Below, piece after piece: positions 1 to 64,000 of a stretch of DNA of 64,000 nucleotides. How positions within the stretch are numbered: the stretch's first letter is position 1; every line of letters starts with the position of its first letter. Made by a program: the position numbers and the translations under genes. The stretch spans positions 6,433 through 70,432 of the forward strand of contig CAJARJ010000015.1 of NCBI GenBank assembly GCA_903944345.1, in the 5' to 3' direction. The notes beneath the pieces are model-generated. The model ran no database searches. It was not told the DNA's origin and was given only the letters and a program-made list of their open reading frames with translations. Source of the DNA: Candidatus Omnitrophota bacterium (GTDB taxonomy: Bacteria; Omnitrophota; Gorgyraeia; Zapsychrales; Fredricksoniimonadaceae).

Positions 1-3000
1 TGACTGAGGCCTCCGCCGTGCTCAATGCACAAGGCAACAGTGTCAGCGGTATCGTCCGCGAGTTTTGCTGCTCCGCTCACATAAATATACGCCCCCTGCT
101 CCAGCCAAGCGTAGATATCTTTGGCTTGCTCCTGGATCCGGTGCGTCACATAGACCTTGCGGGCCTGATCCCTGGAAAAGGCTGTGCTAAGACGAGACAA
201 TATCCCGTTCTTAAGATACGCTTCCCATTCTTCCTGGTACAGAAAATCTGTCGCCGCATAAGGATTGCCGAAGAAGAGCCAATTCCGGCCGGAATGTCCC
301 TGGGCTGCCCGCTCCTGGACAAAGGCGCGGAAGGGAGCAACACCCGTCCCGGCGCTGACCATAATGACAGGCGCACTCCTGTCCACCGGCAGCCGGAAAT
401 TCTCATTCGGCCGTATGAAGATCGGGACCTTTTCACCGGTCTGGACCCTATCCGTCAAGAACGTTGAGGCCAGTCCTTCTTTATCACGCCCCGCGGTCCG
501 GTAACGCACCGCTTTAACAAGGATCTCTAGATGATCAGGATCTGCGCTTTGCGAAGAAGCGATCGAATAAAGCCTGGGCGGAATAGGCCTCAGGACTTCC
601 CGCAGATCGTCAGCCCGGTACTGCACAGGAAAATGCATCAGAATATCAATAAAATCCCTGCCCCGCAGGAACTCTTTCAGCCGCAGAGAGTCGGCGAGAA
701 TCTCGCTCAGCATCCGGCTTTGGGCAAACCTGTTGTGACTCTCCAGAACCGGGGGGATCAATACGGTTAATTCCATGCCCTTAAGGAACTCAGCCAGGCT
801 TCCTCCGTCGGACATTGTGGTCAGCGCGGATAATTGCAATTGCGAAAGCAATTCATCGACCAGTTGCGGCGAATTCTGTGACACCACCCCGCAGGAATCT
901 CCGGGCAGATAAGTGATTCCCGAGCCCTTGATCTCAAACTGAATATGATAAGTCTCTTTCAGGGAATGGCCCTTATGCAGGTCCTGCTTCGACAGGATTA
1001 CCGCAGGAAACGGATTCTTCGCGGAGTATCCGGAACTTCCGACGCCATCCGCAGCAGGTAAAACAGCGAAAAAATCCTCTTTGAGCCCGGCAGCATTAGC
1101 CGGCAACAAAGTCCCAAGCGCGCCCTTCAGCCAAAGCCCAGCGCTTTCCGAGAGATCAACGTCACAATCGACGCGTTTGAAAATGCGGTGTCCGCCAAGT
1201 TTCTCCAACTGGACATCCAGATCCCTGCCCGCCGAGCAGAAATGGACATAACTCCTGTCCCCCAAAGCCAGGACCGAAAAAGAGACTCCGGATAGATCAG
1301 GGGGCTGGCGGCTGTACAGGTACTCAAAAAGATCTTCCGCGGCCGCCGGCGCCTCCCCTTCTCCATAAGTGCTGATGATGGCCAGGATCACCTTCTCCTC
1401 TGGCAGATCATGCAAATCATAGGCCGCCATATCACAGCGCTTGACCTTAAAGCCTAGCCTCTGGGCATAAACCTCGGCTTTCCTGGCAAAACTTTTACCG
1501 TTCCCGGAATGCGATGCCACCAAGAGTGTCAACTCAACACCGTTCGGCACAACATCGCCGACAGCAACCGCAGTCGGCATGTCGATGTCCTTTTTCCGGG
1601 GCAGTGCTTTAGCCTCGCGCACCAGAGCCGGCATGGAGTGCGTGTTGGCCTCCACTCCAGCGAGACGTTGGCGGCATTGGTCAAGCTGATCAAGCATACG
1701 CGCTTTGGCCGCGGCTGTCTCCTCTTGGATCAAGGGGATGAGCGCCTGATAATAGTCAATGCCCAGCGATAAATTCGTATGGAATTCTTCGAAGTCGCTG
1801 TCTTTCTTATCGCCTGTCCCTGTGCGTCGGTCCTGGACCATCTGGTCAAGAAAATCGATATTCAACATTAGCTCTTTGATGAACATATGGGGACGGTCGG
1901 GATGATTCATTAAGCTCATCCGCCCGTAGATATGGTCGACCATTTCTCGTAAAGATGCCACACGGTCAAAATAGGCGATGTTGGGACCCGGACATACCGC
2001 CGGAAAAACCCCCGCATCCTTCTTGGGGATGCCGCGCAGCGCATACACCGTGTCGCCCAGTTCATTGCAGATGCAGGCCTTGGCCGTGATCCGCTTGAAA
2101 CGCAGTTGATATTCGGATTCGGACAGATCCAGCCGTTTCAATTCAGCGATCTTGAGGGTCTGATACTGGCGCGAGGCCGTACACAGCGGTTGCTCGGTGA
2201 ATTCCGTGTTGCTGACGAGATGGCCCAAAGGGCACGGACTTCCCGGCTTTCCATCGTCGATAAGCTGGCGTTTGTGCTCTTCGCTAGGGGAATCCTTCAG
2301 GGTATAGAACGGTACGCCTACCGGCGAGACATCGCTCAAATACAGGTCATCTTCCCGGGCCCGCGCCAGCTTGTCCAGAAGATGCGGCTCAACCGGCGTG
2401 ACTTCCGGGACCAGCAAGAACGGACTGCCCCATCCCGTGGAGTCCAGTCCATAATTTCGTCGAATAAAAACATCTTCCTGCGAGGTCCCGATGCCTCCCT
2501 GGGCCGTCACCCGAAAGGCCGGCCACGCATCAGGTACGGGCCTGTTCTGCTGCTTGAGGGCTTCACTGCAGATCTGCGTCAATTCGGCGGTCAGATGCTC
2601 CCGCCGGGCCTTGAGCTCAGCCAGGACCGGCCCTATCAGAAACCCGTTGCCCGCAAACGCGTGTCCCCCGCAATTCAACCCCGATTCGATGCGGTACTCC
2701 GAGACCCAAAGCCCCTTTTTGGCAAAGAACTTGCCCTGGACCACAGCTGAACGGTAATCGCTGACCTTAAGGATGATCTCTTTCTTAACCCGTCCGGTCC
2801 GATCCATAAAGAAATCATCAAACTCCGTTGAATACGAATACAGCCGGCGGTTGAGACCGGCAGAAAAAACAATACTCGATTGCGTTGTGCTTCCCAACCG
2901 GCTTTGGGCATATCCGCGCAGAGCCGCCAACGCATCCGAATAGATCTCGGCCATAGGCTCTCCGGACTTATCAAAATTGGTGCGGTCAAGCTTGGTCATG

Positions 3001-3440
3001 ATGTTGACATTGATCGACCCGGGCAGGATGCTCTCGCGCAGTTCATCCTCAAAGCGCTGCCTTACCTCTCCCCCTGACGTCAGCATCCGGTCATAGATAA
3101 CCCTGAGGGGCGAACGATCAGAAAGTAGCTCGAAATATCGAGTGATCTCAGTACCCGGCGAAAAAGAAGACCCCTTGAGATCATCAAACTGCTGTCTGAC
3201 GATCTCATCAATCAAGTCGAGATATGCCGTTATCCGGCAGGCGCGCCAATCGTCATCATATTTACGGATCGGGCGATATTCTTTATTGTATTGCGCGCTA
3301 TAAACCCGGCGCAGTTCCTCCAGCAACTGATCGTCAACCAGGGAAATGACAGATGAAATACCGTAACGGGCCACGCGCAGCGGCGTGTCCGAGGTAAATC
3401 CGGTACCCATGACCGGAACATGGAATGTATGTATGCCCAT
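1..3440 (-). CDS. Large multidomain flavoprotein, at least 1146 aa, C-terminus beyond the window edge (missing from the ORF track because no stop lies in the window). N-terminal ~560-aa domain, possibly an FMN TIM-barrel (NPD/FabK-like), fused to a complete CysJ/CPR-like diflavin reductase (flavodoxin plus FAD/NADPH-binding FNR).
   Basis: My own translation of the minus strand from the ATG at 3440 (in-frame TAG just upstream at 3471-3473) runs without a stop to position 1. The C-terminal part has a flavodoxin motif 'ISTYGEGEAP...LALGDRSYVHFC', an FAD motif 'RLYSIASS', and an NADPH motif 'PVIMVSAGTGVAPFRAFVQER...WLFFGNP', as in CysJ / cytochrome P450 reductase. The N-terminal part ('PVMGTGFTSDTPLRVARYGISS', 'NCGGHAF', 'VTAQGGIGTS') weakly resembles the GGMAW / EAGGH / AAGGIADG motifs of nitronate-monooxygenase / FabK TIM barrels. 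Confidence 0.7.
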   Translation of the reverse strand, partial: MGIHTFHVPVMGTGFTSDTPLRVARYGISSVISLVDDQLLEELRRVYSAQYNKEYRPIRKYDDDWRACRITAYLDLIDEIVRQQFDDLKGSSFSPGTEITRYFELLSDRSPLRVIYDRMLTSGGEVRQRFEDELRESILPGSINVNIMTKLDRTNFDKSGEPMAEIYSDALAALRGYAQSRLGSTTQSSIVFSAGLNRRLYSYSTEFDDFFMDRTGRVKKEIILKVSDYRSAVVQGKFFAKKGLWVSEYRIESGLNCGGHAFAGNGFLIGPVLAELKARREHLTAELTQICSEALKQQNRPVPDAWPAFRVTAQGGIGTSQEDVFIRRNYGLDSTGWGSPFLLVPEVTPVEPHLLDKLARAREDDLYLSDVSPVGVPFYTLKDSPSEEHKRQLIDDGKPGSPCPLGHLVSNTEFTEQPLCTASRQYQTLKIAELKRLDLSESEYQLRFKRITAKACICNELGDTVYALRGIPKKDAGVFPAVCPGPNIAYFDRVASLREMVDHIYGRMSLMNHPDRPHMFIKELMLNIDFLDQMVQDRRTGTGDKKDSDFEEFHTNLSLGIDYYQALIPLIQEETAAAKARMLDQLDQCRQRLAGVEANTHSMPALVREAKALPRKKDIDMPTAVAVGDVVPNGVELTLLVASHSGNGKSFARKAEVYAQRLGFKVKRCDMAAYDLHDLPEEKVILAIISTYGEGEAPAAAEDLFEYLYSRQPPDLSGVSFSVLALGDRSYVHFCSAGRDLDVQLEKLGGHRIFKRVDCDVDLSESAGLWLKGALGTLLPANAAGLKEDFFAVLPAADGVGSSGYSAKNPFPAVILSKQDLHKGHSLKETYHIQFEIKGSGITYLPGDSCGVVSQNSPQLVDELLSQLQLSALTTMSDGGSLAEFLKGMELTVLIPPVLESHNRFAQSRMLSEILADSLRLKEFLRGRDFIDILMHFPVQYRADDLREVLRPIPPRLYSIASSQSADPDHLEILVKAVRYRTAGRDKEGLASTFLTDRVQTGEKVPIFIRPNENFRLPVDRSAPVIMVSAGTGVAPFRAFVQERAAQGHSGRNWLFFGNPYAATDFLYQEEWEAYLKNGILSRLSTAFSRDQARKVYVTHRIQEQAKDIYAWLEQGAYIYVSGAAKLADDTADTVALCIEHGGGLS

Positions 3441-3672
3441 ATACCTGATACCATAATTTATTTTCGTGGACTATTGACCACGGTAACTATGCTGAAAGTA
3501 ACTGAGCAGAAACTGATTTATTGGTCGGGAACACCCCTACGAACTTACCTTTTATTTTGTCCCGAGATTTATCAACAGTTTACAAAAGGCGGAGTTTCGC
3601 TTGTTTGCCATTCTTTGCTAGTCATTAGGGGTGTTAGCACGGGATGCCGAGGGTTCTCATTGAGAACGCCAA

Positions 3673-5004
3673 TCAGGCAAGTTTCTTATCCAATGCAAGA
3701 TCAATAAACTTGTCGAGATGGTCCGCCAAAAACAACGGAACATTGAGAAGGTTGCCGTCCTTTTTAAGATTCTTTAGTGAAAATCTCACCCTTAAGGACG
3801 GCGCATATTTCTGATCATACAGGGTCAAACTCTTCCCGTGCACAGACTCATCCGATTTAACTTCTATGGGAATGATCTCATTGCCACGCTGAAGGGTAAA
3901 ATCAACTTCAGCGGTTGCTCCGGAAGACCAGTATCTTGGCAAACCTTCATACTGCACCACCAGACTTTGCAGCACGTAATTCTCGGAAAGAGCGCCTTTA
4001 AACTCTGCAAACAGGCGGTTTCCCTCATGGAACGACACCGGATCAAGGAGCGCAAGCCGTCGCAAAAGTCCGACATCAACCAGATACAGTTTAAATGCAC
4101 TCGGATCATCATAAGCGGACACCGGAAGCGCGGGTTTTGTATTCCGGTAGATCTTATATCCAAGCCCCGCATGACAAAGCCAGGTCATCGCATCTTCATA
4201 TTCCCTGGCCCTCGCCCCTTCCTTAACTGCCTTATAGACAAATTTCTTGTTCTCTTTTGAAAGCTGTGACGGAACAGAAGACCAGATCAGGCCCAGTTTG
4301 GCGATATCTTTTATTTCCGCGTGTTTTGAGAAATCAAGCTCATAAGCTTCCAATATATCCCGCAACACCTTTTGAACGCGGGCGGCATCCTTGTCTTGTG
4401 CCCAAGCCAGCACCGACTCCGGCATACCACCGGTAATAAAATACATCTTCAATCTTTCCTGCAACTGATTGTAAAAAAGATCCGAAATGGGATCCAGCGT
4501 GCCGATTTGATCAATAAACTGAACAAGTTTTTCTTCTCCCAACGACCACAAGAATTCCGTGAATGTCATGGGATACACCGTCAAAAATTCCACTTTCCCA
4601 ACGGGAAAAGAAGATGGTTTTGAAACCTTGATCCCCAACAGAGATCCCGCACAGGCAACATGATATTCCGGCGCATTCTCATAAAAATATTTGAGCGCAT
4701 TCAAAGCCGCGTTACATTCCTGAATCTCGTCAAAGATAATGAGCGTTTTCCCCGGGAGAATCGGAGCGCCATTAATCATGGCAAGACTCTCCAGAAGCCT
4801 TTTTATGTCCTTGGTCGTTTCAAAATATTGCTTTAACTCACCCTGTTCATCAAAATTAAAATACGCCGTATTTTCATAACATTGCCTGCCCAATTCCTTG
4901 AGCAACCATGTTTTTCCAACCTGCCGGGCTCCTTTCAATACAAGAGGCTTCCGCTGTTGGGAATTCTTCCATAAAATCAACTTATCAATAGCTAATCGCC
5001 GCAT
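3673..5004 (-). CDS. AAA+ superfamily ATPase (COG1373-type, N-terminal P-loop with a DUF4143-like C-terminal region)
   Basis: Walker A 'LKGARQVGKTWLL' and Walker B 'LIIFDEIQ'. Overall layout is typical of the widespread 'ATP-binding protein' family. Lower GC than the flanking core genes. Confidence 0.75.
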   Translation of the reverse strand: MRRLAIDKLILWKNSQQRKPLVLKGARQVGKTWLLKELGRQCYENTAYFNFDEQGELKQYFETTKDIKRLLESLAMINGAPILPGKTLIIFDEIQECNAALNALKYFYENAPEYHVACAGSLLGIKVSKPSSFPVGKVEFLTVYPMTFTEFLWSLGEEKLVQFIDQIGTLDPISDLFYNQLQERLKMYFITGGMPESVLAWAQDKDAARVQKVLRDILEAYELDFSKHAEIKDIAKLGLIWSSVPSQLSKENKKFVYKAVKEGARAREYEDAMTWLCHAGLGYKIYRNTKPALPVSAYDDPSAFKLYLVDVGLLRRLALLDPVSFHEGNRLFAEFKGALSENYVLQSLVVQYEGLPRYWSSGATAEVDFTLQRGNEIIPIEVKSDESVHGKSLTLYDQKYAPSLRVRFSLKNLKKDGNLLNVPLFLADHLDKFIDLALDKKLA

Positions 5005-5027
5005 AAATCACCTTATTCCTTAGAATT

Positions 5028-5043
5028 GTGTGATACAAATCAC
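5028..5043. promoter_or_regulatory. Perfect TGTGA-N6-TCACA palindrome (CRP/FNR/Rex-type operator geometry), 24-39 nt upstream of the AAA+ ATPase start codon
   Basis: Sequence tgtgatacaaatcaca at 5028-5043. Function is inferred from geometry only. Confidence 0.3.
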
Positions 5044-5094
5044 ATTAATCTAACGAAAGTATACACTGACGGTTTGTAAAAACAAGGATAATTC

Positions 5095-5862
5095 TTAAAC
5101 CGGCGGGTACTGTTTCGGAGCCTTGCCTTTACTCTGCAAAACAACCGGCAGTTTCTGTCCCGGCAAGATCGCCCGGACTTCTTTCAACTCAACGGAAAAC
5201 CGCCAGTCATCCCCATAGTCGAACATAAAGAACATCTTCTTACCCACAACCGGGAAAGCCGCAGAAATCAGCACATTCTTAACGCCCTTGGCATGCGGAG
5301 CGCTCGGGGCCTCGCCAATATCCACGAATAGCTCATAGATCTCGGCCTGCTTGGAAGTCGGGTGCGCGGCCGGATCCCCATAGAAAGCAAAACAATGGTC
5401 CAGCTTAAACCCGACCGACTTAATGATCGCCTCGGCCAAATGATAAAGACTCCGGAAACTCGATACCGCAACAGTCCGCACCACATCCACACCTTCGGGA
5501 GGATACTGAAGCATCCTGACCTCAAAAACAGACACCGCAAATTTTGGGGCATCCTTCTTGTCCATCACCGGCCGACCATGCTGGCGCACATGATCCCTTA
5601 ACCGGGAATACCGCTCCAGTCTCTCGCACAAGGCATGAAGCCGGGCTTCTTTCTTAGCGGACTTGGTGTGATTGGCTTCAAACGCTAAGGCACCCAGACA
5701 TTCTTCAAGATCCTCATAATCAAACCGGAGAAGCAAACCACCCTCCTCAGCCTTGGCCCTGTCGATCACCTCACAAAGCCCGGGCTCCAGATGCTGAACA
5801 CCCGCGATCAGTTTAAACTCATCAGGAGTAACCAAAAAGGAAATCGCGCTCCGTTTCATCAT
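5095..5862 (-). CDS. pRiA4b ORF-3-like family protein (PF07929-like)
   Basis: The C-terminal motif 'FMFDYGDDWRFSVEL' matches the hallmark Y-x-Y-D-F-G-D-x-W-x-H motif of plasmid pRiA4b ORF3-like proteins. Confidence 0.55.
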   Translation of the reverse strand: MMKRSAISFLVTPDEFKLIAGVQHLEPGLCEVIDRAKAEEGGLLLRFDYEDLEECLGALAFEANHTKSAKKEARLHALCERLERYSRLRDHVRQHGRPVMDKKDAPKFAVSVFEVRMLQYPPEGVDVVRTVAVSSFRSLYHLAEAIIKSVGFKLDHCFAFYGDPAAHPTSKQAEIYELFVDIGEAPSAPHAKGVKNVLISAAFPVVGKKMFFMFDYGDDWRFSVELKEVRAILPGQKLPVVLQSKGKAPKQYPPV

Positions 5863-5978
5863 TGCTCCGCCGTCTTAAACCAAAAGATATGCACAATCCT
5901 TACATTTTATGTAACATTCGTGCGCATTCACGCATGAAGACTAATGCATAATTATTACATAAATTTCTTTAATTCATG

Positions 5979-6458
5979 TCACAACTGAAAAATATGCCCA
6001 CACCGACCGCAGATCCAGCTTGATTTCCACTCATCAAAATCGCGCTGAAAAATTACGTCCGTCCTTGCCTTCCTGACTTTAGCCTCTTGCATATCTTTTA
6101 CCATTAACAAAACTAAAATTATCCCCAACAGTATTGCAACAGGAATATCTTTCATAAAGGAAACTATGACAAACGGAGAAATAGCACAAACCCATCGAAT
6201 CCATAAGGAATTATAGCGATACTTCTCATCCGTTATTTTTGGTGGTGCTATCCGCTGTGCCAAGACACTTTGGGCCACTCCTGAAGTCACAGCTGTTGAC
6301 CCATTAAGACCGGCCACCCCCTGCCGATCCACAGTGACCCCAGCGCCAATAGTCGTAAAATTAATCTGCCTTGTGTCTGCCTCATAATACAGGCTAAGCG
6401 CCTGAATATTCTCATTCTGGCATTGAGGGCATATATATTTTATTGATTCTGACTTCAC
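5979..6458 (-). CDS. Hypothetical membrane protein with two CxxC zinc-ribbon-like pairs
   Basis: N-terminal 'CPQCQ' and C-terminal 'CGRCGH', with two hydrophobic segments between them. AT-rich island context. No recognised family. Confidence 0.45.
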   Translation of the reverse strand: MKSESIKYICPQCQNENIQALSLYYEADTRQINFTTIGAGVTVDRQGVAGLNGSTAVTSGVAQSVLAQRIAPPKITDEKYRYNSLWIRWVCAISPFVIVSFMKDIPVAILLGIILVLLMVKDMQEAKVRKARTDVIFQRDFDEWKSSWICGRCGHIFQL

Positions 6459-6502
6459 AAATTCCCAGCTCTGTTATTTCTGCGAACCTCTACCGCAATC
6501 TC

Positions 6503-6814
6503 TCACAATATTCTTTTAGCGCGTTCTTCACGAATAAAATTAGACGACCGAGCTTCACTATTGGTTAAACAGCAAAAATCTGTCTGTAAATCATACCGAT
6601 TCTGCACAAGCGTACAAATCGCCGATCTCAGAGCCTTCAAATCTTCTAAAACAATTCTACTTGGATCATAAACAATCAACACATCTAGATCTCCGATGAA
6701 AGAGTTTTTTCTAGTGACCGAACCAAAAAGATACAATTGGTATCCTTCTTTCCAAGAAATAACCGTTTTAGCGATCTTCTGGAAGTCTATAATCGAGAAA
6801 CTTCTTCCCATCAT
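6503..6814 (-). CDS. Minimal nucleotidyltransferase (MNT / Pol-beta superfamily), MntA/AbiEii-like
   Basis: Motif 'LFGSVTRKNSFIGDLDVLIVYD' fits GS-x(9-10)-D-x-D. Small size (103 aa) is typical of toxin-antitoxin / defence nucleotidyltransferases. Confidence 0.7.
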   Translation of the reverse strand: MMGRSFSIIDFQKIAKTVISWKEGYQLYLFGSVTRKNSFIGDLDVLIVYDPSRIVLEDLKALRSAICTLVQNRYDLQTDFCCLTNSEARSSNFIREERAKRIL

Positions 6815-7151
6815 AATTTACTGCTCCTAAAAATTCTCTAAATGAAAATATTCCCACACCATTTTCTTTACCATGCACCTTAACTTCTGGAGTGTACGAA
6901 TTCCACGCACTCATTGAGATGATAGCTCTAATATCAGGAGCATCTGCAACAGCCTCTTCATAATCTGAGACCGAGAATATATAAATATTAGTCGTGTGCG
7001 CTACTAAATCAGACAATGAACCTCTTTTAATAAGAAGATTTTGCGAACCATTTCTTATAATAGTTAATGATCGCGACTCCAAAGATCTAATAAGCTGCGA
7101 AACGCTCTCGGGCCTTGGAATCTTCTTGTACCTTGGGCTAGCATCAGGCAT
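6768..7151 (-). CDS. Hypothetical protein (127 aa), overlaps the MNT gene start and lies directly downstream of the HNH gene
   Basis: Only plausible coding frame between the HNH and MNT genes. No Rx4-6H HEPN motif found. Start codon uncertain. Confidence 0.4.
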   Translation of the reverse strand: MPDASPRYKKIPRPESVSQLIRSLESRSLTIIRNGSQNLLIKRGSLSDLVAHTTNIYIFSVSDYEEAVADAPDIRAIISMSAWNSYTPEVKVHGKENGVGIFSFREFLGAVNYDGKKFLDYRLPEDR

Positions 7152-7162
7152 GCCAGATTTTC

Positions 7163-7870
7163 CTATCGTAGAAATACCTTGTTAATTTGGGATGGAAACA
7201 AAGGAGCAGAAGAATCTTTATCTCCTGAAATATGGTTAAATTCAAAAGCAAAAACATGAAGCCTCAATTGCTCGATAATTAATACATGTCTCTTAACCAA
7301 GTGTCTATTGCCATCGAGAAGGGCCAGCAACCTCCTATTGTTAGGAATAATCTCACTAAGGACCATACGCCGCCAAGTTCTTGCCGCATCAGAAAGTAAC
7401 TTAGTTGCGCTATTTGAACATGGGCCATACTCATCATAAATTGCTTTATTACGATGCAAAAGCAGGGATACCTCATTCTTAAGCAAATTAAAACCCTTAA
7501 AGCGTGGCACATGAAACATGCCTTGAATCTTTTCCAAATGCGTTCGTTTCCATTCCGAAAGAAGTTTCTTCGTGTAAACCTCTTCTTGAGCGTCAACAAT
7601 TTTATGGCAAACCGGACACAGCATCACAATGTTATTAGGAGAATGAACGGCCGCACCATCATTGCCTCGACGCCCTTTACATCTAGGTCCACCCTTTGAT
7701 TGTGGAAGTATATGAGCAAATTCTTCAATAAATACGCGCTTCCCATTTAAAGCAACCTTCATCAGCGACTGGTTGCATGCAGGATTCTGGCAAAAACCTC
7801 CTGTAGACATCCAAAGCTCTCGCTTGACATCCATGCTTATGGAATATTTCTTATTCTTACATGACCTCAT
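7163..7870 (-). CDS. HNH endonuclease with a ~120-aa C-terminal extension
   Basis: 'HILPQSKGGP...NNIVMLCPVCHKIVD' is an HNH/His-Me finger. A GAGGT Shine-Dalgarno sits 9 nt upstream of the ATG. Confidence 0.7.
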   Translation of the reverse strand: MRSCKNKKYSISMDVKRELWMSTGGFCQNPACNQSLMKVALNGKRVFIEEFAHILPQSKGGPRCKGRRGNDGAAVHSPNNIVMLCPVCHKIVDAQEEVYTKKLLSEWKRTHLEKIQGMFHVPRFKGFNLLKNEVSLLLHRNKAIYDEYGPCSNSATKLLSDAARTWRRMVLSEIIPNNRRLLALLDGNRHLVKRHVLIIEQLRLHVFAFEFNHISGDKDSSAPLFPSQINKVFLR

Positions 7871-7885
7871 GCTTTATACCTCACG

Positions 7886-8108
7886 TCACGACAAGGCAAA
7901 GATCGACTCGGCGCCGAACCAATTTGACAATGTATTTAACGCCCGAACGGAAAGCTTCTGAGTAAAAAGCAATGCTAAACGCTTCTTAGGGCGTGAACAA
8001 GTAACATAGAATAAGTTCCGATTACGCTCAAACATCTCTTGTTTATTAGCCGGAATTCGTCGATCATCCGCCGCTAACTCAAGGTACTCATTAAAATTAT
8101 AGTTACCC
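7886..8108 (-). pseudogene. C-terminal remnant (~74 codons) of an SF1 (UvrD/DNA2-like) helicase, truncated by the IS3-family insertion
   Basis: Open frame abutting the IS end encodes '...NRNLFYVTCSRPKKRLALLF...', matching helicase motif VI (YVAxTRAKxxLxL) near the extreme C-terminus. It stops 16 nt before the HNH start, an operon-like spacing. No N-terminal part exists on the other side of the IS. Confidence 0.5.
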
Positions 8109-8113
8109 GGACC

Positions 8114-8941
8114 TTACCCCGTTGACTGTACCAACTCAAGTTGGAGTTTTTCCTGTTCCTTTTCAAAGAATTCACTAGGCGTAAGATCATCCAGTGAGCT
8201 GTGAGGACGCTCAGTATTATAGCCTACTCGCCAGCCCTCTATGATGTTCCGGGCTTCCTGAAGGCTCATAAACCAGTTATCATTTAGGCATTCGTCCCGA
8301 AGCCGTCCGTTAAAACTTTCAATGAATCGGTTATCTACCGGCTTGCCTGGCCTCGAGAAGCGAAGTTGAACGCCTCGTTCATACGCCCAGGCATCCAATG
8401 CCTTGCCGATAAACTCAGGGCCATTATCGACTTTGATAATATTCGGCAATCCTCGCACCATAGCGATCCGGCTTAGGACATTCGTTACGCGAACACCATT
8501 GATCGACGTATCAACTTCTATGGCCAGACATTCCCTCGTGTATTCATCGATCAACGTCAATAACCTAATCTTGCGGCCATTAGACAGAGCATCTGATACA
8601 AAGTCCATGGCCCAGCGTTCGTTCTGCTTGGTTGCAGGCGGCAATGGATTGCGCACAACAGCCGCAAACTTCCTGCGACGACGAATCCTTAAAGACAACC
8701 CTTCCGCCCGATAAAGACGCTCAGTCCGTTTATGGTTCACAATGCACCCTTCACGCCTGATCAGAACATGTAAACGAATATGCCCATAGCGCCGATGCTT
8801 CTCAGCCAGTTCTTTTAATCGCTTGCGCAGACGCTCATTAAGTTCACTGAGCTTTGGCTGATAATGCATAACCGTCCGCGACACATCGACCAGATCGCAG
8901 GCCCGCCGCTGGGACAAGCCGTGTTCGCTGATCATGTGCAA
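8114..8941 (-). CDS. IS3-family transposase OrfB (DDE integrase catalytic core), expressed as an OrfAB fusion by -1 frameshift
   Basis: rve-like core with D...D...E spacing ('WAMDFVSD', 'DNGPEF', 'ESFNGRLRDE'). Confidence 0.85.
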   Translation of the reverse strand: MHMISEHGLSQRRACDLVDVSRTVMHYQPKLSELNERLRKRLKELAEKHRRYGHIRLHVLIRREGCIVNHKRTERLYRAEGLSLRIRRRRKFAAVVRNPLPPATKQNERWAMDFVSDALSNGRKIRLLTLIDEYTRECLAIEVDTSINGVRVTNVLSRIAMVRGLPNIIKVDNGPEFIGKALDAWAYERGVQLRFSRPGKPVDNRFIESFNGRLRDECLNDNWFMSLQEARNIIEGWRVGYNTERPHSSLDDLTPSEFFEKEQEKLQLELVQSTG

Positions 8942-8967
8942 CGCGGCTTGCTTCTTTACTTTGGGCC

Positions 8968-9231
8968 TTAGAATTTTTTTGAGAGAACATCCTTTAGGGC
9001 CCGATTGTCCAGCGATAGATCGGCCACCATCTGCTTCAATCTTGTGTTCTCTGCCTCAAGAGCCTTCAGCTTTCGCAGATCTGAGACCTCCATCCCGGAA
9101 TACTTGGCCTTCCACTTGTAAAACGTGGCATCCGAGATCCCATGTTGCCGGCAAAGTTCTCCTGTCTTGGCTCCTGCTTCGGACTCCTTGAGCACTGCGA
9201 TGATCTGTTCTTCGGTGTATCTTTTTGCCAT
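8968..9231 (-). CDS. IS3-family transposase OrfA (HTH plus leucine zipper)
   Basis: 'MAKRYTEEQIIAVLKE...ELCRQHGISDATFYKWKAKY' is a classic IS3/IS911 OrfA. Confidence 0.85.
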   Translation of the reverse strand: MAKRYTEEQIIAVLKESEAGAKTGELCRQHGISDATFYKWKAKYSGMEVSDLRKLKALEAENTRLKQMVADLSLDNRALKDVLSKKF

Positions 9232-9505
9232 GTTCGGCCTCCTGGTTAGGTGTTTTACACCCCAGAGACTCTACTGGCAAGTGGCTTTAATTATTGGGGA
9301 GAGGTCAAAAGCCCCCCTGATCTTTATATTATTTATCCAACTACTAGGTAAAAAAAAGCGACCCCTTACGGAGCCGCTATCAAAATGCCCAAAATGAAGG
9401 GATTTATCTTAAAATCCCCTCTTCTTCAAAATTAACATACTTCATAATATCCTCCTGTTTTACAGACCAAGTATAACATGGTTACACCTTATAAACAACA
9501 CTATT

Positions 9506-10513
9506 CTAAACGACCTTCCCCGTCTCAAGATTGCACTCTTTGGATGATTCAACAGGAGTATGCTTCTGTAAGATTTCCTTAAACTGCTCTGAATCTTTTA
9601 CTCTAGTAAAATCAGCATCGCACTTTGCTAGTTTAACATATCTCAAAGCATTAATTTTTAAAACAATTTCCAAATATTTTCCCCAATCCTTATCTTCCAA
9701 AAGAGCCAGATAACATGCAAGATTATAATTCGCCCTAGGATTTTGAGAAGAAAATTTTAAAATCTGTTTTAGAATCTCAACTGCTTCTCTTAGATCCCCT
9801 TTCCAACGCAATGCTCTTGCTTTATCAATATACGCATCTAAAAAACTACTTTTCTCAGAGATAGCCTTCTCAAAAAAACCTATCGCTGTATCATAGACCT
9901 TACTTTGGAACCAACACAATCCCATGCCATAATATACTTTTGCCTTATCGACGTCAGGGGATTTTAACGAATTCTCATATGCTAATAATGCATTAGGATA
10001 ATCTCCCGTCTTTTGCAAAGCATGACCTCGATACAGACACACTTCAAAACTTGATTGGTCAGTTAGACGATATAGAATTTCCAATGCATCCGTATAATAA
10101 CCCTGTAGATAAAAAATACGTGCTGTTGCAAACTCGAATTCTGATGTCTCGCGTGTCTGAAGCTCAACATACTTATTTTGCAACGCTTCAAACTTCTTCT
10201 TAATGTCTTCTTCCGCCTCTCTAAGACTAGAAAGTCTCTGTATACCAAAAAAGGCAAATGCCGTGAACGCAAAGCCAACCAGAGTCACAGCCCAAGATAA
10301 ATACTGCATAATAAAATCAGTATGTTGCAGTATGAGGTTAATATCTGTTGTTTGAGTTGTAGAAATATCACTCGGTAATATTACAGGGCAATATTTTTGC
10401 AATAAACCGGCTAACCACGGCGTTGTGAACATTAAATGAATAATTAAAAATAGAAATGCGATAATTACAAAAATCCCGATCACAGAAAGAATAAAACCGT
10501 TGAATTTCTTCAT
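9506..10513 (-). CDS. Membrane-anchored TPR-repeat protein (two N-terminal TM helices, a coiled coil, then TPR repeats)
   Basis: Hydrophobic N-terminus 'FILSVIGIFVIIAFLFLIIHL'. Repeated Y/A/L-rich 34-aa TPR-like units. AT-rich island context. Confidence 0.55.
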   Translation of the reverse strand: MKKFNGFILSVIGIFVIIAFLFLIIHLMFTTPWLAGLLQKYCPVILPSDISTTQTTDINLILQHTDFIMQYLSWAVTLVGFAFTAFAFFGIQRLSSLREAEEDIKKKFEALQNKYVELQTRETSEFEFATARIFYLQGYYTDALEILYRLTDQSSFEVCLYRGHALQKTGDYPNALLAYENSLKSPDVDKAKVYYGMGLCWFQSKVYDTAIGFFEKAISEKSSFLDAYIDKARALRWKGDLREAVEILKQILKFSSQNPRANYNLACYLALLEDKDWGKYLEIVLKINALRYVKLAKCDADFTRVKDSEQFKEILQKHTPVESSKECNLETGKVV

Positions 10514-10757
10514 AAATTTTCCCAGACTTTACACGTAGTTGGTAATGGGGGCTTTATACTAATTCAATTAATTCTATATAAGAAACTTTCCTATGGCAAT
10601 CAATATATCGAAAACACCCATAGACTAAATTAAGCACAAATTCTTGCCACAATTTTGCCACACTAATCCGATAAGTCGAAACAATTGGAAGAAACTACGG
10701 AAAACTAATTGAAAGTAAAATCAACTAGCCATTAAGCAGGGTGTTGCCGTAAGTATA

Positions 10758-10794
10758 TGACAAAACGGCGTGTTACATCACTGTAACACGCCGT
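10758..10794 (-). terminator. Rho-independent terminator downstream of tRNA-Met
   Basis: Perfect 13-bp stem ACGGCGTGTTACA with loop tcac, followed on the minus strand by TTTTG. Confidence 0.6.
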
Positions 10795-10803
10795 CGGTGA
10801 AAG

Positions 10804-10877
<74 letters not shown>

Positions 10878-10883
10878 ATGTCT

Positions 10884-11384
10884 TTACTGACCCGACGTTT
10901 TCCCGGTCTTCGTTTTTACTGCCGTCGTGGTCGCTGTTGTCTTCTTTTTTGCTACTGGCGTCGTTTTCTTTTTATCGGACGACGCTTTTTTCTTGCTCTG
11001 GGACGACTCTGTTTTTTTCGTTGCCGTCTTTGAAGATGTTATCTTACTCGTTTCTGCGGCAGAAGGCAATGATTTTTTATCTTCTGCTGTTTTTTCTTCT
11101 ACCGACACCGACGGTTTTTGCCCCTGCGGCAGAATTTTGTAAATAACTTCGTCTTCCTTGATAATACCGAATTTTTCTCGCCCTACCCGCGCCAGATACT
11201 CGGGATCCTGCTCCAGACGGCGTCTTTCTTCCTGCAACACATTATTTTCTGCCGACAGCTCGCGAATCTTGTGATCATACGAACTGTTGCGCTGATGCAG
11301 CTCCTGCATCTGCAAATACGACGGCATAAAAAAAACAAAGATCGCAGTGCATATGCCGAAGATATAAAGGGCGTTGCGTATCAC
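10884..11384 (-). CDS. ftsB: FtsB/DivIC-like septum formation initiator with a long K/T/S-rich low-complexity C-terminal tail
   Basis: N-terminal TM segment, then a coiled coil 'RELSAENNVLQEERRRLEQDPEYLARVGREKFG' typical of FtsB. Conserved position immediately downstream of eno. Confidence 0.65.
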   Translation of the reverse strand: MIRNALYIFGICTAIFVFFMPSYLQMQELHQRNSSYDHKIRELSAENNVLQEERRRLEQDPEYLARVGREKFGIIKEDEVIYKILPQGQKPSVSVEEKTAEDKKSLPSAAETSKITSSKTATKKTESSQSKKKASSDKKKTTPVAKKKTTATTTAVKTKTGKTSGQ

Positions 11385-11408
11385 GTTGCCGCCACCCTTC
11401 CTGAAAAA

Positions 11409-12701
<1,293 letters not shown>

Positions 12702-13015
12702 TCAGAACTGTATAAAAAGATATTCGTATGACCCAAACCACTGCGGTTGAGTCCGAACTTGCAAAATCGAATCTGGAATGAAAACAGTCCGGGTAGATTA
12801 ACATCCGCCCAGTTGTCCGTCAAATAAAATTTCCAGATACCGCCTGCCCGTAGCCTCTACGGGCGAAGAGACCTTTTTTGAAAGCATGTTTGTTTGACGT
12901 ATACCTTTGTGTATGTTATTCTTACGCTAACATTTTACGCCGGTCTCAGCCGCTGGTACAGAATTCTGACCCTGTAACAGCCCGAATTAATATTAACTTT
13001 TTTCCGAGGACCTTT

Positions 13016-15499
13016 ATGCCAAAAATCAAGTTTCTCACATGGCTGCAACTTAACTGGGTCAAACTTCTTCTTATAGCTTTGGCTGCGTCTTTTGTGATCA
13101 CGGTCGTGACCATGCTCGTTTTTGGCTTCAGCAGCTTTGCCTCGCTGGAATCCTTCAGCCGCAAACAGATGATGGCCCAGATGGGGATGTACCTTTTTAT
13201 GGGCATTGTGCAAGGCGTCATTTTTACCTCGATGTACGGCGTCATGTACTACTTCATGTTCATGGGTGGCGGCATGGCCAAATTTCTGGGCAGCGATTCT
13301 GCCACGCATACCAAAGCCAACGTTAAGTGGGACGAAGTCATCGGCATGGAACAGGCCAAAAAAGAGGCCTGGGAAATTGTGCAATTCCTCAAAGATCGCA
13401 AACTGCTGAAGGTTATTGGCGGCAACATCATCAAAGGAGCACTGCTGGTCGGCGGCCCCGGCTGCGGTAAAACTTACCTGGCCAAAGCCATCGCCACTGA
13501 GGCAGGCCTGCCTTTTATTTCCGCTGTCGGCAGCGAGTTTGTAGCCATGTTTGTTGGACTCGGAGCCGCCCGCATGAAATCCCTGTTCAAAGAAGCCCGC
13601 AAAATGGCCAAACTGGAAGGCGGCTGTATCATTTTCATTGACGAGATCGACTCTTTTGCCCGTCCGCGCACCGGCGAATCACCCGGCAACATAGGAGCAC
13701 AGAACGATCACAACGCCACCATCAACCAGTTTCTGACCGAACTCGACGGACTGCGCCAGACAGAAAACAACATTGTCGTTATCGCCGCCACCAACGTCCC
13801 CGAAGAAGAACTGGATCCGGCCATCATGCGCTCGGGCCGCTTTGACCGCAAAATCGAAATCAACAAGCCGACAGCCCATGACCGGGAAGCCCTGCTGCGC
13901 TTCTACCTCAAGAAGATTTCCTCCGACCCCGAGATTAATATCACCGATACCGCCGACCGGATGAAATGGTTCTCGCCGGCTGACGTTAACAACATGGTGC
14001 GGGAAGCGGCCATTATCGCCATGCGCGAGTCCCGGCAGCACGCCAACCAGCAGGACATCAACAAAGCACTTGAACGCGTCATGCATTCCCTCGAAAAAAC
14101 CGGCGGCGACAAAATCCTTTCCTCCCGCATCAACGTGAAGTGGACTGAAGTTATCGGCATGGAAAGCGCCAAAAAAGAAGCCTGGGAAATCGTGGAACTG
14201 CTCAAGGATCGCAGTCTTGTGCAGGCTATCGGCGGAAAAATCGTCAAAGGTATCCTTCTGCTGGGGCCGCCGGGCTGCGGCAAGACCCATCTGGCCAAAG
14301 CCATGGCCACCGAAGCCGGCTACCCGTTTATATCGGTCAGCGGCAGCGAGTTTATTGAAATGTTTGTCGGTGTCGGCCCCAAACGCGTCCGTTCGCTCTT
14401 TAAGGAAGCGCGCGCGTTAGCCAAGGTCGAAGGCGGCTGCATTATTTTTGTAGACGAAATCGACTCCTTTGCCTCGCCGCGCGGCATCGAAATGGGCGGT
14501 GGCGGGATGACCGAACACAATAACACCATCAACCAGTTTCTCACAGAGATGGATGGCCTGCGCCACAACGAAAACAATATTGTTATTCTTGCCGCCACCA
14601 ATGTTGCCGAAAACCAGCTGGATCAGGCTCTTCTGCGGGCCGGACGGTTTGAGCGCAAGATTTATGTGACCCGGCCAAACCTTAATGAACGGCGCGACCT
14701 CTTTGATTTCTATCTCAAAAAAGTCCAGACTGCCGAGGACGTCAAATCTGACATGCTGGCCCGCAAAACACTGTGGTTTTCCCCGGCCGATATCGATAAC
14801 ATGATCCGTGAAGCCGGACTGATTGCCCTGCGCGAGAAACGTGATCGCATCAACTTCAAAGACTTGTCCAAAGCCTACGACCGCATTCTTTACGGCGAAA
14901 AATCCAACACTATTCTCAGCCAGCACGAAAAAGAATGGGTCTCCTATCACGAGGCCGGGCACGCTATTATCGGCTATCTGCTGCATCCGACCAACGACGT
15001 CATTAAAGCCACCATCATTCCGCACAAGGGTGCGCTGGGATTTGTGGCTCCCCGACCGAAAGAAGAAGTCAATATCCGCAGCAAGGAATGGTATCTGGCA
15101 GAAATCAAGGTTTCGGTTGCCAGCTACGCAGCGGAAAAAATCAAGTTCGGCACTACCGGCAGCGGTGTTTCAGCGGATTTCCAGAGCGCCTTGTCCACGG
15201 CCCGCCAGATGGTCTGGAACTGGGGCATGGGACGTTCCGGCCTGCTGGGAGACCTGTCCATGACCGGGCACCCGCACCAGTCCCTGATCTCGGAACGAAC
15301 CAAAGAAAAGCTCGATGACGACGTTCAGGAGATACTCACCTCCTGTCTCAAGGAAGTGACTGAAATTCTTTCGCGCAGAACCGACCTGCTGGATACTTTT
15401 GCGCAGGAACTGCAGGCCAAAGGAGAGTTGGAATACGACGAAATCCAGGCGATCTTTGACCGTTTTGGCCTTAAACCCGAAACCCGGTTACTCGCATGA
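13016..15499 (+). CDS. FtsH-like membrane AAA+ zinc metalloprotease with two tandem AAA+ modules and one C-terminal M41 peptidase domain
   Basis: Two complete AAA modules: 'VGGPGCGKTYLAKA...IIFIDEIDS...ATNVPEEELDPAIMRSGRFDRKI' and 'LGPPGCGKTHLAKA...IIFVDEIDS...ATNVAENQLDQALLRAGRFERKI'. The protease motif 'HEAGHAI' follows. Two N-terminal TM helices with only a short periplasmic loop. Start chosen at the ATG at 13016, which has a GAGGA Shine-Dalgarno 8 nt upstream, rather than the ORF-track ATG at 12878. Confidence 0.8.
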   Translation: MPKIKFLTWLQLNWVKLLLIALAASFVITVVTMLVFGFSSFASLESFSRKQMMAQMGMYLFMGIVQGVIFTSMYGVMYYFMFMGGGMAKFLGSDSATHTKANVKWDEVIGMEQAKKEAWEIVQFLKDRKLLKVIGGNIIKGALLVGGPGCGKTYLAKAIATEAGLPFISAVGSEFVAMFVGLGAARMKSLFKEARKMAKLEGGCIIFIDEIDSFARPRTGESPGNIGAQNDHNATINQFLTELDGLRQTENNIVVIAATNVPEEELDPAIMRSGRFDRKIEINKPTAHDREALLRFYLKKISSDPEINITDTADRMKWFSPADVNNMVREAAIIAMRESRQHANQQDINKALERVMHSLEKTGGDKILSSRINVKWTEVIGMESAKKEAWEIVELLKDRSLVQAIGGKIVKGILLLGPPGCGKTHLAKAMATEAGYPFISVSGSEFIEMFVGVGPKRVRSLFKEARALAKVEGGCIIFVDEIDSFASPRGIEMGGGGMTEHNNTINQFLTEMDGLRHNENNIVILAATNVAENQLDQALLRAGRFERKIYVTRPNLNERRDLFDFYLKKVQTAEDVKSDMLARKTLWFSPADIDNMIREAGLIALREKRDRINFKDLSKAYDRILYGEKSNTILSQHEKEWVSYHEAGHAIIGYLLHPTNDVIKATIIPHKGALGFVAPRPKEEVNIRSKEWYLAEIKVSVASYAAEKIKFGTTGSGVSADFQSALSTARQMVWNWGMGRSGLLGDLSMTGHPHQSLISERTKEKLDDDVQEILTSCLKEVTEILSRRTDLLDTFAQELQAKGELEYDEIQAIFDRFGLKPETRLLA

Positions 15500-16515
15500 T
15501 CCGTACTCTTTGCGGTCTGTTTATTCTTATTTTTCTGAGCAGTGGCTGCGGCCTGCTGAAGGACAAAACCTACACACTCTCCCAGGCCGAGGAGAAACTG
15601 GTCGAATTCTGTGCCCGGGAGGGAGAAACTGCAATTGCAACCCGCCGGCAGGGACGCACCCAATGGATATACCTTCCCATGGAAGATCCGCTTTTTGACT
15701 TCAAACTGTCCCCCGGCCACGGGCATACCAAAAAGAAAATACCCCCCCTCATGCTGCTGTCGCTTGAGGGTCAATATACGGAAGGAACCTTTTCCTTTGA
15801 TTACGACACCATCACCGATGTTATCCCGCCGGATCCAACTGACTACGGCTCGGCCTACACTGAAACCTATATCAAAAAACGTCAACTCATTTACCAGGCC
15901 CTGCAGGAAACCTTCTTCAACCTTGACGACGACGAAGAAACCCGCGACTCCGCGCCCCTCTTTTTTGTCATCGTAATCGCCGACACCTCCAAAGGGCTGG
16001 CCACCAGAAGCACGGTCTACTTTTCCGACATACGCGGGTATCTGACAGCCGCAATACCACCCGATGAATATTATCTGCGGGAACGCATTGAAATCATTGG
16101 CGACGAAGAAATGATCGGGAATACGACCGGGGAAGGACTTGAATTCAATGATGTTGCCTGGCCGGAATTTCTGGCCGAACAAATCAAGTTCCGCGCCCGC
16201 TTCAAATTTACCCAGAGCGACTTTCCTCCCGAATCCGACCCGGGACAAACTATCGCCGGCATCGCGGTGAACACTCTGCGTTTCTACCCTTTCAAGGAAT
16301 ATGACCGCATCGTGACAACTGATATACGGGCAAAAAACAGCAAGACCTATACAAAAGAGGACTTTGTTCTGCTGGAAGAAAAACCTCTTTGGGAAAAAAA
16401 CGCCTCAAGAATGCACGTTATCCGCTTCTCTCCGACGACAATGGGCATTGATACCAACTTGACTTCCGACAAGGAAGAAGATTCGCAGAACCACAGCGGA
16501 CTCAGCTGGGAATAA
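15496..16515 (+). CDS. Lipoprotein of unknown function, translationally coupled (ATGA overlap) to the tandem-AAA FtsH-like gene
   Basis: Signal peptide plus lipobox 'FLSSGC'. No recognised domain. Confidence 0.6.
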   Translation: MIRTLCGLFILIFLSSGCGLLKDKTYTLSQAEEKLVEFCAREGETAIATRRQGRTQWIYLPMEDPLFDFKLSPGHGHTKKKIPPLMLLSLEGQYTEGTFSFDYDTITDVIPPDPTDYGSAYTETYIKKRQLIYQALQETFFNLDDDEETRDSAPLFFVIVIADTSKGLATRSTVYFSDIRGYLTAAIPPDEYYLRERIEIIGDEEMIGNTTGEGLEFNDVAWPEFLAEQIKFRARFKFTQSDFPPESDPGQTIAGIAVNTLRFYPFKEYDRIVTTDIRAKNSKTYTKEDFVLLEEKPLWEKNASRMHVIRFSPTTMGIDTNLTSDKEEDSQNHSGLSWE

Positions 16516-17104
16516 CTGTCCGCCCGCAAATTTTCAGCCGTCCGCTTACAAACATTTCGACCGCCTGAGGATACAGCCGGTGCTCCGCGCGATGAATCCG
16601 GGCAGCCAGAGTTTCGCGAGTGTCTTGCGCAAGAATCCGTACGGGCGCCTGGGCAATGATCGGGCCGTGATCAATCTGTTCATCCACAAAATGCACTGTC
16701 ACTCCGGTAACCCGGACTCCGTAAGCCAGCGCGTCCTCGATAGCGTGCCCCCCCTTGAAAGCCGGCAGCAACGAAGGATGAATATTCATGATCCGTCCGC
16801 GAAAAGCGTCAATAAACAACGGTGACAAAATTCTCATGTACCCGGCCAGAACCACCAGGTCAATCTGTTCGCGCTGCAAAAGCTCGACGCAGGCCTGGTC
16901 ATAAGCTTCCCGGGAAGGAAAATCGCGCGGAACCAGAGAGACAATTGACGGCACTTTAGCCCGGCGCGCACGCGTCAGCGCATAGGCTGCGGGCCGATCC
17001 GAAAAGACCAGCTTCAAATCTGCCGCAATCTTTCCTTTCCGGCAGGAATTGATAATAGCCTGCAGATTGGATCCATTTCCGGAAGCAAAGACCGCCAAAT
17101 TCAT
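16502..17104 (-). CDS. purN: Phosphoribosylglycinamide formyltransferase
   Basis: 'MNLAVFASGNGSNLQAII...' and 'HPSLLPAFKG' are PurN signatures. Confidence 0.9.
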   Translation of the reverse strand: MNLAVFASGNGSNLQAIINSCRKGKIAADLKLVFSDRPAAYALTRARRAKVPSIVSLVPRDFPSREAYDQACVELLQREQIDLVVLAGYMRILSPLFIDAFRGRIMNIHPSLLPAFKGGHAIEDALAYGVRVTGVTVHFVDEQIDHGPIIAQAPVRILAQDTRETLAARIHRAEHRLYPQAVEMFVSGRLKICGRTVIPS

Positions 17105-17131
17105 CTGTCCTCCTGCCTAATAATAAATTCT

Positions 17132-18391
17132 TCAGGCTGCGGTGCGCCTTGAATATCTGTACAACCCCACAATCCCGCATAACGAAAAAAGCAGCCCGAC
17201 CGTCGCCAGAATCCACGAACGGGAGACGACCTCACTGAGTTTCGCACTCAGCAGCATGGTGACCAGAAACGCCGCATGAATGGCAAACTCCATGGCCGCA
17301 AACACCTTGCCCTGCATCTCCTGCGAGGCCACCTTATGTACAACTGTGTTGGCCGCAATAACTATCGGGCCGACCACACACCCCAAAACCAGGGCAAGGC
17401 CTAATGCCACCCAAAGATTGCGCCAGGCATCGACCAGAATAGCAAAAACAGCCATAAATGCCCCGCCGGCAATCAGGCAGGCAAAAATCGTTTCCACATG
17501 CTTTTTCTTGTCTCCCCATTTACCATAAGCCAAGCTGCCGAGGAACAACCCCAGCCCCAAAGCCACCGCCAGAAAACCCAGATCCTTTGTTTTGCTGCCA
17601 AAAGAGTCCTGGACAAAAACAATAATCACAACATAAATTGCTCCGGCCGCCATGAAGAGCACCATCATCAACTGAATGATGTAACGAATCTCGCGGTTCG
17701 CGGCGATATAGCGAACCCCGGCAAAAGCTTCCTGCACAACATTCCTGTATGTCGAGGCCATATCCCGCCCTTCCCGCATCAGTTCGCGCGGGCGCAACCG
17801 CAAGCGGGGACGAGCCAGGAGAGAAACCAGAAAAGCCGAAATAAAAAAAGTAAACGCATCACATATAAAACCGCCCCTGGCTCCGCCGTACTCAACAATC
17901 AGTCCTCCCAGTAACGCTCCGGCCACAAAGGCAATCATGCCCGTCACGGTGGACAACGAATTGGCCGCATGCAGATGTTCGGGGTCGACCAGTTCGGGAA
18001 TAATCGACATTTTGGCGGGGACATAAAAGCGGCTCAGGCAAAACACCAGAAAAACAACAATATAAATTGGCCACATCGAGGCCCGGTCCATAAAAACCAG
18101 CGGAATCAGAAGGACAATCAGGCCACGAATAATATCACAGACAAAAAGCGTAGTTCTGCGATCCCAGCGATCAACATATACGCCGGCAATAGGCCCGACA
18201 ATAAACACGGGAATAATTGTAAACGCCAACAGTTTGGCCAACTCGATCGCTGAACCAAGATGGGGCCCGGCAACCAGTCCAACCAGAGCCATCTGGTTAA
18301 TCCGGTCTCCGAACTGGGAGATCAGTTGCGCCAGCCAGAACAGCACAAAGTCACGATTACGTAAATTCTCACGAAAACTCATGACGGCCAT
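17132..18391 (-). CDS. MFS transporter
   Basis: 12 predicted TM segments. The N-terminal motif 'FVLFWLAQLISQFGDRINQMAL' is MFS-like. Confidence 0.8.
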   Translation of the reverse strand: MAVMSFRENLRNRDFVLFWLAQLISQFGDRINQMALVGLVAGPHLGSAIELAKLLAFTIIPVFIVGPIAGVYVDRWDRRTTLFVCDIIRGLIVLLIPLVFMDRASMWPIYIVVFLVFCLSRFYVPAKMSIIPELVDPEHLHAANSLSTVTGMIAFVAGALLGGLIVEYGGARGGFICDAFTFFISAFLVSLLARPRLRLRPRELMREGRDMASTYRNVVQEAFAGVRYIAANREIRYIIQLMMVLFMAAGAIYVVIIVFVQDSFGSKTKDLGFLAVALGLGLFLGSLAYGKWGDKKKHVETIFACLIAGGAFMAVFAILVDAWRNLWVALGLALVLGCVVGPIVIAANTVVHKVASQEMQGKVFAAMEFAIHAAFLVTMLLSAKLSEVVSRSWILATVGLLFSLCGIVGLYRYSRRTAA

Positions 18392-18532
18392 TATAAAGGA
18401 AAAAAATCGTGAATGGAAGCAGAGTGAAAGGAAGTTAAAAAGAGTTCCGGGGACGCACCTTCGCCTGCAACGCGCACAGCAAAAGCACGCCCCCGAACGG
18501 AACCCAAGGAGGAGGGAGCCTCCGGAGACCGC

Positions 18533-18901
18533 TTACTCTACCAGAACAGAACTACTGCTGGTTGAATGACCAGAACCGACTGTTCCGGCTGAATCGGGTG
18601 TATCGCCGGAACCTGTTGCGCCCGGAGCTTTGCCAGTGCCTCCCGATGGCATATTGTCAGGCCGACAGGCAAAATATTTCTTGTCCGGTGTATATTCGCA
18701 CACTCCGGCACCCGCACGCCCTGCCTGGCATGAATCTCCCGCGGATTTGCCGGAACACCCCGAGATGGCTTCCTGCGGCGGCTGCATGCCATTGCCCCCC
18801 GGGCCGCCGGATGGACGACCGCCTGTGGCGCCGTCTGCGGCAAAAGCAGACACTGTTAACGCTCCCGCCAGAACAATTGCTCCCCAGATCCCTTTTTGCA
18901 T
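18533..18901 (-). CDS. Small secreted Gly/Ser-rich protein with six cysteines
   Basis: Start at ATG 18901 (AGGAG Shine-Dalgarno). Signal peptide 'MQKGIWGAIVLAGALTVSAFA'. The mature part contains C-x3-C...C...C...C pairs. Confidence 0.5.
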   Translation of the reverse strand: MQKGIWGAIVLAGALTVSAFAADGATGGRPSGGPGGNGMQPPQEAISGCSGKSAGDSCQAGRAGAGVCEYTPDKKYFACRPDNMPSGGTGKAPGATGSGDTPDSAGTVGSGHSTSSSSVLVE

Positions 18902-19076
18902 ATCTACTCCTGTATTTGGTAAAAGAAGCCGCAAGACCTGCCTGTCAGGCCTTTCCACAGATTAGACAACCGCCCCACACAGAAAGTTACTTGTTAAATT
19001 ATCTTTTATTGTCTGAAGCGCTCAAGGAGAAATAAAAAGTCCCCGGCACTCGACGATCAATCGAATGCTGAGGACT

Positions 19077-19149
19077 TTGCAATATAAGCCGACGAAGGGA
19101 GTCGAACCCCCGACCCTCGCTTTACGAAAGCGATGCTCTACCAACTGAG
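19077..19149 (-). tRNA. tRNA-Thr (anticodon CGU)
   Basis: The minus-strand sequence GCCGACGTAGCTCAGTTGGTAGAGCATCGCTTTCGTAAAGCGAGGGTCGGGGGTTCGACTCCCTTCGTCGGCT has a 7-bp acceptor stem and anticodon loop TTCGTAA. Confidence 0.85.
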
Positions 19150-19225
19150 CTACGTCGGCAATAAAAACAATGCCTAAAACGAGAACTTTTATAGCAGACT
19201 TTATCGGGAATGTAAAGAAATCCTG

Positions 19226-19891
19226 TCAACCGTGCGTGTCCCGCAAAGCCTCCAGATGGACAACAATCCGGTCGACATTCACAATCACATCCCGCATAAT
19301 CCCCAGCGCCCGGGCTTCTTTCCCGGCGGCAGACAAACCGGCAGAATCCTTGAGCTCCATATCGGCCACAAAACTTTCGCACGAGTTGCGAATAAGTCCC
19401 AGCGCGTTATTGATCTTGTGCCAGTCCCTTGCGCGGACCGGGTCTTTATCCGGCTGATGAAAATCATTCGACAAACAGACCGGGCCAGGAACAACCAGCG
19501 CTTGCGCCATGGCCGCCAGACGGGAGAGTGGCACCGGCTTTTCCAGCAAGTCGGTTACTCCCAGCGCGGAAATCTCTGCCCGCTCTCCCGGACTGAACAA
19601 CTGCCCGGTCAGCAGCACCACCGGAGTTGCGTTCTTGTCCGCACGCAAAGTCCGCAGGACATGCATACCATCAAGCTCATCGATGGTCATATCCAGAAAG
19701 ACCAGATCAGGGTGCTGCTCCTTGATCAAAGCCAGAGCCCGCCGGCCGCTTCCGGTTGAAAGAACCTCGTAACCGCGACGCTCCATGAACGCGGAAAGAA
19801 TGCTTCTGGAATCCGGTTCATCCTCGACAATCAAAATTTTTCTTCCTGTCATGCCGACAATATAGCATTGACTCTCGTGAAGTGGAATCAA
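19226..19891 (-). CDS. Response regulator: CheY-like receiver fused to a C-terminal Hpt-like helical domain (start may be the internal ATG at 19850)
   Basis: 'KILIVEDEPDSR...LVFLDMTIDELDGMHVL...TPVVLLTG' is a receiver domain. The C-terminus 'HKINNALGLIRNSCESF' is Hpt-like. Confidence 0.7.
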   Translation of the reverse strand: MIPLHESQCYIVGMTGRKILIVEDEPDSRSILSAFMERRGYEVLSTGSGRRALALIKEQHPDLVFLDMTIDELDGMHVLRTLRADKNATPVVLLTGQLFSPGERAEISALGVTDLLEKPVPLSRLAAMAQALVVPGPVCLSNDFHQPDKDPVRARDWHKINNALGLIRNSCESFVADMELKDSAGLSAAGKEARALGIMRDVIVNVDRIVVHLEALRDTHG

Positions 19892-19908
19892 AAATGATTT
19901 TCTTCTGT

Positions 19909-20127
19909 CTAAACCTCGTCAAGAACAATGACCGGACCGACACTCACAGGCGTTCCCGGAAGGAAACAGGAAACCACCTCGGCTTTGGTGCTGACCAGCT
20001 GGAACGCTTCCTTGTTACGGCCAGCCCTGATCAAGCTCAGGCATTTCTGCTGAGAGCTTTTTTGCCTGAGATCAACCAGTACGCGTACCCCTTGATGCCG
20101 CCCATTAAGCATCAGAATAATCCGCAT
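19909..20127 (-). CDS. Small hypothetical protein (72 aa) upstream of the receiver-Hpt gene
   Basis: ORF only. Weak resemblance to FlbD/SwrD-type small proteins ('MRIILMLNG' N-terminus). Uncertain. Confidence 0.3.
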   Translation of the reverse strand: MRIILMLNGRHQGVRVLVDLRQKSSQQKCLSLIRAGRNKEAFQLVSTKAEVVSCFLPGTPVSVGPVIVLDEV

Positions 20128-20470
20128 GCCACCTCCTGTTTAAAATAAATGGATGCGGAAAAGAATCCCCAGGCGCAGCATCCTCATCAATCTCAACCCC
20201 AATAATATGAATAACCCCTTCCATCACTTCTAACGACATATTATACCTTTCTTTGACATTCGTTGTCTATTTAGCCAAGAATGCCACAGATTATGATCTT
20301 TGTCAAGAATATGAAATAAGAACATCACAATCTGTAAATGACTCATAATTAAATACTTGTAACTCACAAATGCATTTTGTGTGATTATTTATTAATAAAT
20401 ATATAAAAAACATCTCATAATCACTTGACTCGTGGGCTTTTTTTATTTATATTCCTGAAAGGAGAACGCT

Positions 20471-21136
20471 ATGACTCTAGGAGAAAAAATACGCCATTTA
20501 ATCAAAACAAGCCGCTTTCGCAATATCAGCGCTTTTCACCGCGAGCTGGTCAATGTTTTCGAAGACAATGCCGTCAACCGCCGCACACTCTCCCAAATCA
20601 TTAACGGGCACGCGATTGCCCGCGAAAGAACCCTGAACCAGATCGCAATTATTCTGGGGATGAAAACCTCGGAACTGCGCAAGGGAACCAATGCGCAGAT
20701 TCTGGAACCAGCCGAAACCCTGGGCGCCTTCACCTATAACGAGCTTGCTGTCATGCAGGCTTTGCAAAACCACCTACCTTTTATGCCTTGCCGGCTAACC
20801 CTCAAAAAAGGCGGACGGACATCCGAGGAGCAGGATCGCCCTGAATCAAAGGAATCGGTCAAATGGTGTGCAATTATCAGCGGACGAGTTAATTTATATA
20901 TAGACGGAACAGTAGGGCGGGAAAAGAAAACATTCCGCAAAGGGGATTCGTTTTCATTCGACGCGCGGCAAAGACACTATTTTGAGAACGCCTCTCCGGC
21001 GACAACCAGGCTATACATCATTCACGCCCCGGCACATAACAGCGATTTTTTTATTACCCAGCCGCCGCTTCCCTTCAGGCCGGATTCAGCGGGCGATAAT
21101 CAAAACCACCCCGGCGCTCAAGCTCCCGCTCAATAA
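20471..21136 (+). CDS. XRE-family HTH transcriptional regulator with a C-terminal cupin domain
   Basis: N-terminal HTH 'RRTLSQIINGHAIARERTLNQIAIILGMKTSEL'. Cupin-like C-terminus. Strong AAAGGAGAA Shine-Dalgarno. AT-rich promoter region at 20130-20470. Confidence 0.7.
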   Translation: MTLGEKIRHLIKTSRFRNISAFHRELVNVFEDNAVNRRTLSQIINGHAIARERTLNQIAIILGMKTSELRKGTNAQILEPAETLGAFTYNELAVMQALQNHLPFMPCRLTLKKGGRTSEEQDRPESKESVKWCAIISGRVNLYIDGTVGREKKTFRKGDSFSFDARQRHYFENASPATTRLYIIHAPAHNSDFFITQPPLPFRPDSAGDNQNHPGAQAPAQ

Positions 21137-21473
21137 CCAGAAGCAAAGCCTTGAGGGAAACAGGCTTGGCCATATAAATACCGCCAAGGGACTCAACCTT
21201 GTGCGACAGAGCCGCCCCACCCAGCCCCGTAATCATGATTACAGTCGTCGCCGGAGCACTTTGGCGAAGATACTGCAAAATCGAAAAACCGTCAATTCCA
21301 GGCATATTCTGATCCAGCAGAATGACATGAAATTCTTCGCGTTCAAGCGCATCCAGAGCCTCCTTGCCGTCACGCATTTCAATTATTTCGCAGCGTAAAC
21401 GAGGCGTTAAGAAGGCCCTGAAATAGGCACGAACCGGCGCTTCATCGTCAACAACAAGAATACGAGGAATCAT
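21075..21473 (-). CDS. Single-domain response regulator (CheY-like receiver)
   Basis: 'ILVVDDEAPVRAY...ILLDQNMPGIDGF...IMITG...K' receiver motifs. Confidence 0.8.
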   Translation of the reverse strand: MIPRILVVDDEAPVRAYFRAFLTPRLRCEIIEMRDGKEALDALEREEFHVILLDQNMPGIDGFSILQYLRQSAPATTVIMITGLGGAALSHKVESLGGIYMAKPVSLKALLLVIERELERRGGFDYRPLNPA

Positions 21474-21898
21474 GATTGCCTGCTCGCCTTGCCAGCGGTA
21501 ATGTGCGCCATAGCCCCAATAAGGGCATCGCAGAATGCAGAAAACAAAAGCGGCTTTTTAAAGAAAAGGTCAATGTCGTCCTGCGCCAGCACAGTCAAGG
21601 CATCTTCCCGCCGGTCAATTGTACACATTACAATAAAAACATTGCGATCCAGCAGGCGAATTTGCTTGATCAGCTTTGCGCCAGACATGCCAGGCAAACG
21701 ATTGTCAACAACACAAATATCTGGGCGGAACGTCGGCCATGCCTGCAAGGCCTCTTCCGCGCTGACAGCGGAAACAACCTCGCAGCCGAAATGGGAGAAA
21801 TAACCGGACACCATATCGCTAAAAGCCCGCTCGTCGTCAACCACCAGCATCCTGATCACGCCGCACCCCGGGTCCAATGCCTGATACGATCCACACAT
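21470..21898 (-). CDS. Single-domain response regulator (CheY-like receiver)
   Basis: 'MLVVDDERAFSDM...CVVDNRLPGMSG' receiver motifs. Confidence 0.75.
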   Translation of the reverse strand: MCGSYQALDPGCGVIRMLVVDDERAFSDMVSGYFSHFGCEVVSAVSAEEALQAWPTFRPDICVVDNRLPGMSGAKLIKQIRLLDRNVFIVMCTIDRREDALTVLAQDDIDLFFKKPLLFSAFCDALIGAMAHITAGKASRQS

Positions 21899-22323
21899 TC
21901 GGCAATCATACGCAAATTCGCCGCCACCAGGGCTTTGGTCTCGGACGTTATGGACGTGCCGGATGAATCGGGGGCATCCGTCATCAATGCGATCTTGTAA
22001 AGGTCATTGCCAATATGATGCGCCAGAATATCCTTGACCAACGGGTCAAAATAAATGACCCCGCCCTCAAGATAGCTTGTTCCGGTAGAGGAACGCCTGA
22101 CCGAAGAAAAAAATTTCTGCGCTCCGGCTATGGCCACCATAATCGTCTGGGCATCTTTTGCGGATAGTGGAGCGGAAGGATCTGCTGCAACCAGGATTCT
22201 TATACGGGAAAAATGCGGATCTATGCCTCTATCCCAGGCATACCACACTTCCTTCGGGACATGCACACCACCCGCCACAAGCCTGTCCCATAAAGCCATA
22301 ATCGCCGGAGGACATTGTGCCAT
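21856..22323 (-). CDS. Hypothetical protein inside the phosphorelay operon (start uncertain)
   Basis: Only plausible minus-strand frame between two receiver genes. No recognised motifs. Confidence 0.4.
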   Translation of the reverse strand: MAQCPPAIMALWDRLVAGGVHVPKEVWYAWDRGIDPHFSRIRILVAADPSAPLSAKDAQTIMVAIAGAQKFFSSVRRSSTGTSYLEGGVIYFDPLVKDILAHHIGNDLYKIALMTDAPDSSGTSITSETKALVAANLRMIAECVDRIRHWTRGAA

Positions 22324-22324
22324 A

Positions 22325-22975
22325 TCAAATCCTGATCCCGGCTACAAAACTGTTAATCCGCGCATCCAGATGGGCGGGAAGAACAGGCTTAACCAGAATG
22401 GCGTCAGGGCCAAGTTCTTCAATCTTTCTTCTGCGCTCAGGATCGTCCTCGCAGGTCACAACAACACACTTTGTGTCCGGGGCCGTTCTTTTTAAATGCC
22501 TTAATACGTCCAACCCATCAACTGCTCCATGCAAATACATATCAAGAATCACAATATGCGGTGTCGCCTGACCTTCAATAGCATGAATCGCGGCCTCTCC
22601 GCTGCAAGTATGATCAACACAAAAACCTCGCTTGCGATAGAAGTCCTCGACCAGCAAACAAACTTCTTCTTCATCGTCAACCACCAGGATTCGGATGCGC
22701 GCATTATCCAGATGCACCTCCGAAACAATCTCCGCCAGATTGGAATCCGGATCTATCAACCGGTAAGTCAGCGACTTTAACCTGGCCATTTCACTGTCAA
22801 GTTCAAGCAAGGCATGTTCCGCCGCGGCACATCCGGCGGCAGCATCCTTGACAATCTGCTCATCAGCCTGCCCGGAAGCCATATCCAGAATATACTGCCT
22901 GGCCATCCCCACACCCATCAGGGCAATATTAACTTTATTGCCTATATCGTGATACTTGCTGCGCAAAGTTGGCAT
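22325..22975 (-). CDS. Phosphotransfer protein: N-terminal HisKA-like helical domain with a candidate phospho-His, fused to a C-terminal receiver domain
   Basis: 'LRSKYHDIGNKVNIAL' resembles a histidine kinase H-box. The C-terminal 'ILVVDDEEEVCLL...ILDMYLHGAVDGL...VVVTCEDDP' is a receiver. Confidence 0.65.
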   Translation of the reverse strand: MPTLRSKYHDIGNKVNIALMGVGMARQYILDMASGQADEQIVKDAAAGCAAAEHALLELDSEMARLKSLTYRLIDPDSNLAEIVSEVHLDNARIRILVVDDEEEVCLLVEDFYRKRGFCVDHTCSGEAAIHAIEGQATPHIVILDMYLHGAVDGLDVLRHLKRTAPDTKCVVVTCEDDPERRRKIEELGPDAILVKPVLPAHLDARINSFVAGIRI

Positions 22976-23088
22976 GGTTATTTCCTGAAAGAATAATATT
23001 TTGGTTGACAGCTACTGCTGATTATATACAATAATGATCTGTTCTTTTCCCGCTTTTTAAAAAATTTCCTGAACCTCTCAATTTCTTT

Positions 23089-23161
23089 GCCGAGATAGCT
23101 CAGTTGGTAGAGCGAAGGACTGAAAATCCTTGCGTCCCCGGTTCAATTCCGGGTCTCGGCA
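23089..23161 (+). tRNA. tRNA-Phe (anticodon GAA)
   Basis: GCCGAGATAGCTCAGTTGGTAGAGCGAAGGACTGAAAATCCTTGCGTCCCCGGTTCAATTCCGGGTCTCGGCA, followed by a T-tract. Confidence 0.9.
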
Positions 23162-23210
23162 TTTTTCTTTTTCCCGACGAGAAATCCGCGTTAAATAATT
23201 TCTGCATTCT

Positions 23211-23609
23211 TTATCTGTCCACCGCATTTATAATCTTGGCGTAAACATCCTGGGCCAGATCCACTTTAGGCATAAACGATTTTCTGGCCTTGACCGAAAG
23301 TTTGGTTGTTGTCGCATTGACTGACAGCAATGTGACCGTGACACGGGAACCGTTAATCAGCGCAACAATATATCCGGAACGCTCGTCTTCTTCCTGTACC
23401 GAACCCATAATACCGGTAATCTCTATGGCAGCATCCCATGCCTCGCTGAAAGCGTACGGAGTGGAACCAGCCACCGTATCCGGGCTGACCACATAACCGC
23501 CCACAGCACCAACCGCCAAAGCCCCGATGACAACCGGAGCACAGCCAGTCCCCAACAACAGAACACTCCCAAGCAACAATGAAAAAATACAGGAAAAAGA
23601 ACGGCGCAT
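23211..23609 (-). CDS. Small lipoprotein
   Basis: Signal peptide plus lipobox 'LLLGTGC'. Confidence 0.6.
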
Positions 23610-23632
23610 ATTTTGTCTCCCGCCTTGTGACT

Positions 23633-23676
23633 TAAAAAAAGAGGGCGTTCATCCTCTCCTGCGAAGAACGCCCTCT
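23633..23676 (-). terminator. Rho-independent terminator after hppA
   Basis: AGAGGGCGTTC / GAACGCCCTCT 11-bp stem followed by T7 on the minus strand. Confidence 0.65.
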
Positions 23677-23699
23677 CTCAAAGAACCAGTCTGGCAGAC

Positions 23700-26033
23700 T
23701 TACTTCAGATTAATCTGCAGAAAATTCTGGATTGCCGGTGAGAACTTGAGAACCACCGGAGTAAAAACGATAGAGACCATACTCATCAGCTTGATAAGAA
23801 TGTTCAAAGCCGGACCTGCCGTATCCTTGCAAGGGTCGCCTACAGTGTCACCAATAACAGCGGCGCCATGAACAGGATTTTTGCTGCCATCAGGCAACTT
23901 CTTGCCGCCATGATGCCCTTCTTCGATATACTTCTTGGCATTATCCCAGGCACCACCCGCATTGTTCAACATTGTGGCCAGAACAAAGCCACAGGCAGAC
24001 GCACCGGCCAAAAGTCCCATAACGCCAGGAACGCCAAAAACAAGACCAACCGCCACGGGAACAACAATCGCCATAAGAGAAGGCACGATCATTTCCTTCT
24101 GGGCACCAGCGGTAGAAATGGCCACACAACGAGCATAATCGGCTTTTTCTGTACCTGCCATGATCCCCGGCTTTTCTCTGAACTGACGACGAACCTCTTC
24201 GACCATGCGTCCTGCCGCACGACCAACGGCTTTCATGGCCATAGCACAGAAAACAAAAGACATCATGCACCCAATAAACATACCACACAGAAGCAACGGG
24301 TTCATGATATGCGCCTTGAACAAAGTCACAAGATCCAGCACCGAAATCTGACGGATCACATCAGGCATAAGCAAATCAGATCCAACCAGAATTGATCCTG
24401 TTTCTTTCGAAAGATTAAATAACCAGACCTTCACCTCTTCGAGATAGGCTGCAATCAGCGCCAGGGCGGTCAACGCAGCAGAACCAATGGCAAACCCTTT
24501 ACCGGTTGCGGCTGTGGTATTGCCCAACGCATCCAAAGCATCGGTACGCTTGCGAACTTCTTCCGGAAGACCAGCCATCTGGGCATTGCCGCCGGCATTA
24601 TCCGCAATCGGACCATAAGCATCTGTCGCCAGAGTCACACCAAGAGTCGAGAGCATTCCGACCGCTGCAAAGGAGATTCCATACAATCCCATCATAAAAT
24701 TGTTAAACCCGCCAGCAAAACCGAAAGCGAACATAATAGCACCAACAATAATGAGAACAGGATAAGCCGAAGAAAACATCCCTGTTGCCAAACCGTCAAT
24801 AATAACAGTGGCCGGACCCATCACAGCCTGATCGGCCAACTCTTTGGTCGGCTTATTAGCATTTGAAGTAAAATATTCGGTAGATTGTCCAATCAGGACT
24901 CCCGCTAAAAGACCAGCGCAAACTGATCCAAACAAGCCCCAAGTAATCAAGCCCATAGCAGCCATGATCCCGACTGCACCCAAGATTAAAGCTGAACTTC
25001 CCAGCGTTCCAGTTAAAAGGGCCATCAAAAGACCTTTCTGATCGGCCCCTTCCTTGCAACGCACCATTAACGTCCCCAGAATGGACATAAAGTTACCAAT
25101 ACCGGCAACCACCATGGGGGCAATGACCAGCATCATTCCTTTGTTCATGTCGTAATTTGAATCTGCCTGTGAAGCTGCCACTATAATAGAAGCCCCAATC
25201 GAAGCTGTCGCAAGAATGGCTCCGCAGAAAGACTCATAAAGATCCGCACCCATACCGGCTACGTCGCCAACATTGTCACCCACGTTATCGGCAATAGTTG
25301 CCGGGTTGCGGGGGTCATCTTCGGGTATGCCAGCCTCAACCTTACCCACCAGGTCAGCACCAACATCTGCAGCTTTGGTAAAAATACCACCGCCAACGCG
25401 GGCAAACAACGCCTGGGTTGAAGCGCCCATACCAAAAGTCAACATAGTCAATGTGATCTCGACCAGTTTCTCGTGCTGGGTGGTTCCGGCTTTGACCAAA
25501 GTCAGCCCAACAAAATTAAGCCCATTCATCATATTTTCCGGAGTAAAAAACACTTTATCCAGAAGAATGTACCACAAACAGATGTCCAGCAAACCAAAAC
25601 CGACAACCACCAGCCCCATCACCGCGCCAGAACGAAAAGCGACGGTAAGACCTTCATTCAGACTCTTTTGGGCCGCTTGGGCTGTCCGGTTAGATGCAGC
25701 CGTAGCGGTTTTCATGCCCAGAAAACCGCAAATACCAGAAAAGAACCCGCCGGTTAAAAACGCCACCGGGACGAAAGGATTCTGAATGCCATTAAGCGCC
25801 AACACAAAAAATAATACAGCCAACACAAAAAACACAATCCCGACCGTTTTATACTGCTTGAACAAATACGCCATAGCGCCTTCAGTGACATATCCGGCAA
25901 TCTCCTGCATCTTGGCAGAACCTTTATCGGCCGCAATTAACTGCTTATAATAGATGTAAGCAAAAATCAGCGCGGCGATACTTCCTGCCGGAGCGATCCA
26001 CCAGATTGCCGGCGTAAAATTGATAACTTCCAT
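23700..26033 (-). CDS. hppA: Membrane-bound ion-translocating pyrophosphatase (V-type H+/Na+-PPase)
   Basis: '[18 protein letters not shown]', 'DNAGG', and 15-16 TM helices. Full length, 777 aa. Confidence 0.92.
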
Positions 26034-26215
26034 GCCTTTCTCCTTGTCTTGTAATTACGTTTAAAGCCCTGTAAACCCTAAAAAGACGGATAGAAACAAG
26101 CGCCGCCCTGCAGCACATTACAGATTTTTGCTTTTTATCGGAAGATTCCAGATAAATCTGATTTTATAACTTGCCCATCTTTAAGCAAGAGAAAGTTTAC
26201 AAAACTTTACCGGCT

Positions 26216-27445
26216 TTATTGGGCCTCCGGCTGGAATGAAATCCCCAGACGAAGCAAATCTTCGTAAGCAAACCAAACCAGACCATCCACTCCCAAGCCC
26301 CGTAAATCCTGTGCGAGCCCCAGAATGTCCCCTGGCGCCTTGGCCAAGAACGCCCCCAGCCCCGCATAAATCTTTCCCCGCCCCCGGAATGACAGCCCGC
26401 CGCGAACCGCATCCAGCGCAAGGCGCCGGTCTTTTGAATAATTCATCAAAACAATATAATCAACCAGCCCTTTGTCCAGCCACAACGACCAGTCCTGATA
26501 CGCTACCGCATAGGCCCGCTCCTGAGCCGGAACCACCGCACAAGAAAGCAGCCAGTACGGACGTTTTACGTTGACCTGCCGGGATATTTTTTCGAGCAAC
26601 CCGGTTATCTGATCCCGCTTCCAATTATCCCACTGCAAATGAAAATCATCTTTAAACATATCCGTTTTAAGCGGATCTTTGCCCCCGGCCTGCACGAAAC
26701 GGCGGATACTGCCTTCGCCATAACCATAAGAAATCCCGTATGTGCTAAAACGGGAGTCGGGAATAAACGGCACCGGATACGGATAACGGATGTAATCCAG
26801 ATGAATACCGCTAAAGCCGGGATATTTTTCGGCAATCTCGTCCACCACTTTCAGGATCCACTGTGTCACCCGCTCTTCGCCAGGCTCCAAAAAGATCTGA
26901 TCATCCCGCAAATAATACTGATCGGATTTATCTACGCTCTCCGTCCGGATGGAACTGCGCCCCTGGCGGTCACGGGTCAAAACTTCAGTGCCATACTCCC
27001 GCAAAATCGGCGCTTTCTGGTTCTTGGCAAGACTCAAAACATTGACCCAGGCGTGTACCCTCAGTTCCTGCTGTGCAGCCCGGGCAAGCAAATAAGCAAC
27101 CGGATCTTCTCCAAAAGACGTCACCATAACATCGTAAACATTATCCCCGGTAAAGGCACTCTGATAGTAGGCAATCCCGGAACGATATATCTGCAGATAA
27201 ATATCTGTAATAGCGTTTTTACGACAATAGGCCAAAAGATCATCCGCCGCCTGTTTCGAATAAAGCACTCTGGATGAATCAAACACCGAGACCCACACCC
27301 CCATAGCCACAACAGGAACTGCGGGCTTGAGCGTTTGCACCGGAATCCCGGACACAACAGGCGCATGTTTCTGCACAAGCCTGAGTGCCAACACAAAAAT
27401 AAAAAGGGGAATAAACAAAAGAAAAAACAGCGTTTTTGGCTTCAT
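26216..27445 (-). CDS. Secreted glycoside-hydrolase-like protein (GHL10 / DUF4015-type TIM barrel). Start taken as the ATG at 27445, 1 nt after the HAD gene stop.
   Basis: Signal peptide 'MKPKTLFFLLFIPLFIFVLA'. '...LRVHAWVNVL...' resembles family-10-like glycosyl hydrolases. Confidence 0.5.
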   Translation of the reverse strand: MKPKTLFFLLFIPLFIFVLALRLVQKHAPVVSGIPVQTLKPAVPVVAMGVWVSVFDSSRVLYSKQAADDLLAYCRKNAITDIYLQIYRSGIAYYQSAFTGDNVYDVMVTSFGEDPVAYLLARAAQQELRVHAWVNVLSLAKNQKAPILREYGTEVLTRDRQGRSSIRTESVDKSDQYYLRDDQIFLEPGEERVTQWILKVVDEIAEKYPGFSGIHLDYIRYPYPVPFIPDSRFSTYGISYGYGEGSIRRFVQAGGKDPLKTDMFKDDFHLQWDNWKRDQITGLLEKISRQVNVKRPYWLLSCAVVPAQERAYAVAYQDWSLWLDKGLVDYIVLMNYSKDRRLALDAVRGGLSFRGRGKIYAGLGAFLAKAPGDILGLAQDLRGLGVDGLVWFAYEDLLRLGISFQPEAQ

Positions 27446-27446
27446 A

Positions 27447-28142
27447 TTAACTGATCTGTTTCTGAGTGGGGAAACGGGCTTTTTGCCGGGCAGCAAACAA
27501 AGCACGCAGCTCGTCAAGAGAACGGACAAGAATGTCAGGTTTCTCGGCCCGGATCTGGGCCAGGGTGCAAGAGCCGGTTGGAACTGCCACAGTAATGACT
27601 CCGGCCTGACGTCCGCAAAGAATGTCAACTGTCATGTCTCCCACATAAACCGCTTCACTGGCAGGTATCCCGGCTCCTTTGAGAACACATCTTAAAATTT
27701 CAGGGTCGGGCTTGGGCACAGAAACCGAATCTCCGCCCCTGACTTCAGAAAAATAGCCCCTAATCCCCAGACTTTCAAGAATAATCAGACAGAATTCAGT
27801 CGGACGATTGGAAGCTACCGCCAGGCGGCACCCTTGCCGGTCAAGATAGGACAACAGCTCTCCGGCGCCGGGCAAAAGCCGGATATCCCGACGCAAGCGA
27901 CGATCATGATGCTCCCGGAATATGCGCAGAGCCTCATCCTTCTGTTGCGGATTAACAAAAGTTCCCACCAGCGTGTCCACGCCCCATCCAACAGAACGCT
28001 TGACCACAGTCAGGCTGCACGGCGGCAATCCGAAGTGTCCCAGCATATAATTGAGGCTGTCACGAATCGCAGGATACGCATCCACCAGTGTGCCGTCCAG
28101 ATCAAAGGCCACCAGACGAATGGTTTCAGGAAGCACTTGCAT
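27447..28142 (-). CDS. HAD-IA family hydrolase (phosphoglycolate phosphatase-like)
   Basis: 'LVAFDLDGTLVD' motif I. 'VASNRP' motif II. 'YVGDMTVDILCGRQAG' motifs III/IV. Confidence 0.8.
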   Translation of the reverse strand: MQVLPETIRLVAFDLDGTLVDAYPAIRDSLNYMLGHFGLPPCSLTVVKRSVGWGVDTLVGTFVNPQQKDEALRIFREHHDRRLRRDIRLLPGAGELLSYLDRQGCRLAVASNRPTEFCLIILESLGIRGYFSEVRGGDSVSVPKPDPEILRCVLKGAGIPASEAVYVGDMTVDILCGRQAGVITVAVPTGSCTLAQIRAEKPDILVRSLDELRALFAARQKARFPTQKQIS

Positions 28143-28755
28143 GCGAGCGCTCCGGCAACTGCGGATCTACAACTCCGCCGGAAACAATAATCTTGACCGC
28201 ATCTTCGACCGACACAGAAAGAATCCTCACACGGGCCCGGGGGAACATCATCACAAATCCCGTCAAGGGATTAGGAACCGTAGGTATCAATACATTCACC
28301 AGTTCATGACCAGCCTCTCTGCAAATCGCCTCGGAAGTCTTATTAGTCAAGAATCCTATGGTAAAGCAACCCGGACCAGGCCACTCCACCAGAACCACCT
28401 GCTGGGGCTTCCCGGAATCGTCTTCGCGAAAAATGAATTTGGCAATCTCCTTGAAGGCCGGATAAAGGCTGCTCATCACCGGAATTCTCATCATGAGGTC
28501 TTCTGTCAACCGGTGCAAAGAACGCCCGAAATAATTCGTGATCAGAAAACCGCAAAAAAGAATGATCGCCACCAGAAGCAGCAGCCCAAGCCCCCAGAAA
28601 TAAAAATCGTAATTTTCTATAAAAAACTTCCGCAGATGTTTGCCAAAAAGATTTTCAGAGAAATTTAGAATCCAGACACAAACATTGACCGTAAGGGCAA
28701 ACGGCAAAAATACCGCCAGACCGGAAAAGAAATATTTTTTTAGTGATCGAAACAT
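28126..28755 (-). CDS. DUF502 family membrane protein
   Basis: 'IPTVPNPLTGFVMMFP' matches the DUF502 'PTTPNPTSGF' motif. Two N-terminal TM helices. Confidence 0.7.
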   Translation of the reverse strand: MFRSLKKYFFSGLAVFLPFALTVNVCVWILNFSENLFGKHLRKFFIENYDFYFWGLGLLLLVAIILFCGFLITNYFGRSLHRLTEDLMMRIPVMSSLYPAFKEIAKFIFREDDSGKPQQVVLVEWPGPGCFTIGFLTNKTSEAICREAGHELVNVLIPTVPNPLTGFVMMFPRARVRILSVSVEDAVKIIVSGGVVDPQLPERSHASAS

Positions 28756-28781
28756 ATTGCCCCCTCTTTAAACCACAAAGC

Positions 28782-28946
28782 CTATCTCTTGAGAAGGCTA
28801 AGAACGACTAGTCCGACAACGGCAAGTAGCGGTCCAATAACCCCGGAAAAAATAATCCGGACAAGAGTCCAGTCCCTGAGCGTCAAACACACTCCGAGAA
28901 TGACCATAAACAAACCCAACGCTCCCAGCAAGACCCGCTTAATCAT
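28782..28946 (-). CDS. Candidate small membrane protein (54 aa), not in the ORF track
   Basis: My translation of the minus strand gives MIKRVLLGALGLFMVILGVCLTLRDWTLVRIIFSGVIGPLLAVVGLVVLSLLKR. It fills the gap between the lpxL-like and DUF502 genes and overlaps the lpxL-like stop. Confidence 0.35.
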   Translation of the reverse strand: MIKRVLLGALGLFMVILGVCLTLRDWTLVRIIFSGVIGPLLAVVGLVVLSLLKR

Positions 28947-29850
28947 GTGCTCTTTCCCCCTGTTTCGGTACTGCTTTCCAGCGCCGATGCATCCACGACC
29001 ACTGATCCGGATAACGCCGAACCACCGTTTCGAGAACCGTAGTAAGCCGTTCCATAATTTGCGCCGGAGTCATATTCTCTCCCGGCGCCACGCAAGGCAT
29101 AAGGATCATACGAAAGCGCCTCTGTCCGTCGGGGACAGCATAGGCAAACAAGACCGGCGACTGGCCTCTCTGCGCAAAAATGCCTGTTCCCGGAGCCGTC
29201 GCGGCCGGACGGCCCAAAAAATCAACAAACAAACGTCCAGGGCCTCCATAATTCTGGTCGATTGGAGTAACCACAAGCTCGTTACGCTGCAACGCCTGCA
29301 AACACGCCGTAATGCACGTCCTGGGAGGAACGCTCAGAATGATATTCATTCCGCAAATGGACAAGGCCCGGTCAAAAAACCAACGAAAAATATCACTGCG
29401 CGGCGGTCGGGCCACAATATTAAGCGCATAACCGTAAACCGCCAGCCTGAGAAGCATCCAGACAAAAGGGCCAAAATGCGCCACAGCAATCACTGCACCT
29501 CGCCCCGGTTGCAACGCGGCGTCCAGATGCTCCCTGCCCTCGAGGCTAAAACGATGCTGCAAACGATCCGGGCGGCGATAATCAAAAAGAAAACCGGCCA
29601 GACCGACGAAAAGATGTCGAAAAGAATTCCGGATCAAGCGGGCTTTTTCCTGCGCGTCAAGCTTCCCTCCAAAAGCGATATCAAGGCTTTCGGCGGAGAT
29701 TTTTGCCAGACGACGGGAAAAGATATAAAAAAACAATACTTCCACAACATGAACCAGACTGAAAAACAAGACCTCGGGCAGACAGCGCAGAAAGGCCAGA
29801 AGAAAACGAAATAACAGTATCCCTGTCGAATTAAGCAACCGAACGAACAC
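28939..29850 (-). CDS. Lipid A biosynthesis lauroyl/late acyltransferase family protein (LpxL/HtrB-like)
   Basis: 'AVAHFGPFVW' is the HX4D-type acyltransferase region. 'LVVTPIDQN' and overall LpxL architecture with an N-terminal TM segment. Confidence 0.7.
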   Translation of the reverse strand: MFVRLLNSTGILLFRFLLAFLRCLPEVLFFSLVHVVEVLFFYIFSRRLAKISAESLDIAFGGKLDAQEKARLIRNSFRHLFVGLAGFLFDYRRPDRLQHRFSLEGREHLDAALQPGRGAVIAVAHFGPFVWMLLRLAVYGYALNIVARPPRSDIFRWFFDRALSICGMNIILSVPPRTCITACLQALQRNELVVTPIDQNYGGPGRLFVDFLGRPAATAPGTGIFAQRGQSPVLFAYAVPDGQRRFRMILMPCVAPGENMTPAQIMERLTTVLETVVRRYPDQWSWMHRRWKAVPKQGERAHD

Positions 29851-30275
29851 TAGCCCCCACCCAGAATTTTTTTAATTTCCCGCAAAAGAGCCATGGAATT
29901 GATCGGTTTGTTCACATGGGAAATTGCTCCGAGTGACAACTCGGCCTCAATATCATCATCCGAATCTTTCGCCGTAAGAAACATGACCGGGATATTCGCC
30001 GAAGACTCCATAGCCTTCAAACGACGACAAACTTCCCTCCCCTTGATCGTAGGCAAAATCACATCCAGAATAACCATATCGGGCTTTTCATTAATAACTT
30101 TCTCTATGCCTTCTTCCCCGGTGTAGGCAGAAATGACATCAATGCCATGCGTCGCGAACACCGAACGCAACATCATGTGCAAAACTCTCTCGTCGTCGAT
30201 AAGCAAAATCTTTTTATTAACGGACATGACCGCCCCCCTTATATCCGTCCGATCTTCGTAAAGTAGCCCAAACAA
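29850..30275 (-). CDS. Single-domain response regulator (CheY-like; likely start at 'MSVNKKILLIDDE')
   Basis: 'ILLIDDERVLH...MVILDVILPTIKGREV...VMFLTAKDSDDD' receiver motifs. Confidence 0.75.
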   Translation of the reverse strand: MFGLLYEDRTDIRGAVMSVNKKILLIDDERVLHMMLRSVFATHGIDVISAYTGEEGIEKVINEKPDMVILDVILPTIKGREVCRRLKAMESSANIPVMFLTAKDSDDDIEAELSLGAISHVNKPINSMALLREIKKILGGG

Positions 30276-31719
30276 GCACTACTATTATAATGATAAAGCA
30301 CAAAATTGTAAAAACATCTCCATATTTTGTATAAAACGTCAGTTCATCTACGGCATTCACCCTGGCCGAAACAACCCCCTCGACCTGAAGTCCGCTCCCC
30401 TGCCGCCGGACACAGGAAGTGACTTCGCCCCGCGGACTGACAAAACAGCTGATTCCGGTATTGGCCGCACGCGCCAGAAACCGACGATTCTCAACGGCAC
30501 GAAATACCGCATTGTGCAAATGCATCAACGGCCCCGGAGAATTCTTAAACCAGGCATCATTGGTCATATTTACAATCAACTGCCCGCCGCCGGATACCCC
30601 TTCACGGGCCAACCAGGGCAAAGTATCTTCAAAACAGATCAGGGGGACAAAATTGATACCCCCTGGCAAACGGAAAAGAGCCGATCCTTCGCCAGGCGAA
30701 AAATCATCGATCGGAGCAAGCGCCGACAAAAACGGAAGCTGCTTGCGCCAGGGAATATATTCCCCGAAGACAACCAGATGCCGCTTGCTATACATATCCT
30801 TGATCCCCCCGTCCGCTCCCAGCAAAATACCGGAATTGAAATACTTTCCCTCAACCGAGGTCACCGCCCCGAGCAGCAACGACAAATGCTTCTCCCTTGC
30901 AAAAGTCTGAACCTGCCTGTAAAGCTTGTCTTCTTCCCATATGAACGGAGGAAAAGAATTCTCCGGCCACACCACCAGGTCCGGCGCAAAATCCGGCGTG
31001 CGGGAACTTAACGCCAGATACTTATCCACAATTTCCTGTTTGGAAATCCCCCCCCACGCTTCCGGCAGGGAAATATTGCCCTGCACAAGGGAAATAGCCG
31101 CCTCTGGCCCGGTGAAAGACCTGCGCAAGGCCCAGTGACCGTAAAAAAGAACCATCGTCAACAGCAGCCCAAAAATCACAACAGCCTGTAACCGCCGCTT
31201 CCCGGCAGAAGAAAGCTCGCACCATAAAACATTAGCCATCACCAGCAAGAAAGAAACACCCGCCGTTCCCGTCAAATCCACAATCTGGATCAGCCCCAGC
31301 GACCCCGACTGTGTATGCGCCAGCGAAGCCCAGCCAAATCCGGTCAAAGCCCGCTCGCGAACAAATTCCAGCGTCACATAAACCGCCGGTACAAAGAAAA
31401 TGCGTGCAAGGGAAGTATGTAAAGAACTGTAACGGTAGGCAGAAGCAAACACACCCCAGAAGACAGCCAGATAAGCCGACAGAAAGAGCATGCCCGTAAC
31501 GGTAACATACCCGATCCACCACAACGTACTGACAAAATAACCCAGACCAAAAAGGTATCCGAAGAAAAAAGCCTTCCGGAACGAAACCTCCCTTAGAACA
31601 CACAACAAGGGAACCAGACCGAACCAGGCGCAGGCCGAACGCTCCAAAGGAGGAAATGCTGCCCATAACAACGTAACGGAAAGCACAATCCCGAAGAAAG
31701 GGGGCATCTTTTTTAACAT
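30217..31719 (-). CDS. lnt: Apolipoprotein N-acyltransferase
   Basis: N-terminal polytopic membrane domain plus C-terminal CN-hydrolase domain ('VVWPENSFP', '...GKYFNSGILL', 'ICFEDTLP'). Confidence 0.85.
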   Translation of the reverse strand: MLKKMPPFFGIVLSVTLLWAAFPPLERSACAWFGLVPLLCVLREVSFRKAFFFGYLFGLGYFVSTLWWIGYVTVTGMLFLSAYLAVFWGVFASAYRYSSLHTSLARIFFVPAVYVTLEFVRERALTGFGWASLAHTQSGSLGLIQIVDLTGTAGVSFLLVMANVLWCELSSAGKRRLQAVVIFGLLLTMVLFYGHWALRRSFTGPEAAISLVQGNISLPEAWGGISKQEIVDKYLALSSRTPDFAPDLVVWPENSFPPFIWEEDKLYRQVQTFAREKHLSLLLGAVTSVEGKYFNSGILLGADGGIKDMYSKRHLVVFGEYIPWRKQLPFLSALAPIDDFSPGEGSALFRLPGGINFVPLICFEDTLPWLAREGVSGGGQLIVNMTNDAWFKNSPGPLMHLHNAVFRAVENRRFLARAANTGISCFVSPRGEVTSCVRRQGSGLQVEGVVSARVNAVDELTFYTKYGDVFTILCFIIIIVVLVWATLRRSDGYKGGGHVR

Positions 31720-31752
31720 AAGGAAAGGATCATAACAAAGACGTGTGATCTG

Positions 31753-32010
31753 TCAACCGTCCTTTGGCGGACGGGAGAAAGAGCGAAGGAGTGACACAAA
31801 AGCAATAGTCCCCCAAACGACTTCGAGGGCAAAAGCCGGCCAGGCCTGCTTGAAAAACACACTGCTTCCCACCGCCAGCGCCCCGCCCAGATTGATGATA
31901 TGATACAAAGGACGATCCGCCTGCAGACGTCCGCAGGAAACCAAGTAATACGCCAGGACAAAAGCAAGCGCCCCCGCCCAGCCCAGAAGTTCCAGCACAA
32001 AAGACACCAT
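31753..32010 (-). CDS. Small membrane protein (two TM helices)
   Basis: 'LLGWAGALAFVLAYYLVS' and 'GGALAVGSSVFF' hydrophobic helices. Confidence 0.45.
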   Translation of the reverse strand: MVSFVLELLGWAGALAFVLAYYLVSCGRLQADRPLYHIINLGGALAVGSSVFFKQAWPAFALEVVWGTIAFVSLLRSFSRPPKDG

Positions 32011-32042
32011 CTTTTCCCTTTCGAAACAGACCGTAAAAGCGG

Positions 32043-33197
32043 TCAGACAAATTCTACTGTCACCAGCTTCCCCATCCGTTCCAGCTTCTCGGCCAACAAA
32101 GGAACAATCCGGTCGCGGGCCAAAATGCCCTGCTTGCGGTACACCACATCCGCATTAGCCGGATTCCGCGCAAGACCGACGGTGAAACGAATGAAGTCCG
32201 CATTACGAAGCATTGAGGCCAGATCTCCCGCAGGAGAACGGTCAAGTTCTATTACACTTTCTCCCTCATCCGCCAACAGATTATACGCCTGTGTCAAGGT
32301 GACCGCTCCTTCCGTCACGATATCAATACCGGAAAGAAAATATCGCGGAGGGGAAGAATACGATACCGGCCGCTGCTCGACCTCGACTGTCAGACTGTTG
32401 TGACGGGCAAAAATATCTGCCGTTGTCGCACCGCAAATGACCTTGAGTCCTTCGGCCTCATCAAAAGCTTCGGCCACCTCACGGTCACGCCCCCTGTCCG
32501 CAGGAGGGCCGGTCAGAATATTAACCACAATCCCCGCCCGGCTATGCGCCAATAGAACCGTCTTGTCATCTCCGCTGTTGGCTCCGTCGTTATAGCGAGC
32601 CATTCCAAGAACATCTGCGGCGATCCGGGAAAAATCCAGATCTCTGCCCGTCCGGGCTGACAAAAAACTCTCAACCCCGTCAACTCCCCATTCGGGCAGC
32701 GAACTGCGCCCAAGCCCGGACTGGATAATCCCGTCACTTAAAAGCAGAATCCCTTCATCTTTCTCCAGGGAGAAATGCGCCTCGCTCGCAAGTCCCGCCG
32801 GAACAACCAGCGGCTGACCGGCAATGATACTGACCTCCCGGCGACTGATAAGAAAACCCGGCGGCATTTCATAAGACAAAACCGTCGCAGTCCCGTCATT
32901 AAGAACCCTCATGACCAGAAACGCGGAAAAAGGCAGCGAATGATCCCTCCAGCGACTCATGGTTCCGGCTACTCCGAAAAAAGCGTCGCGCAAACTCATC
33001 TGTCCGTCAAGCAAAGCCTCAAGCCTGGCGGAGTTCATCCGGGAAGCGATGTGGGCCTTGACCCCCGAACCGATACCATCCGCCAGAATAATCGTGGTGT
33101 GATAGACACTTCGCCGGACAAGAAACGTATCCCCGCACGGAGACCCTGTACGCTTGGAAACCTGGTGAGATTCAATATCAATATGAAAATATGACAT
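32043..33197 (-). CDS. PP2C-type (SpoIIE/RsbU-like) serine phosphatase with a ~150-aa C-terminal domain. Partner of the sensory hydrogenase.
   Basis: 'GDTFLV...ILADGIGSGVKAHIAS' matches the PP2C metal-binding motifs (GD...DGMGHG). Confidence 0.65.
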   Translation of the reverse strand: MSYFHIDIESHQVSKRTGSPCGDTFLVRRSVYHTTIILADGIGSGVKAHIASRMNSARLEALLDGQMSLRDAFFGVAGTMSRWRDHSLPFSAFLVMRVLNDGTATVLSYEMPPGFLISRREVSIIAGQPLVVPAGLASEAHFSLEKDEGILLLSDGIIQSGLGRSSLPEWGVDGVESFLSARTGRDLDFSRIAADVLGMARYNDGANSGDDKTVLLAHSRAGIVVNILTGPPADRGRDREVAEAFDEAEGLKVICGATTADIFARHNSLTVEVEQRPVSYSSPPRYFLSGIDIVTEGAVTLTQAYNLLADEGESVIELDRSPAGDLASMLRNADFIRFTVGLARNPANADVVYRKQGILARDRIVPLLAEKLERMGKLVTVEFV

Positions 33198-33229
33198 CCG
33201 CGTCGACCCGATGAAATGATTCTGACAAA

Positions 33230-34963
33230 TCAGGGGGACTTTTTGTCCCGATCCTTGTCCGCGTCCTGAACCGCTTCCAGAAGCTTGTTGACCAGAAGTT
33301 CCCCTTTGGCAGTATACTCACCCAGAAAATTGGCAAAATTCTTGGCCATCTCAATCTGGTGAGCGTAAAGTTCCTGGGCCTGCTGCACGGTCTCATTCTT
33401 GACCTTTTTCAGACGCTCGGCATTCTCTTCGCCGGGGCTCATATTGATGAACATTCCGACATACTGATGGTCATCCCTCAAGGCGTAAACAATCGCCCGG
33501 ACCACCAGACCGTACTGCGGATATTCCCGCAGGCTGTCGGTCATTTCGCTCTGGCCGGAAACAACCCGCTCGAAAGGATCGGGATCGGTAATGCGCGAAA
33601 CATGCTGCCCCAGCAAAGACGGGCTGGCCTTGAACATGACTTCAAACGCATGATTGAAATTAACAATTCTCAAATGCTGGTCCAGCACCACGATGCCATT
33701 GGGGCTTGTTTCCATGATCCGGTCCGAGCGCTGTTCAGCCAATCGACGCATATAGGGAATGCACATCTCGATTCCGGCCATCTTGCGCACCACAGCGGAC
33801 GCCTGGTCCAGACAGGTTGAATACCCGCAGGCTCCGCAATTGAGCTGCTGCTCAAGGCGATCTTTTCCTGTCTTTTCCAGAACTGCACGGATCTGCTCCT
33901 GGGAAACGCTGTCGTCCACAGCCACATTGCGAGGCTGAAATGAGGCAGACAAATCCAGCGCCGGCGGCTCGGGCTGCTGCACGGGCTTGCGGCTGCGTGC
34001 ATATCGAATAACCTTCCGGCGGCGCTCAAACGGGTTGCCTTCACGCCTGATGCCCGGGCCATTAACGCAGCCATGCGGGCACAACAGCGGCTCGATAACC
34101 GTCTGGCCCTCACGGCTATCGGAGGCTCTCAAAGACTCCTGGAATTCGGCAAACCCGCTGACAAACAAAAGCCGCTCATCGAGCACATCCGTTTCCAGGC
34201 TTGAAGTCGCGGCCGCACCGCCCTCGACAGGAAACAGACGAGCCCTTCCGAAAGGTTCCTCGTCAAACGCACTTTCCTCACAGGTCTGCAAATCGATCTT
34301 GTGTTCCTCAAGAAGCTGATCCAGCTCTTCAAAAGTCAGAACGCAGTCAACCAGCCCCTGCAACCCCGGACGGGCCAACTCGGTCTTTTTGGCCGCACAA
34401 GGACCAATAAAGATGACTTTGATATCATTCCCAAGCCGGGCGCGAATATGCCTGGCGTGCGCCATCATCGGCGAAACAACCGGAACAAGCCGCTCGATCT
34501 TGTCTTTCTCGTATTTTTCAACGTAATTGACCACAGCCGGACAGGCTGTGCAGATATGACAGTGTTCACCCTGTTTGAGAAGTGCGGCCGTTTCACGGGC
34601 CACCAGATACGCGCCGATAGCTGTTTCGGCGACATAGCGGAATCCCAGCCGCCGCAAAGCCGCCGGGAGCCGCTGATATTCCCATTCTTCAAATACACCG
34701 GCGAACGCCGGAGCAATACTGGCCGCAACCAGCACTCCGCCAGCAAGAATCTCATTGGCCAACGCAATGTCCTTGCGATAGGTCTTGGCTCCCTGAGGAC
34801 ACTCCCGCACACACGTGCCACAGGCAATACAACGCTGATCGTCAACCCTGGCCTGATTATCCTCAACCCGGATCGCCTTGACCGGACACACCCGGACACA
34901 GCGATAGCAGTCGCGGCAACGGGCTTCGTTGGTATAAATAACCTGCCGGGGATCCTGTTCCAC
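33230..34963 (-). CDS. HydS-like putative sensory [FeFe]-hydrogenase: 2x[4Fe-4S] ferredoxin, H-cluster domain with non-canonical motifs, an extra 4-Cys motif, and a C-terminal PAS domain
   Basis: N-terminal 'CRDCYRCVRVCP' and 'CIACGTCVRECP'. H-cluster L1-like 'CTACPAV' (TSCCP with Cys replaced by Ala), L2 'IGPCAAKKTE', L3 'EPLLCPHGCVNGPG'. 'CGACGYSTC'. A PAS-like region follows. Confidence 0.7.
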   Translation of the reverse strand: MEQDPRQVIYTNEARCRDCYRCVRVCPVKAIRVEDNQARVDDQRCIACGTCVRECPQGAKTYRKDIALANEILAGGVLVAASIAPAFAGVFEEWEYQRLPAALRRLGFRYVAETAIGAYLVARETAALLKQGEHCHICTACPAVVNYVEKYEKDKIERLVPVVSPMMAHARHIRARLGNDIKVIFIGPCAAKKTELARPGLQGLVDCVLTFEELDQLLEEHKIDLQTCEESAFDEEPFGRARLFPVEGGAAATSSLETDVLDERLLFVSGFAEFQESLRASDSREGQTVIEPLLCPHGCVNGPGIRREGNPFERRRKVIRYARSRKPVQQPEPPALDLSASFQPRNVAVDDSVSQEQIRAVLEKTGKDRLEQQLNCGACGYSTCLDQASAVVRKMAGIEMCIPYMRRLAEQRSDRIMETSPNGIVVLDQHLRIVNFNHAFEVMFKASPSLLGQHVSRITDPDPFERVVSGQSEMTDSLREYPQYGLVVRAIVYALRDDHQYVGMFINMSPGEENAERLKKVKNETVQQAQELYAHQIEMAKNFANFLGEYTAKGELLVNKLLEAVQDADKDRDKKSP

Positions 34964-34995
34964 GCCGCACCTCCCGAAAGACGCCGCTATAAACG

Positions 34996-37008
34996 CTAGA
35001 CTTTTTTCAGGTCTTCCACAGCCTTGTCAACGGCTGCAGTGGCCTTGGCCACATCGCAATGAGTAATGGTCTTGCCACCCACCTTGATCGTCGGCCCCTT
35101 GTCGCATTTCTCAAAACAGAACGTCGCCTTAACCTGAACCTGGTCCTGCAACCCCTGGGCAGCTACATGCCTGGCCAGATGATGCAAAAGATCCTGGCTG
35201 CCTTTAAGATAACAGCTGGTTCCCACACAAACACGGATCTCCAGCTTGTCGGTCTGCTGACCATCAAGTATAACCATGGACTTGCCCTTCATGCGGCGAC
35301 GGGCATTATAATGGGTATGCAAAAGATGATGGGCTTTTTCTCCACCGACTTCCCCGAGCTTGGTCGCATAGAGTTCCTTCAGATAAGGATTGTCCTGCGA
35401 CTTGTGCAGCTGCAGCATCTTGTCGGCTTCGTACAGGCCCTTGGTGCGGTTTTTGCGATACGAAGGGTCAAAATTGACCGGCTGTCCGGCGCCATTGATA
35501 CAACCCGCCGGGCAGGACATAAACTCGATAAAATGATATTTCTTCTCACCACTCTTGATCTTGCGGATAATTTCTTTGGCATTCGCCAGCGAGTGGATAA
35601 CCGCAAGGGTATACGTCTTTCCCGCCAGCTTGACTTCGCATTCACGAATACCCGCTTCGCCCCGTACTTCATGGAAATCCGGGTTCTCCAGCGTCTTGCC
35701 TTCCACTTTCTCGTAAACATAACGCAACGCCGCTTCCATAACGCCACCGGTATTGCCGAAAATAACGCCGGCACCGGTCTTGAAACCCATGGGCATGTCC
35801 AGGGATTCGGGCTTCAGATTGCGGAACTGAATACCGAATTCATTGATCATCTGCGCCAGTTCCTGGGTTGTGATCACATGATCAACATCCGCAATCCCGT
35901 CGGTAAAGAATTCGGGACGCTTGGCCTCGAATTTCTTGGCGGTGCAGGGCATGATGGAAACAACGATCATGTCTTCCTTCTTGAGCCCCATTTCCGCGGC
36001 AAAAACTCCTTTGGCAACGGAACCGAACATCTGCTGGGGAGAGCGGCAAGTGGAAAGATTCGGGATCATCTCCGGATAATGCTGCTCCACATACTTGACC
36101 CAGGCCGGGCAGCAGGAAGTGAACATCGGCAGCGGAAGCCCCTCGGTCAAACGATGGATAAACTCGTTGCCTTCCTCAAGAATGGTAAGATCCGCCGAGA
36201 AACAGGTATCAAAAACCTTGCGGAAGCCCATCATCTTGAGCGCGGCGACAATCTGACCCGTGGTCAATTCGCCGGCCTGGTAGCCAAAAGCCTCTCCGAG
36301 CGCAACGCGTACAGCCGGAGCAATCTGAACCACCACCGTCTTGCCGGCTGTCTGCAAGGACTTCCACACATCGTTGATCTCGGACTTCGGAGTCAGCGCT
36401 CCTGTTGGACAAACGCGGGTGCACTGGCCGCAATAAACACACTGCACATGATCCAGACCCTTGCCAAAAGCCGGCTGAACCATGGTGTCATGTCCGCGAT
36501 AGGCAAAATCAATAGCCCCAATCCCCTGGACTTCCTCGCACATACGCACGCAATCGCCGCAAAGGATACATTTGTTGGGATTACGGACGATTGATGGATT
36601 ATCATCGTCAACGGACATCGGCTTCTTGATAGAGCGAAAACGGATCTTGTCGACCCCCATCTTGCGCGAAAGATCCTGCAGTTTGCAGCTGGTGCTCTTT
36701 CCACACGTGGTGCATTCCCGCTCATGATTGGCCAGGATAAGTTCAAGCGCCACCCGGCGAATCTGACGAACCGCGTCGGTATTGGTCTTGACTTTCAGCC
36801 CCGGCTCAGGAGGAGTCGAGCAGGAAGTCTGCAACCCGCGCCCCTCGATCTCGACGGTACACATACGGCAGGCGCCGTAAACGCTTAATTCCGAAACATA
36901 ACAGAATGTCGGAATATCAATCCCGGCCTTGCGGATTACCTCAAGAAGGTTCTTTTCGCCCTCAATGGGGATGTCCCGGCCGTCAATAGTAACAAACTTC
37001 TGCTCCAT
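34996..37008 (-). CDS. hydA: [FeFe]-hydrogenase catalytic subunit (HydA/HndD-type, with N-terminal 2Fe-2S and 4Fe-4S domains and a C-terminal thioredoxin-like 2Fe-2S domain)
   Basis: Canonical H-cluster motifs 'FTSCCPAW', 'MPCTAKKFE' and 'EFMSCPAGCINGAGQP'. N-terminal 'CYVSELSVYGACRMC'. C-terminal 'CVGTSCYLKG...CFEKCDKGP'. Confidence 0.9.
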   Translation of the reverse strand: MEQKFVTIDGRDIPIEGEKNLLEVIRKAGIDIPTFCYVSELSVYGACRMCTVEIEGRGLQTSCSTPPEPGLKVKTNTDAVRQIRRVALELILANHERECTTCGKSTSCKLQDLSRKMGVDKIRFRSIKKPMSVDDDNPSIVRNPNKCILCGDCVRMCEEVQGIGAIDFAYRGHDTMVQPAFGKGLDHVQCVYCGQCTRVCPTGALTPKSEINDVWKSLQTAGKTVVVQIAPAVRVALGEAFGYQAGELTTGQIVAALKMMGFRKVFDTCFSADLTILEEGNEFIHRLTEGLPLPMFTSCCPAWVKYVEQHYPEMIPNLSTCRSPQQMFGSVAKGVFAAEMGLKKEDMIVVSIMPCTAKKFEAKRPEFFTDGIADVDHVITTQELAQMINEFGIQFRNLKPESLDMPMGFKTGAGVIFGNTGGVMEAALRYVYEKVEGKTLENPDFHEVRGEAGIRECEVKLAGKTYTLAVIHSLANAKEIIRKIKSGEKKYHFIEFMSCPAGCINGAGQPVNFDPSYRKNRTKGLYEADKMLQLHKSQDNPYLKELYATKLGEVGGEKAHHLLHTHYNARRRMKGKSMVILDGQQTDKLEIRVCVGTSCYLKGSQDLLHHLARHVAAQGLQDQVQVKATFCFEKCDKGPTIKVGGKTITHCDVAKATAAVDKAVEDLKKV

Positions 37009-37023
37009 ATCGAACTCCTGTTG

Positions 37024-38949
37024 TTATACGCCGACAACGGCATCGAATTTACACGCCTGCGCGCAAGCCCCGCACTTGATACACAATTTCTCGTCTATAA
37101 CATGCGTCTTTTTCACTTCTCCGCTGATGGCATGCACCGGACACTTTTTGGCACACAGCGTACAGCCCTTGCACTTGTCCGCGAGAATCTCCGGCTTGGC
37201 CAGTTTCTTGCATTCACCGGTCGGACAACGCTTGTCGACCACATGGGCCAGATATTCATCCTTGAAATACTTGAGAGTGGAAAGCACCGGATTGGGCGCG
37301 GTCTTGCCAAGTCCGCACAAAGAGCCCTTTTGCACAACAACAGCCAACTCTTCCAGAAGGGCCAGAGTCTCCATCGTCGCACGACCCTCGACAATATCAT
37401 CCAGCAGATAAAGCATCTGCCGGGTCCCCTCGCGGCAAAGCACGCACTTGCCGCACGATTCTTTCTGGGTAAACTGCATGAAGTACCTGGCCACCGCAAC
37501 CATACAGGTGGTCTTGTTCATGCACACCAGTCCACCGGAACCCACCATAGCTCCGATTGAACGCAGTGAATCAAAATCCATCTTGAGATCCAGATGCTCG
37601 CGGGTGAGACAGCCGCCGGAAGGCCCCCCGATCTGAACCGCCTTGAAACCTTCGGGATCAATCCGTCCCTTCTTGTCTGTGATGCCCCCGCCGATCTCCA
37701 TGACGATCTCGCGCAGTGTTGCGCCAAAAGGTACCTCGATAAGCCCGGTATTGGCTACATGCCCGGTTAAAGCAAAGGTCTTGGTTCCAGGAGAAGTGCT
37801 GGTTCCCAATTCCCGGAATTTAGCCGGCCCCATGGCCATGATCAGCGGCACAGTCGCCAGTGTTTCAACATTATTGATAACTGTGGGCTTCCCCCATAAT
37901 CCGGCCTGTGCCGGAAAGGGCGGCTTCGGCTTTGGCATGCCGCGATTCCCTTCGATAGAAGCCATCAGCGCAGTTTCCTCGCCACAAACAAACGCGCCGG
38001 CACCTTCCATCACATGGATGCGCATCTTTCTGCCCGTTCCAAAGACATTGTCCCCCAGAATCCCGGCCTGCAAGGCATCTTCACACGCCTTGCGGACTCG
38101 TTTAACCGCAAGCGGATATTCCGCACGAACGTAAACGTAGCCCTCATCCGCTCCGATCGCAGCGGCCGCGATCATCATCCCCTCGATCACTGAGTGCGGA
38201 TTGCCTTCCATCACCGAACGATCCATAAAAGCTCCGGGATCGCCTTCATCTCCGTTGCAAATGATATATTTTTTCTCGTTCTTCTGGACACGGCAGACAT
38301 CCCACTTTTTGCCGGTCGGAAAACCGCCGCCGCCACGCCCGCGCAAGCCTGAATCAATAATGTCTTTGCAAATCTGTTCCGGCGTTGCGGATTTGTAAGC
38401 CTTCTCGGCTGCTGTATAGCCGCCAATAGCCCGGTACTCCGCCAGATTCTCCGGATTCAGTTCGCCACACTGTTTAAGCACCATCCGGTGCTGACGTTTG
38501 TAAAAAGGAATATCTTTCTGGGAACGGCACACCTGACGGGTTGCCGGATCTTTATACAACAGCCCTTCGATGAGTTCGCCTCTCTTGAGGGTTTTCTCGA
38601 TTATATCCGGCACATCGGAAACTTTAACCTTGTTATATAGAACACCTTCCGGCTCAATGGAAAGCAGCGGCCCCATCTGACAAAACCCCTGGCATCCGCT
38701 CTTGGATAAATAGACCGAACGGGCAGCATCCCGGATGCCGTCGAGTGCTTCAAAATGATCAACCACATCCAGGCCCGCTGCCCGCATTTGGTCCATAAGC
38801 GCACTGTAAACATCCATCGCACCATTGGCGATACAACCTGTACCGGTGCAGATCACAATCTTGCGCAAACCATCACGGCCGGCAAAAGTGATTTCAGCCG
38901 TCGACTTAAGCTGACACATGCGTTCCATCCTCCTTTTTCCTGATCTCAT
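37024..38949 (-). CDS. hydB: NuoF-like NAD(P)H-binding subunit of a multimeric [FeFe]-hydrogenase (HydB/HndC-type: N-terminal 2Fe-2S, FMN/NADH site, 4Fe-4S, C-terminal 2x[4Fe-4S])
   Basis: 'GRGGGGFPTGKKW' is the FMN/NADH motif. 'ESCGKCVLCREG' is the N3 cluster. C-terminal 'CKGCTLCAKKCP' and 'CIKCGACAQAC'. Confidence 0.9.
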   Translation of the reverse strand: MRSGKRRMERMCQLKSTAEITFAGRDGLRKIVICTGTGCIANGAMDVYSALMDQMRAAGLDVVDHFEALDGIRDAARSVYLSKSGCQGFCQMGPLLSIEPEGVLYNKVKVSDVPDIIEKTLKRGELIEGLLYKDPATRQVCRSQKDIPFYKRQHRMVLKQCGELNPENLAEYRAIGGYTAAEKAYKSATPEQICKDIIDSGLRGRGGGGFPTGKKWDVCRVQKNEKKYIICNGDEGDPGAFMDRSVMEGNPHSVIEGMMIAAAAIGADEGYVYVRAEYPLAVKRVRKACEDALQAGILGDNVFGTGRKMRIHVMEGAGAFVCGEETALMASIEGNRGMPKPKPPFPAQAGLWGKPTVINNVETLATVPLIMAMGPAKFRELGTSTSPGTKTFALTGHVANTGLIEVPFGATLREIVMEIGGGITDKKGRIDPEGFKAVQIGGPSGGCLTREHLDLKMDFDSLRSIGAMVGSGGLVCMNKTTCMVAVARYFMQFTQKESCGKCVLCREGTRQMLYLLDDIVEGRATMETLALLEELAVVVQKGSLCGLGKTAPNPVLSTLKYFKDEYLAHVVDKRCPTGECKKLAKPEILADKCKGCTLCAKKCPVHAISGEVKKTHVIDEKLCIKCGACAQACKFDAVVGV

Positions 38950-39445
38950 CGAGCAAGGCTACCGCCTTCTCCGGCGTGATCTGCCCATAAACCGCTTCGT
39001 TGATAACCACAACCGGCGCCAATCCGCAAGCGCCCAGACAGGCCACCGTTTCAACTGTAAAAAGCATGTCGGGGGTCGTAACCGATTTTTCGTCGAGACC
39101 TAACTTCTTTCTCATGGCCTGCAACAGTCCATCCGACCCTTTGACGTGGCAAGCCGTTCCGTCACACAGGCGGACAACATACTTGCCTTTGGGTTCCAGC
39201 GCGAAATGCGCGTAGAACGAGGCAACCCCGAAAACCTTAGCCGGTGAAAGTCCCAGCGTCGTAGCCACAAAAGTCATGACCTCCTCGGGCAGATAACGGT
39301 ATTCATTCTGCACTTCCTGCAGAATCGGAATAAGCTTGGCGGGATCGTTGTCGTATTTCTCGACGATCGCGCAGACCTTCTCGAACTTGCGCAGCATTAC
39401 ATGGGGCATGGAACCGACTCCTTTGTTTCTTCCTCCAGAAGACAT
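38906..39445 (-). CDS. hydC: NuoE-like [2Fe-2S] thioredoxin-fold subunit of the hydrogenase (HydC/HndA-type; likely start at 'MPHVML', 39409)
   Basis: 'CDGTACHVKG...VACLGACGLAPVV' matches the NuoE 2Fe-2S motif. Confidence 0.85.
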   Translation of the reverse strand: MSSGGRNKGVGSMPHVMLRKFEKVCAIVEKYDNDPAKLIPILQEVQNEYRYLPEEVMTFVATTLGLSPAKVFGVASFYAHFALEPKGKYVVRLCDGTACHVKGSDGLLQAMRKKLGLDEKSVTTPDMLFTVETVACLGACGLAPVVVINEAVYGQITPEKAVALLDEIRKKEDGTHVSA

Positions 39446-40068
39446 TTAAGTTTGTTTGACAAGACCGCCAGACTCTGCGTCAGGCGGGCATTTTCCAGAA
39501 TAATTCCTTGCGGGATTTCCAGCGGAGCGGGCGCAAAATTCCAGACCGCCCTGATTCCCGAGGCCACCATAACATTAACCACTTCCTGGGCCGCGATAGC
39601 CGATACGGCCACAATACCGATATTGACGTGCATCCGCGCGGCCAGGCCGGGCATTTTCTCGACAGGCATGACCTCTTTATCAAAAATTCTTGTCCCGATT
39701 TTTGCCGGATCCTTGTCAAATACAGCGACAATGTTTAATCCATACAAATCAAAATCCCGGTACCCCAAAAGAGCCTTGCCTAAATTCCCGGCACCAACAA
39801 GAAAGGCGTCCTGAACATTATGCCAACCCAGAAAAGTTTTGATGTTACGAATCAGGTCTGAAATCCTGAAACCGATCTTGGCAGTTCCTTCTGCACCGGT
39901 GACTTCCAGATCCTTGCGCACCTGTATCGATCCAAAATCAAATTTCAAGGCCAAAGCCGTACACGAAATATATTCCTGTTTCTGACGATGCAAGTCTTCC
40001 AGAACATGCAAATAAAGAGGAAGCCTTTTCAAGGTCGAACGAGAAACTTCTATAACTGTGTGGGGCAT
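39397..40068 (-). CDS. rex: Redox-sensing transcriptional repressor Rex
   Basis: N-terminal wHTH 'LKRLPLYLHVLEDL'. Rossmann NADH-binding 'AFLVGAGNLGKALLGY'. Start at ATG 40068 (GGAAAC Shine-Dalgarno). The ORF-track ATG at 40170 was rejected. Confidence 0.85.
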   Translation of the reverse strand: MPHTVIEVSRSTLKRLPLYLHVLEDLHRQKQEYISCTALALKFDFGSIQVRKDLEVTGAEGTAKIGFRISDLIRNIKTFLGWHNVQDAFLVGAGNLGKALLGYRDFDLYGLNIVAVFDKDPAKIGTRIFDKEVMPVEKMPGLAARMHVNIGIVAVSAIAAQEVVNVMVASGIRAVWNFAPAPLEIPQGIILENARLTQSLAVLSNKLKCLLEEETKESVPCPM

Positions 40069-40311
40069 AAATCTGTTTCCTGATTTTAACCCGGTTACAT
40101 GCCTTCTTAATCGATATAATTCTATCGATAAAACTTTATTCAAATATACCGCATTGGCTGCGTTTGTCAACTTCTTTTCAAGCCCAAGCTTTGCAGAAAT
40201 GAATCGACAAAATTACCAACGATAGAAGGAACTACCAAGACCGTGGGGAAGGACAAACATATTACCAGCCCCGGGGAAAAGTTTTCCCCGGGGAACTGAC
40301 ATGGCATAACA

Positions 40312-41157
40312 TTATCTGCCGTACATAAGCTGCAGCTGCGCTATTCTAGGAAATTCAGAATAATACTCTCCCTGCGGACCAAGAAATCCCGGTCCTGATT
40401 TACGAATAAGCACCGGAATATACCCATTGCCGTCAGCACCAGGGATATTAACCGTATACGATTCCCCCTGAGGTTCTGACGAAACGGCTTGCGGAGAGGT
40501 TGCCGTCAATCCGACGCCGCTCATTGCTGACTGGTTGGGAACCTGTGCTCCGATAACCCCTCCTGCAGTCGCTCCCAGCACACCACCAATCAAAGCTCCG
40601 CGAGCAGCATCATTTCCCTTACGCTGATACCCGATAATTCCACCGGTAACTGCGCCAAGAATCGTCCCCAGAGTAATGCCTTCGGCTACCTTGGTACGAT
40701 TCTCTGCTACAGAAGAAGAAATGATCTGCGAGCGCTCCGGATAGACCATAACAGGAGCAGCAACCACCTGGAACCCGACCGGAGTATAGATATAATAAGT
40801 CCCGTCGGCCACATAATATGCGACGCCATTAATCCGCACAATCTGATGGTACGGCGGCAAAGCTCTGACCACTGCGCCTAACGGAGCTTCGATAACCATG
40901 TACTCCATGCCCGTTCTTCTGTAATAAATACCATCGCTATAAAAGAAAACCCCTCCACCAAGACCCAACTGATAAACTCTCCCTGATAATCTTGGAAAAC
41001 GATGTCCATAAGGCGGCCGGTGATACCCGCCATGATCGTGCCGCTCGTCACGATCTCTATGCTCACGCCCAGGGCCAGCCCAGGCCGCTGCCGGTAAAGA
41101 ACCAAAAACCAAAGCCAATGTAACAACCGACACAACAACGCGTTTCGGGGACAACAT
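40312..41157 (-). CDS. Secreted glycine-zipper protein
   Basis: Signal peptide, then a His/Arg-rich stretch. C-terminal 'GAVTGGIIGYQ...GALIGGVLGATAGGVIGAQ' is a glycine-zipper (YMGG-like). Confidence 0.5.
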   Translation of the reverse strand: MLSPKRVVVSVVTLALVFGSLPAAAWAGPGREHRDRDERHDHGGYHRPPYGHRFPRLSGRVYQLGLGGGVFFYSDGIYYRRTGMEYMVIEAPLGAVVRALPPYHQIVRINGVAYYVADGTYYIYTPVGFQVVAAPVMVYPERSQIISSSVAENRTKVAEGITLGTILGAVTGGIIGYQRKGNDAARGALIGGVLGATAGGVIGAQVPNQSAMSGVGLTATSPQAVSSEPQGESYTVNIPGADGNGYIPVLIRKSGPGFLGPQGEYYSEFPRIAQLQLMYGR

Positions 41158-41332
41158 ACGTACTCCTTTGTTAGTATAATCACCCCATGCATCAAACCTT
41201 GTCTACTCTCTGCGGGTTTCATTTATTTAGACAAATGAATCTTCCGGAAAGTTACTTTGGCCTCCCAAAATATCCTCATACAGATTTCATCCGCAAAATA
41301 TAGGCCTTGGCAAGATTTTGACAGGAAAACAA

Positions 41333-41692
41333 TTACTTGGAGAGAATCATATGTAGAGAAATACCCAGCAAAAAGATCCCGAAAAGCTTCTTTGCTGATG
41401 GATCAGACAGCTTTTGCGCCAGATCCGCTCCCAACAGCCCGCCAAAAACAAACCCCAGACAAATAAACGCTGCCATAGGCAGATTCACATGTCCATTCTG
41501 ATAATACCGCCAGGCGGCCAGAAAACCAATCGGCGGAACCATAACTGCCAGGGTTGTACCCTGAGCCTGATGCTGGGTCATGCCCAAAAACAGAGTCATC
41601 GCAGGAACAAGGATCAAACCACCACCAATCCCGAAAATGCCGGCAGAAACTCCAGCCACGAAGCCCATGAATATATAAACAAATGTCCCCAT
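41333..41692 (-). CDS. Half-size TSUP (TauE/SafE, DUF81) family membrane protein (4 TM, 119 aa). The ORF-track N-terminal extension was rejected.
   Basis: 'GAGIFGIGGGLILVPAM' and 'GGLLGA' are TSUP motifs. Start at ATG 41692 with an AGGAAGGG Shine-Dalgarno. Confidence 0.6.
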   Translation of the reverse strand: MGTFVYIFMGFVAGVSAGIFGIGGGLILVPAMTLFLGMTQHQAQGTTLAVMVPPIGFLAAWRYYQNGHVNLPMAAFICLGFVFGGLLGADLAQKLSDPSAKKLFGIFLLGISLHMILSK

Positions 41693-41768
41693 ACAAGGCC
41701 CTTCCTGTTTAGTTAAGACTTCTTTGGTCAATACCCCCCTCTGCATTAGCTGAACAAACACGACTAAA

Positions 41769-42428
41769 TCAGGGCTTAACAATACGAACTTTAGCTTCCG
41801 GTGCGAATTTGACACCCGCCCCATACCATGCCTTGCGGATATTCTCACCAGCGCCATACAAAACCCATTGAAAAGCGGGATTGGACAGACTAACAACAGC
41901 TGACATGCTCTCATGCAGAATCACGTCTACAATGTCTGCGGCGTTCCGGTCAGGCAGATGCAGAAAATCTATTTCTGCACTGGCAATTTCGTAGGTCTGC
42001 AGACTCCCATCGCAAAAGCGCAGTGTAAAACGAAAAACTCCCATACTGGTTTCGCCCCCGGCATAAATCTTTTGCGCAATTTCTGCCCGAATGCGAGTGG
42101 GCGACGGATGAATGGCTTTAATGTCTCCAACCCGCAACAGACTACGGCCCGGCCTTAGCATATGTTCAGGCCAAACCATACTGGTACGGGAAGAGGCATA
42201 GTCCAATGCTGAGGCAATATATAACCGATCATGCAAGGTATTATCCTGTAATTCCGCCAGACAGGGATAACATTTTACCCCCCAGGCCTCAACTGCTGGA
42301 ATTTCCAAAAGAGAGGCGCGCAAATGTTCTGGCAGGTCTTCATAATTCTTTTTGCCCGGAACATACTCCTGATAAACCGGATGAGTCAATTGCCGCCAGA
42401 ACGACTTGAAAGATTTAAATACCCGCAT
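41769..42428 (-). CDS. Hypothetical protein (219 aa)
   Basis: ORF with coding-like composition. No recognised motifs. Confidence 0.45.
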   Translation of the reverse strand: MRVFKSFKSFWRQLTHPVYQEYVPGKKNYEDLPEHLRASLLEIPAVEAWGVKCYPCLAELQDNTLHDRLYIASALDYASSRTSMVWPEHMLRPGRSLLRVGDIKAIHPSPTRIRAEIAQKIYAGGETSMGVFRFTLRFCDGSLQTYEIASAEIDFLHLPDRNAADIVDVILHESMSAVVSLSNPAFQWVLYGAGENIRKAWYGAGVKFAPEAKVRIVKP

Positions 42429-42729
42429 AGTCTTTATACTTCCTTTCTTTGCCCCAGATTTTTCTTAACCTTCACGCTGCACGGCCAACAAGTAAACACA
42501 CTGTAAAATTTGCTTAGTATCCATATTTGCGTTCCTAAAATACAGATTGGACATTTAACCTTTAGCCTTATGAATCCATAATCACTTGTTAAACATATAG
42601 TAACAAACAATTTTCTTGTCTTCGAATCTTCAAACTTTCCTTAATTAAATACCAAATCCGGAACAAGTCCAAAACACAGAATATTCCACTATCTGTCCAG
42701 TCTGGACAATCATAACAGTTGACCGTCCA

Positions 42730-44559
42730 TCAAATAAAAGACTCTCCAGATTGATCAAGGGCTCTGGATGGCAACAGCCGTCCCCCGTTGCCCCACTGAT
42801 AATCCGTTTCAAGTAAGAATGCACTTTGAATAAGCGCCAAGTGAGAGTACCCCTGCGGAAAATTCCCGGTCAATCTGCCGGTTTCCGGCTCAACATCTTC
42901 GGATAATAGCCCAAAGCGATTAACACATCCGATCGCCCGGGAAAACATTTCACTGGCCATTTGACGCCGTCCAGTCAGATAAAGAGCGTTAATCAACCAA
43001 AAAGTACAGACTATAAAAGCATTTTTGGGCTGCCCAAACTCGTCTTCTGCGGAATAGCGCATCGCCAGGCCGTTGCGCACCAACCCATTCAAAGCAGCGT
43101 CAACCGTACCCTTGATACGAGAATCCTGTGGATCAAGAAAACCGTAATGAAGCATAAGCAGATTAGAAGCATCCAAATCCCTGGAACCATAATACATAAC
43201 AAAACTGTTCATCTCCGAATTCCATCCATTAAGAAGAATGTCCTGTTTTATTTCTTCGGCTACAGCCAAATACTGGGGCACCAGGCGATCATTACCTATA
43301 AAATCGCTGATCTTGGCCGCACGATCCATGGCGACCCAGCTCATCAACTTGGAATGCACAAAATGCTGTTCCGGTCCTCTGCGCTCCCAGATTCCGCAAT
43401 CAGGCGTCTTCCAGTCAGCAATAACCTTGTTTGCCAAAGAACGAACCGCTGTCCACAACTCCTCGTCAAAATCCCGTTGTGAACGGGAATTAACAACAAA
43501 ATTGGAATAAATCGCCTCAATCAATTCTCCATAAACGTCATTTTGCTTCTGCAAATAAGCGGCATTGCCAATCCGTACCGGACGCGAGCCGCAATAACCC
43601 GATAGATGCCCCAGTTCCTTTTCTGCCAGCTGCCGCTCACCATTAATGCCGTACATAACACAAATATTCTCATGCTTGACCAGCATTCTCTCCAGAATAA
43701 ACTGGATATAGCGCTCGGAAGAATGTATATGCCCCATACGGGCGTAAAGATCGATGATCATACTGGCATCGCGTACCCAGCAATAACGATAATCCCAATT
43801 GCGTTCGCCGCCTATAATCTCGGGTAACGAAGTGGTAGGCGCGGCGATAACCGCTCCGGTGCGCTGAAACATGAGCAGTTTTAGCGTAATAACCGAACGA
43901 ATGATCAGCTCCTTGTGCTGATCGGGAACCCTTGTGCGATAAACCCAATCCATCCAGTAACTTTTGGTCTTTTCATACTCCAGATAAACTTTTTCCTGGT
44001 CAACCCTCGACAGCTTCTCATGATAAGAAAGAAGAAAATACGAAGACTTCTCAAGCATAACAGGCTTGCCGCTTAGCACCGCGGAGAAATCCAGGCTTGA
44101 ATACACATAATAACTGTTGTACTCCCCCTCGGTTGAAGTGATTTTCAGATAATCAGGGTAAATGTGGAAACTGCCCGCTCCAAGTCCGTAATTCGGCGCT
44201 GGTTTTAACTCGACCCTGATGCGGGGAGAGCCTGAAATCACATGAATATTGCGATGAATTTCCGACGGGCAATACACATCCCCTCCCCCTGTCAAAAAGC
44301 GAGGCATATAATCCATCACTTCAAAAACACCATCCTCTGTCTCAAAACGGGTTTTAAGAATAGGCGTATGATAAGCATATTCCTGGCGGATACTCTTGAG
44401 ACCTTCGGCAGAAATCCTGAAGAACCCCGCGCGCTCCTGATCCAGAATCCGACCAAACAAGGAGGGGGAATCAAAAAATGGCAGGCACAGCCAGTCAATT
44501 GAAGCATCCGGACCAATCAGCGCGGCACTTGTACAGTTCCCGATAATCGCATAGTTCAT
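42730..44559 (-). CDS. Glycoside hydrolase family 15 protein (glucoamylase / glucodextranase / trehalase-like)
   Basis: 'MNYAIIGNCTSAALIGPDASIDWLCLPFFDSPSLFGRIL' is a typical GH15 N-terminus. An (alpha/alpha)6 barrel region with 'WERR...' motifs follows. Confidence 0.8.
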   Translation of the reverse strand: MNYAIIGNCTSAALIGPDASIDWLCLPFFDSPSLFGRILDQERAGFFRISAEGLKSIRQEYAYHTPILKTRFETEDGVFEVMDYMPRFLTGGGDVYCPSEIHRNIHVISGSPRIRVELKPAPNYGLGAGSFHIYPDYLKITSTEGEYNSYYVYSSLDFSAVLSGKPVMLEKSSYFLLSYHEKLSRVDQEKVYLEYEKTKSYWMDWVYRTRVPDQHKELIIRSVITLKLLMFQRTGAVIAAPTTSLPEIIGGERNWDYRYCWVRDASMIIDLYARMGHIHSSERYIQFILERMLVKHENICVMYGINGERQLAEKELGHLSGYCGSRPVRIGNAAYLQKQNDVYGELIEAIYSNFVVNSRSQRDFDEELWTAVRSLANKVIADWKTPDCGIWERRGPEQHFVHSKLMSWVAMDRAAKISDFIGNDRLVPQYLAVAEEIKQDILLNGWNSEMNSFVMYYGSRDLDASNLLMLHYGFLDPQDSRIKGTVDAALNGLVRNGLAMRYSAEDEFGQPKNAFIVCTFWLINALYLTGRRQMASEMFSRAIGCVNRFGLLSEDVEPETGRLTGNFPQGYSHLALIQSAFLLETDYQWGNGGRLLPSRALDQSGESFI

Positions 44560-44576
44560 TAAGAACTCCCCCCTTC

Positions 44577-46043
44577 TTACGCCACCCGGTTACAACTTAC
44601 AACAATTGTCTGCAGGGCGGAAAAATCCTCGGAGTTGGCCAAAATCAAAAGCACATCGCCCCCTTCAAGCGCCAACCCTCCGGAAGGAATTACAAAACGA
44701 CCCGCACGGGAAACAAGAACAATCAGGCATTTGTCAGGGACACCCAACTCCCCGATCTTGCGCCCCACCACCACGGAGTTGTAGGGCACAATCAAATCCG
44801 CCAGCTCAGCGTCGATTGAGCTGCTTTTTTCGAACTCGATCGGATAAGCGATACGATTGGGTAAAGGAACATCCAGCCTGAGCATCCTTGACACCAGTGG
44901 AATTGTTGTTCCCTGAACAAAAACCGAAACAACCACAACAAAGAACACTACGTTAAAGATAGTGTCTGCCTGGGGAATCCCCGCCATAAAAGGAAATGTC
45001 GCCAGAATAATGGGGACAGACCCTCTTAGACCAACCCAGGAAAGCATGGCTTTCTTGCGAATATTCATTCGAAAAGGCAAAAGGCAGATAAACACACTTA
45101 ACGGACGAGCCACCAGAATAAGAAGCGCAGTCAACAACAGGCCCGGGCCGATAAAAGGAACAATATGCGAAGGGAACACAAGCATACCCAGAGTGACAAA
45201 CATAACAATCTGCAGCAGCCAGGCCAGACCATCGTGAAACCGCATCACCATCTTTTTCCCGGAGAAATCTGTCTGGCCCAGCATCAACCCGAGCAGATAG
45301 ACCGCCAGGATACCGTTCCCCCGAAGAAGAACAGCAATGGAGAACGTCAAAAGAACAAACGAAATCATCAGAACCGGATACAGTCCCTCATACTCCAGTC
45401 TGAGCTGATTCATGACAAAACGCGCGAACCTGGCCATAAGAAAACCGATCAGCGCCCCCACACCCATATCGAGAAAAAATCCAGGAATCAGTGAAACCAG
45501 ACTGATGTCCTTGACCGTCAACAGACTGATAAACGCTGCCGTCAAGAAAACAGCAACCGGATCATTACTACCTGACTCAAACTCAAGTAAAGGCTTGAGC
45601 GGTTTCTTAAGACTGATGTTGCGGGATCTAAGAACCGAGAACACCGCGGCGGCGTCTGTCGAGGAGACAATCGAACCGAGCAGCAATCCTTCCAGAAGAG
45701 AAAATTTAAGAATATATACTGCAAACCATCCGGTAAGAAGCGCGGTCAAAAGTACTCCGAGAGTAGAAAGCAGGATCCCCGGAAGAAGGACGGGCCGGGT
45801 TTCTTTCCAGTTGGTATCCAGCCCTCCTGAAAAAATAATAAACATGAGTGCAACCATGCCGACAGACTTGGCAATCCTGGCATCATCGAAATAAATCCCG
45901 CCGATGCCTTCCGACCCGGCCAGAACACCAACAGCCAGAAACAAAAGAAGTACAGGAATAGCGAAACGGTCAGAAATCTTGCTGGCCACCACACTGACAA
46001 AAATCAGCGCGGCAATCAAAAACGTAAAAAGCTCGAAAGACAT
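44577..46043 (-). CDS. CPA1-family K+(Na+)/H+ antiporter (NhaP2/CvrA-like) with a C-terminal TrkA-C (RCK_C) domain
   Basis: About 12 TM helices, then 'RAGRFVIPSGGLALEGGDVLLILA', which is TrkA-C-like. Start taken at ATG 46043. Confidence 0.8.
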   Translation of the reverse strand: MSFELFTFLIAALIFVSVVASKISDRFAIPVLLLFLAVGVLAGSEGIGGIYFDDARIAKSVGMVALMFIIFSGGLDTNWKETRPVLLPGILLSTLGVLLTALLTGWFAVYILKFSLLEGLLLGSIVSSTDAAAVFSVLRSRNISLKKPLKPLLEFESGSNDPVAVFLTAAFISLLTVKDISLVSLIPGFFLDMGVGALIGFLMARFARFVMNQLRLEYEGLYPVLMISFVLLTFSIAVLLRGNGILAVYLLGLMLGQTDFSGKKMVMRFHDGLAWLLQIVMFVTLGMLVFPSHIVPFIGPGLLLTALLILVARPLSVFICLLPFRMNIRKKAMLSWVGLRGSVPIILATFPFMAGIPQADTIFNVVFFVVVVSVFVQGTTIPLVSRMLRLDVPLPNRIAYPIEFEKSSSIDAELADLIVPYNSVVVGRKIGELGVPDKCLIVLVSRAGRFVIPSGGLALEGGDVLLILANSEDFSALQTIVVSCNRVA

Positions 46044-46238
46044 CAGATCCGCCCTTTCGACTGCAACCCCTCTTGGCTTATGCATGGTCTACCCGTCCAA
46101 AGCGACCGGACAAGATGCGGCAACCCCGCTGCTTCATTTAAACAGCAACAACAGTAAAGATCAACAACAAAAGTAGCGCTGAGGTCGCAATTAACGGGGA
46201 AGAATGAAGCAGGGGAGAAATTCCCGGGCCTGCAGAAG

Positions 46239-46904
46239 TTAAAGCCTTTCCGGATGATGCTTGACCACCTCGGCCTTGACCATGTAGATCACATCTTCGG
46301 CAATATAGGTAGCATGATCACACACCCGTTCCAGATGGCGAGCAGCCAGAATAAGAGGGACAGCACGAGGAGCAACGGCTCCGTCCTTGACTATATAATC
46401 ATAGATCAGCTCGTTTTGTATGCTATCCTTGAGCTTGTCCGCTTCGGAATCCATCAGGATAACACTTCTGGCCAGAGCGCTGTCTCTGGTAATAAACGAA
46501 TCGATAGCCGTCTTGACCATGCGCTGGGCCACCAGAGCCAGTCTGGGAGTTTCTACCAGAGGCTTCAAAAGAGGTGCGTCCGCAATCTCGAGAACCCGCT
46601 CGGCCACATCCACCGCCAAATCGGCAACCCGTTCCAGTTCCCCGTTAAGCCTCATACCCGTCATAATAAAACGCAAGTCCACGGCCATAGGCTGGTGACG
46701 AGCGACCAGATCAAGGCAAAGCTCGTCGATAACCAACTCCAGATCGTCAATCTGGCTGTCACGCTCGATAACCAAGCGGGCCATAGCCACATCCCGATTC
46801 TTGAGCGCCGTCACTGCCTGGTCGATCAATTCTTCAACCAGCGTGCCCATTTTCAAGATCCCGTCATTAAGATCCTGCAACTCTTCATGAAAATGCTTGC
46901 TCAT
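46239..46904 (-). CDS. phoU: Phosphate signalling complex protein PhoU
   Basis: Two repeated helical PhoU units ('DLELVIDE', 'ERVADLAVDVAER', 'ERVCDHATYIAEDV'). Confidence 0.9.
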   Translation of the reverse strand: MSKHFHEELQDLNDGILKMGTLVEELIDQAVTALKNRDVAMARLVIERDSQIDDLELVIDELCLDLVARHQPMAVDLRFIMTGMRLNGELERVADLAVDVAERVLEIADAPLLKPLVETPRLALVAQRMVKTAIDSFITRDSALARSVILMDSEADKLKDSIQNELIYDYIVKDGAVAPRAVPLILAARHLERVCDHATYIAEDVIYMVKAEVVKHHPERL

Positions 46905-46919
46905 AATCTTCTCCTGGGC

Positions 46920-47681
46920 TTAACCAAAACGTCCGGTAATGTAATCCTCGGTTCTTTTATCGCGCGGAGCCTTGAAAATAATCTCCGTTTGATCAAATTC
47001 GATAAGCTCACCCATCAGAAAAAAGCCAGTGTAATCAGAAACCCGCGCCGCCTGTTGCATATTATGTGTAACAATAACAATTGTATAGTCTTTTTCCAGT
47101 TCCAGAATCAGATCCTCAATCTTTTTTGTAGATATAGGATCAAGACTGGCACAGGGCTCGTCAAACAGAATAACCTCCGGCTCGATGGCCAGGCAACGCG
47201 CAATGCACAAACGCTGTTGCTGTCCGCCGGAAAGGCGCAGGGCACTGTCATGCAGCCGCCCCTTGATCTCCCCCCAAAGCGCCGCTTTCTTTAAAGAATC
47301 CACTACGCGCTCCTCGATGAGCGCTTTGTTACGGACCCCGTTGATCTGCAGGCCATAAGCGATATTCTCGAAAATACTCTTGGGAAAAGGATTCGGTTTC
47401 TGGAAGACCATGCCGACCCGTTTACGCAAATCGACAGCATCAACGTCGGAGCCAACCACATCCTTGCCGTCCAGAAGAATCCGCCCTTCCAGCCGGGCAT
47501 TGGGCACAATCTCATGCATCCGGTTGAGCAAACGAATAAATGTGGATTTTCCGCAACCGGAAGGACCGATAATAGCGGTAACCGCATTGTTGCGGATCTC
47601 CAGATTGATCCCTTTAAGGACATGATGAGCGCCGTAATAAAAATTCACATTCTCAGCCTTCATCCTGATCTTAGTGGCCAT
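46920..47681 (-). CDS. pstB: Phosphate ABC transporter ATP-binding protein
   Basis: 'GPSGCGKST', '[13 protein letters not shown]' and '[12 protein letters not shown]'. Confidence 0.92.
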
Positions 47682-48540
47682 GGGAAATGCCTTTCTTTCT
47701 CAAATGATAACGGAGGATCACCGCCGCCAGGTTCATGGCAAAAATCATGACAACCAGTACCAGCGCAGTGCCGTATGCAATCGGCCTAACCAGGGTAATG
47801 TTGTGATGCTGGGTTGACATGATATACAGATGATACGGCAAGGCCATAAACTGGCTCAGGATCGAATTGGGAATATCCGGCAGAAAGAATGCTGCCCCGG
47901 TAAAAAGAATAGGGGCCGTCTCACCCGCCGCACGGGATAACCCGAGAATGGTTCCGGTCAACATGCCCGGCACCGCATACGGCAAAACATTGCTCCAGAT
48001 CGACTGCCATTTGGTGGCGCCCAAAGCCAGCGCACCTTCCCGATACGAACGCGGCACCGTCTTTAAGGCCTCTTCGCTGGCTGTAATCGTCAACGGGAGA
48101 GTCATCAGGCCAAGCGTACATCCTGCCGCCAAAATGGAGGTTCCGAAATGAAGCATCTCCACAAAGAGCGACACCCCAAAAAGCCCGTACACAATAGATG
48201 GGACTCCGGAAAGATTCCGGATCGACATACGAATAAATCGTGTCAAACCGTTGTCCCGGGCATATTCATTAAGATAAATCGCGCACCCCATGCCCAAAGG
48301 AACCGAAAGCAGCGCCGTAATTATGGTTACAAAAAAAGTTCCCACAATCGCCGGGAAAATGCCCCCTTTAGTCATGCCGTCAGCCGGAGGTTGTGTCAAA
48401 AACTCCCAGGAAACAATCCCGATGCCCTTGGTGATAATATCGTAAAAAATAACCACCAGGATCATGCCCACCACAACCATGCACACACGCAAAGACATAA
48501 AACCAAAGAACTCAACAATTCGGGAATACCTGATTTTCAT
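47671..48540 (-). CDS. pstA: Phosphate ABC transporter permease PstA
   Basis: ABC permease with EAA-like loop '[13 protein letters not shown]'. Position in the pst operon. Confidence 0.85.
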
Positions 48541-49460
48541 CCCTGCACCTGCGTATGCTTGTGAAAAACGATGTCAGACACCAGATTGATCACAAAAGTA
48601 ATAAGAAACAACAATAAACCCACTGCAAAAAGCATATGAAAATGGGTTGTGTAGTAGGCCACCTCTCCCAACTCGATGGCAATCGTGGAAGTCATCGTCT
48701 TGACTGATCCCAGAAACCCTCTGGGAAATTCGGCGGAATTTCCGGTAGCCATAAGAACCGTCATCGTTTCACCTATAGCCCGCCCCATGCCCAACATACA
48801 AGCCGCCAGAATTCCTGATGCCGCGGCCGGTATCTTGACTTTGATCACCGTCTGCCAGCGGCTGGCGCCAAGCGCCAAAGAAGCTTCCTCATAGGAACGC
48901 GGCACAGCACTTAACGCGTCTTCGGAAAGACTGATAATCGTAGGCAAGGCCATGACCGCCAGCAGCACGGAACCATTAAGAGCGGTCAGCCCGCCATAAG
49001 TTCCGGTCAGACGAGCCAGGACAGGCCCCAACAAAACAATCCCCAGAAAACCAACTACCACTGAAGGAATACCCGCCAGAACCTCGACTGCGGGCTTGGC
49101 AATTTCACGCACACGGGGGCTGGCCACATCTGACAAATACGCCGCAGTACCCACCCCCAAAGGAACCGCCACCACAAGAGAACCAAGAGTCACCATCAAG
49201 GAGCTGGCCAACATCGGCAGAATCCCATAGGTCGGCTGCTCGTAAGCGTCCGGATTCCAAATCGGCGCCGTGAAGAAATGCGCAAAGTTGACCTCCTTGA
49301 ACGCCGGCAGAGCATTTTTGACCAGCAGGATAAAAATCCCCGCCAGGATCACAATAACAATAACCCCATTAATCAAGAAGAAGCTCTCAATGAGCTTCTC
49401 CTTGTTACGCCTGCTGATGAATTTGCCCGACAGCAATTTCTTACAATCCAAACTTGGCAT
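48537..49460 (-). CDS. pstC: Phosphate ABC transporter permease PstC
   Basis: ABC permease with 'LGMGRAIGETMTVLMATGN'. Position in the pst operon. Confidence 0.85.
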   Translation of the reverse strand: MPSLDCKKLLSGKFISRRNKEKLIESFFLINGVIVIVILAGIFILLVKNALPAFKEVNFAHFFTAPIWNPDAYEQPTYGILPMLASSLMVTLGSLVVAVPLGVGTAAYLSDVASPRVREIAKPAVEVLAGIPSVVVGFLGIVLLGPVLARLTGTYGGLTALNGSVLLAVMALPTIISLSEDALSAVPRSYEEASLALGASRWQTVIKVKIPAAASGILAACMLGMGRAIGETMTVLMATGNSAEFPRGFLGSVKTMTSTIAIELGEVAYYTTHFHMLFAVGLLLFLITFVINLVSDIVFHKHTQVQG

Positions 49461-50313
49461 TGGCTTCCTGATATTCTGCTGAGATCGGATAAAAACCTTC
49501 TTCTTCTACAATACGCTGTCCTTCAGGAGAAAGCTCGAAAGAAAGGAAATCTTTGGCTACACCTGTCGGTTTTCCATTCACATACTGATACAACGGCCGG
49601 GCAATCGGATACTCTCCCGCCTCAACCGCCGCTTTATCCAACGGACTGCTGTAACTCCCGCCTTCTTTCATGGCGACATTGATGATCGTCACTCCCGTAG
49701 CATGCTGGGCGTAACCAACACCAATATAACCAATGCCCGATGGATCAGCCTTGACAGCTTCCACAATCTGCGAAGTGCCATTCATCGTTTTCATCTTTGA
49801 GGAATATTCTCCCTTGAGCACCATTTCACGAAAAAAACCGTAAGTGCCCGAATTGGACTGCCGACCATAAAGGTTGATCGGCATATCCGCGCCACCAACC
49901 TCGGACCAATTCTTGATCTCGCCACGATAAATAGCTCCGATCTGACTGACCGTAAGACGGGAAATCAGGTTCTTGTCGTTGACGATCACGCTCAGCCCAT
50001 CAATTGCGATCACGATACGGCTGGGAGAAATTCCGGCAGCAACCGCGCTCTCAATTTCTTTGGGATTAATAGCACGGGACGCATTGGCAATATCACACTT
50101 TTTATTGATCATCGCCGCAATACCCGTTCCGGAGCCGCCACCCGTGACCGAAATCTTGGCCCCGGGATTCTGCTGCATATAAACCTCAGCCTGCTTCTGC
50201 ACCAGATTAATAATTGTATCCGACCCCTTGATCTGTATCATTTCCGCGGATGCGGCCGCAGCTCCGGCCAGCAGACCGCATACAGCCAAACCCAATTTAA
50301 CGCCCTTTATCAT
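49441..50313 (-). CDS. pstS: Phosphate ABC transporter substrate-binding protein
   Basis: Signal peptide. '...ISVTGGGSGTGIAA...' and 'GVGYIGVGYA' are PstS-family PBP motifs. Confidence 0.85.
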   Translation of the reverse strand: MIKGVKLGLAVCGLLAGAAAASAEMIQIKGSDTIINLVQKQAEVYMQQNPGAKISVTGGGSGTGIAAMINKKCDIANASRAINPKEIESAVAAGISPSRIVIAIDGLSVIVNDKNLISRLTVSQIGAIYRGEIKNWSEVGGADMPINLYGRQSNSGTYGFFREMVLKGEYSSKMKTMNGTSQIVEAVKADPSGIGYIGVGYAQHATGVTIINVAMKEGGSYSSPLDKAAVEAGEYPIARPLYQYVNGKPTGVAKDFLSFELSPEGQRIVEEEGFYPISAEYQEANAKFGL

Positions 50314-50381
50314 ACATCCTCCTTGATAGTTTTGGCAACATCTTCACCAGAATTCAACAGGCTGTTAAGCTATCTAACTGC

Positions 50382-51704
50382 TTAGAACTTGAGATTAATA
50401 TCCGCCTGAAAAATTCTTTCGGGATAACTCTGCCCCTTTAAAACATCCGACATGTAGTAATCCAGACCCAAGCTGACGTTCTTGGCCAGACCAATATCCA
50501 GAATCAGCTCATTGCCTTTGATGTTTGTTCCGCCACTATAACGATCTGAATCCGGAAAAGCATCCAGCCACGCATCACTGGCCAGACGAACATACTGGTA
50601 CTTGAACTGCCAGGTCTTGGCACCGGAAACCTTCTTGTGTCCGATTTTCAATCCGGCGGCATAGCCTGTATTATCTGAATTCGGGTCGGGATTCATGACA
50701 TAGTCGCCAAACAGACCAACCATCTTGATAGGAGAAGATGTCTCTTCGGGCCAGGAATACACCAATTCAGCTGAACCGGCGTAAATATTGCCAAAATCAT
50801 AAACATACCTCGAGGATGCAACGGTGTTGCCAGAAACACGTCCGTCTATTAAAGACCCACTATCATCATTCTGCATACCATAAAAGGTTCCGGCTAGCTT
50901 GAAGTTGACCGCCTCTATCGGCTCGAACACCATCCCTGCCTGGGCATAATACATTCCAAGATCACTAGCCATTGACGAAGACTCATCCAGCACCCAGTAA
51001 CCGGCATTGACGAAAGCATCCCCCAGCAGCACCCTGGCAAAATCCGCATGAACCGAAGCGCCTTCCTGATTAATGTCGGAATCCCAAAGCATATCGCTAG
51101 TGTACCACAAGTAGTCTGTACCCATAGCGTTATACTTACCGCCAATCATCCTTAAAGACGAATTATATTTGTAGTCGGCATACGCATAATCAAGGCGGAT
51201 ATCCCCGCGGCTAAACCCATTCTGCATGGTCAGATTGGTAGAACGGGAATCGTCAACTCCGTTAGAAACCGTACACGCCGAGCCAGCCGCGCAGGACGTA
51301 GAACTTATCTTTTCGGCACTTGCCAGTCCCGCCGCAACTGTTACTTTCTCGTTAGGCTTAGTTTCGAGCCCCAGACGATAGCGTATCCGGCCGCGATTTC
51401 TGACCGTTCCACCTGTGGAAGTAGACGATTTTTTCTGCTGGGACTGATAACGCAGACGCAAATCTCCTTTTAGCTTGGTGGTCTGAATCCATGAAGGAAG
51501 CATATCATTTGCCCCTTTGGCATTCTGTTTGGCCACATCCTGCCTGGTTTCATCCATCAATATCTGGGCCTCGTTAGGCGCAAGAACGCCCTTCTCGACT
51601 AATTTCTGAACAAGGAGATCGACCTCCCCGGCGTAGGCCGACGAAACGCCCAGACTCAGCGCCGCCCCCCACAACAAAAACACCGCAAGAACTCCATTAC
51701 GCAT
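50382..51704 (-). CDS. Putative outer-membrane porin (possibly phosphate/anion-selective). Start at ATG 51704; the ORF-track N-terminal extension was rejected.
   Basis: Signal peptide 'MRNGVLAVFLLWGAALSLGVSSAYA'. N-terminal helical segment, then alternating beta-strand pattern ending in a C-terminal Phe ('INLKF'). Position between the pst and phoR genes. Confidence 0.55.
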   Translation of the reverse strand: MRNGVLAVFLLWGAALSLGVSSAYAGEVDLLVQKLVEKGVLAPNEAQILMDETRQDVAKQNAKGANDMLPSWIQTTKLKGDLRLRYQSQQKKSSTSTGGTVRNRGRIRYRLGLETKPNEKVTVAAGLASAEKISSTSCAAGSACTVSNGVDDSRSTNLTMQNGFSRGDIRLDYAYADYKYNSSLRMIGGKYNAMGTDYLWYTSDMLWDSDINQEGASVHADFARVLLGDAFVNAGYWVLDESSSMASDLGMYYAQAGMVFEPIEAVNFKLAGTFYGMQNDDSGSLIDGRVSGNTVASSRYVYDFGNIYAGSAELVYSWPEETSSPIKMVGLFGDYVMNPDPNSDNTGYAAGLKIGHKKVSGAKTWQFKYQYVRLASDAWLDAFPDSDRYSGGTNIKGNELILDIGLAKNVSLGLDYYMSDVLKGQSYPERIFQADINLKF

Positions 51705-51873
51705 ACTCTTTTCCCCTTTCTTGGTTTGCTTCGGATCGCTGTCGATCTTTTGCCACAAGAATAGAGTAAAAGTATGACAAGATGATGTCGGGGATGTTAA
51801 ATCGGCGTGAACTGTTTGATTTCGGGGGAAATTTTTGAAAGCGCAGGAATGCAAGTGTCTACAAATAAATACT

Positions 51874-53679
51874 TTAAGCGTAGGAAAGCGTGAAAGAAAA
51901 TGTTGCCCCCTTCCCTGGGGCCGAAACGACCTTCACCTCGCCACCGTGCCCCTGAACGATATGCTTGACGATCGACAACCCCAAACCCGTGCCTCCCAAC
52001 TCGCGCGAACGCGCCTTGTCGACACGATAAAACCGCTCAAAGATTCTTGGCAAATCATCGGCGGGGATGCCCACCCCAGTATCTGCGATCTCAATCCGGA
52101 CATGCTCTTCCCCGGGCAGGATTCTTACCGTAATCACGCCCTGATCGGGAGTATATTTTACAGCATTATCCAGCAAATTAAGAAAAACCTGGGCCAGACG
52201 ATCTTCATCCGCCCTGACTTTGGGAGAATTCCCGGGGATATCCAGCGAAACCTGTATACATTTTCTGGAAATATTCTTTTCCAGAACTCCCAGACAACGC
52301 AACACAAGTGGCCTGAGATCAACGGGCATAAAAACCATCGGCAATTTGCCTGACTCGATCTTGGCCAGATCAAGAAGATCATTGATCAAGCTGACCAGCC
52401 GGTCACTGTTATCCCGGATAATACCCGCGAACTCGCGTGCATGCTGCGGGTCATCCAAAGCGCCTTCCAGCAAGGTCTCGGCATACCCCTTTATGCTTGC
52501 GACCGGCGTACGCAGCTCATGCGAAACATTCGCCACAAAATCCTGGCGCACTTTCTCCAAACGGCGACGCTCAGTGATATCATGAAAAACCAGCACCGCC
52601 CCTTCCGGCTTTCCGGCAGACCGGACCGACACCCCGCTCACCTTGAGAATCCTTTCCTCGGGAAACCCTACAAAAACATCGCGTTCGTCAAAACGATCCG
52701 GACCTTTAAGAAGTTTTTCGAGCATAGCGCTGACCGTGCTGTTACGGATAACCTCGACCGATCGCCGACCTTCCGGCGGAATATCGACAAAGAATAGCTT
52801 GCGCAAAGCCGGGTTCATCAGACGGATCACACCTCGGGCATCCACCAGCACGACTCCCTCAAGCATACTGGAAAGCACCGCATCCAGTTTTGCCTTTTCT
52901 TCCTCAATATCATTGATCCTGGCCCGAATCTGCCGGGACATGTTGGTCAAAGCATCCCCCAGGTCACCAAGCTCATCACCGGAGAGGATCAGCGGGGCCC
53001 GGCTGAAATCCCCGGACGCCATAGCCTTGGCCAGCAAAGACATTTCCCGGAGCGGCTTTGAAACGAGCACCGAAACCAGATATGTAAAGGCAAGGCTCAA
53101 AAAAAACACCAACACCAAAGCCACCAGGACAATGCTTTCGAGACCTTCTGCAAACAGGCGGACATCAGACATCGGCATGGCAAAACGCAACACACCGGAA
53201 GTCGAGGCATTCCCAAACGGCACCGCAACATAAAGCAAATCTTTCTTAAGAGTGTTGCTGTAGCGACGGCTCAGCCCGAGCCCCGTCCGCAGAGCCTCCT
53301 GGACTTCCGCTCTGCCTGCATGATTGTCGACGGATAGCAACTCTTCCGTCGTTAATCCGGAGTCACCCAAAACTTTTCCGTCAGCTGAAAGAATAGTCAC
53401 CCGCATCCCCGCATCAACTCCTATCCTGCGAGCCAACGCGGAAGGGTCGGATAACCGGCCGGTCAGATGAATCTGCTCGTCCATAAAGCCTCTGGAAAGC
53501 TCGATCTGCCTCTTGAGAGTGTTCTGCAGATCCTGTTCCAGAAAAACTTTCAAATGACTGGTCAGATAAAAATATCCGAGACAAAGCCCGGCTATCAAAG
53601 TGGAACAGAAAATGGCCGTAAGCTTCCAGGGGAGTCTAGCTCTCATTTTCATCCTCTCTGAATCGGTAGCCGACACCAA
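51874..53679 (-). CDS. phoR: Phosphate regulon sensor histidine kinase
   Basis: TM, HAMP, PAS, then HisKA 'SHELRTPVASIKGY' and HATPase_c ('NLLDNAVKYT', 'DTGVGI', 'GGTGLGLSIV'). Confidence 0.85.
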   Translation of the reverse strand: MVSATDSERMKMRARLPWKLTAIFCSTLIAGLCLGYFYLTSHLKVFLEQDLQNTLKRQIELSRGFMDEQIHLTGRLSDPSALARRIGVDAGMRVTILSADGKVLGDSGLTTEELLSVDNHAGRAEVQEALRTGLGLSRRYSNTLKKDLLYVAVPFGNASTSGVLRFAMPMSDVRLFAEGLESIVLVALVLVFFLSLAFTYLVSVLVSKPLREMSLLAKAMASGDFSRAPLILSGDELGDLGDALTNMSRQIRARINDIEEEKAKLDAVLSSMLEGVVLVDARGVIRLMNPALRKLFFVDIPPEGRRSVEVIRNSTVSAMLEKLLKGPDRFDERDVFVGFPEERILKVSGVSVRSAGKPEGAVLVFHDITERRRLEKVRQDFVANVSHELRTPVASIKGYAETLLEGALDDPQHAREFAGIIRDNSDRLVSLINDLLDLAKIESGKLPMVFMPVDLRPLVLRCLGVLEKNISRKCIQVSLDIPGNSPKVRADEDRLAQVFLNLLDNAVKYTPDQGVITVRILPGEEHVRIEIADTGVGIPADDLPRIFERFYRVDKARSRELGGTGLGLSIVKHIVQGHGGEVKVVSAPGKGATFSFTLSYA

Positions 53680-54346
53680 TGACCGTCTCGATCAAAGCCC
53701 CGGACTCCCCCAGCTTGGAGCGCAAGCGCCGGACATGCGTATCAACCGTACGCGTATATACATCCGCCCCTATACCCCAGACTTCCTTGAGCAGCCTTTC
53801 CCGATCGAGCACCCGTCCACGGCGCTCCATCAAGAGCACAAGAAGCCGGAACTCCATGGCAGTCAAGACAACCTCCTGGTCTTTAACCGACACCACATGC
53901 CTGGTGACGTCCACAACCAGTCCGCCGGCACGTAAAGGCTTGGGAGCGGAATTCTCTTCTTTGACCAACGAACGACGCAACAGCGCCTTTACACGCAACA
54001 CCAGTTCACGGGGGCTAAAAGGTTTGACCACATAATCTTCAGCCCCGAGTTCGAGCCCGACAATGCGGTCAATTTCCTCCCCTTTGGCAGTAAGCATCAT
54101 AACCAGAATATGCTTACGCTCCGGATCCTGTCTGATCTGGCGGCAGACTTCCAGACCATCTACCCCTGGCAGCATGACGTCCAGAATCACCAGATCGAAA
54201 GACTGCCGGGCCAGCATGGACAACGCCGCCTCTCCGCTGGCAGCCGTTTCAGCAACATACCCCGCCTTGCCCAGATTGTACTGGACCAGTCGCGCGATAT
54301 CCTTGTCATCTTCAACAACCAGTATTTTTTCAGAACTCATGATCAA
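53636..54346 (-). CDS. phoB: Phosphate regulon response regulator (OmpR family)
   Basis: Receiver 'ILVVEDDKDIARL...LVILDVMLPGVDG' plus winged-helix 'LTAMEFRLLVLLMERRGRVLDRERLL'. Confidence 0.88.
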   Translation of the reverse strand: MIMSSEKILVVEDDKDIARLVQYNLGKAGYVAETAASGEAALSMLARQSFDLVILDVMLPGVDGLEVCRQIRQDPERKHILVMMLTAKGEEIDRIVGLELGAEDYVVKPFSPRELVLRVKALLRRSLVKEENSAPKPLRAGGLVVDVTRHVVSVKDQEVVLTAMEFRLLVLLMERRGRVLDRERLLKEVWGIGADVYTRTVDTHVRRLRSKLGESGALIETVIGVGYRFREDENES

Positions 54347-54430
54347 TATTTTAACAAAAAAAGAACTGTAAACATTCTTTATCCCGGATTTTTCTTTAGA
54401 AAATAAAAATCCGGCCTGAACCCCGGGCTG

Positions 54431-57400
54431 TCAGTGTGCCGCCCCCAGCCCCGAGAGTTCTGCCAGAAGAGGGACATTCCCGACGTTAACCGGCTCTATT
54501 CTGAAAATCATCGGGGTCAACCCCTGGATGTTCACCATAGCCGGATCCTGCATGTAGGCCGGAAGAGGCATCCCCTCGCCGTCGACTTTGATATCAATCT
54601 TCAGGTATTTCTCGTCCAGGCTTATACCACCCACTGGCTCTTGCGCCTGATCGGCAACAACCAAACCGGCAGCTGGTTGTTCTTGTTCCTCATGAAAATA
54701 CTGCAAATATATAGCCGCCAGCAAAACAGCTTGCTCGTCATATTGATTATCGAGCAGGGTAAGTCGCCCCATCAGCTCATCTTCCTGTCCCCTGCTTTCA
54801 TCTGCAGAAGGAGTCTTGTCTGCCTTAAGTGCGTCCAGCAGGGCCACCAGTTCCTCTTTCTGCCCCACAATAGTCATTATTGCCTGCATATGCTCATTGA
54901 CCCGTCGGTCTTCATCGACAGTCAACGCGGGCGGCAACGATACACCTTGCATATCTTTCAGCCACACCTGCAATTGATCTCGCGTCGCCTGCAAGGCAGG
55001 ACGTTGATCCTCCGCAACAACATTAACCGCATGATTATACCGATCCAGAGTTATCTGCAAAGCCGCCCGGGCAAAAGTGAAATCTGATTCGGGATCTCTA
55101 CCCGCCAACGGTTCCGCCTCTCTTTCTGGCTTAACTTGCGGCTCATCCAACTCCGTCGACACCGGCTCCAGCGCCGGAGCCTCAACGGACACCGGCCCTT
55201 CGGCCACAGACGGGACCACCGGAGGTGTTCTTCGCTGCAGCCTTTCTTCGTCTGACTCCCTGGTTTTTCTTTTCCAGATACTCGCAACCAGCCATACAAA
55301 TAATCCTGCAGCGGCCGTCCAGAGAGTCCAGACTGTTTTTGTTTCCCCAACAGATACAGATGGTTTCGCCGGCTCTTTCACTTCCGGCTTCTGTTCTGCG
55401 GACGGAACCGCCAGAGACTCCCACTCCCGCAATAACTCACTCAATTGACCGGAATAAAAATTAGCCAGCCGCCAGCTCTCGGAAGACACCTGCCCGTTAG
55501 TCTCATTCTTATCCTGCCAGTCGGACACATTATCCAGTGTCTTACGAATCTGCTCTTTTACGCCATTGACATCAATGCCCTGAAGACTTTTTTGCGCCTG
55601 AATCAGAGTTCTTTGCGTACCAACTCTAAAATTCTCCATCGGCTGCCACAACCGGGGAACAACTATGCCAACTTGTCTCGCGGACAGCAACTGCACCTGC
55701 AATTGTTCCGTCTGACTCTTTAATTGCGCCAATGCCTCTGAAGAAGCTCCACTATTTTGTCCCTGGACATATCTTCCCGACACATCCTCAATCTGGCGAG
55801 TAAGCTCTTCTATCCTCTGAACAAAAACAATGCTCTGTTTTGTGGGCACCACAGATTTGACGCCTGCGGATGATGGTGTTGCCGGAACATGTGTCGCCGC
55901 CTGATATTCAGTGGCATATCGAACCGCATACACCTTCCCTTTCCAGCCAAACAATCTGACTTCATTGAGCACAGTTCCCCCTTTAGCCCCCTGCCTGAAC
56001 GCCTGGCTGAATGAACCGCCAAAAACCGGAACACTGGCCTCGCCATACCGGATGGTCGTATGATTGACTACGGGCCTCTCGACAACAAGAGCTTCCGTTG
56101 CCGGAGCATCTTGCCATAACTTCCGGAGCTGCGCTTTCCGGGCAGGATGACTTTCCAGATAAGCGAAAGCCTTGGCCTCCATTGTATCAAGATACTCATT
56201 GGCAGGGGCCGCACCAACAAAAGCCGGAGATAAAGCCCCCAAACCCAGAACAAAGGCCATAACTCCTGCCCGCAATGTCTGCAGCAAAGTTACAGAAGCC
56301 GCATCATAAGAACCCGTCTGTTCCCCGACAACCCGAGCTGCCTCGACAGCTCCTACGGCAGCAAGCACCTCAGGATTCATAACAATTCCACCCGAGAAAT
56401 ATCTGCGCGGAACCAGCTGTCTGGTGGCGGCATCAAAATCTTCCTTGATGTAATCGTAAGCTCCCGTCTTGTAGGCCTCCAGATACTGTTGGTAAATCTT
56501 CTCCCTGGCCCCCGGATCATCCACTTCAATGCCTGCGACCTTGCTTTTATCAGCATAGACCTGGCCCAACAGACTTTCCTTGAGCGCGCGCTTGAACCAA
56601 ACCGCCAGAATCATGGAATCATATATCTGACGCAACAAGGCAAAATTCTTGCCCTCGTTCACCTCTTGCTCGATAATCGGAATAATAATATCCCGCAACA
56701 CCTCCGTTGAAAGTTGCCGCGAACCATCCCGACTTTCCGCCCCTACCGAAGCATCGGCGACGATCCCGGCTTGACGCCCGCCTTCTTGCGCAAGAAAATC
56801 CTGCTCAAGCATGACCTTCAGATGCCTCTTCACCAGAAGCACCGTATCACCCTTCTGGTAAATTTCCGCTTTATCCGGAGTAATCCATACCTTGTTAAAC
56901 GTGTCCAGGGGTATATCTGTTGTGCCCAGTTCCTGCGTCGCCCGGGCATAAACCCTGGACCAGAACTCCTTCCCGCTCTCGCCTTCCGGATACATTAACG
57001 ATGATGTCAACTGTTTGAGCAGATAGTCCTGCGCCAATAAGTCCTTGCCCATCCCGGTTCCGGCAAAATTGTCGGGCATAATGCGCTCAGACTCGTAGGG
57101 CGACAAGTTGACCCACATATCTGTGTTGGGTATGGTCAAAGAGGCCAGAAAATATTTGATCAGACGTTTATACTCCTCTTTCTTGAGATCCGGAGCCATA
57201 TGCTCCTGCCCCTTGTGCATCACAAAAAAGAAATTGAACGGATCCTTGAAATCCGTCCGCAAGCCAACCATATGTGCCGGCTGAAATCCCTCACTGCGGC
57301 TGATCATCTCCCCTGGCAAAGGCATAAGAGCAGCAACCTGGGCGTACCCTGCCGCCTGCCCAGGAACGGTAGCAAAAAATGCCGCCATAACCAGACAAAC

Positions 57401-57442
57401 CGCCGATCTAAACCAGCAATATTTTTTCAACTTCTGAAACAT
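54431..57442 (-). CDS. Large secreted/membrane-anchored protein of unknown family (1003 aa), paralog of the upstream 1465-aa protein
   Basis: Signal peptide, then a conserved ~330-aa N-terminal domain ('KYFLASLTIP', 'WVNLSP', 'IPLDTF', 'IIPIIEQEVNEG', 'ILAVWFKR', 'VPRRYFSGG'). Internal TM 'TVWTLWTAAAGLFVWLVASIW'. Acidic/Pro-rich C-terminal half. Confidence 0.7.
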   Translation of the reverse strand: MFQKLKKYCWFRSAVCLVMAAFFATVPGQAAGYAQVAALMPLPGEMISRSEGFQPAHMVGLRTDFKDPFNFFFVMHKGQEHMAPDLKKEEYKRLIKYFLASLTIPNTDMWVNLSPYESERIMPDNFAGTGMGKDLLAQDYLLKQLTSSLMYPEGESGKEFWSRVYARATQELGTTDIPLDTFNKVWITPDKAEIYQKGDTVLLVKRHLKVMLEQDFLAQEGGRQAGIVADASVGAESRDGSRQLSTEVLRDIIIPIIEQEVNEGKNFALLRQIYDSMILAVWFKRALKESLLGQVYADKSKVAGIEVDDPGAREKIYQQYLEAYKTGAYDYIKEDFDAATRQLVPRRYFSGGIVMNPEVLAAVGAVEAARVVGEQTGSYDAASVTLLQTLRAGVMAFVLGLGALSPAFVGAAPANEYLDTMEAKAFAYLESHPARKAQLRKLWQDAPATEALVVERPVVNHTTIRYGEASVPVFGGSFSQAFRQGAKGGTVLNEVRLFGWKGKVYAVRYATEYQAATHVPATPSSAGVKSVVPTKQSIVFVQRIEELTRQIEDVSGRYVQGQNSGASSEALAQLKSQTEQLQVQLLSARQVGIVVPRLWQPMENFRVGTQRTLIQAQKSLQGIDVNGVKEQIRKTLDNVSDWQDKNETNGQVSSESWRLANFYSGQLSELLREWESLAVPSAEQKPEVKEPAKPSVSVGETKTVWTLWTAAAGLFVWLVASIWKRKTRESDEERLQRRTPPVVPSVAEGPVSVEAPALEPVSTELDEPQVKPEREAEPLAGRDPESDFTFARAALQITLDRYNHAVNVVAEDQRPALQATRDQLQVWLKDMQGVSLPPALTVDEDRRVNEHMQAIMTIVGQKEELVALLDALKADKTPSADESRGQEDELMGRLTLLDNQYDEQAVLLAAIYLQYFHEEQEQPAAGLVVADQAQEPVGGISLDEKYLKIDIKVDGEGMPLPAYMQDPAMVNIQGLTPMIFRIEPVNVGNVPLLAELSGLGAAH

Positions 57443-57455
57443 ATACCCTCCATTA

Positions 57456-60400
57456 TCATTTCTGTATCATCATTCCAAAAAACTGAAGAGGATCGGATAC
57501 GGGCTGAAAATTGAGTATCTCAAAATCGAACCCCGTAAAACCACTGTTTATCCTGGAAAAGATCACAGGATCTATCCCCCCCTGAGCCACAACACCGGTC
57601 GCATGCCCCATGAAGGAGATGCTTCGCGGGGCCGCCGAAAAATCCAGACCACCATTTGCGATCATTTCCTCTGCCTGGGCACTATCTCCATCTGAACGCA
57701 ATTGAGCATGATCACTGTCCTGACCCGAAACAGAACGGTCAGAAACATTTACACGGGAGGCCGACATCAATCCAGACAAGTTGCCAGAAGAGCCTTGCAC
57801 GGGCATGGTGGGATACAAGCCACCTGCTGTCAAACCCGATAAACGCGCCAAATTTTCCTGACCAGGCAGCGTACGGTAACGATCAGATTGGGCCCTTTGC
57901 CGCAGGCGAGCCAGGCTGCTCTGTCCGGGCAAAACCCGGACAGCCTTCTGCTGCGCGGCAAGGCTCGCACGATGCCCAGACCCCATCTCTTGCGGATTAC
58001 GAAAATCCGGCAATCCACCTTCTTGCAAAAGCTTCCTGGCACGATTGCGCGTTTCAGGGCTGTTCACAAAAACAATCGAGGCCGCGCCCTGATGTGGCAT
58101 AAGAGGGTTAGCCACCAGATCATCCCCTATCGCTTCCTCTCTGGCTTTAACAAACATTTTAAAGAACGGAAGCATGTGGGCACGCGCCTGTTCGCTGTCA
58201 TTCATCGAGTAAGAATCCCTGAAATCTTTCGCTTTCACCCTGGCATCGAGATAATGATCCTGGAGAATCTCTCCGATCGGCTTGACCAGAAGATTAATGC
58301 CATCCATGGTCATATGAAGATAATGATATTGCTTGCGGTACGGATCCAGGCCGTCTTTGAGCTTGTCCAGGATCCTGACCACTCTCGGGCCAAAACTGAC
58401 CAGACCGGTATAAGCAGGAAGATGCCGCATTTCTTCGCGGACGAGGCCATATTCTTCGTCGAGATGTCGTAACACTTCGCTGGGTAAAGGCTTGTAAACT
58501 TCCTCTTTGCGCAGCTCGTCAAAGTCCCTCTTTTCATGTATCGTCCGGACATGGAACCCGTCTTCAAAATGCTTCATGATCATAAAACCCAAGGACTTCA
58601 AATCCTTTTTACGGACAAAACTGGTCAGGATGTTGACGTCTCTTGGAACATACGGCGGAATAGTTCCCAGAAAAACATCACGGCTGTAAACGATAACTCG
58701 CCAGCCAGCATGATTCTTTAGAACTTTTTTAGAATCCATCATCTTCTGGGACATCCGGTAACCATTGATAACCGCCCATTCTAGGAAAATATCTTCCTGA
58801 TAACTGTCATCCCCGCGAAACACCACCAGGACATTCAAATCTCGCTCGGCAATACCTTTCAAGCGCGGATACTCTCCGAGGATACGCTGATCCTGCAGCA
58901 TCTGCTTGGCATATGACTGCGCATCAAAATAGGCGTTCATGCTCCCCTTGGTTCCGTTTGGCGGAACAACAAACAAAGGGACATCCGGACGAAAAAGACT
59001 GCCACCTTTGCGCTCTGCAATAAAATCTTCCAGCCCGGACACATATTCTTTCTTGCCAGGGATAAATAAAACCATATCCACACTCGGAGAATTCGTTGTA
59101 TTGCGTTCTCTTTGCTGGCTTTCTATCCCTTCCATAATCCCGAGACTGATCCTCGCCACCTGGGAATCACCATCAACTTGCGGCACTCGATTGCCCCGGT
59201 ACATATTAAGAAAATTGGTAAATTGATCCTCAAGCAGGCGGCTCATGGCCCGCAGGTCGGGAGCTTTGACATTAAAATGCGCCACCACCCAGAAAAGCGC
59301 CAGGCTTAACGCGAAAACCCCAAACCCTGACGCCGTAATAATTCCGGCAGAAAACATAGGAAGCTCAAGCGCGAACAAATAATTGAATCCTGTCAATATG
59401 GGATTCGCAAAAAACACGATAATCGGAAAGTAAAAAACTCTCCAGGCGCGACTCAGCAGGCTGCGGTATGTATTGATCTTTCTGCCGCTGGCCCCCATCA
59501 CGGGAAAAAGGCTGTCGGCTTTTTCAATCATTTCGTTAAGGCCACTGATGCCCTGACGCACAATCAGCCCGCGATCCTCCTTTGATCCGTACAAATCCGG
59601 AATAATGTCATTCTGCAGCTCCAGTAACTGCGGAACAAGTCGTCTGAGTTCATTCAGCGACCGGTCCAGCCGGTACTGATCCATAAGCACCCAACGGATA
59701 AATGGCGCAAACGGAAACCACCAGCGCTCCATCCAGTGACGCTTGTCCATCTTGTAGCTGATCACTTTGTCAACCACGGCCCTGTATTCAAGAACCTGCA
59801 AATATTTGACTGCAGACATTCTCATCTTGTGAAGCTGCCGGATGTCCCGCAGGATAATGCTCCGGTCTTTATCGCCTAGCGGAGGGTTGCTTGCCAGATA
59901 CCCGGACAGAATCTCCAGCGTATCCATACTTAAGAAATTAAAGTCCGTCAGCAAGTTGCGATACTGCACATTACGCGGGAAACTGTCCACATCCCTGGAT
60001 ATTAATGACGGCAGAAATGCTGTCTTGCGGATGAACATATATGCATTATTCATGATGCCGTTAAGGTCGGCCAGAACCTGCTTTTGCAGCAGATCTTTCT
60101 GCAAAGCATCTTCCTGAGAATAGGCAAAGAAATCCTTGTTGCCCCAGCCAACCAGGGTTTCACTCCATCTGAGCAAATGTGCCTTGATAAAATGCGTCTT
60201 CTCGGTTCCTTTGGCAGAAAGACTGGTGACAAGCACCCCTCGGGACGCTTCAGTCTCGTCGGTTGCCGCTACTTTCATTTGCCTGCGCAGAATATCGGCC
60301 AGAACCTGCAACCTGTTCCCGGATAAGGGTGCCCCTTTGCGGAACAAGTCCTCCCCGAAAACGGTCAGCGCATACTTCTTCCACCAGAACGAAAAGGCTG

Positions 60401-61853
60401 ATTCCTGTGAATTGTCGAGCGCTTCTTCCGGCATCTTAATCTCAGAGCCAACAGCATCGGTCTCCGGCAACTCCGCAACAGCATCAACATTTTCTACCTG
60501 CGAAGCTATATATGGTACCGGCTGGTTGGCAACATCCGCCCCCGCAGACAAGGCGGCAGCTACCATAGCCGCGCTATTCTCGACCAGTTCGTCCCCCTGC
60601 AGCGCATCCGGAGCGACTTGCGGAATATCCAAAAGATTTTTTGTATTTCCACCTGCAAACTCTCCCCGGGGCATCAAGGCCACCGAGAAACGGACAATAT
60701 GCCGGCCAAGGCTTAAAAGAGCCCCAGGCAACCGCTCCCCCAGCGAAGCCACCGGCAGAAACCTGGTTTGCATGGCCGCGTCGCCAAGAGTCAGCCCGCC
60801 CGAAAAATACCGGCGAGGAATCATTTCCTGCCCCACCGGATCAAACTCTTCCCGAATCAAATCAAACACACCCTTTTTCAGCGCAACCATATACTGCTCA
60901 TAAACTTTACGCGCAGCATCTTTCTCGTCGATCTGTATTCCAGAAAGCTTTTGCTGGTCCGCGTACAGACGATTAACAATGCCGTCTTTCAATTTGCGCT
61001 TGAACCAGATCGCAAGAATCAGAGCATGATGCATTTGTCTCAAGGCAATAAAATGTTGCCCTTCATTAACCTCCCGCTCGATAGCCGGAATGATAATATC
61101 GCGGGCGACTGACACATAAGACTCTGATCCGGGCGTCGTGTTATAATCACGACCTTGCTCATTACGCTCGCTGTCGAAGTATTGCAGGCTCTGATGATCC
61201 TGATCCAGCAAGACTTTCAGATGACTTTCTGAAATAAAAGCCGCCCCATCCTGCTCATAAACAACAGACTCTCCTGGCACAACCCAGACCCGGCTGAAAG
61301 TATCCAGTGGGATAGAAATGTCTCCGTACTGTTCACGGACTTTTGCGTAAACCTCTCTCCAGAAGTTTTTCCCAAGCTCTGCATCGGGGTGCGTCAGCGA
61401 GGCTGCCAATTGTTTAAGCACGTAGTCTTCCCGCAAAAGATCCTGCCCCGCCGCTGTTTCTCCCAACTGGGAGTTGACAATACGATCCGGTTCAGAGGGA
61501 GAAAGGTTGACCCAAAGATCTTTTTCCGGGATAGTCAGAAAAGCCAGAAAATATTTTATGAAACGCTGCGCCTGCTCTTGAGGAATAGCAGTCGTCTCCC
61601 CGGCATCCGCCAAAAAATTGATCCTGAACGGATCCAGCGGATCAACCGAGATCCCCTGAAGAACGCTATAGGGTTTTACCGCCAAAGTTTCCAGCAAAAC
61701 ACCCGCTGGCGGCATGGCTACAGGACTCTGGGCATACGATAGATCCCGGCCAGCCAATCCGGCACAATAAAAGAAAACCAGCGCTCCGCACAAACGGCGA
61801 AACCATGGATGCGCACGAAAGCCACTCAAAAACCTTTGCCCTGTGAGGACCAT
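57456..61853 (-). CDS. Very large secreted/membrane protein of unknown family (1465 aa), paralog of the downstream 1003-aa protein
   Basis: Signal peptide. The same N-terminal domain ('KYFLAFLTIP', 'WVNLSP', 'IPLDTF', 'IIPAIEREVNEG', 'ILAIWFKR', 'IPRRYFSGG'). Central region with 3-4 TM helices ('FYFPIIVFFANPILTGFNYLFALELPMFSAGIITASGFGVFALSLALFWVV'). Q/S/G-rich low-complexity C-terminus. Confidence 0.7.
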   Translation of the reverse strand: MVLTGQRFLSGFRAHPWFRRLCGALVFFYCAGLAGRDLSYAQSPVAMPPAGVLLETLAVKPYSVLQGISVDPLDPFRINFLADAGETTAIPQEQAQRFIKYFLAFLTIPEKDLWVNLSPSEPDRIVNSQLGETAAGQDLLREDYVLKQLAASLTHPDAELGKNFWREVYAKVREQYGDISIPLDTFSRVWVVPGESVVYEQDGAAFISESHLKVLLDQDHQSLQYFDSERNEQGRDYNTTPGSESYVSVARDIIIPAIEREVNEGQHFIALRQMHHALILAIWFKRKLKDGIVNRLYADQQKLSGIQIDEKDAARKVYEQYMVALKKGVFDLIREEFDPVGQEMIPRRYFSGGLTLGDAAMQTRFLPVASLGERLPGALLSLGRHIVRFSVALMPRGEFAGGNTKNLLDIPQVAPDALQGDELVENSAAMVAAALSAGADVANQPVPYIASQVENVDAVAELPETDAVGSEIKMPEEALDNSQESAFSFWWKKYALTVFGEDLFRKGAPLSGNRLQVLADILRRQMKVAATDETEASRGVLVTSLSAKGTEKTHFIKAHLLRWSETLVGWGNKDFFAYSQEDALQKDLLQKQVLADLNGIMNNAYMFIRKTAFLPSLISRDVDSFPRNVQYRNLLTDFNFLSMDTLEILSGYLASNPPLGDKDRSIILRDIRQLHKMRMSAVKYLQVLEYRAVVDKVISYKMDKRHWMERWWFPFAPFIRWVLMDQYRLDRSLNELRRLVPQLLELQNDIIPDLYGSKEDRGLIVRQGISGLNEMIEKADSLFPVMGASGRKINTYRSLLSRAWRVFYFPIIVFFANPILTGFNYLFALELPMFSAGIITASGFGVFALSLALFWVVAHFNVKAPDLRAMSRLLEDQFTNFLNMYRGNRVPQVDGDSQVARISLGIMEGIESQQRERNTTNSPSVDMVLFIPGKKEYVSGLEDFIAERKGGSLFRPDVPLFVVPPNGTKGSMNAYFDAQSYAKQMLQDQRILGEYPRLKGIAERDLNVLVVFRGDDSYQEDIFLEWAVINGYRMSQKMMDSKKVLKNHAGWRVIVYSRDVFLGTIPPYVPRDVNILTSFVRKKDLKSLGFMIMKHFEDGFHVRTIHEKRDFDELRKEEVYKPLPSEVLRHLDEEYGLVREEMRHLPAYTGLVSFGPRVVRILDKLKDGLDPYRKQYHYLHMTMDGINLLVKPIGEILQDHYLDARVKAKDFRDSYSMNDSEQARAHMLPFFKMFVKAREEAIGDDLVANPLMPHQGAASIVFVNSPETRNRARKLLQEGGLPDFRNPQEMGSGHRASLAAQQKAVRVLPGQSSLARLRQRAQSDRYRTLPGQENLARLSGLTAGGLYPTMPVQGSSGNLSGLMSASRVNVSDRSVSGQDSDHAQLRSDGDSAQAEEMIANGGLDFSAAPRSISFMGHATGVVAQGGIDPVIFSRINSGFTGFDFEILNFQPVSDPLQFFGMMIQK

Positions 61854-62010
61854 ATCTTCATACCAGCAATTTCTGTAAGAACGAAACCTTCAACTGGATA
61901 GAAGTTTACAGTCCGTATGCAAAGAAACGAAGACAGGAATGTGAACTCTCTGTAAAATCTGCACAAAAAACTGGCAAACGGGAAAGAAACGGAAGGAAGA
62001 TATCCAAAAA

Positions 62011-62820
62011 TCAGACAAACAAGAGGAGGCTCAGGGCCATCAAGGCCATTCCACCCACAAAACCATAAATGCAGTGATGATGCTCTCCGTACTCTTCCGC
62101 AGACGGCACCAGCTCATCGATTGAAATAAAAACCATGATGCCGGCCACAACAGCAAAAAGAATACCGAACATAAGGTCATTAAAGAAAGGGCGCAACAGC
62201 ACAAATCCTACCAAGGCTCCGAGAGGCTCAAAAAGACCTGACAAAAATGAATACAGAAAAGCTTTCTTCCGGCTTCCGGTAGCATAATAAACCGGAACCG
62301 CCACGGCAATCCCTTCAGGGATATTATGCAAGGCAACCGCCACGGCAATCATGATCCCGAGCTTGGGGTCACTTAATGCGCTCATGAACGTGGCCAGCCC
62401 CTCCGGAAAGTTGTGAATCGCGATGACCAAAGCAACAAACAGTCCGGTCCGCTGCAGAGCCGGAGCCTTGCCCGGCTGGGCATCAAAATGATGAATTTCA
62501 TGCGGGTTATCGGCTTCCGGAATCAACTTGTCAATTATTGCTATCAGCGCCACCCCGCCAAAAAAAGCCCCCGCTGTGGCCCAGGCACCGGCTCTATCTC
62601 CCAGCACCGATACAAAACTCACCCGCGCTTTGGCCAGGATTTCGACAAACGAAACATAAATCATGACTCCAGCTGAAAATCCCAACGCCATCGCAAGAAA
62701 CTTCTTATTCATAGCCCGGGAAGATAAGGCAATCAAACTGCCAAATCCGGTTGAAAGGCCGGCAAAAACAGTCAATCCAGCCGCCATCCAAACCCGGGAT
62801 GAATCAAGATTTTCTAACAT
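62011..62820 (-). CDS. zupT: ZIP-family zinc transporter
   Basis: 'HNFPEGLA' and 'HNIPEGIAVAV' are ZIP signature motifs. Eight TM helices. Confidence 0.85.
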   Translation of the reverse strand: MLENLDSSRVWMAAGLTVFAGLSTGFGSLIALSSRAMNKKFLAMALGFSAGVMIYVSFVEILAKARVSFVSVLGDRAGAWATAGAFFGGVALIAIIDKLIPEADNPHEIHHFDAQPGKAPALQRTGLFVALVIAIHNFPEGLATFMSALSDPKLGIMIAVAVALHNIPEGIAVAVPVYYATGSRKKAFLYSFLSGLFEPLGALVGFVLLRPFFNDLMFGILFAVVAGIMVFISIDELVPSAEEYGEHHHCIYGFVGGMALMALSLLLFV

Positions 62821-62861
62821 ACTGTCCGTTCCCTGACTTGTTTATCACTGAAATGCCCCTG

Positions 62862-63056
62862 TTAACAACACTCTCTTTTGAAGCCGCATTTGCGTAAAAT
62901 CCATACCATTGGACACCAGTTCGTAAAAGCGGACTGCAACAGATTTAATGCGATAAATACCGTAAACCACAGCCATTGCAGACTCACATAGTACGCCAAC
63001 AGCAGGCTTATGAGAAGAAACATTCCGGCTATTCCTCGCAGCATTCTTTCGATCAT
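62862..63056 (-). CDS. Small membrane protein (DUF2892/YgaP-like)
   Basis: Two TM helices followed by 'NWCPM', typical of DUF2892. Confidence 0.5.
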   Translation of the reverse strand: MIERMLRGIAGMFLLISLLLAYYVSLQWLWFTVFIALNLLQSAFTNWCPMVWILRKCGFKRECC

Positions 63057-63083
63057 CCTGTCTCCTGTTTCTGGGCTCCGAAC

Positions 63084-63860
63084 CTATTCTGCTGTAATAA
63101 TAACAGGTGTCCCCGGAGCGATAAATTCATAGAGCTCTTCAATATCCCTGTTTCGCATACGCACACACCCCTTAGACACCGACTGCCCGATCAATTCCGG
63201 AAATATGGTTCCGTGAATCCCGAACTGCGGTTTGTCGAAGCCCAGCCAACGGGTACCAAGATAATTGTCCGGCGCGCCTCCCGGAACAACAACCCCTTTG
63301 TGAAACCAGGCCGGATAGGGATAACGCGACTGCACAAAGAAAACACCCTCGGGTGTCTGCGCTCCGGATCTGCCGGTAGAAACAGGATAGTCCTTTATCA
63401 GAACACCTTCGGACTCAAGATAAAGACGATTCAGCAGCTTGTCTATCCTGATCGTAAAAAGCTGATCCGGAAGCCTGAGCCGCTGTCCGACGGTCAGATG
63501 ACTACCTTTGATCCCATTGAGCGTCCGGATCAGCTCGATAGTCGTGCCAAAGCGCCTGGCAATCTTTCCTAAAGTATCCCCGGATTGAACCCGATACACA
63601 AGCCCGCGTGCACAGGAATACACGGAATCCAGAGGCTCATCATATCCGGAAGGACTTATGCCCAGCTTTCGTTCAAGGCGAGGAAAACGCGAATAAACCG
63701 AAGGATTTGTAAAACGTTTGTCCTGAATTTCCCACAAATCCCGGGCAAAAAAACGCCGCTCGGCATCCTGGTTCAGCAGCCGGGCCTGAACCTCGGGAGC
63801 GAGAACGGAGAACAACAGAAACAGCACCAGCGCCCTTCTCATAGAAAAGCAATATAGCAC
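63084..63860 (-). CDS. L,D-transpeptidase with an N-terminal LysM domain
   Basis: LysM 'YRVQSGDTLGKIARRFGTTIELIRTLNGI'. YkuD domain with catalytic 'HGT' and 'SKGCVRM'. Confidence 0.85.
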   Translation of the reverse strand: MLYCFSMRRALVLFLLFSVLAPEVQARLLNQDAERRFFARDLWEIQDKRFTNPSVYSRFPRLERKLGISPSGYDEPLDSVYSCARGLVYRVQSGDTLGKIARRFGTTIELIRTLNGIKGSHLTVGQRLRLPDQLFTIRIDKLLNRLYLESEGVLIKDYPVSTGRSGAQTPEGVFFVQSRYPYPAWFHKGVVVPGGAPDNYLGTRWLGFDKPQFGIHGTIFPELIGQSVSKGCVRMRNRDIEELYEFIAPGTPVIITAE

Positions 63861-64000
63861 CGTTAGCTGTTTTTGTCTTGATCGGAGACATCACATTCTG
63901 CTAAACGCGCACGAACCAAAGCACAACCTGAAACTGAACCGAAGAAGTATCAGCTCAGTGCAGGAGACACTTTAATCCATTTTTTTACGATAACTTTTCC

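What the first reader, a model, noticed from the sequence alone, without database searches (positions are those of the whole stretch)
1..3440. Unusual fusion: ~560-aa N-terminal domain (possibly an FMN TIM barrel) fused to a complete CysJ/CPR-type diflavin reductase
The C-terminal ~590 aa are an unmistakable flavodoxin plus FNR diflavin reductase (ISTYGEGEAP, RLYSIASS, AGTGVAPFRAF). Diflavin reductases usually act as electron donors for a partner. Here the partner appears fused at the N-terminus and is neither a P450, a NOS oxygenase nor a sulfite reductase haemoprotein (no matching Cys/haem motifs). Weak resemblance to nitronate-monooxygenase / FabK-like FMN TIM barrels suggests a self-sufficient flavin-dependent redox enzyme. 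The gene is absent from the ORF track because it runs off the window. I recovered it by translating the minus strand myself.
Basis: partly seen in the sequence, partly recalled or inferred. Interest (0 to 1): 0.55.

Follow-up and report, generated by a model that had tools for sequence, protein, structure and literature searches.

The report
Unknown flavoenzyme fused to NADPH reductase
This gene joins a member of a large, unnamed enzyme family (an FMN barrel plus a cysteine-rich, probably iron-sulfur, module) to a complete NADPH-driven electron-supply module, and that natural fusion is the first concrete clue to how the family works.

Summary
A stop-free minus-strand frame runs from the ATG at 3440 to the window edge (1146 codons). 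An identical 1158-aa database protein shows that only 22 C-terminal residues lie outside the window.

Residues 637-1168 are a CysJ-type diflavin reductase with flavodoxin-like FMN, FAD and NADPH domains. E. coli CysJ matches at E 2.5e-109.

Residues 1-~600 hit no Pfam or NCBIfam model. They belong to a large standalone family of ~600-aa "hypothetical proteins" (at least 8000 clusters at 90% identity) found in many phyla.

An AlphaFold model (pLDDT 81) matches H. pylori FabX (FMN plus [4Fe-4S]), a trans-AT PKS enoyl reductase and nitronate monooxygenase. After the barrel comes a subdomain with five invariant cysteines and no solved counterpart, probably an Fe-S site.

The fusion is real and inherited. 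There are 13 clusters at 55-59% identity, they are colinear, and they form one clade nested among standalone members.

The most likely electron path is NADPH to FAD to FMN to Fe-S to barrel FMN to substrate. The substrate is unknown. One lead is acyl or lipid chemistry, from the closest folds and a PlsC-type acyltransferase fusion. The other is Fe-S or redox stress, from the neighbourhoods. I rate it a new variant of a known kind, moderately high interest.

The parts
1..3440 (-). Coding sequence of the fusion protein. Codons 1-1146 lie in the window. The last 22 codons and the stop lie beyond coordinate 1, giving a full length of 1168 aa.
   Evidence: The frame is stop-free. The 100%-identical full-length protein P0121 appears on 5 contigs.
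2406..3440 (-). aa 1-345: (beta-alpha)8 barrel of the nitronate-monooxygenase/FabK/FabX type, the presumed FMN site.
   Evidence: AF2 model with pLDDT 81 and alternating strand/helix pattern. Foldseek top hits are FabX, DfnA ER, 2-nitropropane dioxygenase and the yeast FAS chain.
3030..3332 (-). aa 37-137: helical insertion between barrel strands 1 and 2, which helps explain why the module is about 240 aa longer than FabX.
   Evidence: Secondary structure of the model shows helices 37-50, 65-89, 98-104, 111-121 and 124-137.
3396..3416 (-). PVMGTGF (aa 9-15), a glycine-rich loop after strand 1. The position is analogous to FabX FMN contacts G22/G23/G25.
   Evidence: Coordinates checked. G12 is invariant. 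FabX contacts come from PMC8626469. The correspondence rests on motif position and spacing and is an inference.
2661..2687 (-). E252-S-G-L-N-C257-G-G-H260: the counterpart of the FabK/FabX E...GxH active-site motif (FabX E175, G180, catalytic H182), with an added invariant Cys257.
   Evidence: Invariant in 79 family members. Coordinates checked. FabX residues.
2484..2507 (-). T312-A-Q-G-G-I-G-T319, a likely FMN phosphate-binding loop. S334-T-G-W-G-S-P-F (2418-2441) follows 19 residues later, the same spacing as G221 to Q240/T243 in FabX.
   Evidence: Q314, G315, G316, G318, T319 and G336 are invariant. Coordinates checked.
1887..2405 (-). aa 346-518: cysteine-rich subdomain with invariant C403 (2232-2234), C420 (2181-2183), C456 and C458 (2067-2075) and C483-P-G-P-N (1980-1994). 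Proposed Fe-S cluster site.
   Evidence: All five Cys are 100% conserved in 79 sequences. The subdomain model has pLDDT 85 but no PDB match better than E 0.3. FabX carries its [4Fe-4S] in the same place, after the barrel.
1638..1886 (-). aa 519-601: three long helices that close the N-terminal module.
   Evidence: Helices 519-539, 547-570 and 576-601 in the model.
1533..1637 (-). aa 602-636: poorly conserved linker between the catalytic module and the reductase.
   Evidence: pLDDT is below 50 from aa 604. The sequence differs among fusion orthologs. It replaces the N-terminal ~57 residues of the cysJ model.
1131..1532 (-). aa 637-770: flavodoxin-like FMN domain (LVASHSGNGK, STYGEGEAP, LGDRSY).
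   Evidence: Pfam Flavodoxin_1 at E 2.5e-24. Aligned to E. coli CysJ.
381..1025 (-). aa 806-1020: FAD-binding/connecting domain (RLYSIASS at 552-575).
   Evidence: Pfam FAD_binding_1 at E 7.8e-24. CysJ alignment.
1..362 (-). aa 1027-1146: NADPH-binding domain (GTGVAPFRAF). YVSGA (69-83) stands where CysJ has YVCGD. The C-terminal ...LQDVY lies outside the window.
   Evidence: Pfam NAD_binding_1 at E 2.3e-15. Alignment. Motif survey. P0121 sequence.

Best explanation
The gene encodes a conserved, catalytically self-sufficient oxidoreductase built from two modules.

The N-terminal module (~600 aa) belongs to a large, unnamed family. Its core is a nitronate-monooxygenase/FabK/FabX-like FMN barrel with an invariant Glu...Cys-Gly-Gly-His active-site loop. 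A subdomain with five invariant cysteines follows and most likely holds an iron-sulfur cluster. A three-helix bundle closes the module.

After a flexible ~35-aa linker comes a CysJ-type diflavin reductase.

Proposed electron path: NADPH gives a hydride to FAD. Single electrons pass to the flavodoxin-like FMN, then to the Fe-S cluster, then to the barrel FMN. The barrel FMN delivers two electrons to a bound substrate with a polarised double bond (enoyl-type C=C, or a C=N or N-O function), with His260 and Cys257 acting in proton transfer.

Standalone family members, which are the great majority, would take the same electrons from free flavodoxin or ferredoxin.

Shown here: the domain architecture, conservation and single origin of the fusion, the fold class of the barrel, and the invariance of the cysteines. 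Inferred: FMN binding, the Fe-S cluster, the direction of electron flow, and the substrate class.
For: An intact ORF and an identical full-length protein on 5 contigs.

Thirteen fusion clusters at 55-59% identity. The N half is 62-66% identical and the C half 48-53%, with motifs at the same positions. The fusion N-domains form one clade nested among standalone proteins.

All three cofactor domains of the reductase are present, and E. coli CysJ matches at E 2.5e-109.

Fold search of the N-domain model (pLDDT 81, pTM 0.83): FabX at 1e-8, DfnA enoyl reductase at 5e-5, 2-nitropropane dioxygenase at 1e-4, and the yeast fatty acid synthase chain at 7e-4.

The motifs E252...G258-G259-H260, Q314-G-G-I-G and T335-G336 are invariant. 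Their spacing resembles that of the FabX FMN-contact residues E175/G180/H182, G221 and Q240/T243.

Five cysteines after the barrel are 100% conserved, one of them in a Cys-Pro context. FabX has a [4Fe-4S] subdomain at the same position, where it replaces the NAD(P)H site of FabK.

From established knowledge: diflavin reductases split a hydride into single electrons and normally feed metal centres (haem in P450 BM3 and NOS, siroheme/Fe4S4 in CysI, cobalamin in methionine synthase). A one-electron acceptor is therefore expected in the fused partner.
Against: No sequence-level link to the NMO family was found. Pfam and NCBIfam are silent even at E <= 1, and PDB profile searches gave only spurious hits. 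The barrel assignment therefore rests on a predicted structure, with modest TM-scores (0.38 by query length, 0.61 by target length).

The cysteine spacing (C-x16-C-x35-C-x-C-x24-C) is unlike that of FabX (C-x3-C-x3-C-x11-C), and the subdomain has no solved counterpart. The cysteines could bind zinc or form disulfides instead.

No neighbouring gene is conserved across phyla, so the substrate stays open.

An N-terminal Fe-S enzyme followed by a C-terminal diflavin reductase can also run in reverse, as in pyruvate:NADP+ oxidoreductase.
Confidence: 0.6

Rival explanations
1. Same architecture, opposite direction. The N-module is a dehydrogenase that oxidises a low-potential substrate, and the electrons leave through Fe-S, FMN and FAD to reduce NADP+. 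Euglena and Cryptosporidium pyruvate:NADP+ oxidoreductase (PFOR fused to a CysJ-like reductase) works this way.
For: The domain order, an Fe-S enzyme at the N-terminus and a diflavin reductase at the C-terminus, matches that of PNO (own knowledge). The closest fold, FabX, is a dehydrogenase rather than a reductase.
Against: FabX-type acyl dehydrogenation has a redox potential far too positive to reduce NADP+ (established thermodynamics of the enoyl/acyl couple). FabX uses O2 as acceptor. Most diflavin fusions run from NADPH to the partner. No low-potential substrate is suggested by any neighbourhood.
Confidence: 0.15
2. The N-module is not a small-molecule enzyme. It is a redox relay or maintenance factor for Fe-S proteins, comparable to the eukaryotic Tah18/NDOR1-Dre2 pair. 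It would supply electrons for the assembly, repair or activation of Fe-S and radical-SAM enzymes.
For: Nineteen of 71 lineage groups have at least one of these neighbours within 5 kb: BioB (8 groups, always divergent at about 174 bp), ThiC (7), HemN (5), NadA (4), IscA-like (4), Rrf2 (4; 55-107 bp downstream on the same strand in the Bacteroidota/Cytophagales-type loci), RIC/YtfE (3; one at +40 bp on the same strand) and POR (4). A diflavin reductase feeding a Cys-rich Fe-S protein is exactly the Tah18-Dre2 arrangement; the CIA review and research papers surfaced.
Against: The module has an enzyme-like barrel with an invariant Glu/Cys/His loop and flavin-type glycine motifs, which a pure relay would not need. 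The lineage groups are not independent (about 9 separate contexts), and the neighbours are common housekeeping genes. The gene is mostly monocistronic. The module has no similarity to Dre2.
Confidence: 0.12
3. It is simply the assimilatory sulfite reductase flavoprotein CysJ, as the databases name it, with an irrelevant N-terminal extension.
For: JGI and NCBI call the fusion proteins 'sulfite reductase flavoprotein alpha-component'. The best NCBIfam hit is cysJ.
Against: The cysJ score of 540 bits is below the curated cutoff of 668, and the match starts at model position 58, so the CysJ N-terminal region is missing. No sulfite or nitrite reductase haemoprotein gene lies within 10 kb. The 'extension' is more conserved than the reductase (62-66% against 48-53%) and is a widespread family in its own right.
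Confidence: 0.03
4. The fusion is an artefact: a misassembly or sequencing error joined two adjacent genes.
For: None was found. It was considered only because the gene runs off the window.
Against: The identical protein occurs on 5 contigs from at least two samples. Twelve further clusters at 55-59% identity have the same colinear architecture in unrelated assemblies from NCBI, JGI, ENA and Logan.
Confidence: 0.01

Closest known systems
FabX of Helicobacter pylori (FMN + [4Fe-4S] decanoyl-ACP dehydrogenase/isomerase; PDB 7e1q, 9lt5)
   Same: It is the best structural match (E 1e-8). It has an NMO-type FMN barrel with a Glu...Gly-x-His loop, followed by a C-terminal cysteine subdomain that carries the second redox centre and stands where FabK binds NAD(P)H.
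   Different: FabX is 363 aa, against about 600 aa here. HMMER detects no sequence similarity. The cysteine spacing differs, and the Cys subdomain modelled here matches nothing solved, FabX included. FabX passes electrons to O2 and has no fused reductase. This family also has an extra invariant Cys next to the His, a 100-aa helical insertion and a terminal helical bundle.
FabK, nitronate monooxygenase, and trans-acting enoyl reductases of PKS and PUFA synthases (Pfam NMO, PF03060)
   Same: The barrel fold matches (DfnA ER 4cw5 at E 5e-5; 2-nitropropane dioxygenase 2gjl at 1e-4). The glycine-rich flavin motifs are similar.
   Different: The Pfam model does not hit. Those enzymes take the hydride directly from NAD(P)H and have no Fe-S centre and no diflavin partner.
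E. coli CysJ (sulfite reductase flavoprotein; PDB 6efv)
   Same: The C-terminal 530 aa align end to end at E 2.5e-109, with all FMN, FAD and NADPH motifs and the C-terminal ...DVY.
   Different: The score is below the cysJ equivalog cutoff. The N-terminal ~57 residues of the cysJ model are not matched; the linker to the N-module occupies that position. YVCGD is YVSGA here. No CysI gene is nearby.
Self-sufficient diflavin fusions: P450 BM3, nitric oxide synthase, pyruvate:NADP+ oxidoreductase
   Same: The design logic is the same: a catalytic module at the N-terminus tethered to a CPR/CysJ-like reductase at the C-terminus. P450 BM3 and NOS reductase domains appear among the PDB hits.
   Different: Here the catalytic module is neither a haem protein nor PFOR. 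It is an FMN barrel with a cysteine-rich subdomain from an uncharacterised family.
2,4-dienoyl-CoA reductase FadH, clostridial enoate reductases, trimethylamine dehydrogenase
   Same: These are functional analogues. They pass electrons along the chain NAD(P)H, FAD, [4Fe-4S], FMN in a TIM barrel, then to a C=C (or C-N) substrate (own knowledge; FadH is the subject of PMC12691678, listed).
   Different: Those enzymes use an Old-Yellow-Enzyme-type barrel and a glutathione-reductase-like FAD/NADPH domain. Here the barrel is NMO-like and the donor is a diflavin reductase, so the resemblance would be convergent. TMADH appears only as an insignificant fold hit (rank 40).

Membership tests
Diflavin reductase (CysJ/CPR type) | Flavodoxin-like FMN domain | tested here: met
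   Pfam Flavodoxin_1 at E 2.5e-24 over aa 640-764. The FMN loops align to CysJ.
Diflavin reductase (CysJ/CPR type) | FAD-binding domain with the R-x-Y-S motif, and NADPH domain with G-T-G-x-A-P | tested here: met
   FAD_binding_1 and NAD_binding_1 hits. RLYSIASS and GTGVAPFRAF are present.
Diflavin reductase (CysJ/CPR type) | C-terminal aromatic residue stacking on FAD, and the conserved Cys of the YVCGD motif | tested here: inconclusive
   The terminal ...LQDVY is present in full-length P0121. The Cys is replaced, giving YVSGA here and in most fusion orthologues. The consequence is unknown.
CysJ proper (assimilatory sulfite reductase alpha subunit, TIGR01931) | Score above the curated equivalog cutoff, with the N-terminal region present | tested here: not met
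   540.5 bits against a cutoff of 668.15. The match covers model positions 58-573 of 597.
CysJ proper (assimilatory sulfite reductase alpha subunit, TIGR01931) | Partner haemoprotein CysI encoded alongside | tested here: not met
   No sulfite or nitrite reductase domain gene lies within 10 kb on either side in the source contig or in five other fusion loci. The rest of the genome was not available.
NMO/FabK family (Pfam PF03060) | Sequence match to the family model | tested here: not met
   No Pfam or NCBIfam hit in aa 1-630 at E <= 1. PDB profile searches were negative.
NMO/FabK family (Pfam PF03060) | FMN-binding (beta-alpha)8 barrel of this fold class with the catalytic His loop | tested here: met
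   Foldseek probability is 1.00 for FabX, DfnA ER and 2-nitropropane dioxygenase. H260 is invariant in an E-x7-H loop. This rests on a predicted structure only.
NMO/FabK family (Pfam PF03060) | Bound FMN and direct NAD(P)H oxidation | not testable with these tools
   Requires purified protein.
FabX | [4Fe-4S] ligated by C-x3-C-x3-C-x11-C in a C-terminal subdomain | tested here: not met
   The spacing here is C403-x16-C420-x35-C456-x-C458-x24-C483. The subdomain model does not match FabX. FabX residues are from PMC8626469.
FabX | Acyl-ACP dehydrogenase/isomerase activity in unsaturated fatty acid synthesis | not testable with these tools
   No fab or acp genes appear among the recurrent neighbours.

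The most novel reading that the evidence does not exclude
The ~600-aa N-terminal module represents a new class of flavodoxin- or ferredoxin-dependent FMN/Fe-S enzymes. It has a previously unseen cluster-binding subdomain and catalyses a conserved, still unassigned reaction in many mostly uncultured phyla (Omnitrophota, Bacteroidota, Desulfobacterota, Planctomycetota, Kiritimatiellia and others). The CysJ fusion works as a 'Rosetta stone': it reveals the electron donor and offers a one-polypeptide, NADPH-driven version that can be assayed directly.
Probability: 0.4. Interest if true: 0.75.

Novelty: new variant of a known kind. Interest (0 to 1): 0.62.

Why it matters
The standalone family has at least 8000 clusters at 90% identity. 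It is unusually well conserved: members in different phyla share 43-61% identity with the window protein, and about 108 positions are near-invariant. Yet it has no Pfam or NCBIfam model, no name and no solved relative detectable by sequence.

The fusion gives this family its first mechanistic handle. It says the family is redox-active and takes single electrons from a flavodoxin-type donor. It also supplies a self-contained enzyme that needs only NADPH, which makes substrate screening practical.

If the cysteine subdomain binds a cluster, it would also be a new Fe-S fold. More broadly, this would add a non-haem, flavin/Fe-S catalytic partner to the short list of natural diflavin-reductase fusions.

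Tried and rejected
- **Sequence link to NMO, FabK or FabX.** Pfam and NCBIfam at E <= 1, PDB profile searches with the whole module and with the barrel alone, a search of all fetched ORFs with the barrel HMM and with NMO motifs, and tblastn against plasmids all found nothing. The only hits, to ribosomal protein uL29 and apolipoprotein, are spurious. A profile-profile comparison could not be made because no NMO sequences were available.
- **The Cys-rich half modelled alone.** It gave no significant PDB match.
- **Gene context of the fusion.** It is not conserved. In the window, the gene's upstream neighbours are mobile-element genes.
- **Amino-acid-permease adjacency.** It appeared in three loci, but the permeases are not homologous across phyla, so I dropped the lead.
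- **A universally conserved neighbour.** None was found over 131 loci in 71 lineage groups, and the gene is mostly monocistronic.
- **Riboswitch or other RNA element upstream.** None was found.
- **Horizontal-transfer signal.** The gene's GC content (0.53-0.57) lies within the window's range. The low-GC stretch is the adjacent mobile island.
- **Literature.** Five full-text searches found no paper on this family.


Full report
**Observation**

Translating the minus strand gives one stop-free frame from 3470 to 3 (1156 codons). The first in-frame ATG is at 3440. The ORF listing omits the gene only because it runs off the window.

A database protein 100% identical to the window translation (P0121, 1158 aa, on five JGI contigs of up to 201.6 kb) continues for 22 residues past coordinate 1 and ends ...RYLQDVY. 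The missing piece is therefore the C-terminus, not the start. The JGI call begins at Met11. Orthologues conserve HTFH(I/V)PV before that Met, so the ATG at 3440 is the better start and the full length is 1168 aa.

**C-terminal half**

Pfam finds Flavodoxin_1 (aa 640-764), FAD_binding_1 (from aa 806) and NAD_binding_1 (aa 1027-1132). NCBIfam's best model is cysJ at 540 bits. That is below the 668-bit equivalog cutoff, and the match starts at model position 58. E. coli CysJ (6efv) aligns over the whole half at E 2.5e-109, followed by CPR, NOS and P450 BM3 reductase domains.

All cofactor motifs are present. One deviation is that CysJ's YVCGD reads YVSGA here and in most fusion orthologues. This half is a complete diflavin reductase of the CysJ lineage, but it fails the CysJ equivalog test. 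No sulfite reductase haemoprotein gene lies within 10 kb.

**N-terminal half: a large unnamed family**

Residues 1-~630 match nothing in Pfam or NCBIfam even at E <= 1. They also match nothing in PDB sequences.

The best were 61% identical, 580-650 aa long, without Pfam domains, and named 'hypothetical protein'. An exhaustive HMM search of the 50%-identity representatives found 1380 hits at E <= 1e-3 and 381 at E <= 1e-30.

Carriers include Omnitrophota, Elusimicrobia, Pirellulales, Bacteroidota (Cyclobacteriaceae, Chryseolinea, Pontibacter, Draconibacterium), Desulfobacterota (Desulfosarcina BuS5), Polyangiaceae, Ignavibacteria/Kapaibacteria, Chlorobiota, Zixibacteria, Nitrospirota and Gammaproteobacteria.

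Conservation is striking. Members share 43-61% identity with the window protein, and 108 of about 600 positions are at least 97% conserved in a 79-sequence sample.

**Fold of the N-terminal half**

An AlphaFold2 model built on 30 sequences has pLDDT 81 and pTM 0.83. It shows eight strands alternating with helices over aa 1-~345, then a less regular region, then three long helices.

Foldseek against the PDB gives these top matches, all with probability 1.00:
- H. pylori FabX at E 1e-8
- the DfnA trans-AT PKS enoyl reductase at 5e-5
- 2-nitropropane dioxygenase at 1e-4

The yeast fatty acid synthase chain matches at 7e-4 (probability 0.93). That chain contains an FMN enoyl-reductase barrel, by my own knowledge.

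The FabX paper (PMC8626469) lists FMN contacts G22/G23/G25, N99, E175, G180, catalytic H182, G221 and Q240/A242/T243. This family has invariant P-V-M-G-T-G-F (9-15), N146, E252...G258-G259-H260, Q314-G-G-I-G318 and T335-G336. The spacing is similar: G316 to T335 is 19 residues, as is G221 to Q240. I did not obtain a residue-level structural alignment, so this correspondence is an inference. Cys257, three residues before His260, is also invariant.

**Cysteine-rich subdomain**

After the barrel, C403, C420, C456, C458 and C483 (in C-P-G-P-N) are 100% conserved. In FabX, a C-terminal subdomain at the same topological position binds a [4Fe-4S] cluster through C300/C304/C308/C320 and replaces FabK's NAD(P)H site.

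The spacing here is different. The subdomain modelled alone (pLDDT 85) has no PDB match better than E 0.3. I read it as a probable Fe-S site with no solved counterpart. A zinc site is not excluded, and I could not inspect the coordinates.

**The fusion is real, old and of single origin**

A search with the full protein found 13 clusters with the complete architecture: P0121-P0132 at 1158-1177 aa, plus P0133, an N-terminally truncated 992-aa record. They are 55-59% identical to the window protein, and one is from a Kiritimatiellia MAG. Every other listed hit covered only the N half, about 50-55% of the query.

Both halves are colinear, with motifs at the same residue numbers. The N half (62-66% identity) is more conserved than the reductase (48-53%). 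In a neighbour-joining tree the fusion N-domains form one clade nested among standalone proteins, with the window protein branching deepest.

In the scan of species-representative genomes, every locus returned matched either the N half or the C half, never both. Only one 50%-identity representative carries the fusion. It is therefore a rare but stable derivative of a common standalone enzyme.

**Mechanism**

Diflavin reductases accept a hydride at FAD and release single electrons from the flavodoxin-like FMN to a metal centre in a partner. This is established for P450 BM3, NOS, CysI and methionine synthase.

A fused partner with a cysteine-ligated cluster next to a flavin barrel gives the chain NADPH, FAD, FMN, Fe-S, barrel FMN, substrate. 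This is formally the same chain as in 2,4-dienoyl-CoA reductase, but built from unrelated parts. Standalone members would use free flavodoxin or ferredoxin.

The reverse direction, as in pyruvate:NADP+ oxidoreductase, is the main mechanistic rival. I rate it lower because the redox chemistry typical of this fold (enoyl/acyl) cannot reduce NADP+.

**Substrate: two leads, neither decisive**

*Acyl or lipid chemistry.* Apart from 2-nitropropane dioxygenase, the close structural relatives act on acyl or enoyl thioesters. In a Polyangiaceae-like clade the module is fused to a PlsC-type acyltransferase domain (P0269 and P0389, on independent contigs). In a sister lineage a separate acyltransferase gene lies directly downstream. 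Against this lead, no fab or acp genes are recurrent neighbours.

*Fe-S or redox stress.* I examined 131 loci grouped into 71 lineages. The recurrent neighbours within 5 kb are:

| Neighbour | Lineage groups | Note |
|---|---|---|
| BioB | 8 | always divergent, about 174 bp away |
| ThiC | 7 | |
| Thioredoxin reductase | 6 | |
| HemN | 5 | across at least three phyla |
| Rrf2 regulator | 4 | 55-107 bp downstream on the same strand in the Bacteroidota (Cytophagales-type) loci |
| NadA | 4 | |
| IscA-like | 4 | |
| 2-oxoacid:ferredoxin oxidoreductase | 4 | |
| PTPS | 4 | |
| RIC/YtfE | 3 | once 40 bp downstream on the same strand |
| NadB | 3 | |

AhpC- and OsmC-type peroxiredoxins also recur, but were not counted by lineage group.

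Nineteen of the 71 groups have at least one Fe-S-themed neighbour. The groups are not independent, however (about nine separate contexts). These are common housekeeping genes, and the gene is mostly monocistronic.

This pattern could reflect three things:
- shared dependence on low-potential electron donors;
- a role in Fe-S or NO/oxidative-stress physiology;
- chance clustering of cofactor genes.

In the window itself the upstream neighbours are mobile-element genes. On the source contig the downstream neighbour is an RlmL/THUMP-type methyltransferase gene.

**Comparison and novelty**

The protein works like the self-sufficient diflavin fusions (P450 BM3, NOS). By electron path it works like FadH-type FMN/Fe-S reductases.

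It is a member of the diflavin reductase family. It is not CysJ proper, because the cutoff, N-terminal-region and partner tests were not met. Its N-module shares the NMO/FabK/FabX fold but fails sequence membership and the FabX cluster motif.

I found no paper describing the family or the fusion. I classify it as a new variant of a known kind. The interest lies less in the reductase than in the route it opens to a large orphan enzyme family and a possibly new Fe-S subdomain.

Noticed in passing
window 12878-15499 (+): An 873-aa FtsH-like protein with two AAA modules (Pfam AAA x2, AAA_lid_3 x2) ahead of a Peptidase_M41 domain. Canonical FtsH has one AAA module.
   Followed up: no
window ~3600-9000: A low-GC island (0.38-0.48, against about 0.50-0.55 elsewhere) directly upstream of the fusion gene. 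It carries an AAA_14/DUF4143 ATPase (3673-5004), a PRiA4_ORF3-like gene (5095-5862), an HNH nuclease (7163-7870) and an IS3-type transposase (8114-8941).
   Followed up: partly
window 69-83 (-), aa 1120-1124: The reductase has YVSGA where E. coli CysJ has YVCGD. The same change is present in most fusion orthologues, so the conserved active-site Cys of the FNR module is a Ser in this clade.
   Followed up: partly
window 3411-3440 (-): The public JGI gene call for the identical protein (P0121) starts at Met11 and cuts off the conserved HTFHVPV strand. The ATG at 3440 agrees with the orthologues.
   Followed up: yes
L046 7107-10052, L047 4198-7143, L050 7001-10452: In a Polyangiaceae-like clade the same N-domain family is fused to a C-terminal PlsC-type acyltransferase (P0269 at 981 aa, P0389 at 1051 aa). 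In a sister lineage an acyltransferase gene follows as a separate gene 189 bp downstream.
   Followed up: partly
L048 2221-4659, L049 121-2559: An 812-aa protein (P0251) joins an N-terminal TetR-type DNA-binding domain to the family module and was seen on two contigs. It could be a true fusion or a merged gene call.
   Followed up: no
L104 8001-10805: A standalone family member is followed 40 bp downstream, on the same strand, by a RIC/YtfE-type gene (ScdA_N + hemerythrin, 'repair of iron centres'). A second RIC, a PTPS gene and HemN lie within 3.5 kb.
   Followed up: partly
L043 5865-10603: In one fusion locus the gene's start overlaps the stop of an MFS transporter gene that follows an RND efflux pair, which suggests an operon with exporters.
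   Followed up: no

Follow-up and report, generated by a model that had tools for sequence, protein, structure and literature searches.

The window, a 64,000-nucleotide stretch of DNA from Candidatus Omnitrophota, contains an FtsH-like gene on its forward strand at positions 13016-15499. The reading frame extends from an ATG at 13016 to a TGA at 15497-15499 and encodes a protein of 827 amino acids (aa), to which a transmembrane (TM) hairpin, two AAA modules (AAA-1 and AAA-2) and an M41 protease were assigned from the open reading frame, Pfam and NCBIfam. A GAGGA Shine-Dalgarno-like motif is found 5' of the start codon, and homologs share the same start methionine. The enolase gene is divergent from the protease gene, and the 338-bp gap between them holds a sigma-70-like promoter candidate on the forward strand (12894-12922; TTGACG-17-TATTCT, 9 of 12 matches), although such sites are no commoner in this region than in shuffled sequences. 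Pfam identified the AAA and AAA_lid_3 domains twice each and Peptidase_M41 once, in agreement with the sequence-only reading of two complete AAA+ modules before a single HEAGH protease. The NCBIfam model TIGR01241 (FtsH_fam) was matched at 745.7 bits against a cutoff of 600, a score summed over two stretches of the protein, while PRK10733 was matched with a score of 504 against a cutoff of 1008. No second FtsH gene was found in the window by tblastn.

The N-terminus contains the two TM helices typical of FtsH (aa 14-42 and 48-82; 13055-13261, forward strand), which hydropathy places at aa 10-45 and 52-80 and which are helical in the AlphaFold2 (AF2) model. The external loop between them spans only about 5-15 aa (approximately 10-15 aa by hydropathy, with the AF2 helix break confined to residues 43-47), and is thus shorter than the loop of about 25 aa that had been proposed from the sequence. 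With so short a loop there is no room for a domain between the helices, and the periplasmic FtsH_ext domain (PF06480) had no match among the best 25 of 36 Pfam families.

AAA-1 (aa 102-358; 13319-14089, forward strand) carries a GGPGCGKT Walker A motif at aa 146 with K152, an AMFVGLG pore loop 1 with F179, an IIFIDEIDS Walker B motif at aa 205 with D209/E210, and sensor-1 N260 followed by the Arg fingers R272/R275 (TN...RSGRFDR). It is joined to AAA-2 by a linker of aa 359-372 (14090-14131), which is flexible and of low confidence in the model (pLDDT <50 at residues 363-371). AAA-2 (aa 373-627; 14132-14896, forward strand) contains the corresponding GPPGCGKT at aa 417 with K423, EMFVGVG with F450, IIFVDEIDS at aa 476 with D480/E481, and N529 with R541/R544 (TN...RAGRFER). 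The Walker B motifs and Arg fingers read earlier in both modules were therefore found again and both pore loops are intact, with MFVG in each; the GPGCGKT signature attributed to each module is present in AAA-1 but is PPGCGKT in AAA-2. The distance from one Walker A to the other is 271 aa, which matches the D1-D2 spacing of type II ATPases. The chain ends with the peptidase M41 domain (aa 633-813; 14912-15454, forward strand; PF01434, E = 3.9e-36), which contains HEAGH at aa 645 (nt 14948-14962) and D721 as a candidate third zinc ligand.

Downstream, a second gene (15496-16515, forward strand) encodes a lipoprotein of 339 aa and is translationally coupled to the protease gene through the ATGA overlap already recognized in the sequence-only reading. 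Its N-terminus, MIRTLCGLFILIFLSSG-C18, consists of a signal peptide and an LSSGC lipobox, with Cys18 encoded at 15547-15549. Alignment of the family showed G17 and C18 to be nearly invariant. Of 104 matched stretches from family reading frames with uncertain starts, 75 contained a lipobox-like motif. The lipoprotein had no match to a Pfam or NCBIfam family, and its homologs are hypothetical proteins found in Omnitrophota only. Its AF2 model (pLDDT 83) had no fold match in the PDB. In basal lineages the lipoprotein additionally carries C-terminal TPR repeats.

The AAA module series in Omnitrophota

The two modules of the 827-aa protein share 60% protein identity and approximately 72% DNA identity over 540 nt, and a blastp comparison between them gave E = 1e-120, far beyond chance. 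It is formally possible, as for all tandem repeats assembled from metagenomes, that the second module is an artefact of repeat expansion, a concern raised with the original reading. Nothing was found in favour of this explanation and its probability is negligible. At only about 72% DNA identity an assembler could not have confused the two modules, and the gene occurs in many independent assemblies: at least 12 contigs encode the protein at 100% identity (clusters P0002 and P0003), and 19 further contigs encode 99% identical versions, the sources being NCBI, JGI, ENA and Logan. Moreover, the same architecture is present in orthologs at 59-86% identity, and the modules are orthologous by position across species.

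Homologs fall into at least 120 clusters with 2-4 Walker A sites each, except for one N-terminally truncated fragment. Some clusters of tandem-AAA FtsH are non-Omnitrophota. A survey of one genome per species with the protease alignment yielded 80 loci, nearly all of which are labelled Omnitrophota. At this syntenic locus the number of AAA modules per protein is one (49 loci), two (19), three (10), four (1) or six (1). The six-module protein (L037) was found by Pfam to contain six AAA domains and one M41 domain, and four-module proteins were seen in six clusters, at locus L026 and at the NCBI assembly locus L003. A variant with an AAA-M41-AAA-M41 order occupies the same locus. Some three-module proteins appeared to have lost the zinc motif; this was ruled out, as they contain HEAAH, which a strict HE.GH pattern misses. 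The two-, three- and four-module forms have a common gene order, with enolase and DivIC upstream and the lipoprotein followed by purN downstream.

In a neighbour-joining tree, the Omnitrophota modules were monophyletic with respect to three canonical FtsH sequences (100 of 100 bootstraps), to which they are only 41-45% identical. First modules cluster together (2.1 and 3.1 share 67% identity) and so do last modules (66% between 2.2 and 3.3), although bootstraps for the internal order of the duplications are weak (9-59%). Thirty single-module lineages fall with the last modules. The grouping of first with first and last with last modules suggests that the AAA module was duplicated long ago and that further modules were inserted afterwards. 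An internal duplication and a distinct FtsH-related family had been offered as alternatives; both apply, since the duplication lies inside the Omnitrophota clade. These data place the protease in an FtsH clade of its own, restricted to Candidatus Omnitrophota and characterized by a hairpin anchor, the absence of FtsH_ext and a conserved downstream lipoprotein.

A lipoprotein gene of this family follows the protease gene in 78 of the 80 species loci. Both features for which a survey of orthologs had been suggested, the tandem architecture and the coupled lipoprotein, thus recur, but the lipoprotein also accompanies single-module orthologs and is therefore not tied to the duplication. It is a candidate partner of the whole clade. 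Judging from gene order alone, it probably acts at the periplasmic side of the inner membrane, as a partner or regulator that would replace the missing periplasmic domain.

Conservation of the two modules

Across 43 two-module orthologs, the Walker A lysine, Walker B glutamate, sensor-1 asparagine and both Arg fingers are invariant in AAA-1 (K152, E210, N260, R272, R275) and in AAA-2 (K423, E481, N529, R541, R544), as are H645, E646, H649 and D721 of the protease. D209 and D480 are likewise invariant alignment columns. Values of dN/dS were 0.035-0.079 for AAA-1 and 0.054-0.135 for AAA-2, with strong purifying selection acting on each. A degenerate pseudo-ATPase module, the second way in which the original reading might have failed, is ruled out by these invariant residues and low dN/dS values (0.03-0.14 in both modules) for the 827-aa protein and the two-module orthologs. 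That both AAA copies are still catalytically competent forms part of the best explanation of these sequences. The pore loops are less uniform: position 450 of AAA-2 is aromatic in 43 of 43 orthologs, whereas the aromatic residue of AAA-1 is replaced by Ile in eight. In one three-module subgroup, moreover, the middle module is fully degenerate and lacks Walker B, Arg finger and pore loop. Taken together, the Ile at the D1 pore and this dead middle module imply that not every ring need translocate.

These exceptions would fit an enzyme in which AAA-2 is the only translocation motor. AAA-1 would then be an ATP-binding ring for assembly, spacing or substrate recruitment, comparable to p97 D1 or NSF D2, that determines how far the motor lies from the membrane or gates access but does not pull. 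Single-module orthologs are also marginally more similar to last modules (60-61%) than to first ones (58-59%). However, AAA-1 retains its full set of catalytic residues in all 43 orthologs as well as F179 in the 827-aa protein, and its dN/dS is no higher than that of AAA-2, a constraint exceeding what a passive spacer needs. A motor confined to AAA-2 is therefore considered unlikely, though it deserves some weight.

Predicted ring arrangement and related systems

The stretch of aa 366-820 (AAA-2 and M41) aligns over its full length with FtsH proteins of known structure (E ~1e-93 to 1e-95), the best solved relatives being FtsH 7zbh, 2dhr and 2ce7, and this half of the AF2 model superimposes on FtsH 3kds with a TM score of 0.87 and on AFG3L2 6nyy with 0.82. 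VAT D1-D2, in turn, aligns with aa 103-613 as one stretch. The AF2 protomer, a monomer model with a pTM of only 0.53, gave TM scores of 0.72-0.76 over 545-580 columns against the D1-D2 protomers of p97, Cdc48 and NVL. AF2 may simply reproduce a learned p97-like geometry.

From the monomer model and the module spacing, the likely assembly is a hexamer whose stacked rings deliver substrate to a single protease chamber. The most probable account overall, which we favour with moderate confidence, is an Omnitrophota form of FtsH with an anciently tandem-duplicated AAA+ module, in which both copies would be competent and would build a stacked-ring hexamer. As in FtsH, the M41 ring would bring six chains together, and the two AAA modules would form two stacked rings, with D1 adjoining the membrane and D2 resting on the protease, as in p97/Cdc48/VAT. 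Substrates would be gripped by aromatic pore loops in each ring and passed into the single M41 chamber. One-ring FtsH has been described as a weak unfoldase (PMC9601784, PMC9851988), and the extra ring or rings may add grip and processivity to such an enzyme.

Alternatively, tandem modules could lie side by side in one six-module ring, and the oligomeric state would follow from the module number: a ring would need six one-module chains, three two-module chains, two three-module chains or one six-module chain, with fewer M41 domains per complex. Such rings would resemble the single-chain rings of dynein or midasin. The module counts of one, two, three and six are divisors of six, and the AAA-M41-AAA-M41 variant shows that whole units can fuse in one chain, yet four-module proteins exist and four does not divide six. 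A side-by-side ring would also retain only three, two or one M41 domains, at the cost of the six-fold protease chamber by which FtsH is defined, and both the module spacing and the p97-like protomer correspond to stacked D1-D2 ATPases. The single ring is thus improbable.

Like canonical FtsH (E. coli; T. thermophilus 2DHR; T. maritima 2CE7/3KDS; TIGR01241; MEROPS M41), the Omnitrophota protease is anchored by two membrane helices in an N-in/C-in topology, has a classic-clade AAA module that includes the SRH and an MFVG pore loop, and ends in an M41 domain containing HEXXH and Asp. It differs in having two AAA modules in the 827-aa protein and one to six in orthologs, where canonical FtsH has one per chain, and in lacking the FtsH_ext periplasmic domain of the canonical enzyme. 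Unlike canonical FtsH, it also has a Cys in Walker A (GPPGCGKT), DGL rather than DGF as inter-subunit signalling motif, and a conserved dedicated lipoprotein downstream. Type II ATPases of the Cdc48/p97/VAT group, which can feed the 20S proteasome, likewise carry a tandem pair of classic AAA modules at equal spacing and are approximately 30% identical in sequence to the Omnitrophota protease. Their N-terminal adaptor domain (a double-psi barrel) is replaced here by the TM hairpin, and the protease is membrane-anchored and fused in the chain, whereas Cdc48/VAT pairs with a separate 20S particle. The two modules of the 827-aa protein resemble each other most (60%), with FtsH next, and they arose by duplication within the FtsH lineage and do not descend from Cdc48.

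In ClpA-ClpP and ClpC-ClpP, two stacked ATPase rings feed a single chamber, as proposed here, and unfolding power and grip are increased by the second ring. ClpA and ClpC belong to the HCLR clade, however, and are soluble, act with a separate serine protease and have two rings of different origin, unlike the Omnitrophota protease. Membrane-associated modulators of FtsH are represented in E. coli by HflK/HflC and by the TPR protein LapB(YciM). The Omnitrophota lipoprotein resembles LapB in the TPR repeats of its basal lineages but has no sequence or fold similarity to these modulators; unlike them, the candidate partner is a lipoprotein whose fold is unmatched in the PDB.

Among the AAA+ proteases of bacteria and organelles, only FtsH is, to our knowledge, anchored in a membrane. 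The FtsH reviews searched all describe a single AAA ring, and a literature search on FtsH in Omnitrophota and on tandem or duplicated AAA modules returned no description of this architecture or of the module series. The Omnitrophota genome papers searched made no mention of FtsH or AAA, and only one cultured member of the phylum is named in the literature searched. FtsH itself is known; judged by its sequences, the tandem-module series appears to be new and its architecture unreported in that literature. The series could represent multi-tier AAA proteases in which between one and six rings are stacked over one chamber and the number of tiers is tuned by lineage to load, although this generalization is speculative and rather unlikely. 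Giant proteins of 10,000-147,000 aa, mostly anchored in the inner membrane, have been reported for the phylum (bioRxiv 10.64898/2026.06.07.730766), and if the multi-tier arrangement were true, a possible load would be the extraction and processive destruction of giant membrane-anchored proteins.

The predicted enzyme would combine in one membrane-bound chain the two activities that are paired in Cdc48/VAT and the proteasome, and the new lipoprotein family provides a candidate FtsH partner. The effect of extra rings is usually approached with engineered mutants of ClpA, ClpB or p97. Positional orthologs with one, two, three, four and six modules offer a natural experiment on how grip, processivity and unfolding force depend on additional rings. 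In current annotations, the names 'AAA family ATPase' and 'cell division protease FtsH' mask the tandem architecture.

An FtsH relative with two complete AAA modules

The FtsH-like protein of 827 aa is encoded by a long ORF (12878-15499, + strand) whose used start is the ATG at 13016, which has a GAGGA 5' of it and is where all homologs begin. Two hydrophobic helices are found at its N-terminus, at aa 10-45 and 52-80 by hydropathy and at aa 14-42 and 48-82 in the AF2 model, where the break is about 5 residues. The periplasmic loop, taken to be about 25 aa in the sequence-only reading, is by these two measures closer to 5-15 aa. The helices are followed by AAA module 1 (aa 102-358) and AAA module 2 (aa 373-627), both assigned on Pfam and motif evidence, and by a Peptidase_M41 domain (aa 633-813) with HEAGH at 645. 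Walker A is GGPGCGKT in module 1 and GPPGCGKT in module 2, so the GPGCGKT motif previously ascribed to both holds for the first only, while the Walker B motif IIF(I/V)DEIDS stands for both (IIFIDEIDS and IIFVDEIDS, respectively). Each module also contains an MFVG pore loop, which answers the earlier question of whether both loops are intact, as well as a sensor-1 TN and paired arginines (RSGRFDR in module 1, RAGRFER in module 2). Two complete AAA modules ahead of a single HEAGH protease were thus correctly described. The NCBIfam FtsH equivalog TIGR01241 is matched at 745.7 bits (cutoff 600), a score summed over two stretches, and by sequence and predicted fold the protein is an FtsH relative, as the curated score would also suggest. 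It lacks two textbook features of canonical FtsH, however: a single AAA module in each chain, and a domain in the periplasm. FtsH-type proteases contain one AAA+ domain according to a 2025 review (PMC12067869), literature searches for FtsH with tandem AAA modules found no description, and FtsH is mentioned in neither of two large Omnitrophota genome studies.

As the sequence-only reading had it, the protease stop codon shares an ATGA overlap with a lipoprotein ORF (15496-16515, + strand), whose product begins with a signal peptide that carries the lipobox LSSG-C18. On one side of the pair lies enolase (11409-12677, - strand, divergent) and on the other a purN-like gene (16502-17104, - strand, convergent), so the two genes form a unit of their own. 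Also upstream of the protease gene are a tRNA-Met gene (10803-10877, - strand) and a gene for a DivIC/FtsB-like coiled-coil protein with a long Lys/Thr/Ser-rich tail (10884-11384, - strand). GC skew is negative in all 2-kb bins of the window (1-64000) and 17 of its 18 ORFs above 350 aa are on the - strand, and few other long genes share the + strand with the protease gene. The pattern suggests that the window lies within one replichore and that the protease operon is opposed to the main gene direction.

The two modules share 60% protein identity (E = 1e-120) and about 72% DNA identity over 540 nt, and are thus far too diverged for an assembler to have created or collapsed them. At least 12 contigs (clusters P0002 and P0003) encode the 827-aa protein with 100% identity and 19 further ones with 99%, drawn from NCBI, JGI, ENA and Logan assemblies, and with this recurrence an assembly artefact is excluded. 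Residues that are invariant across 43 aligned two-module orthologs are K152, E210, N260, R272 and R275 in module 1, K423, E481, N529, R541 and R544 in module 2, and H645, E646, H649 and D721 in the protease. Nei-Gojobori dN/dS values computed with the five closest species are 0.035-0.079 in module 1, 0.054-0.135 in module 2 and 0.037-0.081 in M41; they are rough, as synonymous sites are near saturation. Sequence comparison thus indicates that selection maintains both modules, and the invariant catalytic residues (43/43) and low dN/dS of both reject a degenerate or pseudo-ATPase module in the window protein. The pore-loop aromatic of module 2 is F, Y or W in 43/43 orthologs; at this position module 1 has F in 35/43, including the window protein, and Ile in 8/43. 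The Ile variants, together with a dead middle module tolerated in one three-module subgroup, would favor AAA-1 as a non-pulling assembly or gating ring; however, its catalytic set is complete and its dN/dS very low.

Module counts and module history

Orthologs of 59-86% identity retain the layout of the window protein. Depositor labels of the 120 best homolog clusters are Candidatus Omnitrophota/Omnitrophica, with one Elusimicrobia. The homologs sort by length into classes (about 830, 1100 and 1370 aa) that correspond to 2, 3 and 4 Walker A/B pairs, each with one HEXXH. The 2-, 3- and 4-module examples share a neighborhood with DivIC and enolase upstream, in that order, and a Pfam-less protein of about 300-360 aa directly downstream, then convergent purN; at L001 and L002 four additional genes (one DUF4900) lie between enolase and the protease gene. 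A further class of about 1010-1020 aa has the order AAA-M41-AAA-M41, and in its example this neighborhood is preserved on the downstream side only, with enolase and DivIC missing upstream. These proteins (L004:6001-9066 (+); P0074, P0091, P0096, P0097, P0103, P0114, P0116) have two HEXGH motifs each and about 10 residues between the first M41 and the second AAA.

A genome scan with the family-specific peptides CGKTYLAK and FIDEID[SA]F, using one genome per species, gave 522 confirmed stretches. Among the best 80 loci the FtsH-like ORF contains one AAA module in 49 cases, two in 19, three in 10, four in one and six in one. The single-module ORFs (about 550-560 aa) have the same hairpin anchor as the window protein. 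The six-module ortholog (L037:2319-8030 (+), contig JAJDCB010000001.1, 1903 aa), a single case on an 18.8-kb contig, has all six Walker A/B motifs intact, six AAA and one M41 by Pfam, and the lipoprotein gene downstream of it. Counts of 1, 2, 3 and 6 coincide strikingly with the divisors of six, which would fit a single six-module ring formed by a hexamer, trimer, dimer or monomer, respectively. Four-module proteins, however, are found in six clusters, at locus L026 and at the NCBI assembly locus L003, and such a ring would dismantle the six-fold protease chamber. In one three-module subgroup (P0061, P0064-P0071; loci L029, L030, L032, L034, L060) the middle module lacks Walker B (SN instead), the Arg finger and the pore-loop aromatic and has about 33% identity to its neighbors; the modules on either side of it are intact, and so is the zinc site (HEAGH or HEAAH). 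Some of the 80 loci (L010, L013, L015, L022, L040, L067 and others) have depositor labels such as 'uncultured Planctomycetales', 'Methanosarcinales archaeon' and 'Candidatus Elulimicrobium' (a Patescibacteria-group name), which are probably coarse or mis-binned because these loci match the Omnitrophota clade in both sequence and gene order.

All 138 Omnitrophota modules form one group against three canonical FtsH (E. coli, 2DHR, 7ZBH) in 100/100 bootstraps, with 41-45% identity to them. First modules of two-module proteins resemble those of three- and four-module proteins (67% and 59% identity), as do last modules (66% and 64%), and the middle module of three resembles the third of four (63%); modules inside one protein share 51-61%. 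Of the two window modules, module 1 belongs to the 'first' clade and module 2 to the 'last' clade. In a neighbor-joining tree, internal modules lie beside first modules and 30 single-module proteins beside last modules, with node support of 25-68%, so no firm duplication order or secondary losses are drawn from it. Between recent duplication and an ancient family, the alternatives raised earlier, these comparisons support an old duplication inside the Omnitrophota FtsH clade, with later insertions that would be membrane-proximal. A recent extra step is indicated for the six-module protein by the 79% identity between its modules 3 and 4. With its two modules, the window protein belongs to a natural 1-to-6 module series which merits structural and biochemical work. 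Giant membrane-anchored proteins have been reported for Omnitrophota (bioRxiv 10.64898/2026.06.07.730766), and a link between these and the module series may be speculated.

The lipoprotein partner

A lipoprotein family member is directly downstream on the same strand at 78/80 species loci, as the coupling in the window had led one to ask, and the remaining two loci stop at a contig edge. Since it is also found at single-module loci, the lipoprotein is tied to the clade and not to the duplication. Partners of the 2-, 3-, 4-module and AAA-M41-AAA-M41 proteases are homologous (24-35% identity) and share the motif RFKFTQSDFPP. The window ORF matched no Pfam or NCBIfam family; its homologs are Omnitrophota 'hypothetical proteins' in 37 clusters, and the one Pfam match among them is likely spurious. 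The confident AF2 model of the window lipoprotein (pLDDT 83, pTM 0.76) retrieved no similar solved fold with Foldseek. In basal single-module lineages (L006:7505-9553, L069, L074, L078, L080) the partner has 630-696 aa and carries TPR repeats C-terminal to the conserved lipoprotein domain (about aa 10-290), an arrangement that recalls TPR-type FtsH adaptors. From gene order, the lipoprotein may act together with the protease on the outer face of the inner membrane, a side on which the window FtsH itself lacks a domain.

Predicted assembly and relatives beyond the clade

The AF2 model of the window protein (43-sequence alignment; mean pLDDT 77.5, pTM 0.53) predicts the domains with confidence and shows residues 363-371 as a flexible linker. 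With Foldseek, AAA-2 and M41 matched FtsH 3kds (TM 0.87) and human AFG3L2 (TM 0.82), and D1 plus D2 matched p97, Cdc48 and NVL protomers (TM 0.72-0.76 on target, 545-580 columns, rmsd 5-6 Å). The Walker A Lys-to-Lys spacing is 271 aa, and VAT, an archaeal double-ring unfoldase, aligns to aa 103-613 in one continuous stretch of equal length. The window protein resembles Cdc48, p97 and VAT in how its modules are spaced and in the predicted geometry of its protomer, but is not descended from these proteins. From this monomer model, which may carry a learned bias of AF2, we infer that the most economical assembly would be an FtsH-like hexamer joined via its M41 ring, the space from there to the membrane being taken up by a stack of two AAA rings. 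In ClpA or p97 an additional ring adds grip and processivity, and by analogy the extra ring or rings would plausibly do so here. One-ring FtsH is described as a weak unfoldase (PMC9601784, PMC9851988).

When 1.84 billion cluster representatives were searched exhaustively with phmmer, 43 of the 150 best matches listed had two or more AAA modules ahead of an HEXXH. Some tandem-AAA matches have a canonical FtsH_ext domain, such as P0163 (three AAA) and P0191 (two AAA). By sequence, tandem-AAA FtsH exists in lineages outside the Omnitrophota clade, at least some with a canonical periplasmic domain. Those outside the clade (P0163, P0191, P0173, P0179, P0160, P0161; L007:6001-8556) have 31-41% identity. 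For another of the tandem-AAA matches, P0174, the source would be an intracellular bacterium, as suggested by the three TLC ATP/ADP translocase genes beside it. Finally, the metagenomic proteins P0172 (2124 aa), P0205 (2055 aa), P0184 (1398 aa) and P0263 (1631 aa) contain five tandem classic AAA without M41 and have only the AAA fold in common with the window gene; one such five-AAA protein begins with an N-terminal FHA domain.

Follow-up and report, generated by a model that had tools for sequence, protein, structure and literature searches.

Two tandem members of a very large, unannotated Omnitrophota protein family at the head of a phosphate-uptake gene cluster

Directly upstream of a phoB-phoR-type gene pair in a Candidatus Omnitrophota genome lie two long genes, here called A and B. 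Do they encode a dedicated phosphate-starvation system of the cell envelope, as a sequence-only reading of this DNA proposed, or something else? The window, the whole stretch of 64,000 nucleotides that was analysed, indeed holds two adjacent reading frames of 1465 and 1003 amino acids on the same strand, and the gaps previously given as 13 nt (A-B) and about 85 nt (B-phoB) measure 13 and 84 nt (Table 1). Gene A is called "hypothetical protein" by the sources, and its 1465-aa call is also present in NCBI/JGI. B is followed, in this order, by genes for a phoB-like regulator, a phoR/pnpS-type kinase, a Porin_5 porin, PstS, PstC, PstA, PstB and PhoU. The best NCBIfam match of the regulator is PhoB, with 235.9 bits under a cutoff of 296. 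No terminator is evident in the gap between B and phoB: the hairpin found there has z = -1.0 and is absent as a conserved feature in L001, the one close relative (82% identical) in which the synteny of A and B with the pho cluster is kept. The true start of the porin is probably at 51704, judging from an ATG and a signal peptide that are conserved in L001. Compared with this relative, dN/dS is 0.05-0.38 in every region of A and B; because this indicates purifying selection, both genes can be taken as real coding sequence.

Table 1 Features of the A-B locus and the adjoining pho cluster (positions in the window)
Feature	Position	Strand	Description
Pho-box-like direct repeat	61940..61956	-	TTTACAgagagTTCACA; 87-103 nt upstream of gene A ATG
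Gene A	57456..61853	-	1465 aa; divergent member of N/C-module family
A: predicted Sec signal peptide	61731..61853	-	aa 1-41, ...SYA-Q; inspection and family consensus YAQ
A: N-module	60786..61730	-	aa 42-356; BLASTP vs B E=1e-83
A: hydrophobic hairpin, two predicted TM helices	59262..59423	-	aa 811-864; Kyte-Doolittle scan
A: Q/S/G/R-rich low-complexity tail	57657..57983	-	aa 1291-1399; composition
A: divergent C-module	57459..57656	-	aa 1400-1465; end-to-end alignment with C-module HMM
A-B intergenic spacer	57443..57455	-	13 nt, TAATGGAGGGTAT; GGAGG ribosome-binding site, site kept in L001
Gene B	54431..57442	-	1003 aa; canonical member of N/C-module family
B: predicted Sec signal peptide	57341..57442	-	aa 1-34, ...GYA-Q
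B: N-module	56378..57340	-	aa 35-355; 7,821 representative matches, always residues ~1-355
B: first hydrophobic, signal-peptide-like segment past N-module	56201..56287	-	aa 386-414
B: second TM segment	55277..55333	-	aa 704-722; then Lys/Arg-rich stretch
B: canonical C-module	54434..54637	-	aa 936-1003; GGISLDEKYLKIDIKVDGEGMPLP...GLTPMIFRIEPV
B-phoB spacer	54347..54430	-	84 nt; conserved promoter-like TTTACA...AATATT, terminator unconvincing
phoB-like response regulator	53636..54346	-	Pfam Response_reg and Trans_reg_C
phoR/pnpS-type sensor kinase	51874..53679	-	NCBIfam PnpS equivalog cutoff passed, 417.9 bits vs 400
Second Pho-box-like repeat	51795..51811	-	TTCACGccgatTTAACA; 91-107 nt upstream of porin ATG (51704)
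Porin_5 family porin	50382..51704	-	Pfam PF16930
pstS-pstC-pstA-pstB-phoU	46239..50313	-	Pfam and NCBIfam

A and B are true paralogs. BLASTP aligns their N-terminal regions with 40% identity over 356 aa (E=1e-83), as expected from the shared domain proposed before, and each of the conserved motif blocks listed for it is visible in this alignment. The signal peptides assigned to both proteins were likewise confirmed, with a positive n-region, a hydrophobic core and an (S/G)YA-Q site as judged by eye and from the family consensus YAQ; residues A34 and Q35 are conserved to at least 90% across the family. The n-region of B has three Lys, and Arg12 lies inside the hydrophobic stretch. Further downstream, the earlier description needs correction. 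The "multi-TM core" of A is a two-helix hydrophobic hairpin, whereas its Q/S/G-rich tail was found as described, with relaxed constraint (dN/dS 0.38 against L001). B has two hydrophobic segments rather than a single one, and its acidic, Pro-rich part does follow the second. Segments like the first one of B are present in 58 of 189 members, compared with 13.5% of control windows, and the charges that flank hydrophobic segments in A and B give no consistent topology. The sequence-only reading also overlooked a second conserved element common to both proteins, though weak in A: a C-terminal module of about 60 aa. Against an HMM of this module built without A or B, aa 936-997 of B score 75.8 bits (E=2e-25); aa 1400-1462 of A reach 14.6 bits, the best of 2,000 shuffles 10.1.

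Searches with the N-module retrieved 7,821 representatives of 50%-identity clusters at E<=1e-3, a lower bound on family size, and 6,111 at E<=1e-30. The proteins are 438 to 6,432 aa long, with the match always at residues ~1-355, so that the label "giant" is overstated for A and B, whose lengths are mid-range. Their sources are almost all MAGs of Omnitrophota; a genome has several loci, and several unlinked ones can occur in one MAG. At least 590 family loci are present in one-genome-per-species contigs, and the best 80 of these (1.24 Mb) were used for the locus analyses; about 60 carry Omnitrophota or Omnitrophica labels and the remainder are submitter-labelled "Planctomycetales" or "Elulimicrobium". 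Two or more members stand in tandem at 17 of the 80 loci, and in all 20 pairs of neighbours both genes have the same orientation. The shared domain has no Pfam match at E<=1, only noise in NCBIfam, and no PADLOC, PDB-sequence or PDB-fold match; the earlier statement that it could be placed in no known family thus holds for the curated families and known folds searched. Judged by sequence, A and B belong to a very large unannotated family, nearly all of it from Candidatus Omnitrophota, and are diverged members of it that stand in tandem; A has the lowest N-module score (360 bits) among 140 members.

Members follow one layout, in which a signal peptide of the Sec type precedes an N-module of ~320 aa; then come an insert, 15 to more than 5,000 aa long, and a C-module (GGIDL...) of ~60 aa. 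Of 262 retrieved proteins, 128 contain a detected C-module, and those that do not include many partial sequences; nearly all of the full-length proteins obtained end in it. N- and C-modules have diverged together: across the family, their pairwise distances correlate (Spearman 0.47, matched by none of 500 Mantel permutations), and so do their HMM scores (rho 0.51, p=1e-10), with A an outlier in both. The inserts are extremely diverse. Any similarity was seen in 33 of 7,381 insert pairs, a Pfam census of 43 members gave singleton families only, and two members of ~4,000 aa had no Pfam match whatever. Most inserts are without a known domain, and the domains recognised in a few of the others are a mixture from enzymes and signalling proteins (HATPase_c, Pkinase, methyltransferase, Response_reg, PGI, HAD). 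Such domains, which normally depend on ATP or SAM of the cytoplasm, fit poorly with simple export. For the inserts of A and B, a search of 5.8 billion proteins gave no homologs other than the proteins themselves, plus one relative (82% identical) in the case of A.

A minimal member, P0014, consists of the N-module, 15 aa and the C-module, and its model reached a pTM of 0.84 and a pLDDT of 84; the AlphaFold2 model of the N-module of B had a pLDDT of 76.7. The C-module of P0014 has pLDDT values of 82-95, and those of the N-module tail are up from ~50-65 to 81-86, docking being inferred here from pTM and pLDDT of two models that differ in sequence and alignment depth. The two modules are predicted to fold jointly into a single scaffold domain, mixed alpha/beta with long helices and unlike any solved fold, and the insert is predicted to be located at the junction between the invariant Gly-Gly motifs (..YFSGG / GGIDL..). 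When the TM segments that lie between N- and C-module were counted in a crude way, 69 members had none, 41 an odd number and 30 an even number. Apparently, there is no parity constraint, which argues against obligate intramolecular docking, or else not all hydrophobic segments are membrane-spanning. We infer that the scaffold serves as a shared handle for export, anchoring or assembly, by which the various inserts would come to lie in the envelope or on the surface of the cell; these bacteria are ultra-small and probably dependent on hosts. What A and B specifically do would then depend on their orphan inserts.

Is the family linked to phosphate? Genes for PstS, PstC, PstA, PhoU or the porin were found within 10 kb at none of the 80 family loci, and there was no recurrent partner, secretion or sorting gene. 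Three of the loci have an adjacent two-component pair, of the heavy-metal type or other but not PhoBR, and other members adjoin an ars operon, a PKS or a cellulase. Conversely, the shared domain was present at none of 80 phoB loci from metagenomes. Conservation next to pho genes therefore exists in the lineage, as kept synteny in the 82% relative, but not in the family: a pair behind a candidate Pho box at the head of a phosphate-uptake cluster is seen only in the A-B lineage.

A search for Pho boxes in 61854-62010, as suggested by the sequence-only reading, gave an exact match to TT(A/T/C)ACA-N5-TT(A/T/C)ACA upstream of A. It is the only one in the 64-kb window, against a chance expectation of 0.02 in a test that was run after the sequences had been looked at. 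This consensus, TTHACA-N5-TTHACA, is of the B. subtilis type and comes from published work (PMC11870197). The box is identical in L001 and lies within a non-coding stretch (157 nt upstream of A) that is 92% identical, whereas synonymous sites differ by about 50%. The second repeat, upstream of the porin, has one mismatch in the window and is an exact match, TTCACAccaaaTTCACA, in L001; the substitutions between the two preserve the consensus. L001 has only two exact matches, one before A and one before the porin of the pho cluster, both equally far upstream of the ATG. The other family loci (1.24 Mb) have two, neither upstream of a family gene. The motif TTHACA also resembles a -35 hexamer, TTTACA and TTCACA each matching TTGACA at five of six positions.

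Box, synteny and the lack of an evident terminator make a link to phosphate regulation plausible at this locus, but not as a trait of the family. With moderate confidence, we favour the explanation that A and B are members of a split-scaffold family that were locally, and probably, recruited into the Pho regulon. The pair stands at the head of phoB-phoR-porin-pstSCAB-phoU, behind a candidate PhoP/PhoB-type Pho box, and would probably be co-induced with phoBR under phosphate limitation; the Pho link is no property of the family. Alternatively, and this is possible although we consider it unlikely, two ordinary members have phoBR downstream of them by coincidence, with a TTHACA repeat that is -35-like or due to chance, and phosphate does not regulate them. 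The scatter of the family over many unrelated loci would fit, as would the -35 resemblance, the own conserved promoter-like site of phoB in the 84-nt gap and a synteny seen in a close relative only. However, the tandem repeat is unique in the window, both exact matches in L001 are placed equally, the porin box changes within its consensus, and the region upstream of A is far more conserved than synonymous sites.

A doubtful alternative sees the N+C scaffold as a handle for secretion or translocation and the inserts as effectors that act on or in prey or host cells, by a logic akin to that of polymorphic toxins or two-partner-secretion exoproteins. This would suit the proposed predatory or parasitic lifestyle: Omnitrophota have been proposed to be host-dependent or predatory, with long surface proteins (PMC10066038; 10.1101/2023.11.21.568195). 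Conserved ends around extremely diverse inserts are consistent with it, enzyme domains in need of cytoplasmic cofactors would make sense inside a target cell, and one member adjoins pseudopilin genes and a C1/C39-like peptidase. Yet variation is confined to an internal part and the C-terminal end is conserved, unlike in polymorphic toxins; no immunity-like, transporter or secretion gene recurs beside members at the 80 loci, and Pfam and NCBIfam gave no TPS, T9SS, autotransporter or RTX signature. Moreover, the inserts of A and B are under purifying selection (dN/dS 0.09-0.22 against the 82%-identical relative) and not under arms-race diversification.

Still less probable is a coat or lattice in which the scaffolds of paralogs bind each other or a common envelope component and a surface layer displays the inserts; in coated Omnitrophota cells, it would be the "velamen". 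Conservation of the scaffold among paralogs is unusually high (mean 57% identity, 35 invariant residues) with inserts free to vary, there are many copies per genome, and a signal peptide is predicted, but TM segments such as many members contain are not typical of S-layer proteins and the fold does not resemble known S-layer or pilin proteins. Very improbable, finally, is the dedicated starvation system (adhesin, phosphate scavenging or lipid remodelling working with PhoBR): same-strand adjacency to phoB-phoR-porin-pst, the Pho-box-like site and the conserved synteny speak for it, but a domain that heads at least 7,821 clusters of otherwise unrelated proteins, with pst or phoU near none of 80 loci, refutes it at the family level. 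What the locus has led to is a huge, previously unannotated family that spans a little-known phylum.

Several known systems resemble parts of this split-scaffold family. TpsA exoproteins (FHA, ShlA, CdiA) also have a signal peptide followed by a conserved ~300-aa N-terminal domain that is common to large, diverse exported proteins, with multiple paralogs per genome. However, the family has no Haemagg_act/TPS Pfam match, a predicted mixed alpha/beta fold instead of a beta-helix, no recurrent TpsB-like neighbour and, in addition, a C-terminal module predicted to join the N-module. Type IX CTD cargo, PEP-CTERM and LPXTG proteins share the Sec signal peptide and a short conserved C-terminal element, and C-terminal sorting cargo is similarly diverse and expanded in lineages. 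Here, even C-modules scanned alone gave no Por_Secre_tail or other Pfam/NCBIfam match, they do not have the "motif + TM helix + basic tail" layout of sortase or exosortase signals, and a large N-module that co-diverges with them is also required. LapA/RTX-type giant adhesins have an N-terminal retention module, variable repeats and a C-terminal T1SS signal, so that conserved modules bracket a long variable region as in the family. Unlike these, family members have a predicted Sec-type signal peptide, which T1SS substrates lack, unrelated inserts instead of repeats, no RTX or HemolysinCabind repeats (Pfam) and no recurrent adjacent ABC, MFP or TolC genes.

With respect to regulation, the locus is similar to Pho regulon operons of B. 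subtilis and Streptomyces in having hexamers directly repeated every 11 bp ahead of genes that cluster with phoBR/pst, and it shares the core GTTCA with the 11-nt direct repeat units of Streptomyces. Upstream of A there are two clear repeats, compared with four in typical Pho boxes, and the regulator scores below the PhoB cutoff of NCBIfam. To our knowledge, there is no experimental Pho box in Omnitrophota. The published giant proteins of Omnitrophota (West-Roberts et al. 2023 bioRxiv; 2026 complete-genome preprint; Seymour et al. 2023) are >10,000-100,000 aa long, with C39/S8 peptidase, dockerin or SecA-like parts and N-terminal regions stated to be without identifiable domains; the N/C-module scaffold is not described in these three sources, and A and B have only 1.0-1.5 kaa. 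Both groups nevertheless belong to the same phylum, carry signal peptides and/or TM segments, have a proposed role at the surface, and are mostly unannotated with occasional kinase, methyltransferase, HATPase or HAD-type domains.

Genes A and B, the tandem paralogs upstream of phoB-phoR, belong to a phylum-wide, unannotated protein family in which a conserved N-terminal module (N-module, ~320 aa after the signal peptide) and a conserved C-terminal module (C-module, ~60 aa) enclose unrelated inserts. The family was defined in this analysis and no curated model exists for it; in public sources, A and B are named 'hypothetical protein'. The ORF listing returned both genes exactly where the sequence-only reading had placed them. 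They are separated by the spacer TAATGGAGGGTAT, which contains a GGAGG ribosome-binding site, and 84 nt lie between the end of B and the response-regulator gene; this bears out the gaps of 13 and about 85 nt claimed before. BLASTP aligned the two proteins at the N terminus only (40% identity over 356 aa, E=1e-83), and the shared domain with all the motifs quoted for it is visible in this alignment. A third copy was not found in the window by tblastn. The membrane topology had to be revised: instead of a multi-TM core, A has one hydrophobic hairpin of two helices (aa 811-864), and B, thought to have a single TM, has one hydrophobic segment at aa 386-414 and another at aa 704-722.

Features of the A-B region and of the Pho-box-like sites, in window coordinates
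Feature	Position	Strand	Remarks
Gene A	57456-61853	-	1465 aa; ORF listing
Gene B	54431-57442	-	1003 aa; ORF listing
Pho-box-like repeat TTTACAgagagTTCACA	61940-61956	-	87-103 nt upstream of A ATG; exact match
One-mismatch repeat TTCACGccgatTTAACA	51795-51811	-	91-107 nt upstream of conserved porin ATG

From inspection and the alignment consensus, A and B have a signal-like N-terminal segment, a putative Sec-type signal peptide with an (S/G)(Y/F)A|Q site. The start of A differs among gene callers, whose public versions are 1419, 1465 and 1502 aa long. With the 1465-aa start alone, the signal peptide of the family is retained and the ORF does not include the Pho-box-like site; in L001, a contig of a relative in which A is 82% identical, A was called at 1502 aa, and that ORF runs through the site.

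The sequence-only reading had called the shared domain unassignable, and this holds. Neither A nor B had a Pfam match even at E<=1, NCBIfam gave noise only and PADLOC nothing; isolated C-modules also gave only noise against Pfam at E<=5. PDB sequences matched neither the profile of the N-module nor the inserts of A and B, significant structural similarity to the TULIP/BPI-PLUNC lipid-binding fold was not found, and an Rfam scan of 54.3-62.2 kb was negative. No mention of the family was found in the Omnitrophota literature searched. The family has no known relative by sequence or by predicted fold.

A word-indexed search with residues 1-372 of B gave more than 1,266 matches at 45-64% identity. 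Almost all come from Candidatus Omnitrophota/Omnitrophica MAGs under the name 'hypothetical protein', and Pfam has no domain on the matched part of any of them. HMMER, run exhaustively with B residues 1-360 on 1.84 billion cluster representatives, found 7,821 proteins at E<=1e-3, of which 6,111 reach E<=1e-30. Among the 150 matches listed, the N-module is always located at target residues ~1-355, and the targets are ~470 to 6,432 aa long. A one-genome-per-species scan detected at least 590 N-module loci. Of the best 80, which were kept, ~60 are Omnitrophota-labelled and the rest were labelled 'Planctomycetales' or 'Elulimicrobium' by the submitters; within this set, single MAGs yield several unlinked family loci. 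In A and B the N-module directly follows the signal peptide and is recognised by the family HMM with 360 and 483 bits, respectively.

Full-length homologs share a C-terminal motif of ~60 aa, GGIDL(N/D)..L.h.I..DG.G.PLP...Q......I.GL.P.I..I.P. A simple pattern detects this C-module in 128 of 262 retrieved proteins, many of the remainder being partial sequences. An HMM of 124 tails, from which A, B and near-identical copies had been left out, matches B at residues 936-997 (75.8 bits, E=2e-25) and aligns end to end with the C-terminal 63 residues of A; the isolated tail of A scores weakly (14.6 bits, with a maximum of 10.1 in 2,000 shuffles). These matches make both proteins members of one 'bookended' family, of which A, judged by its sequence, is a divergent member: it is the lowest of 140 in N-module score and near the bottom in C-module score. 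An invariant ..YFSGG closes the N-module and an invariant GGI opens the C-module (78/78 sequences). The minimal member, P0014, is a protein of 438 aa that consists of signal peptide, N-module, a 15-aa linker and C-module.

What lies between the modules is almost never shared. Among 122 full-length representatives, only 33 of the 7,381 pairwise comparisons of middles show similarity at E<1e-5, and only 6 do so over at least half the length; the mean identity of the same 122 proteins is 57% for the N-module and 43% for the C-module. In a Pfam census, 43 members gave singletons only (HATPase_c, Pkinase, methyltransferases, Response_reg, ARMT1-like, GH26, HEAT), members from the search with B 1-372 carry PGI, methyltransferase and HAD domains, and two members of ~4,000 aa have no Pfam domain at all. 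Among 5.8 billion proteins, the A insert retrieved only itself and one 82% relative, the B insert only itself. These orphan middles are nevertheless under constraint. In comparison with L001 (pS ~0.4-0.5), dN/dS is 0.09-0.13 in the middle of A and 0.22 in the middle of B; the N-modules of both have values of 0.06-0.08.

The N- and C-modules co-diverge. Their pairwise distances are correlated (Spearman 0.47, reached in 0 of 500 Mantel permutations), and so are their HMM scores (rho 0.51, p=1e-10). When residues 1-360 of B were modelled alone with AlphaFold2 (pLDDT 76.7, pTM 0.71), the last 60 residues were poorly defined. The model of P0014 with both modules, from a 78-sequence alignment, reached a pLDDT of 84.0 and a pTM of 0.84, with 81-86 at the end of the N-module and 82-95 in the C-module, and its alignment is deeper than that of the first model. 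The high values of the C-module, though it is mostly extended, suggest indirectly that it packs onto the N-module, and the two are predicted to form one domain. The number of TM segments between the modules had been expected to be even, which was not borne out: in a merged Kyte-Doolittle count, 69 members have none, 41 an odd and 30 an even number, A and B having two each. This lack of a parity constraint is evidence against an obligate intramolecular docking of N- and C-modules. About one third of the members have another hydrophobic segment that resembles a signal peptide, 25-60 aa past the N-module (13.5% in control windows); B has it, A does not.

Seventeen of the 80 loci have tandem arrays with at least two family members. 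All 20 neighbouring member pairs are co-oriented, and six are less than 320 nt apart. That a tandem pair always combines a canonical with a divergent member, as for a heterodimer, was not supported by the 17 loci. Long antisense ORFs lie within the N-module genes of 44 of the 80 loci (L004-L083; e.g. L032, 7529-9043, minus strand) and cluster as a 'family'. Because the N-module is strongly conserved, this cluster is an artefact and was rejected as a real gene; it also makes up the largest neighbour 'cluster', which was therefore discarded as a partner gene.

Downstream of B, on the same strand, are genes for an OmpR-family regulator, a HAMP-PAS histidine kinase, a Porin_5 porin, PstS, PstC, PstA, PstB and PhoU. 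The best NCBIfam match of the regulator is PhoB (235.9 bits, under the curated cutoff), and the kinase, with 417.9 bits, is over the curated cutoff (400) for PnpS, a phosphate kinase. 'Upstream of phoB-phoR', as the pair had been described, is thus fair. The further suggestion that the domain marks a phosphate-linked system did not hold for the family: none of the 80 family loci (flanks of +/-10 kb, 1.24 Mb) has PstS, PstC, PstA, PhoU or the porin. A-B are linked to phoBR/pst in this lineage only, with the synteny known from one close relative, so that the refuting condition named by the sequence-only reading, no conservation near pho genes, applies to the family and not to this lineage. The pho linkage is not a general trait of the family. 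At 80 phoB loci from metagenomes no family modules were found, which is only a weak test since most of these loci are from other phyla.

A regulator-kinase pair adjoins three family loci; two are heavy-metal CztRS/CopRS-type systems (L048, 4684-7051; L058, 5836-8140), the third is neither of these nor PhoBR. No real neighbour gene family recurs in more than 11 of the 80 loci, Lnt-like and MetH-like clusters being found at 10-11. Three other members, whose surroundings were annotated with Pfam, each have a different neighbourhood: the first has pseudopilins, a FadL-like channel and a PKS, the second an arsenic-resistance operon, the third a BrnT toxin and a cellulase. At L085 (3828-9135), a complete arsenic-resistance operon (ArsR, ArsP, methyltransferase, ACR3, ArsC) lies by a family member. 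This operon, the heavy-metal systems and the Pho case hint that members may often be attached to envelope or ion-stress regulons, with numbers too small to judge. At one locus, L084, a gene for a papain-like peptidase (Peptidase_C1, weak C39_2; 5120-5863) and three pseudopilin genes are just upstream of a tandem family pair; given the invariant Gly-Gly junctions, a peptidase of the double-glycine processing type would be of interest.

The region upstream of A (61854-62010), in which a search for Pho boxes had been proposed, indeed contains an exact candidate, and this is the only match to the literature consensus TTHACA-N5-TTHACA (B. subtilis type, PMC11870197) on either strand of the 64-kb window; 0.02 would be expected by chance in the window, a value computed after the sequences had been inspected. 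L001 has only two exact repeats in 21.8 kb, at the same two places, upstream of A and of the porin. The porin site reads TTCACAccaaaTTCACA there and is exact, hence the substitutions keep the consensus. The 157 nt upstream of A are 92% identical to L001; synonymous sites differ by ~50%. In the other 80 family loci two exact repeats were found, neither upstream of a family gene. The TTHACA hexamers also look like a -35 box. PhoP of Streptomyces binds 11-nt repeats with the consensus G(G/T)TCAYYYR(G/C)G (PMC2275107). The E. coli-type Pho box (CTGTCAT) is absent from the intergenic regions. No terminator was found between B and phoB, the one hairpin there being neither significant (z=-1.0) nor conserved, and a conserved promoter-like element precedes phoB. 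From the putative Pho box, the A-B pair is plausibly phosphate-regulated, and phosphate limitation would be a condition under which it may be expressed.

The porin ORF as called mechanically begins too early (TTG 51854). From the ATG at 51704, conserved in L001, the protein starts with MRNGVLAVF and has a signal peptide (window 51704-51873); with this ATG, the one-mismatch repeat falls within the promoter, as far from the start codon as the box of A is from its own. A further one-mismatch repeat, TTTACAgtgtgTTTACT (42491-42507, minus strand), lies 63-79 nt upstream of an ORF of 219 aa (41769-42428, minus strand) that has no Pfam or NCBIfam match and may, from this site, be another Pho-regulated gene.

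The window is otherwise ordinary chromosome, with genes for an FtsH-like protease, an H+-pyrophosphatase, Lnt, a multi-subunit [FeFe]-hydrogenase and an MFS transporter. Upstream of A is an intact gene for a ZIP-family metal transporter (62011-62820, 269 aa). Its counterpart on the contigs of the relative (L001/L002) is a call of only 135 aa, a fragment (L001 9385-10000), with GATGCAGGACGTATCTT duplicated in tandem near the 5' end; the relative may have a pseudogene here, or the assembly may be at fault. Between the ZIP and the LysM-YkuD L,D-transpeptidase genes there is a YgaP-like (PF11127) membrane-protein ORF of 64 aa (62821-63083), called in related contigs and under the ORF length threshold used for the window. 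Positions 6000-12000 have a G+C content of 0.41-0.44 (~0.50-0.54 elsewhere), contain a TPR protein gene, adjoin a tRNA-Met (10803-10877) and may be acquired DNA.

Omnitrophota are widespread, uncultivated and ultra-small, and are thought to depend or prey on other cells; their long surface proteins are held to be central to this lifestyle and are almost entirely unannotated. Thousands of Omnitrophota proteins share one previously unrecognised, highly constrained two-part scaffold, predicted to be a new fold. This scaffold would be a handle common to envelope or surface proteins, for their export, anchoring or assembly. By a local recruitment, A and B would have entered the Pho regulon and would head an autoregulated A-B-phoB-phoR unit. 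The local Pho-box-like site makes this regulatory link testable, and Pi limitation may switch on specific members. A bolder view, which we consider rather unlikely, is that both modules form an Omnitrophota-specific split 'carrier' of one fold with a single Gly-Gly-flanked junction that takes inserts of 15 to more than 5,000 residues, serves the phylum for export, display or delivery of cargo proteins that are unrelated to one another and number hundreds per pangenome, possibly releases them by cleavage at GG, and has its individual members wired into different stress regulons, here Pho. Another of the more novel readings is a coat lattice that the scaffold domains may build. The two HMMs are a means to catalogue much of the exported 'dark' proteome of the phylum, the 438-aa minimal member suits structure determination, and the enormous insertions that the domain seems to take are of interest to protein engineering.

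How do these proteins compare with known export and surface systems? Giant proteins of Omnitrophota ('Archaeovorin' and Dockerin types) have more than ~10,000 aa, with C39/S8 peptidase, dockerin/discoidin or SecA-like parts (10.1101/2023.11.21.568195); A and B, in contrast, are far shorter and have no Pfam domains. In polymorphic toxins the variable toxin is at the extreme C terminus and an immunity gene follows, whereas here the variable part is internal, the C terminus is conserved and phoB follows B; a recurrent family of small downstream ORFs was not found at the 80 loci. Classical autotransporters have a C-terminal beta-barrel of at least 250 aa, compared with only ~60 aa for the element of the family, and Pfam Autotransporter has no match in A or B. 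RTX/LapA-type T1SS adhesins have RTX nonapeptide repeats and lack the N-terminal Sec signal, whereas A and B have a signal-like segment, and HemolysinCabind does not match either protein. For T9SS, no Por_Secre_tail or type B CTD was found with Pfam or NCBIfam in whole A and B, nor with Pfam in isolated C-modules at E<=5. For two-partner secretion, A and B have no Haemagg_act/TPS match (Pfam, E<=1) and no right-handed beta-helix fold as in TpsA; they have no TpsB neighbour (POTRA and beta-barrel), and no recurrent neighbour family at the 80 loci is a barrel transporter. The closest analogies would nevertheless be TPS domains, T9SS C-terminal domains and LapA-type bookended adhesins; since A and B fall outside each of them, the likeness is one of logic, not of ancestry.
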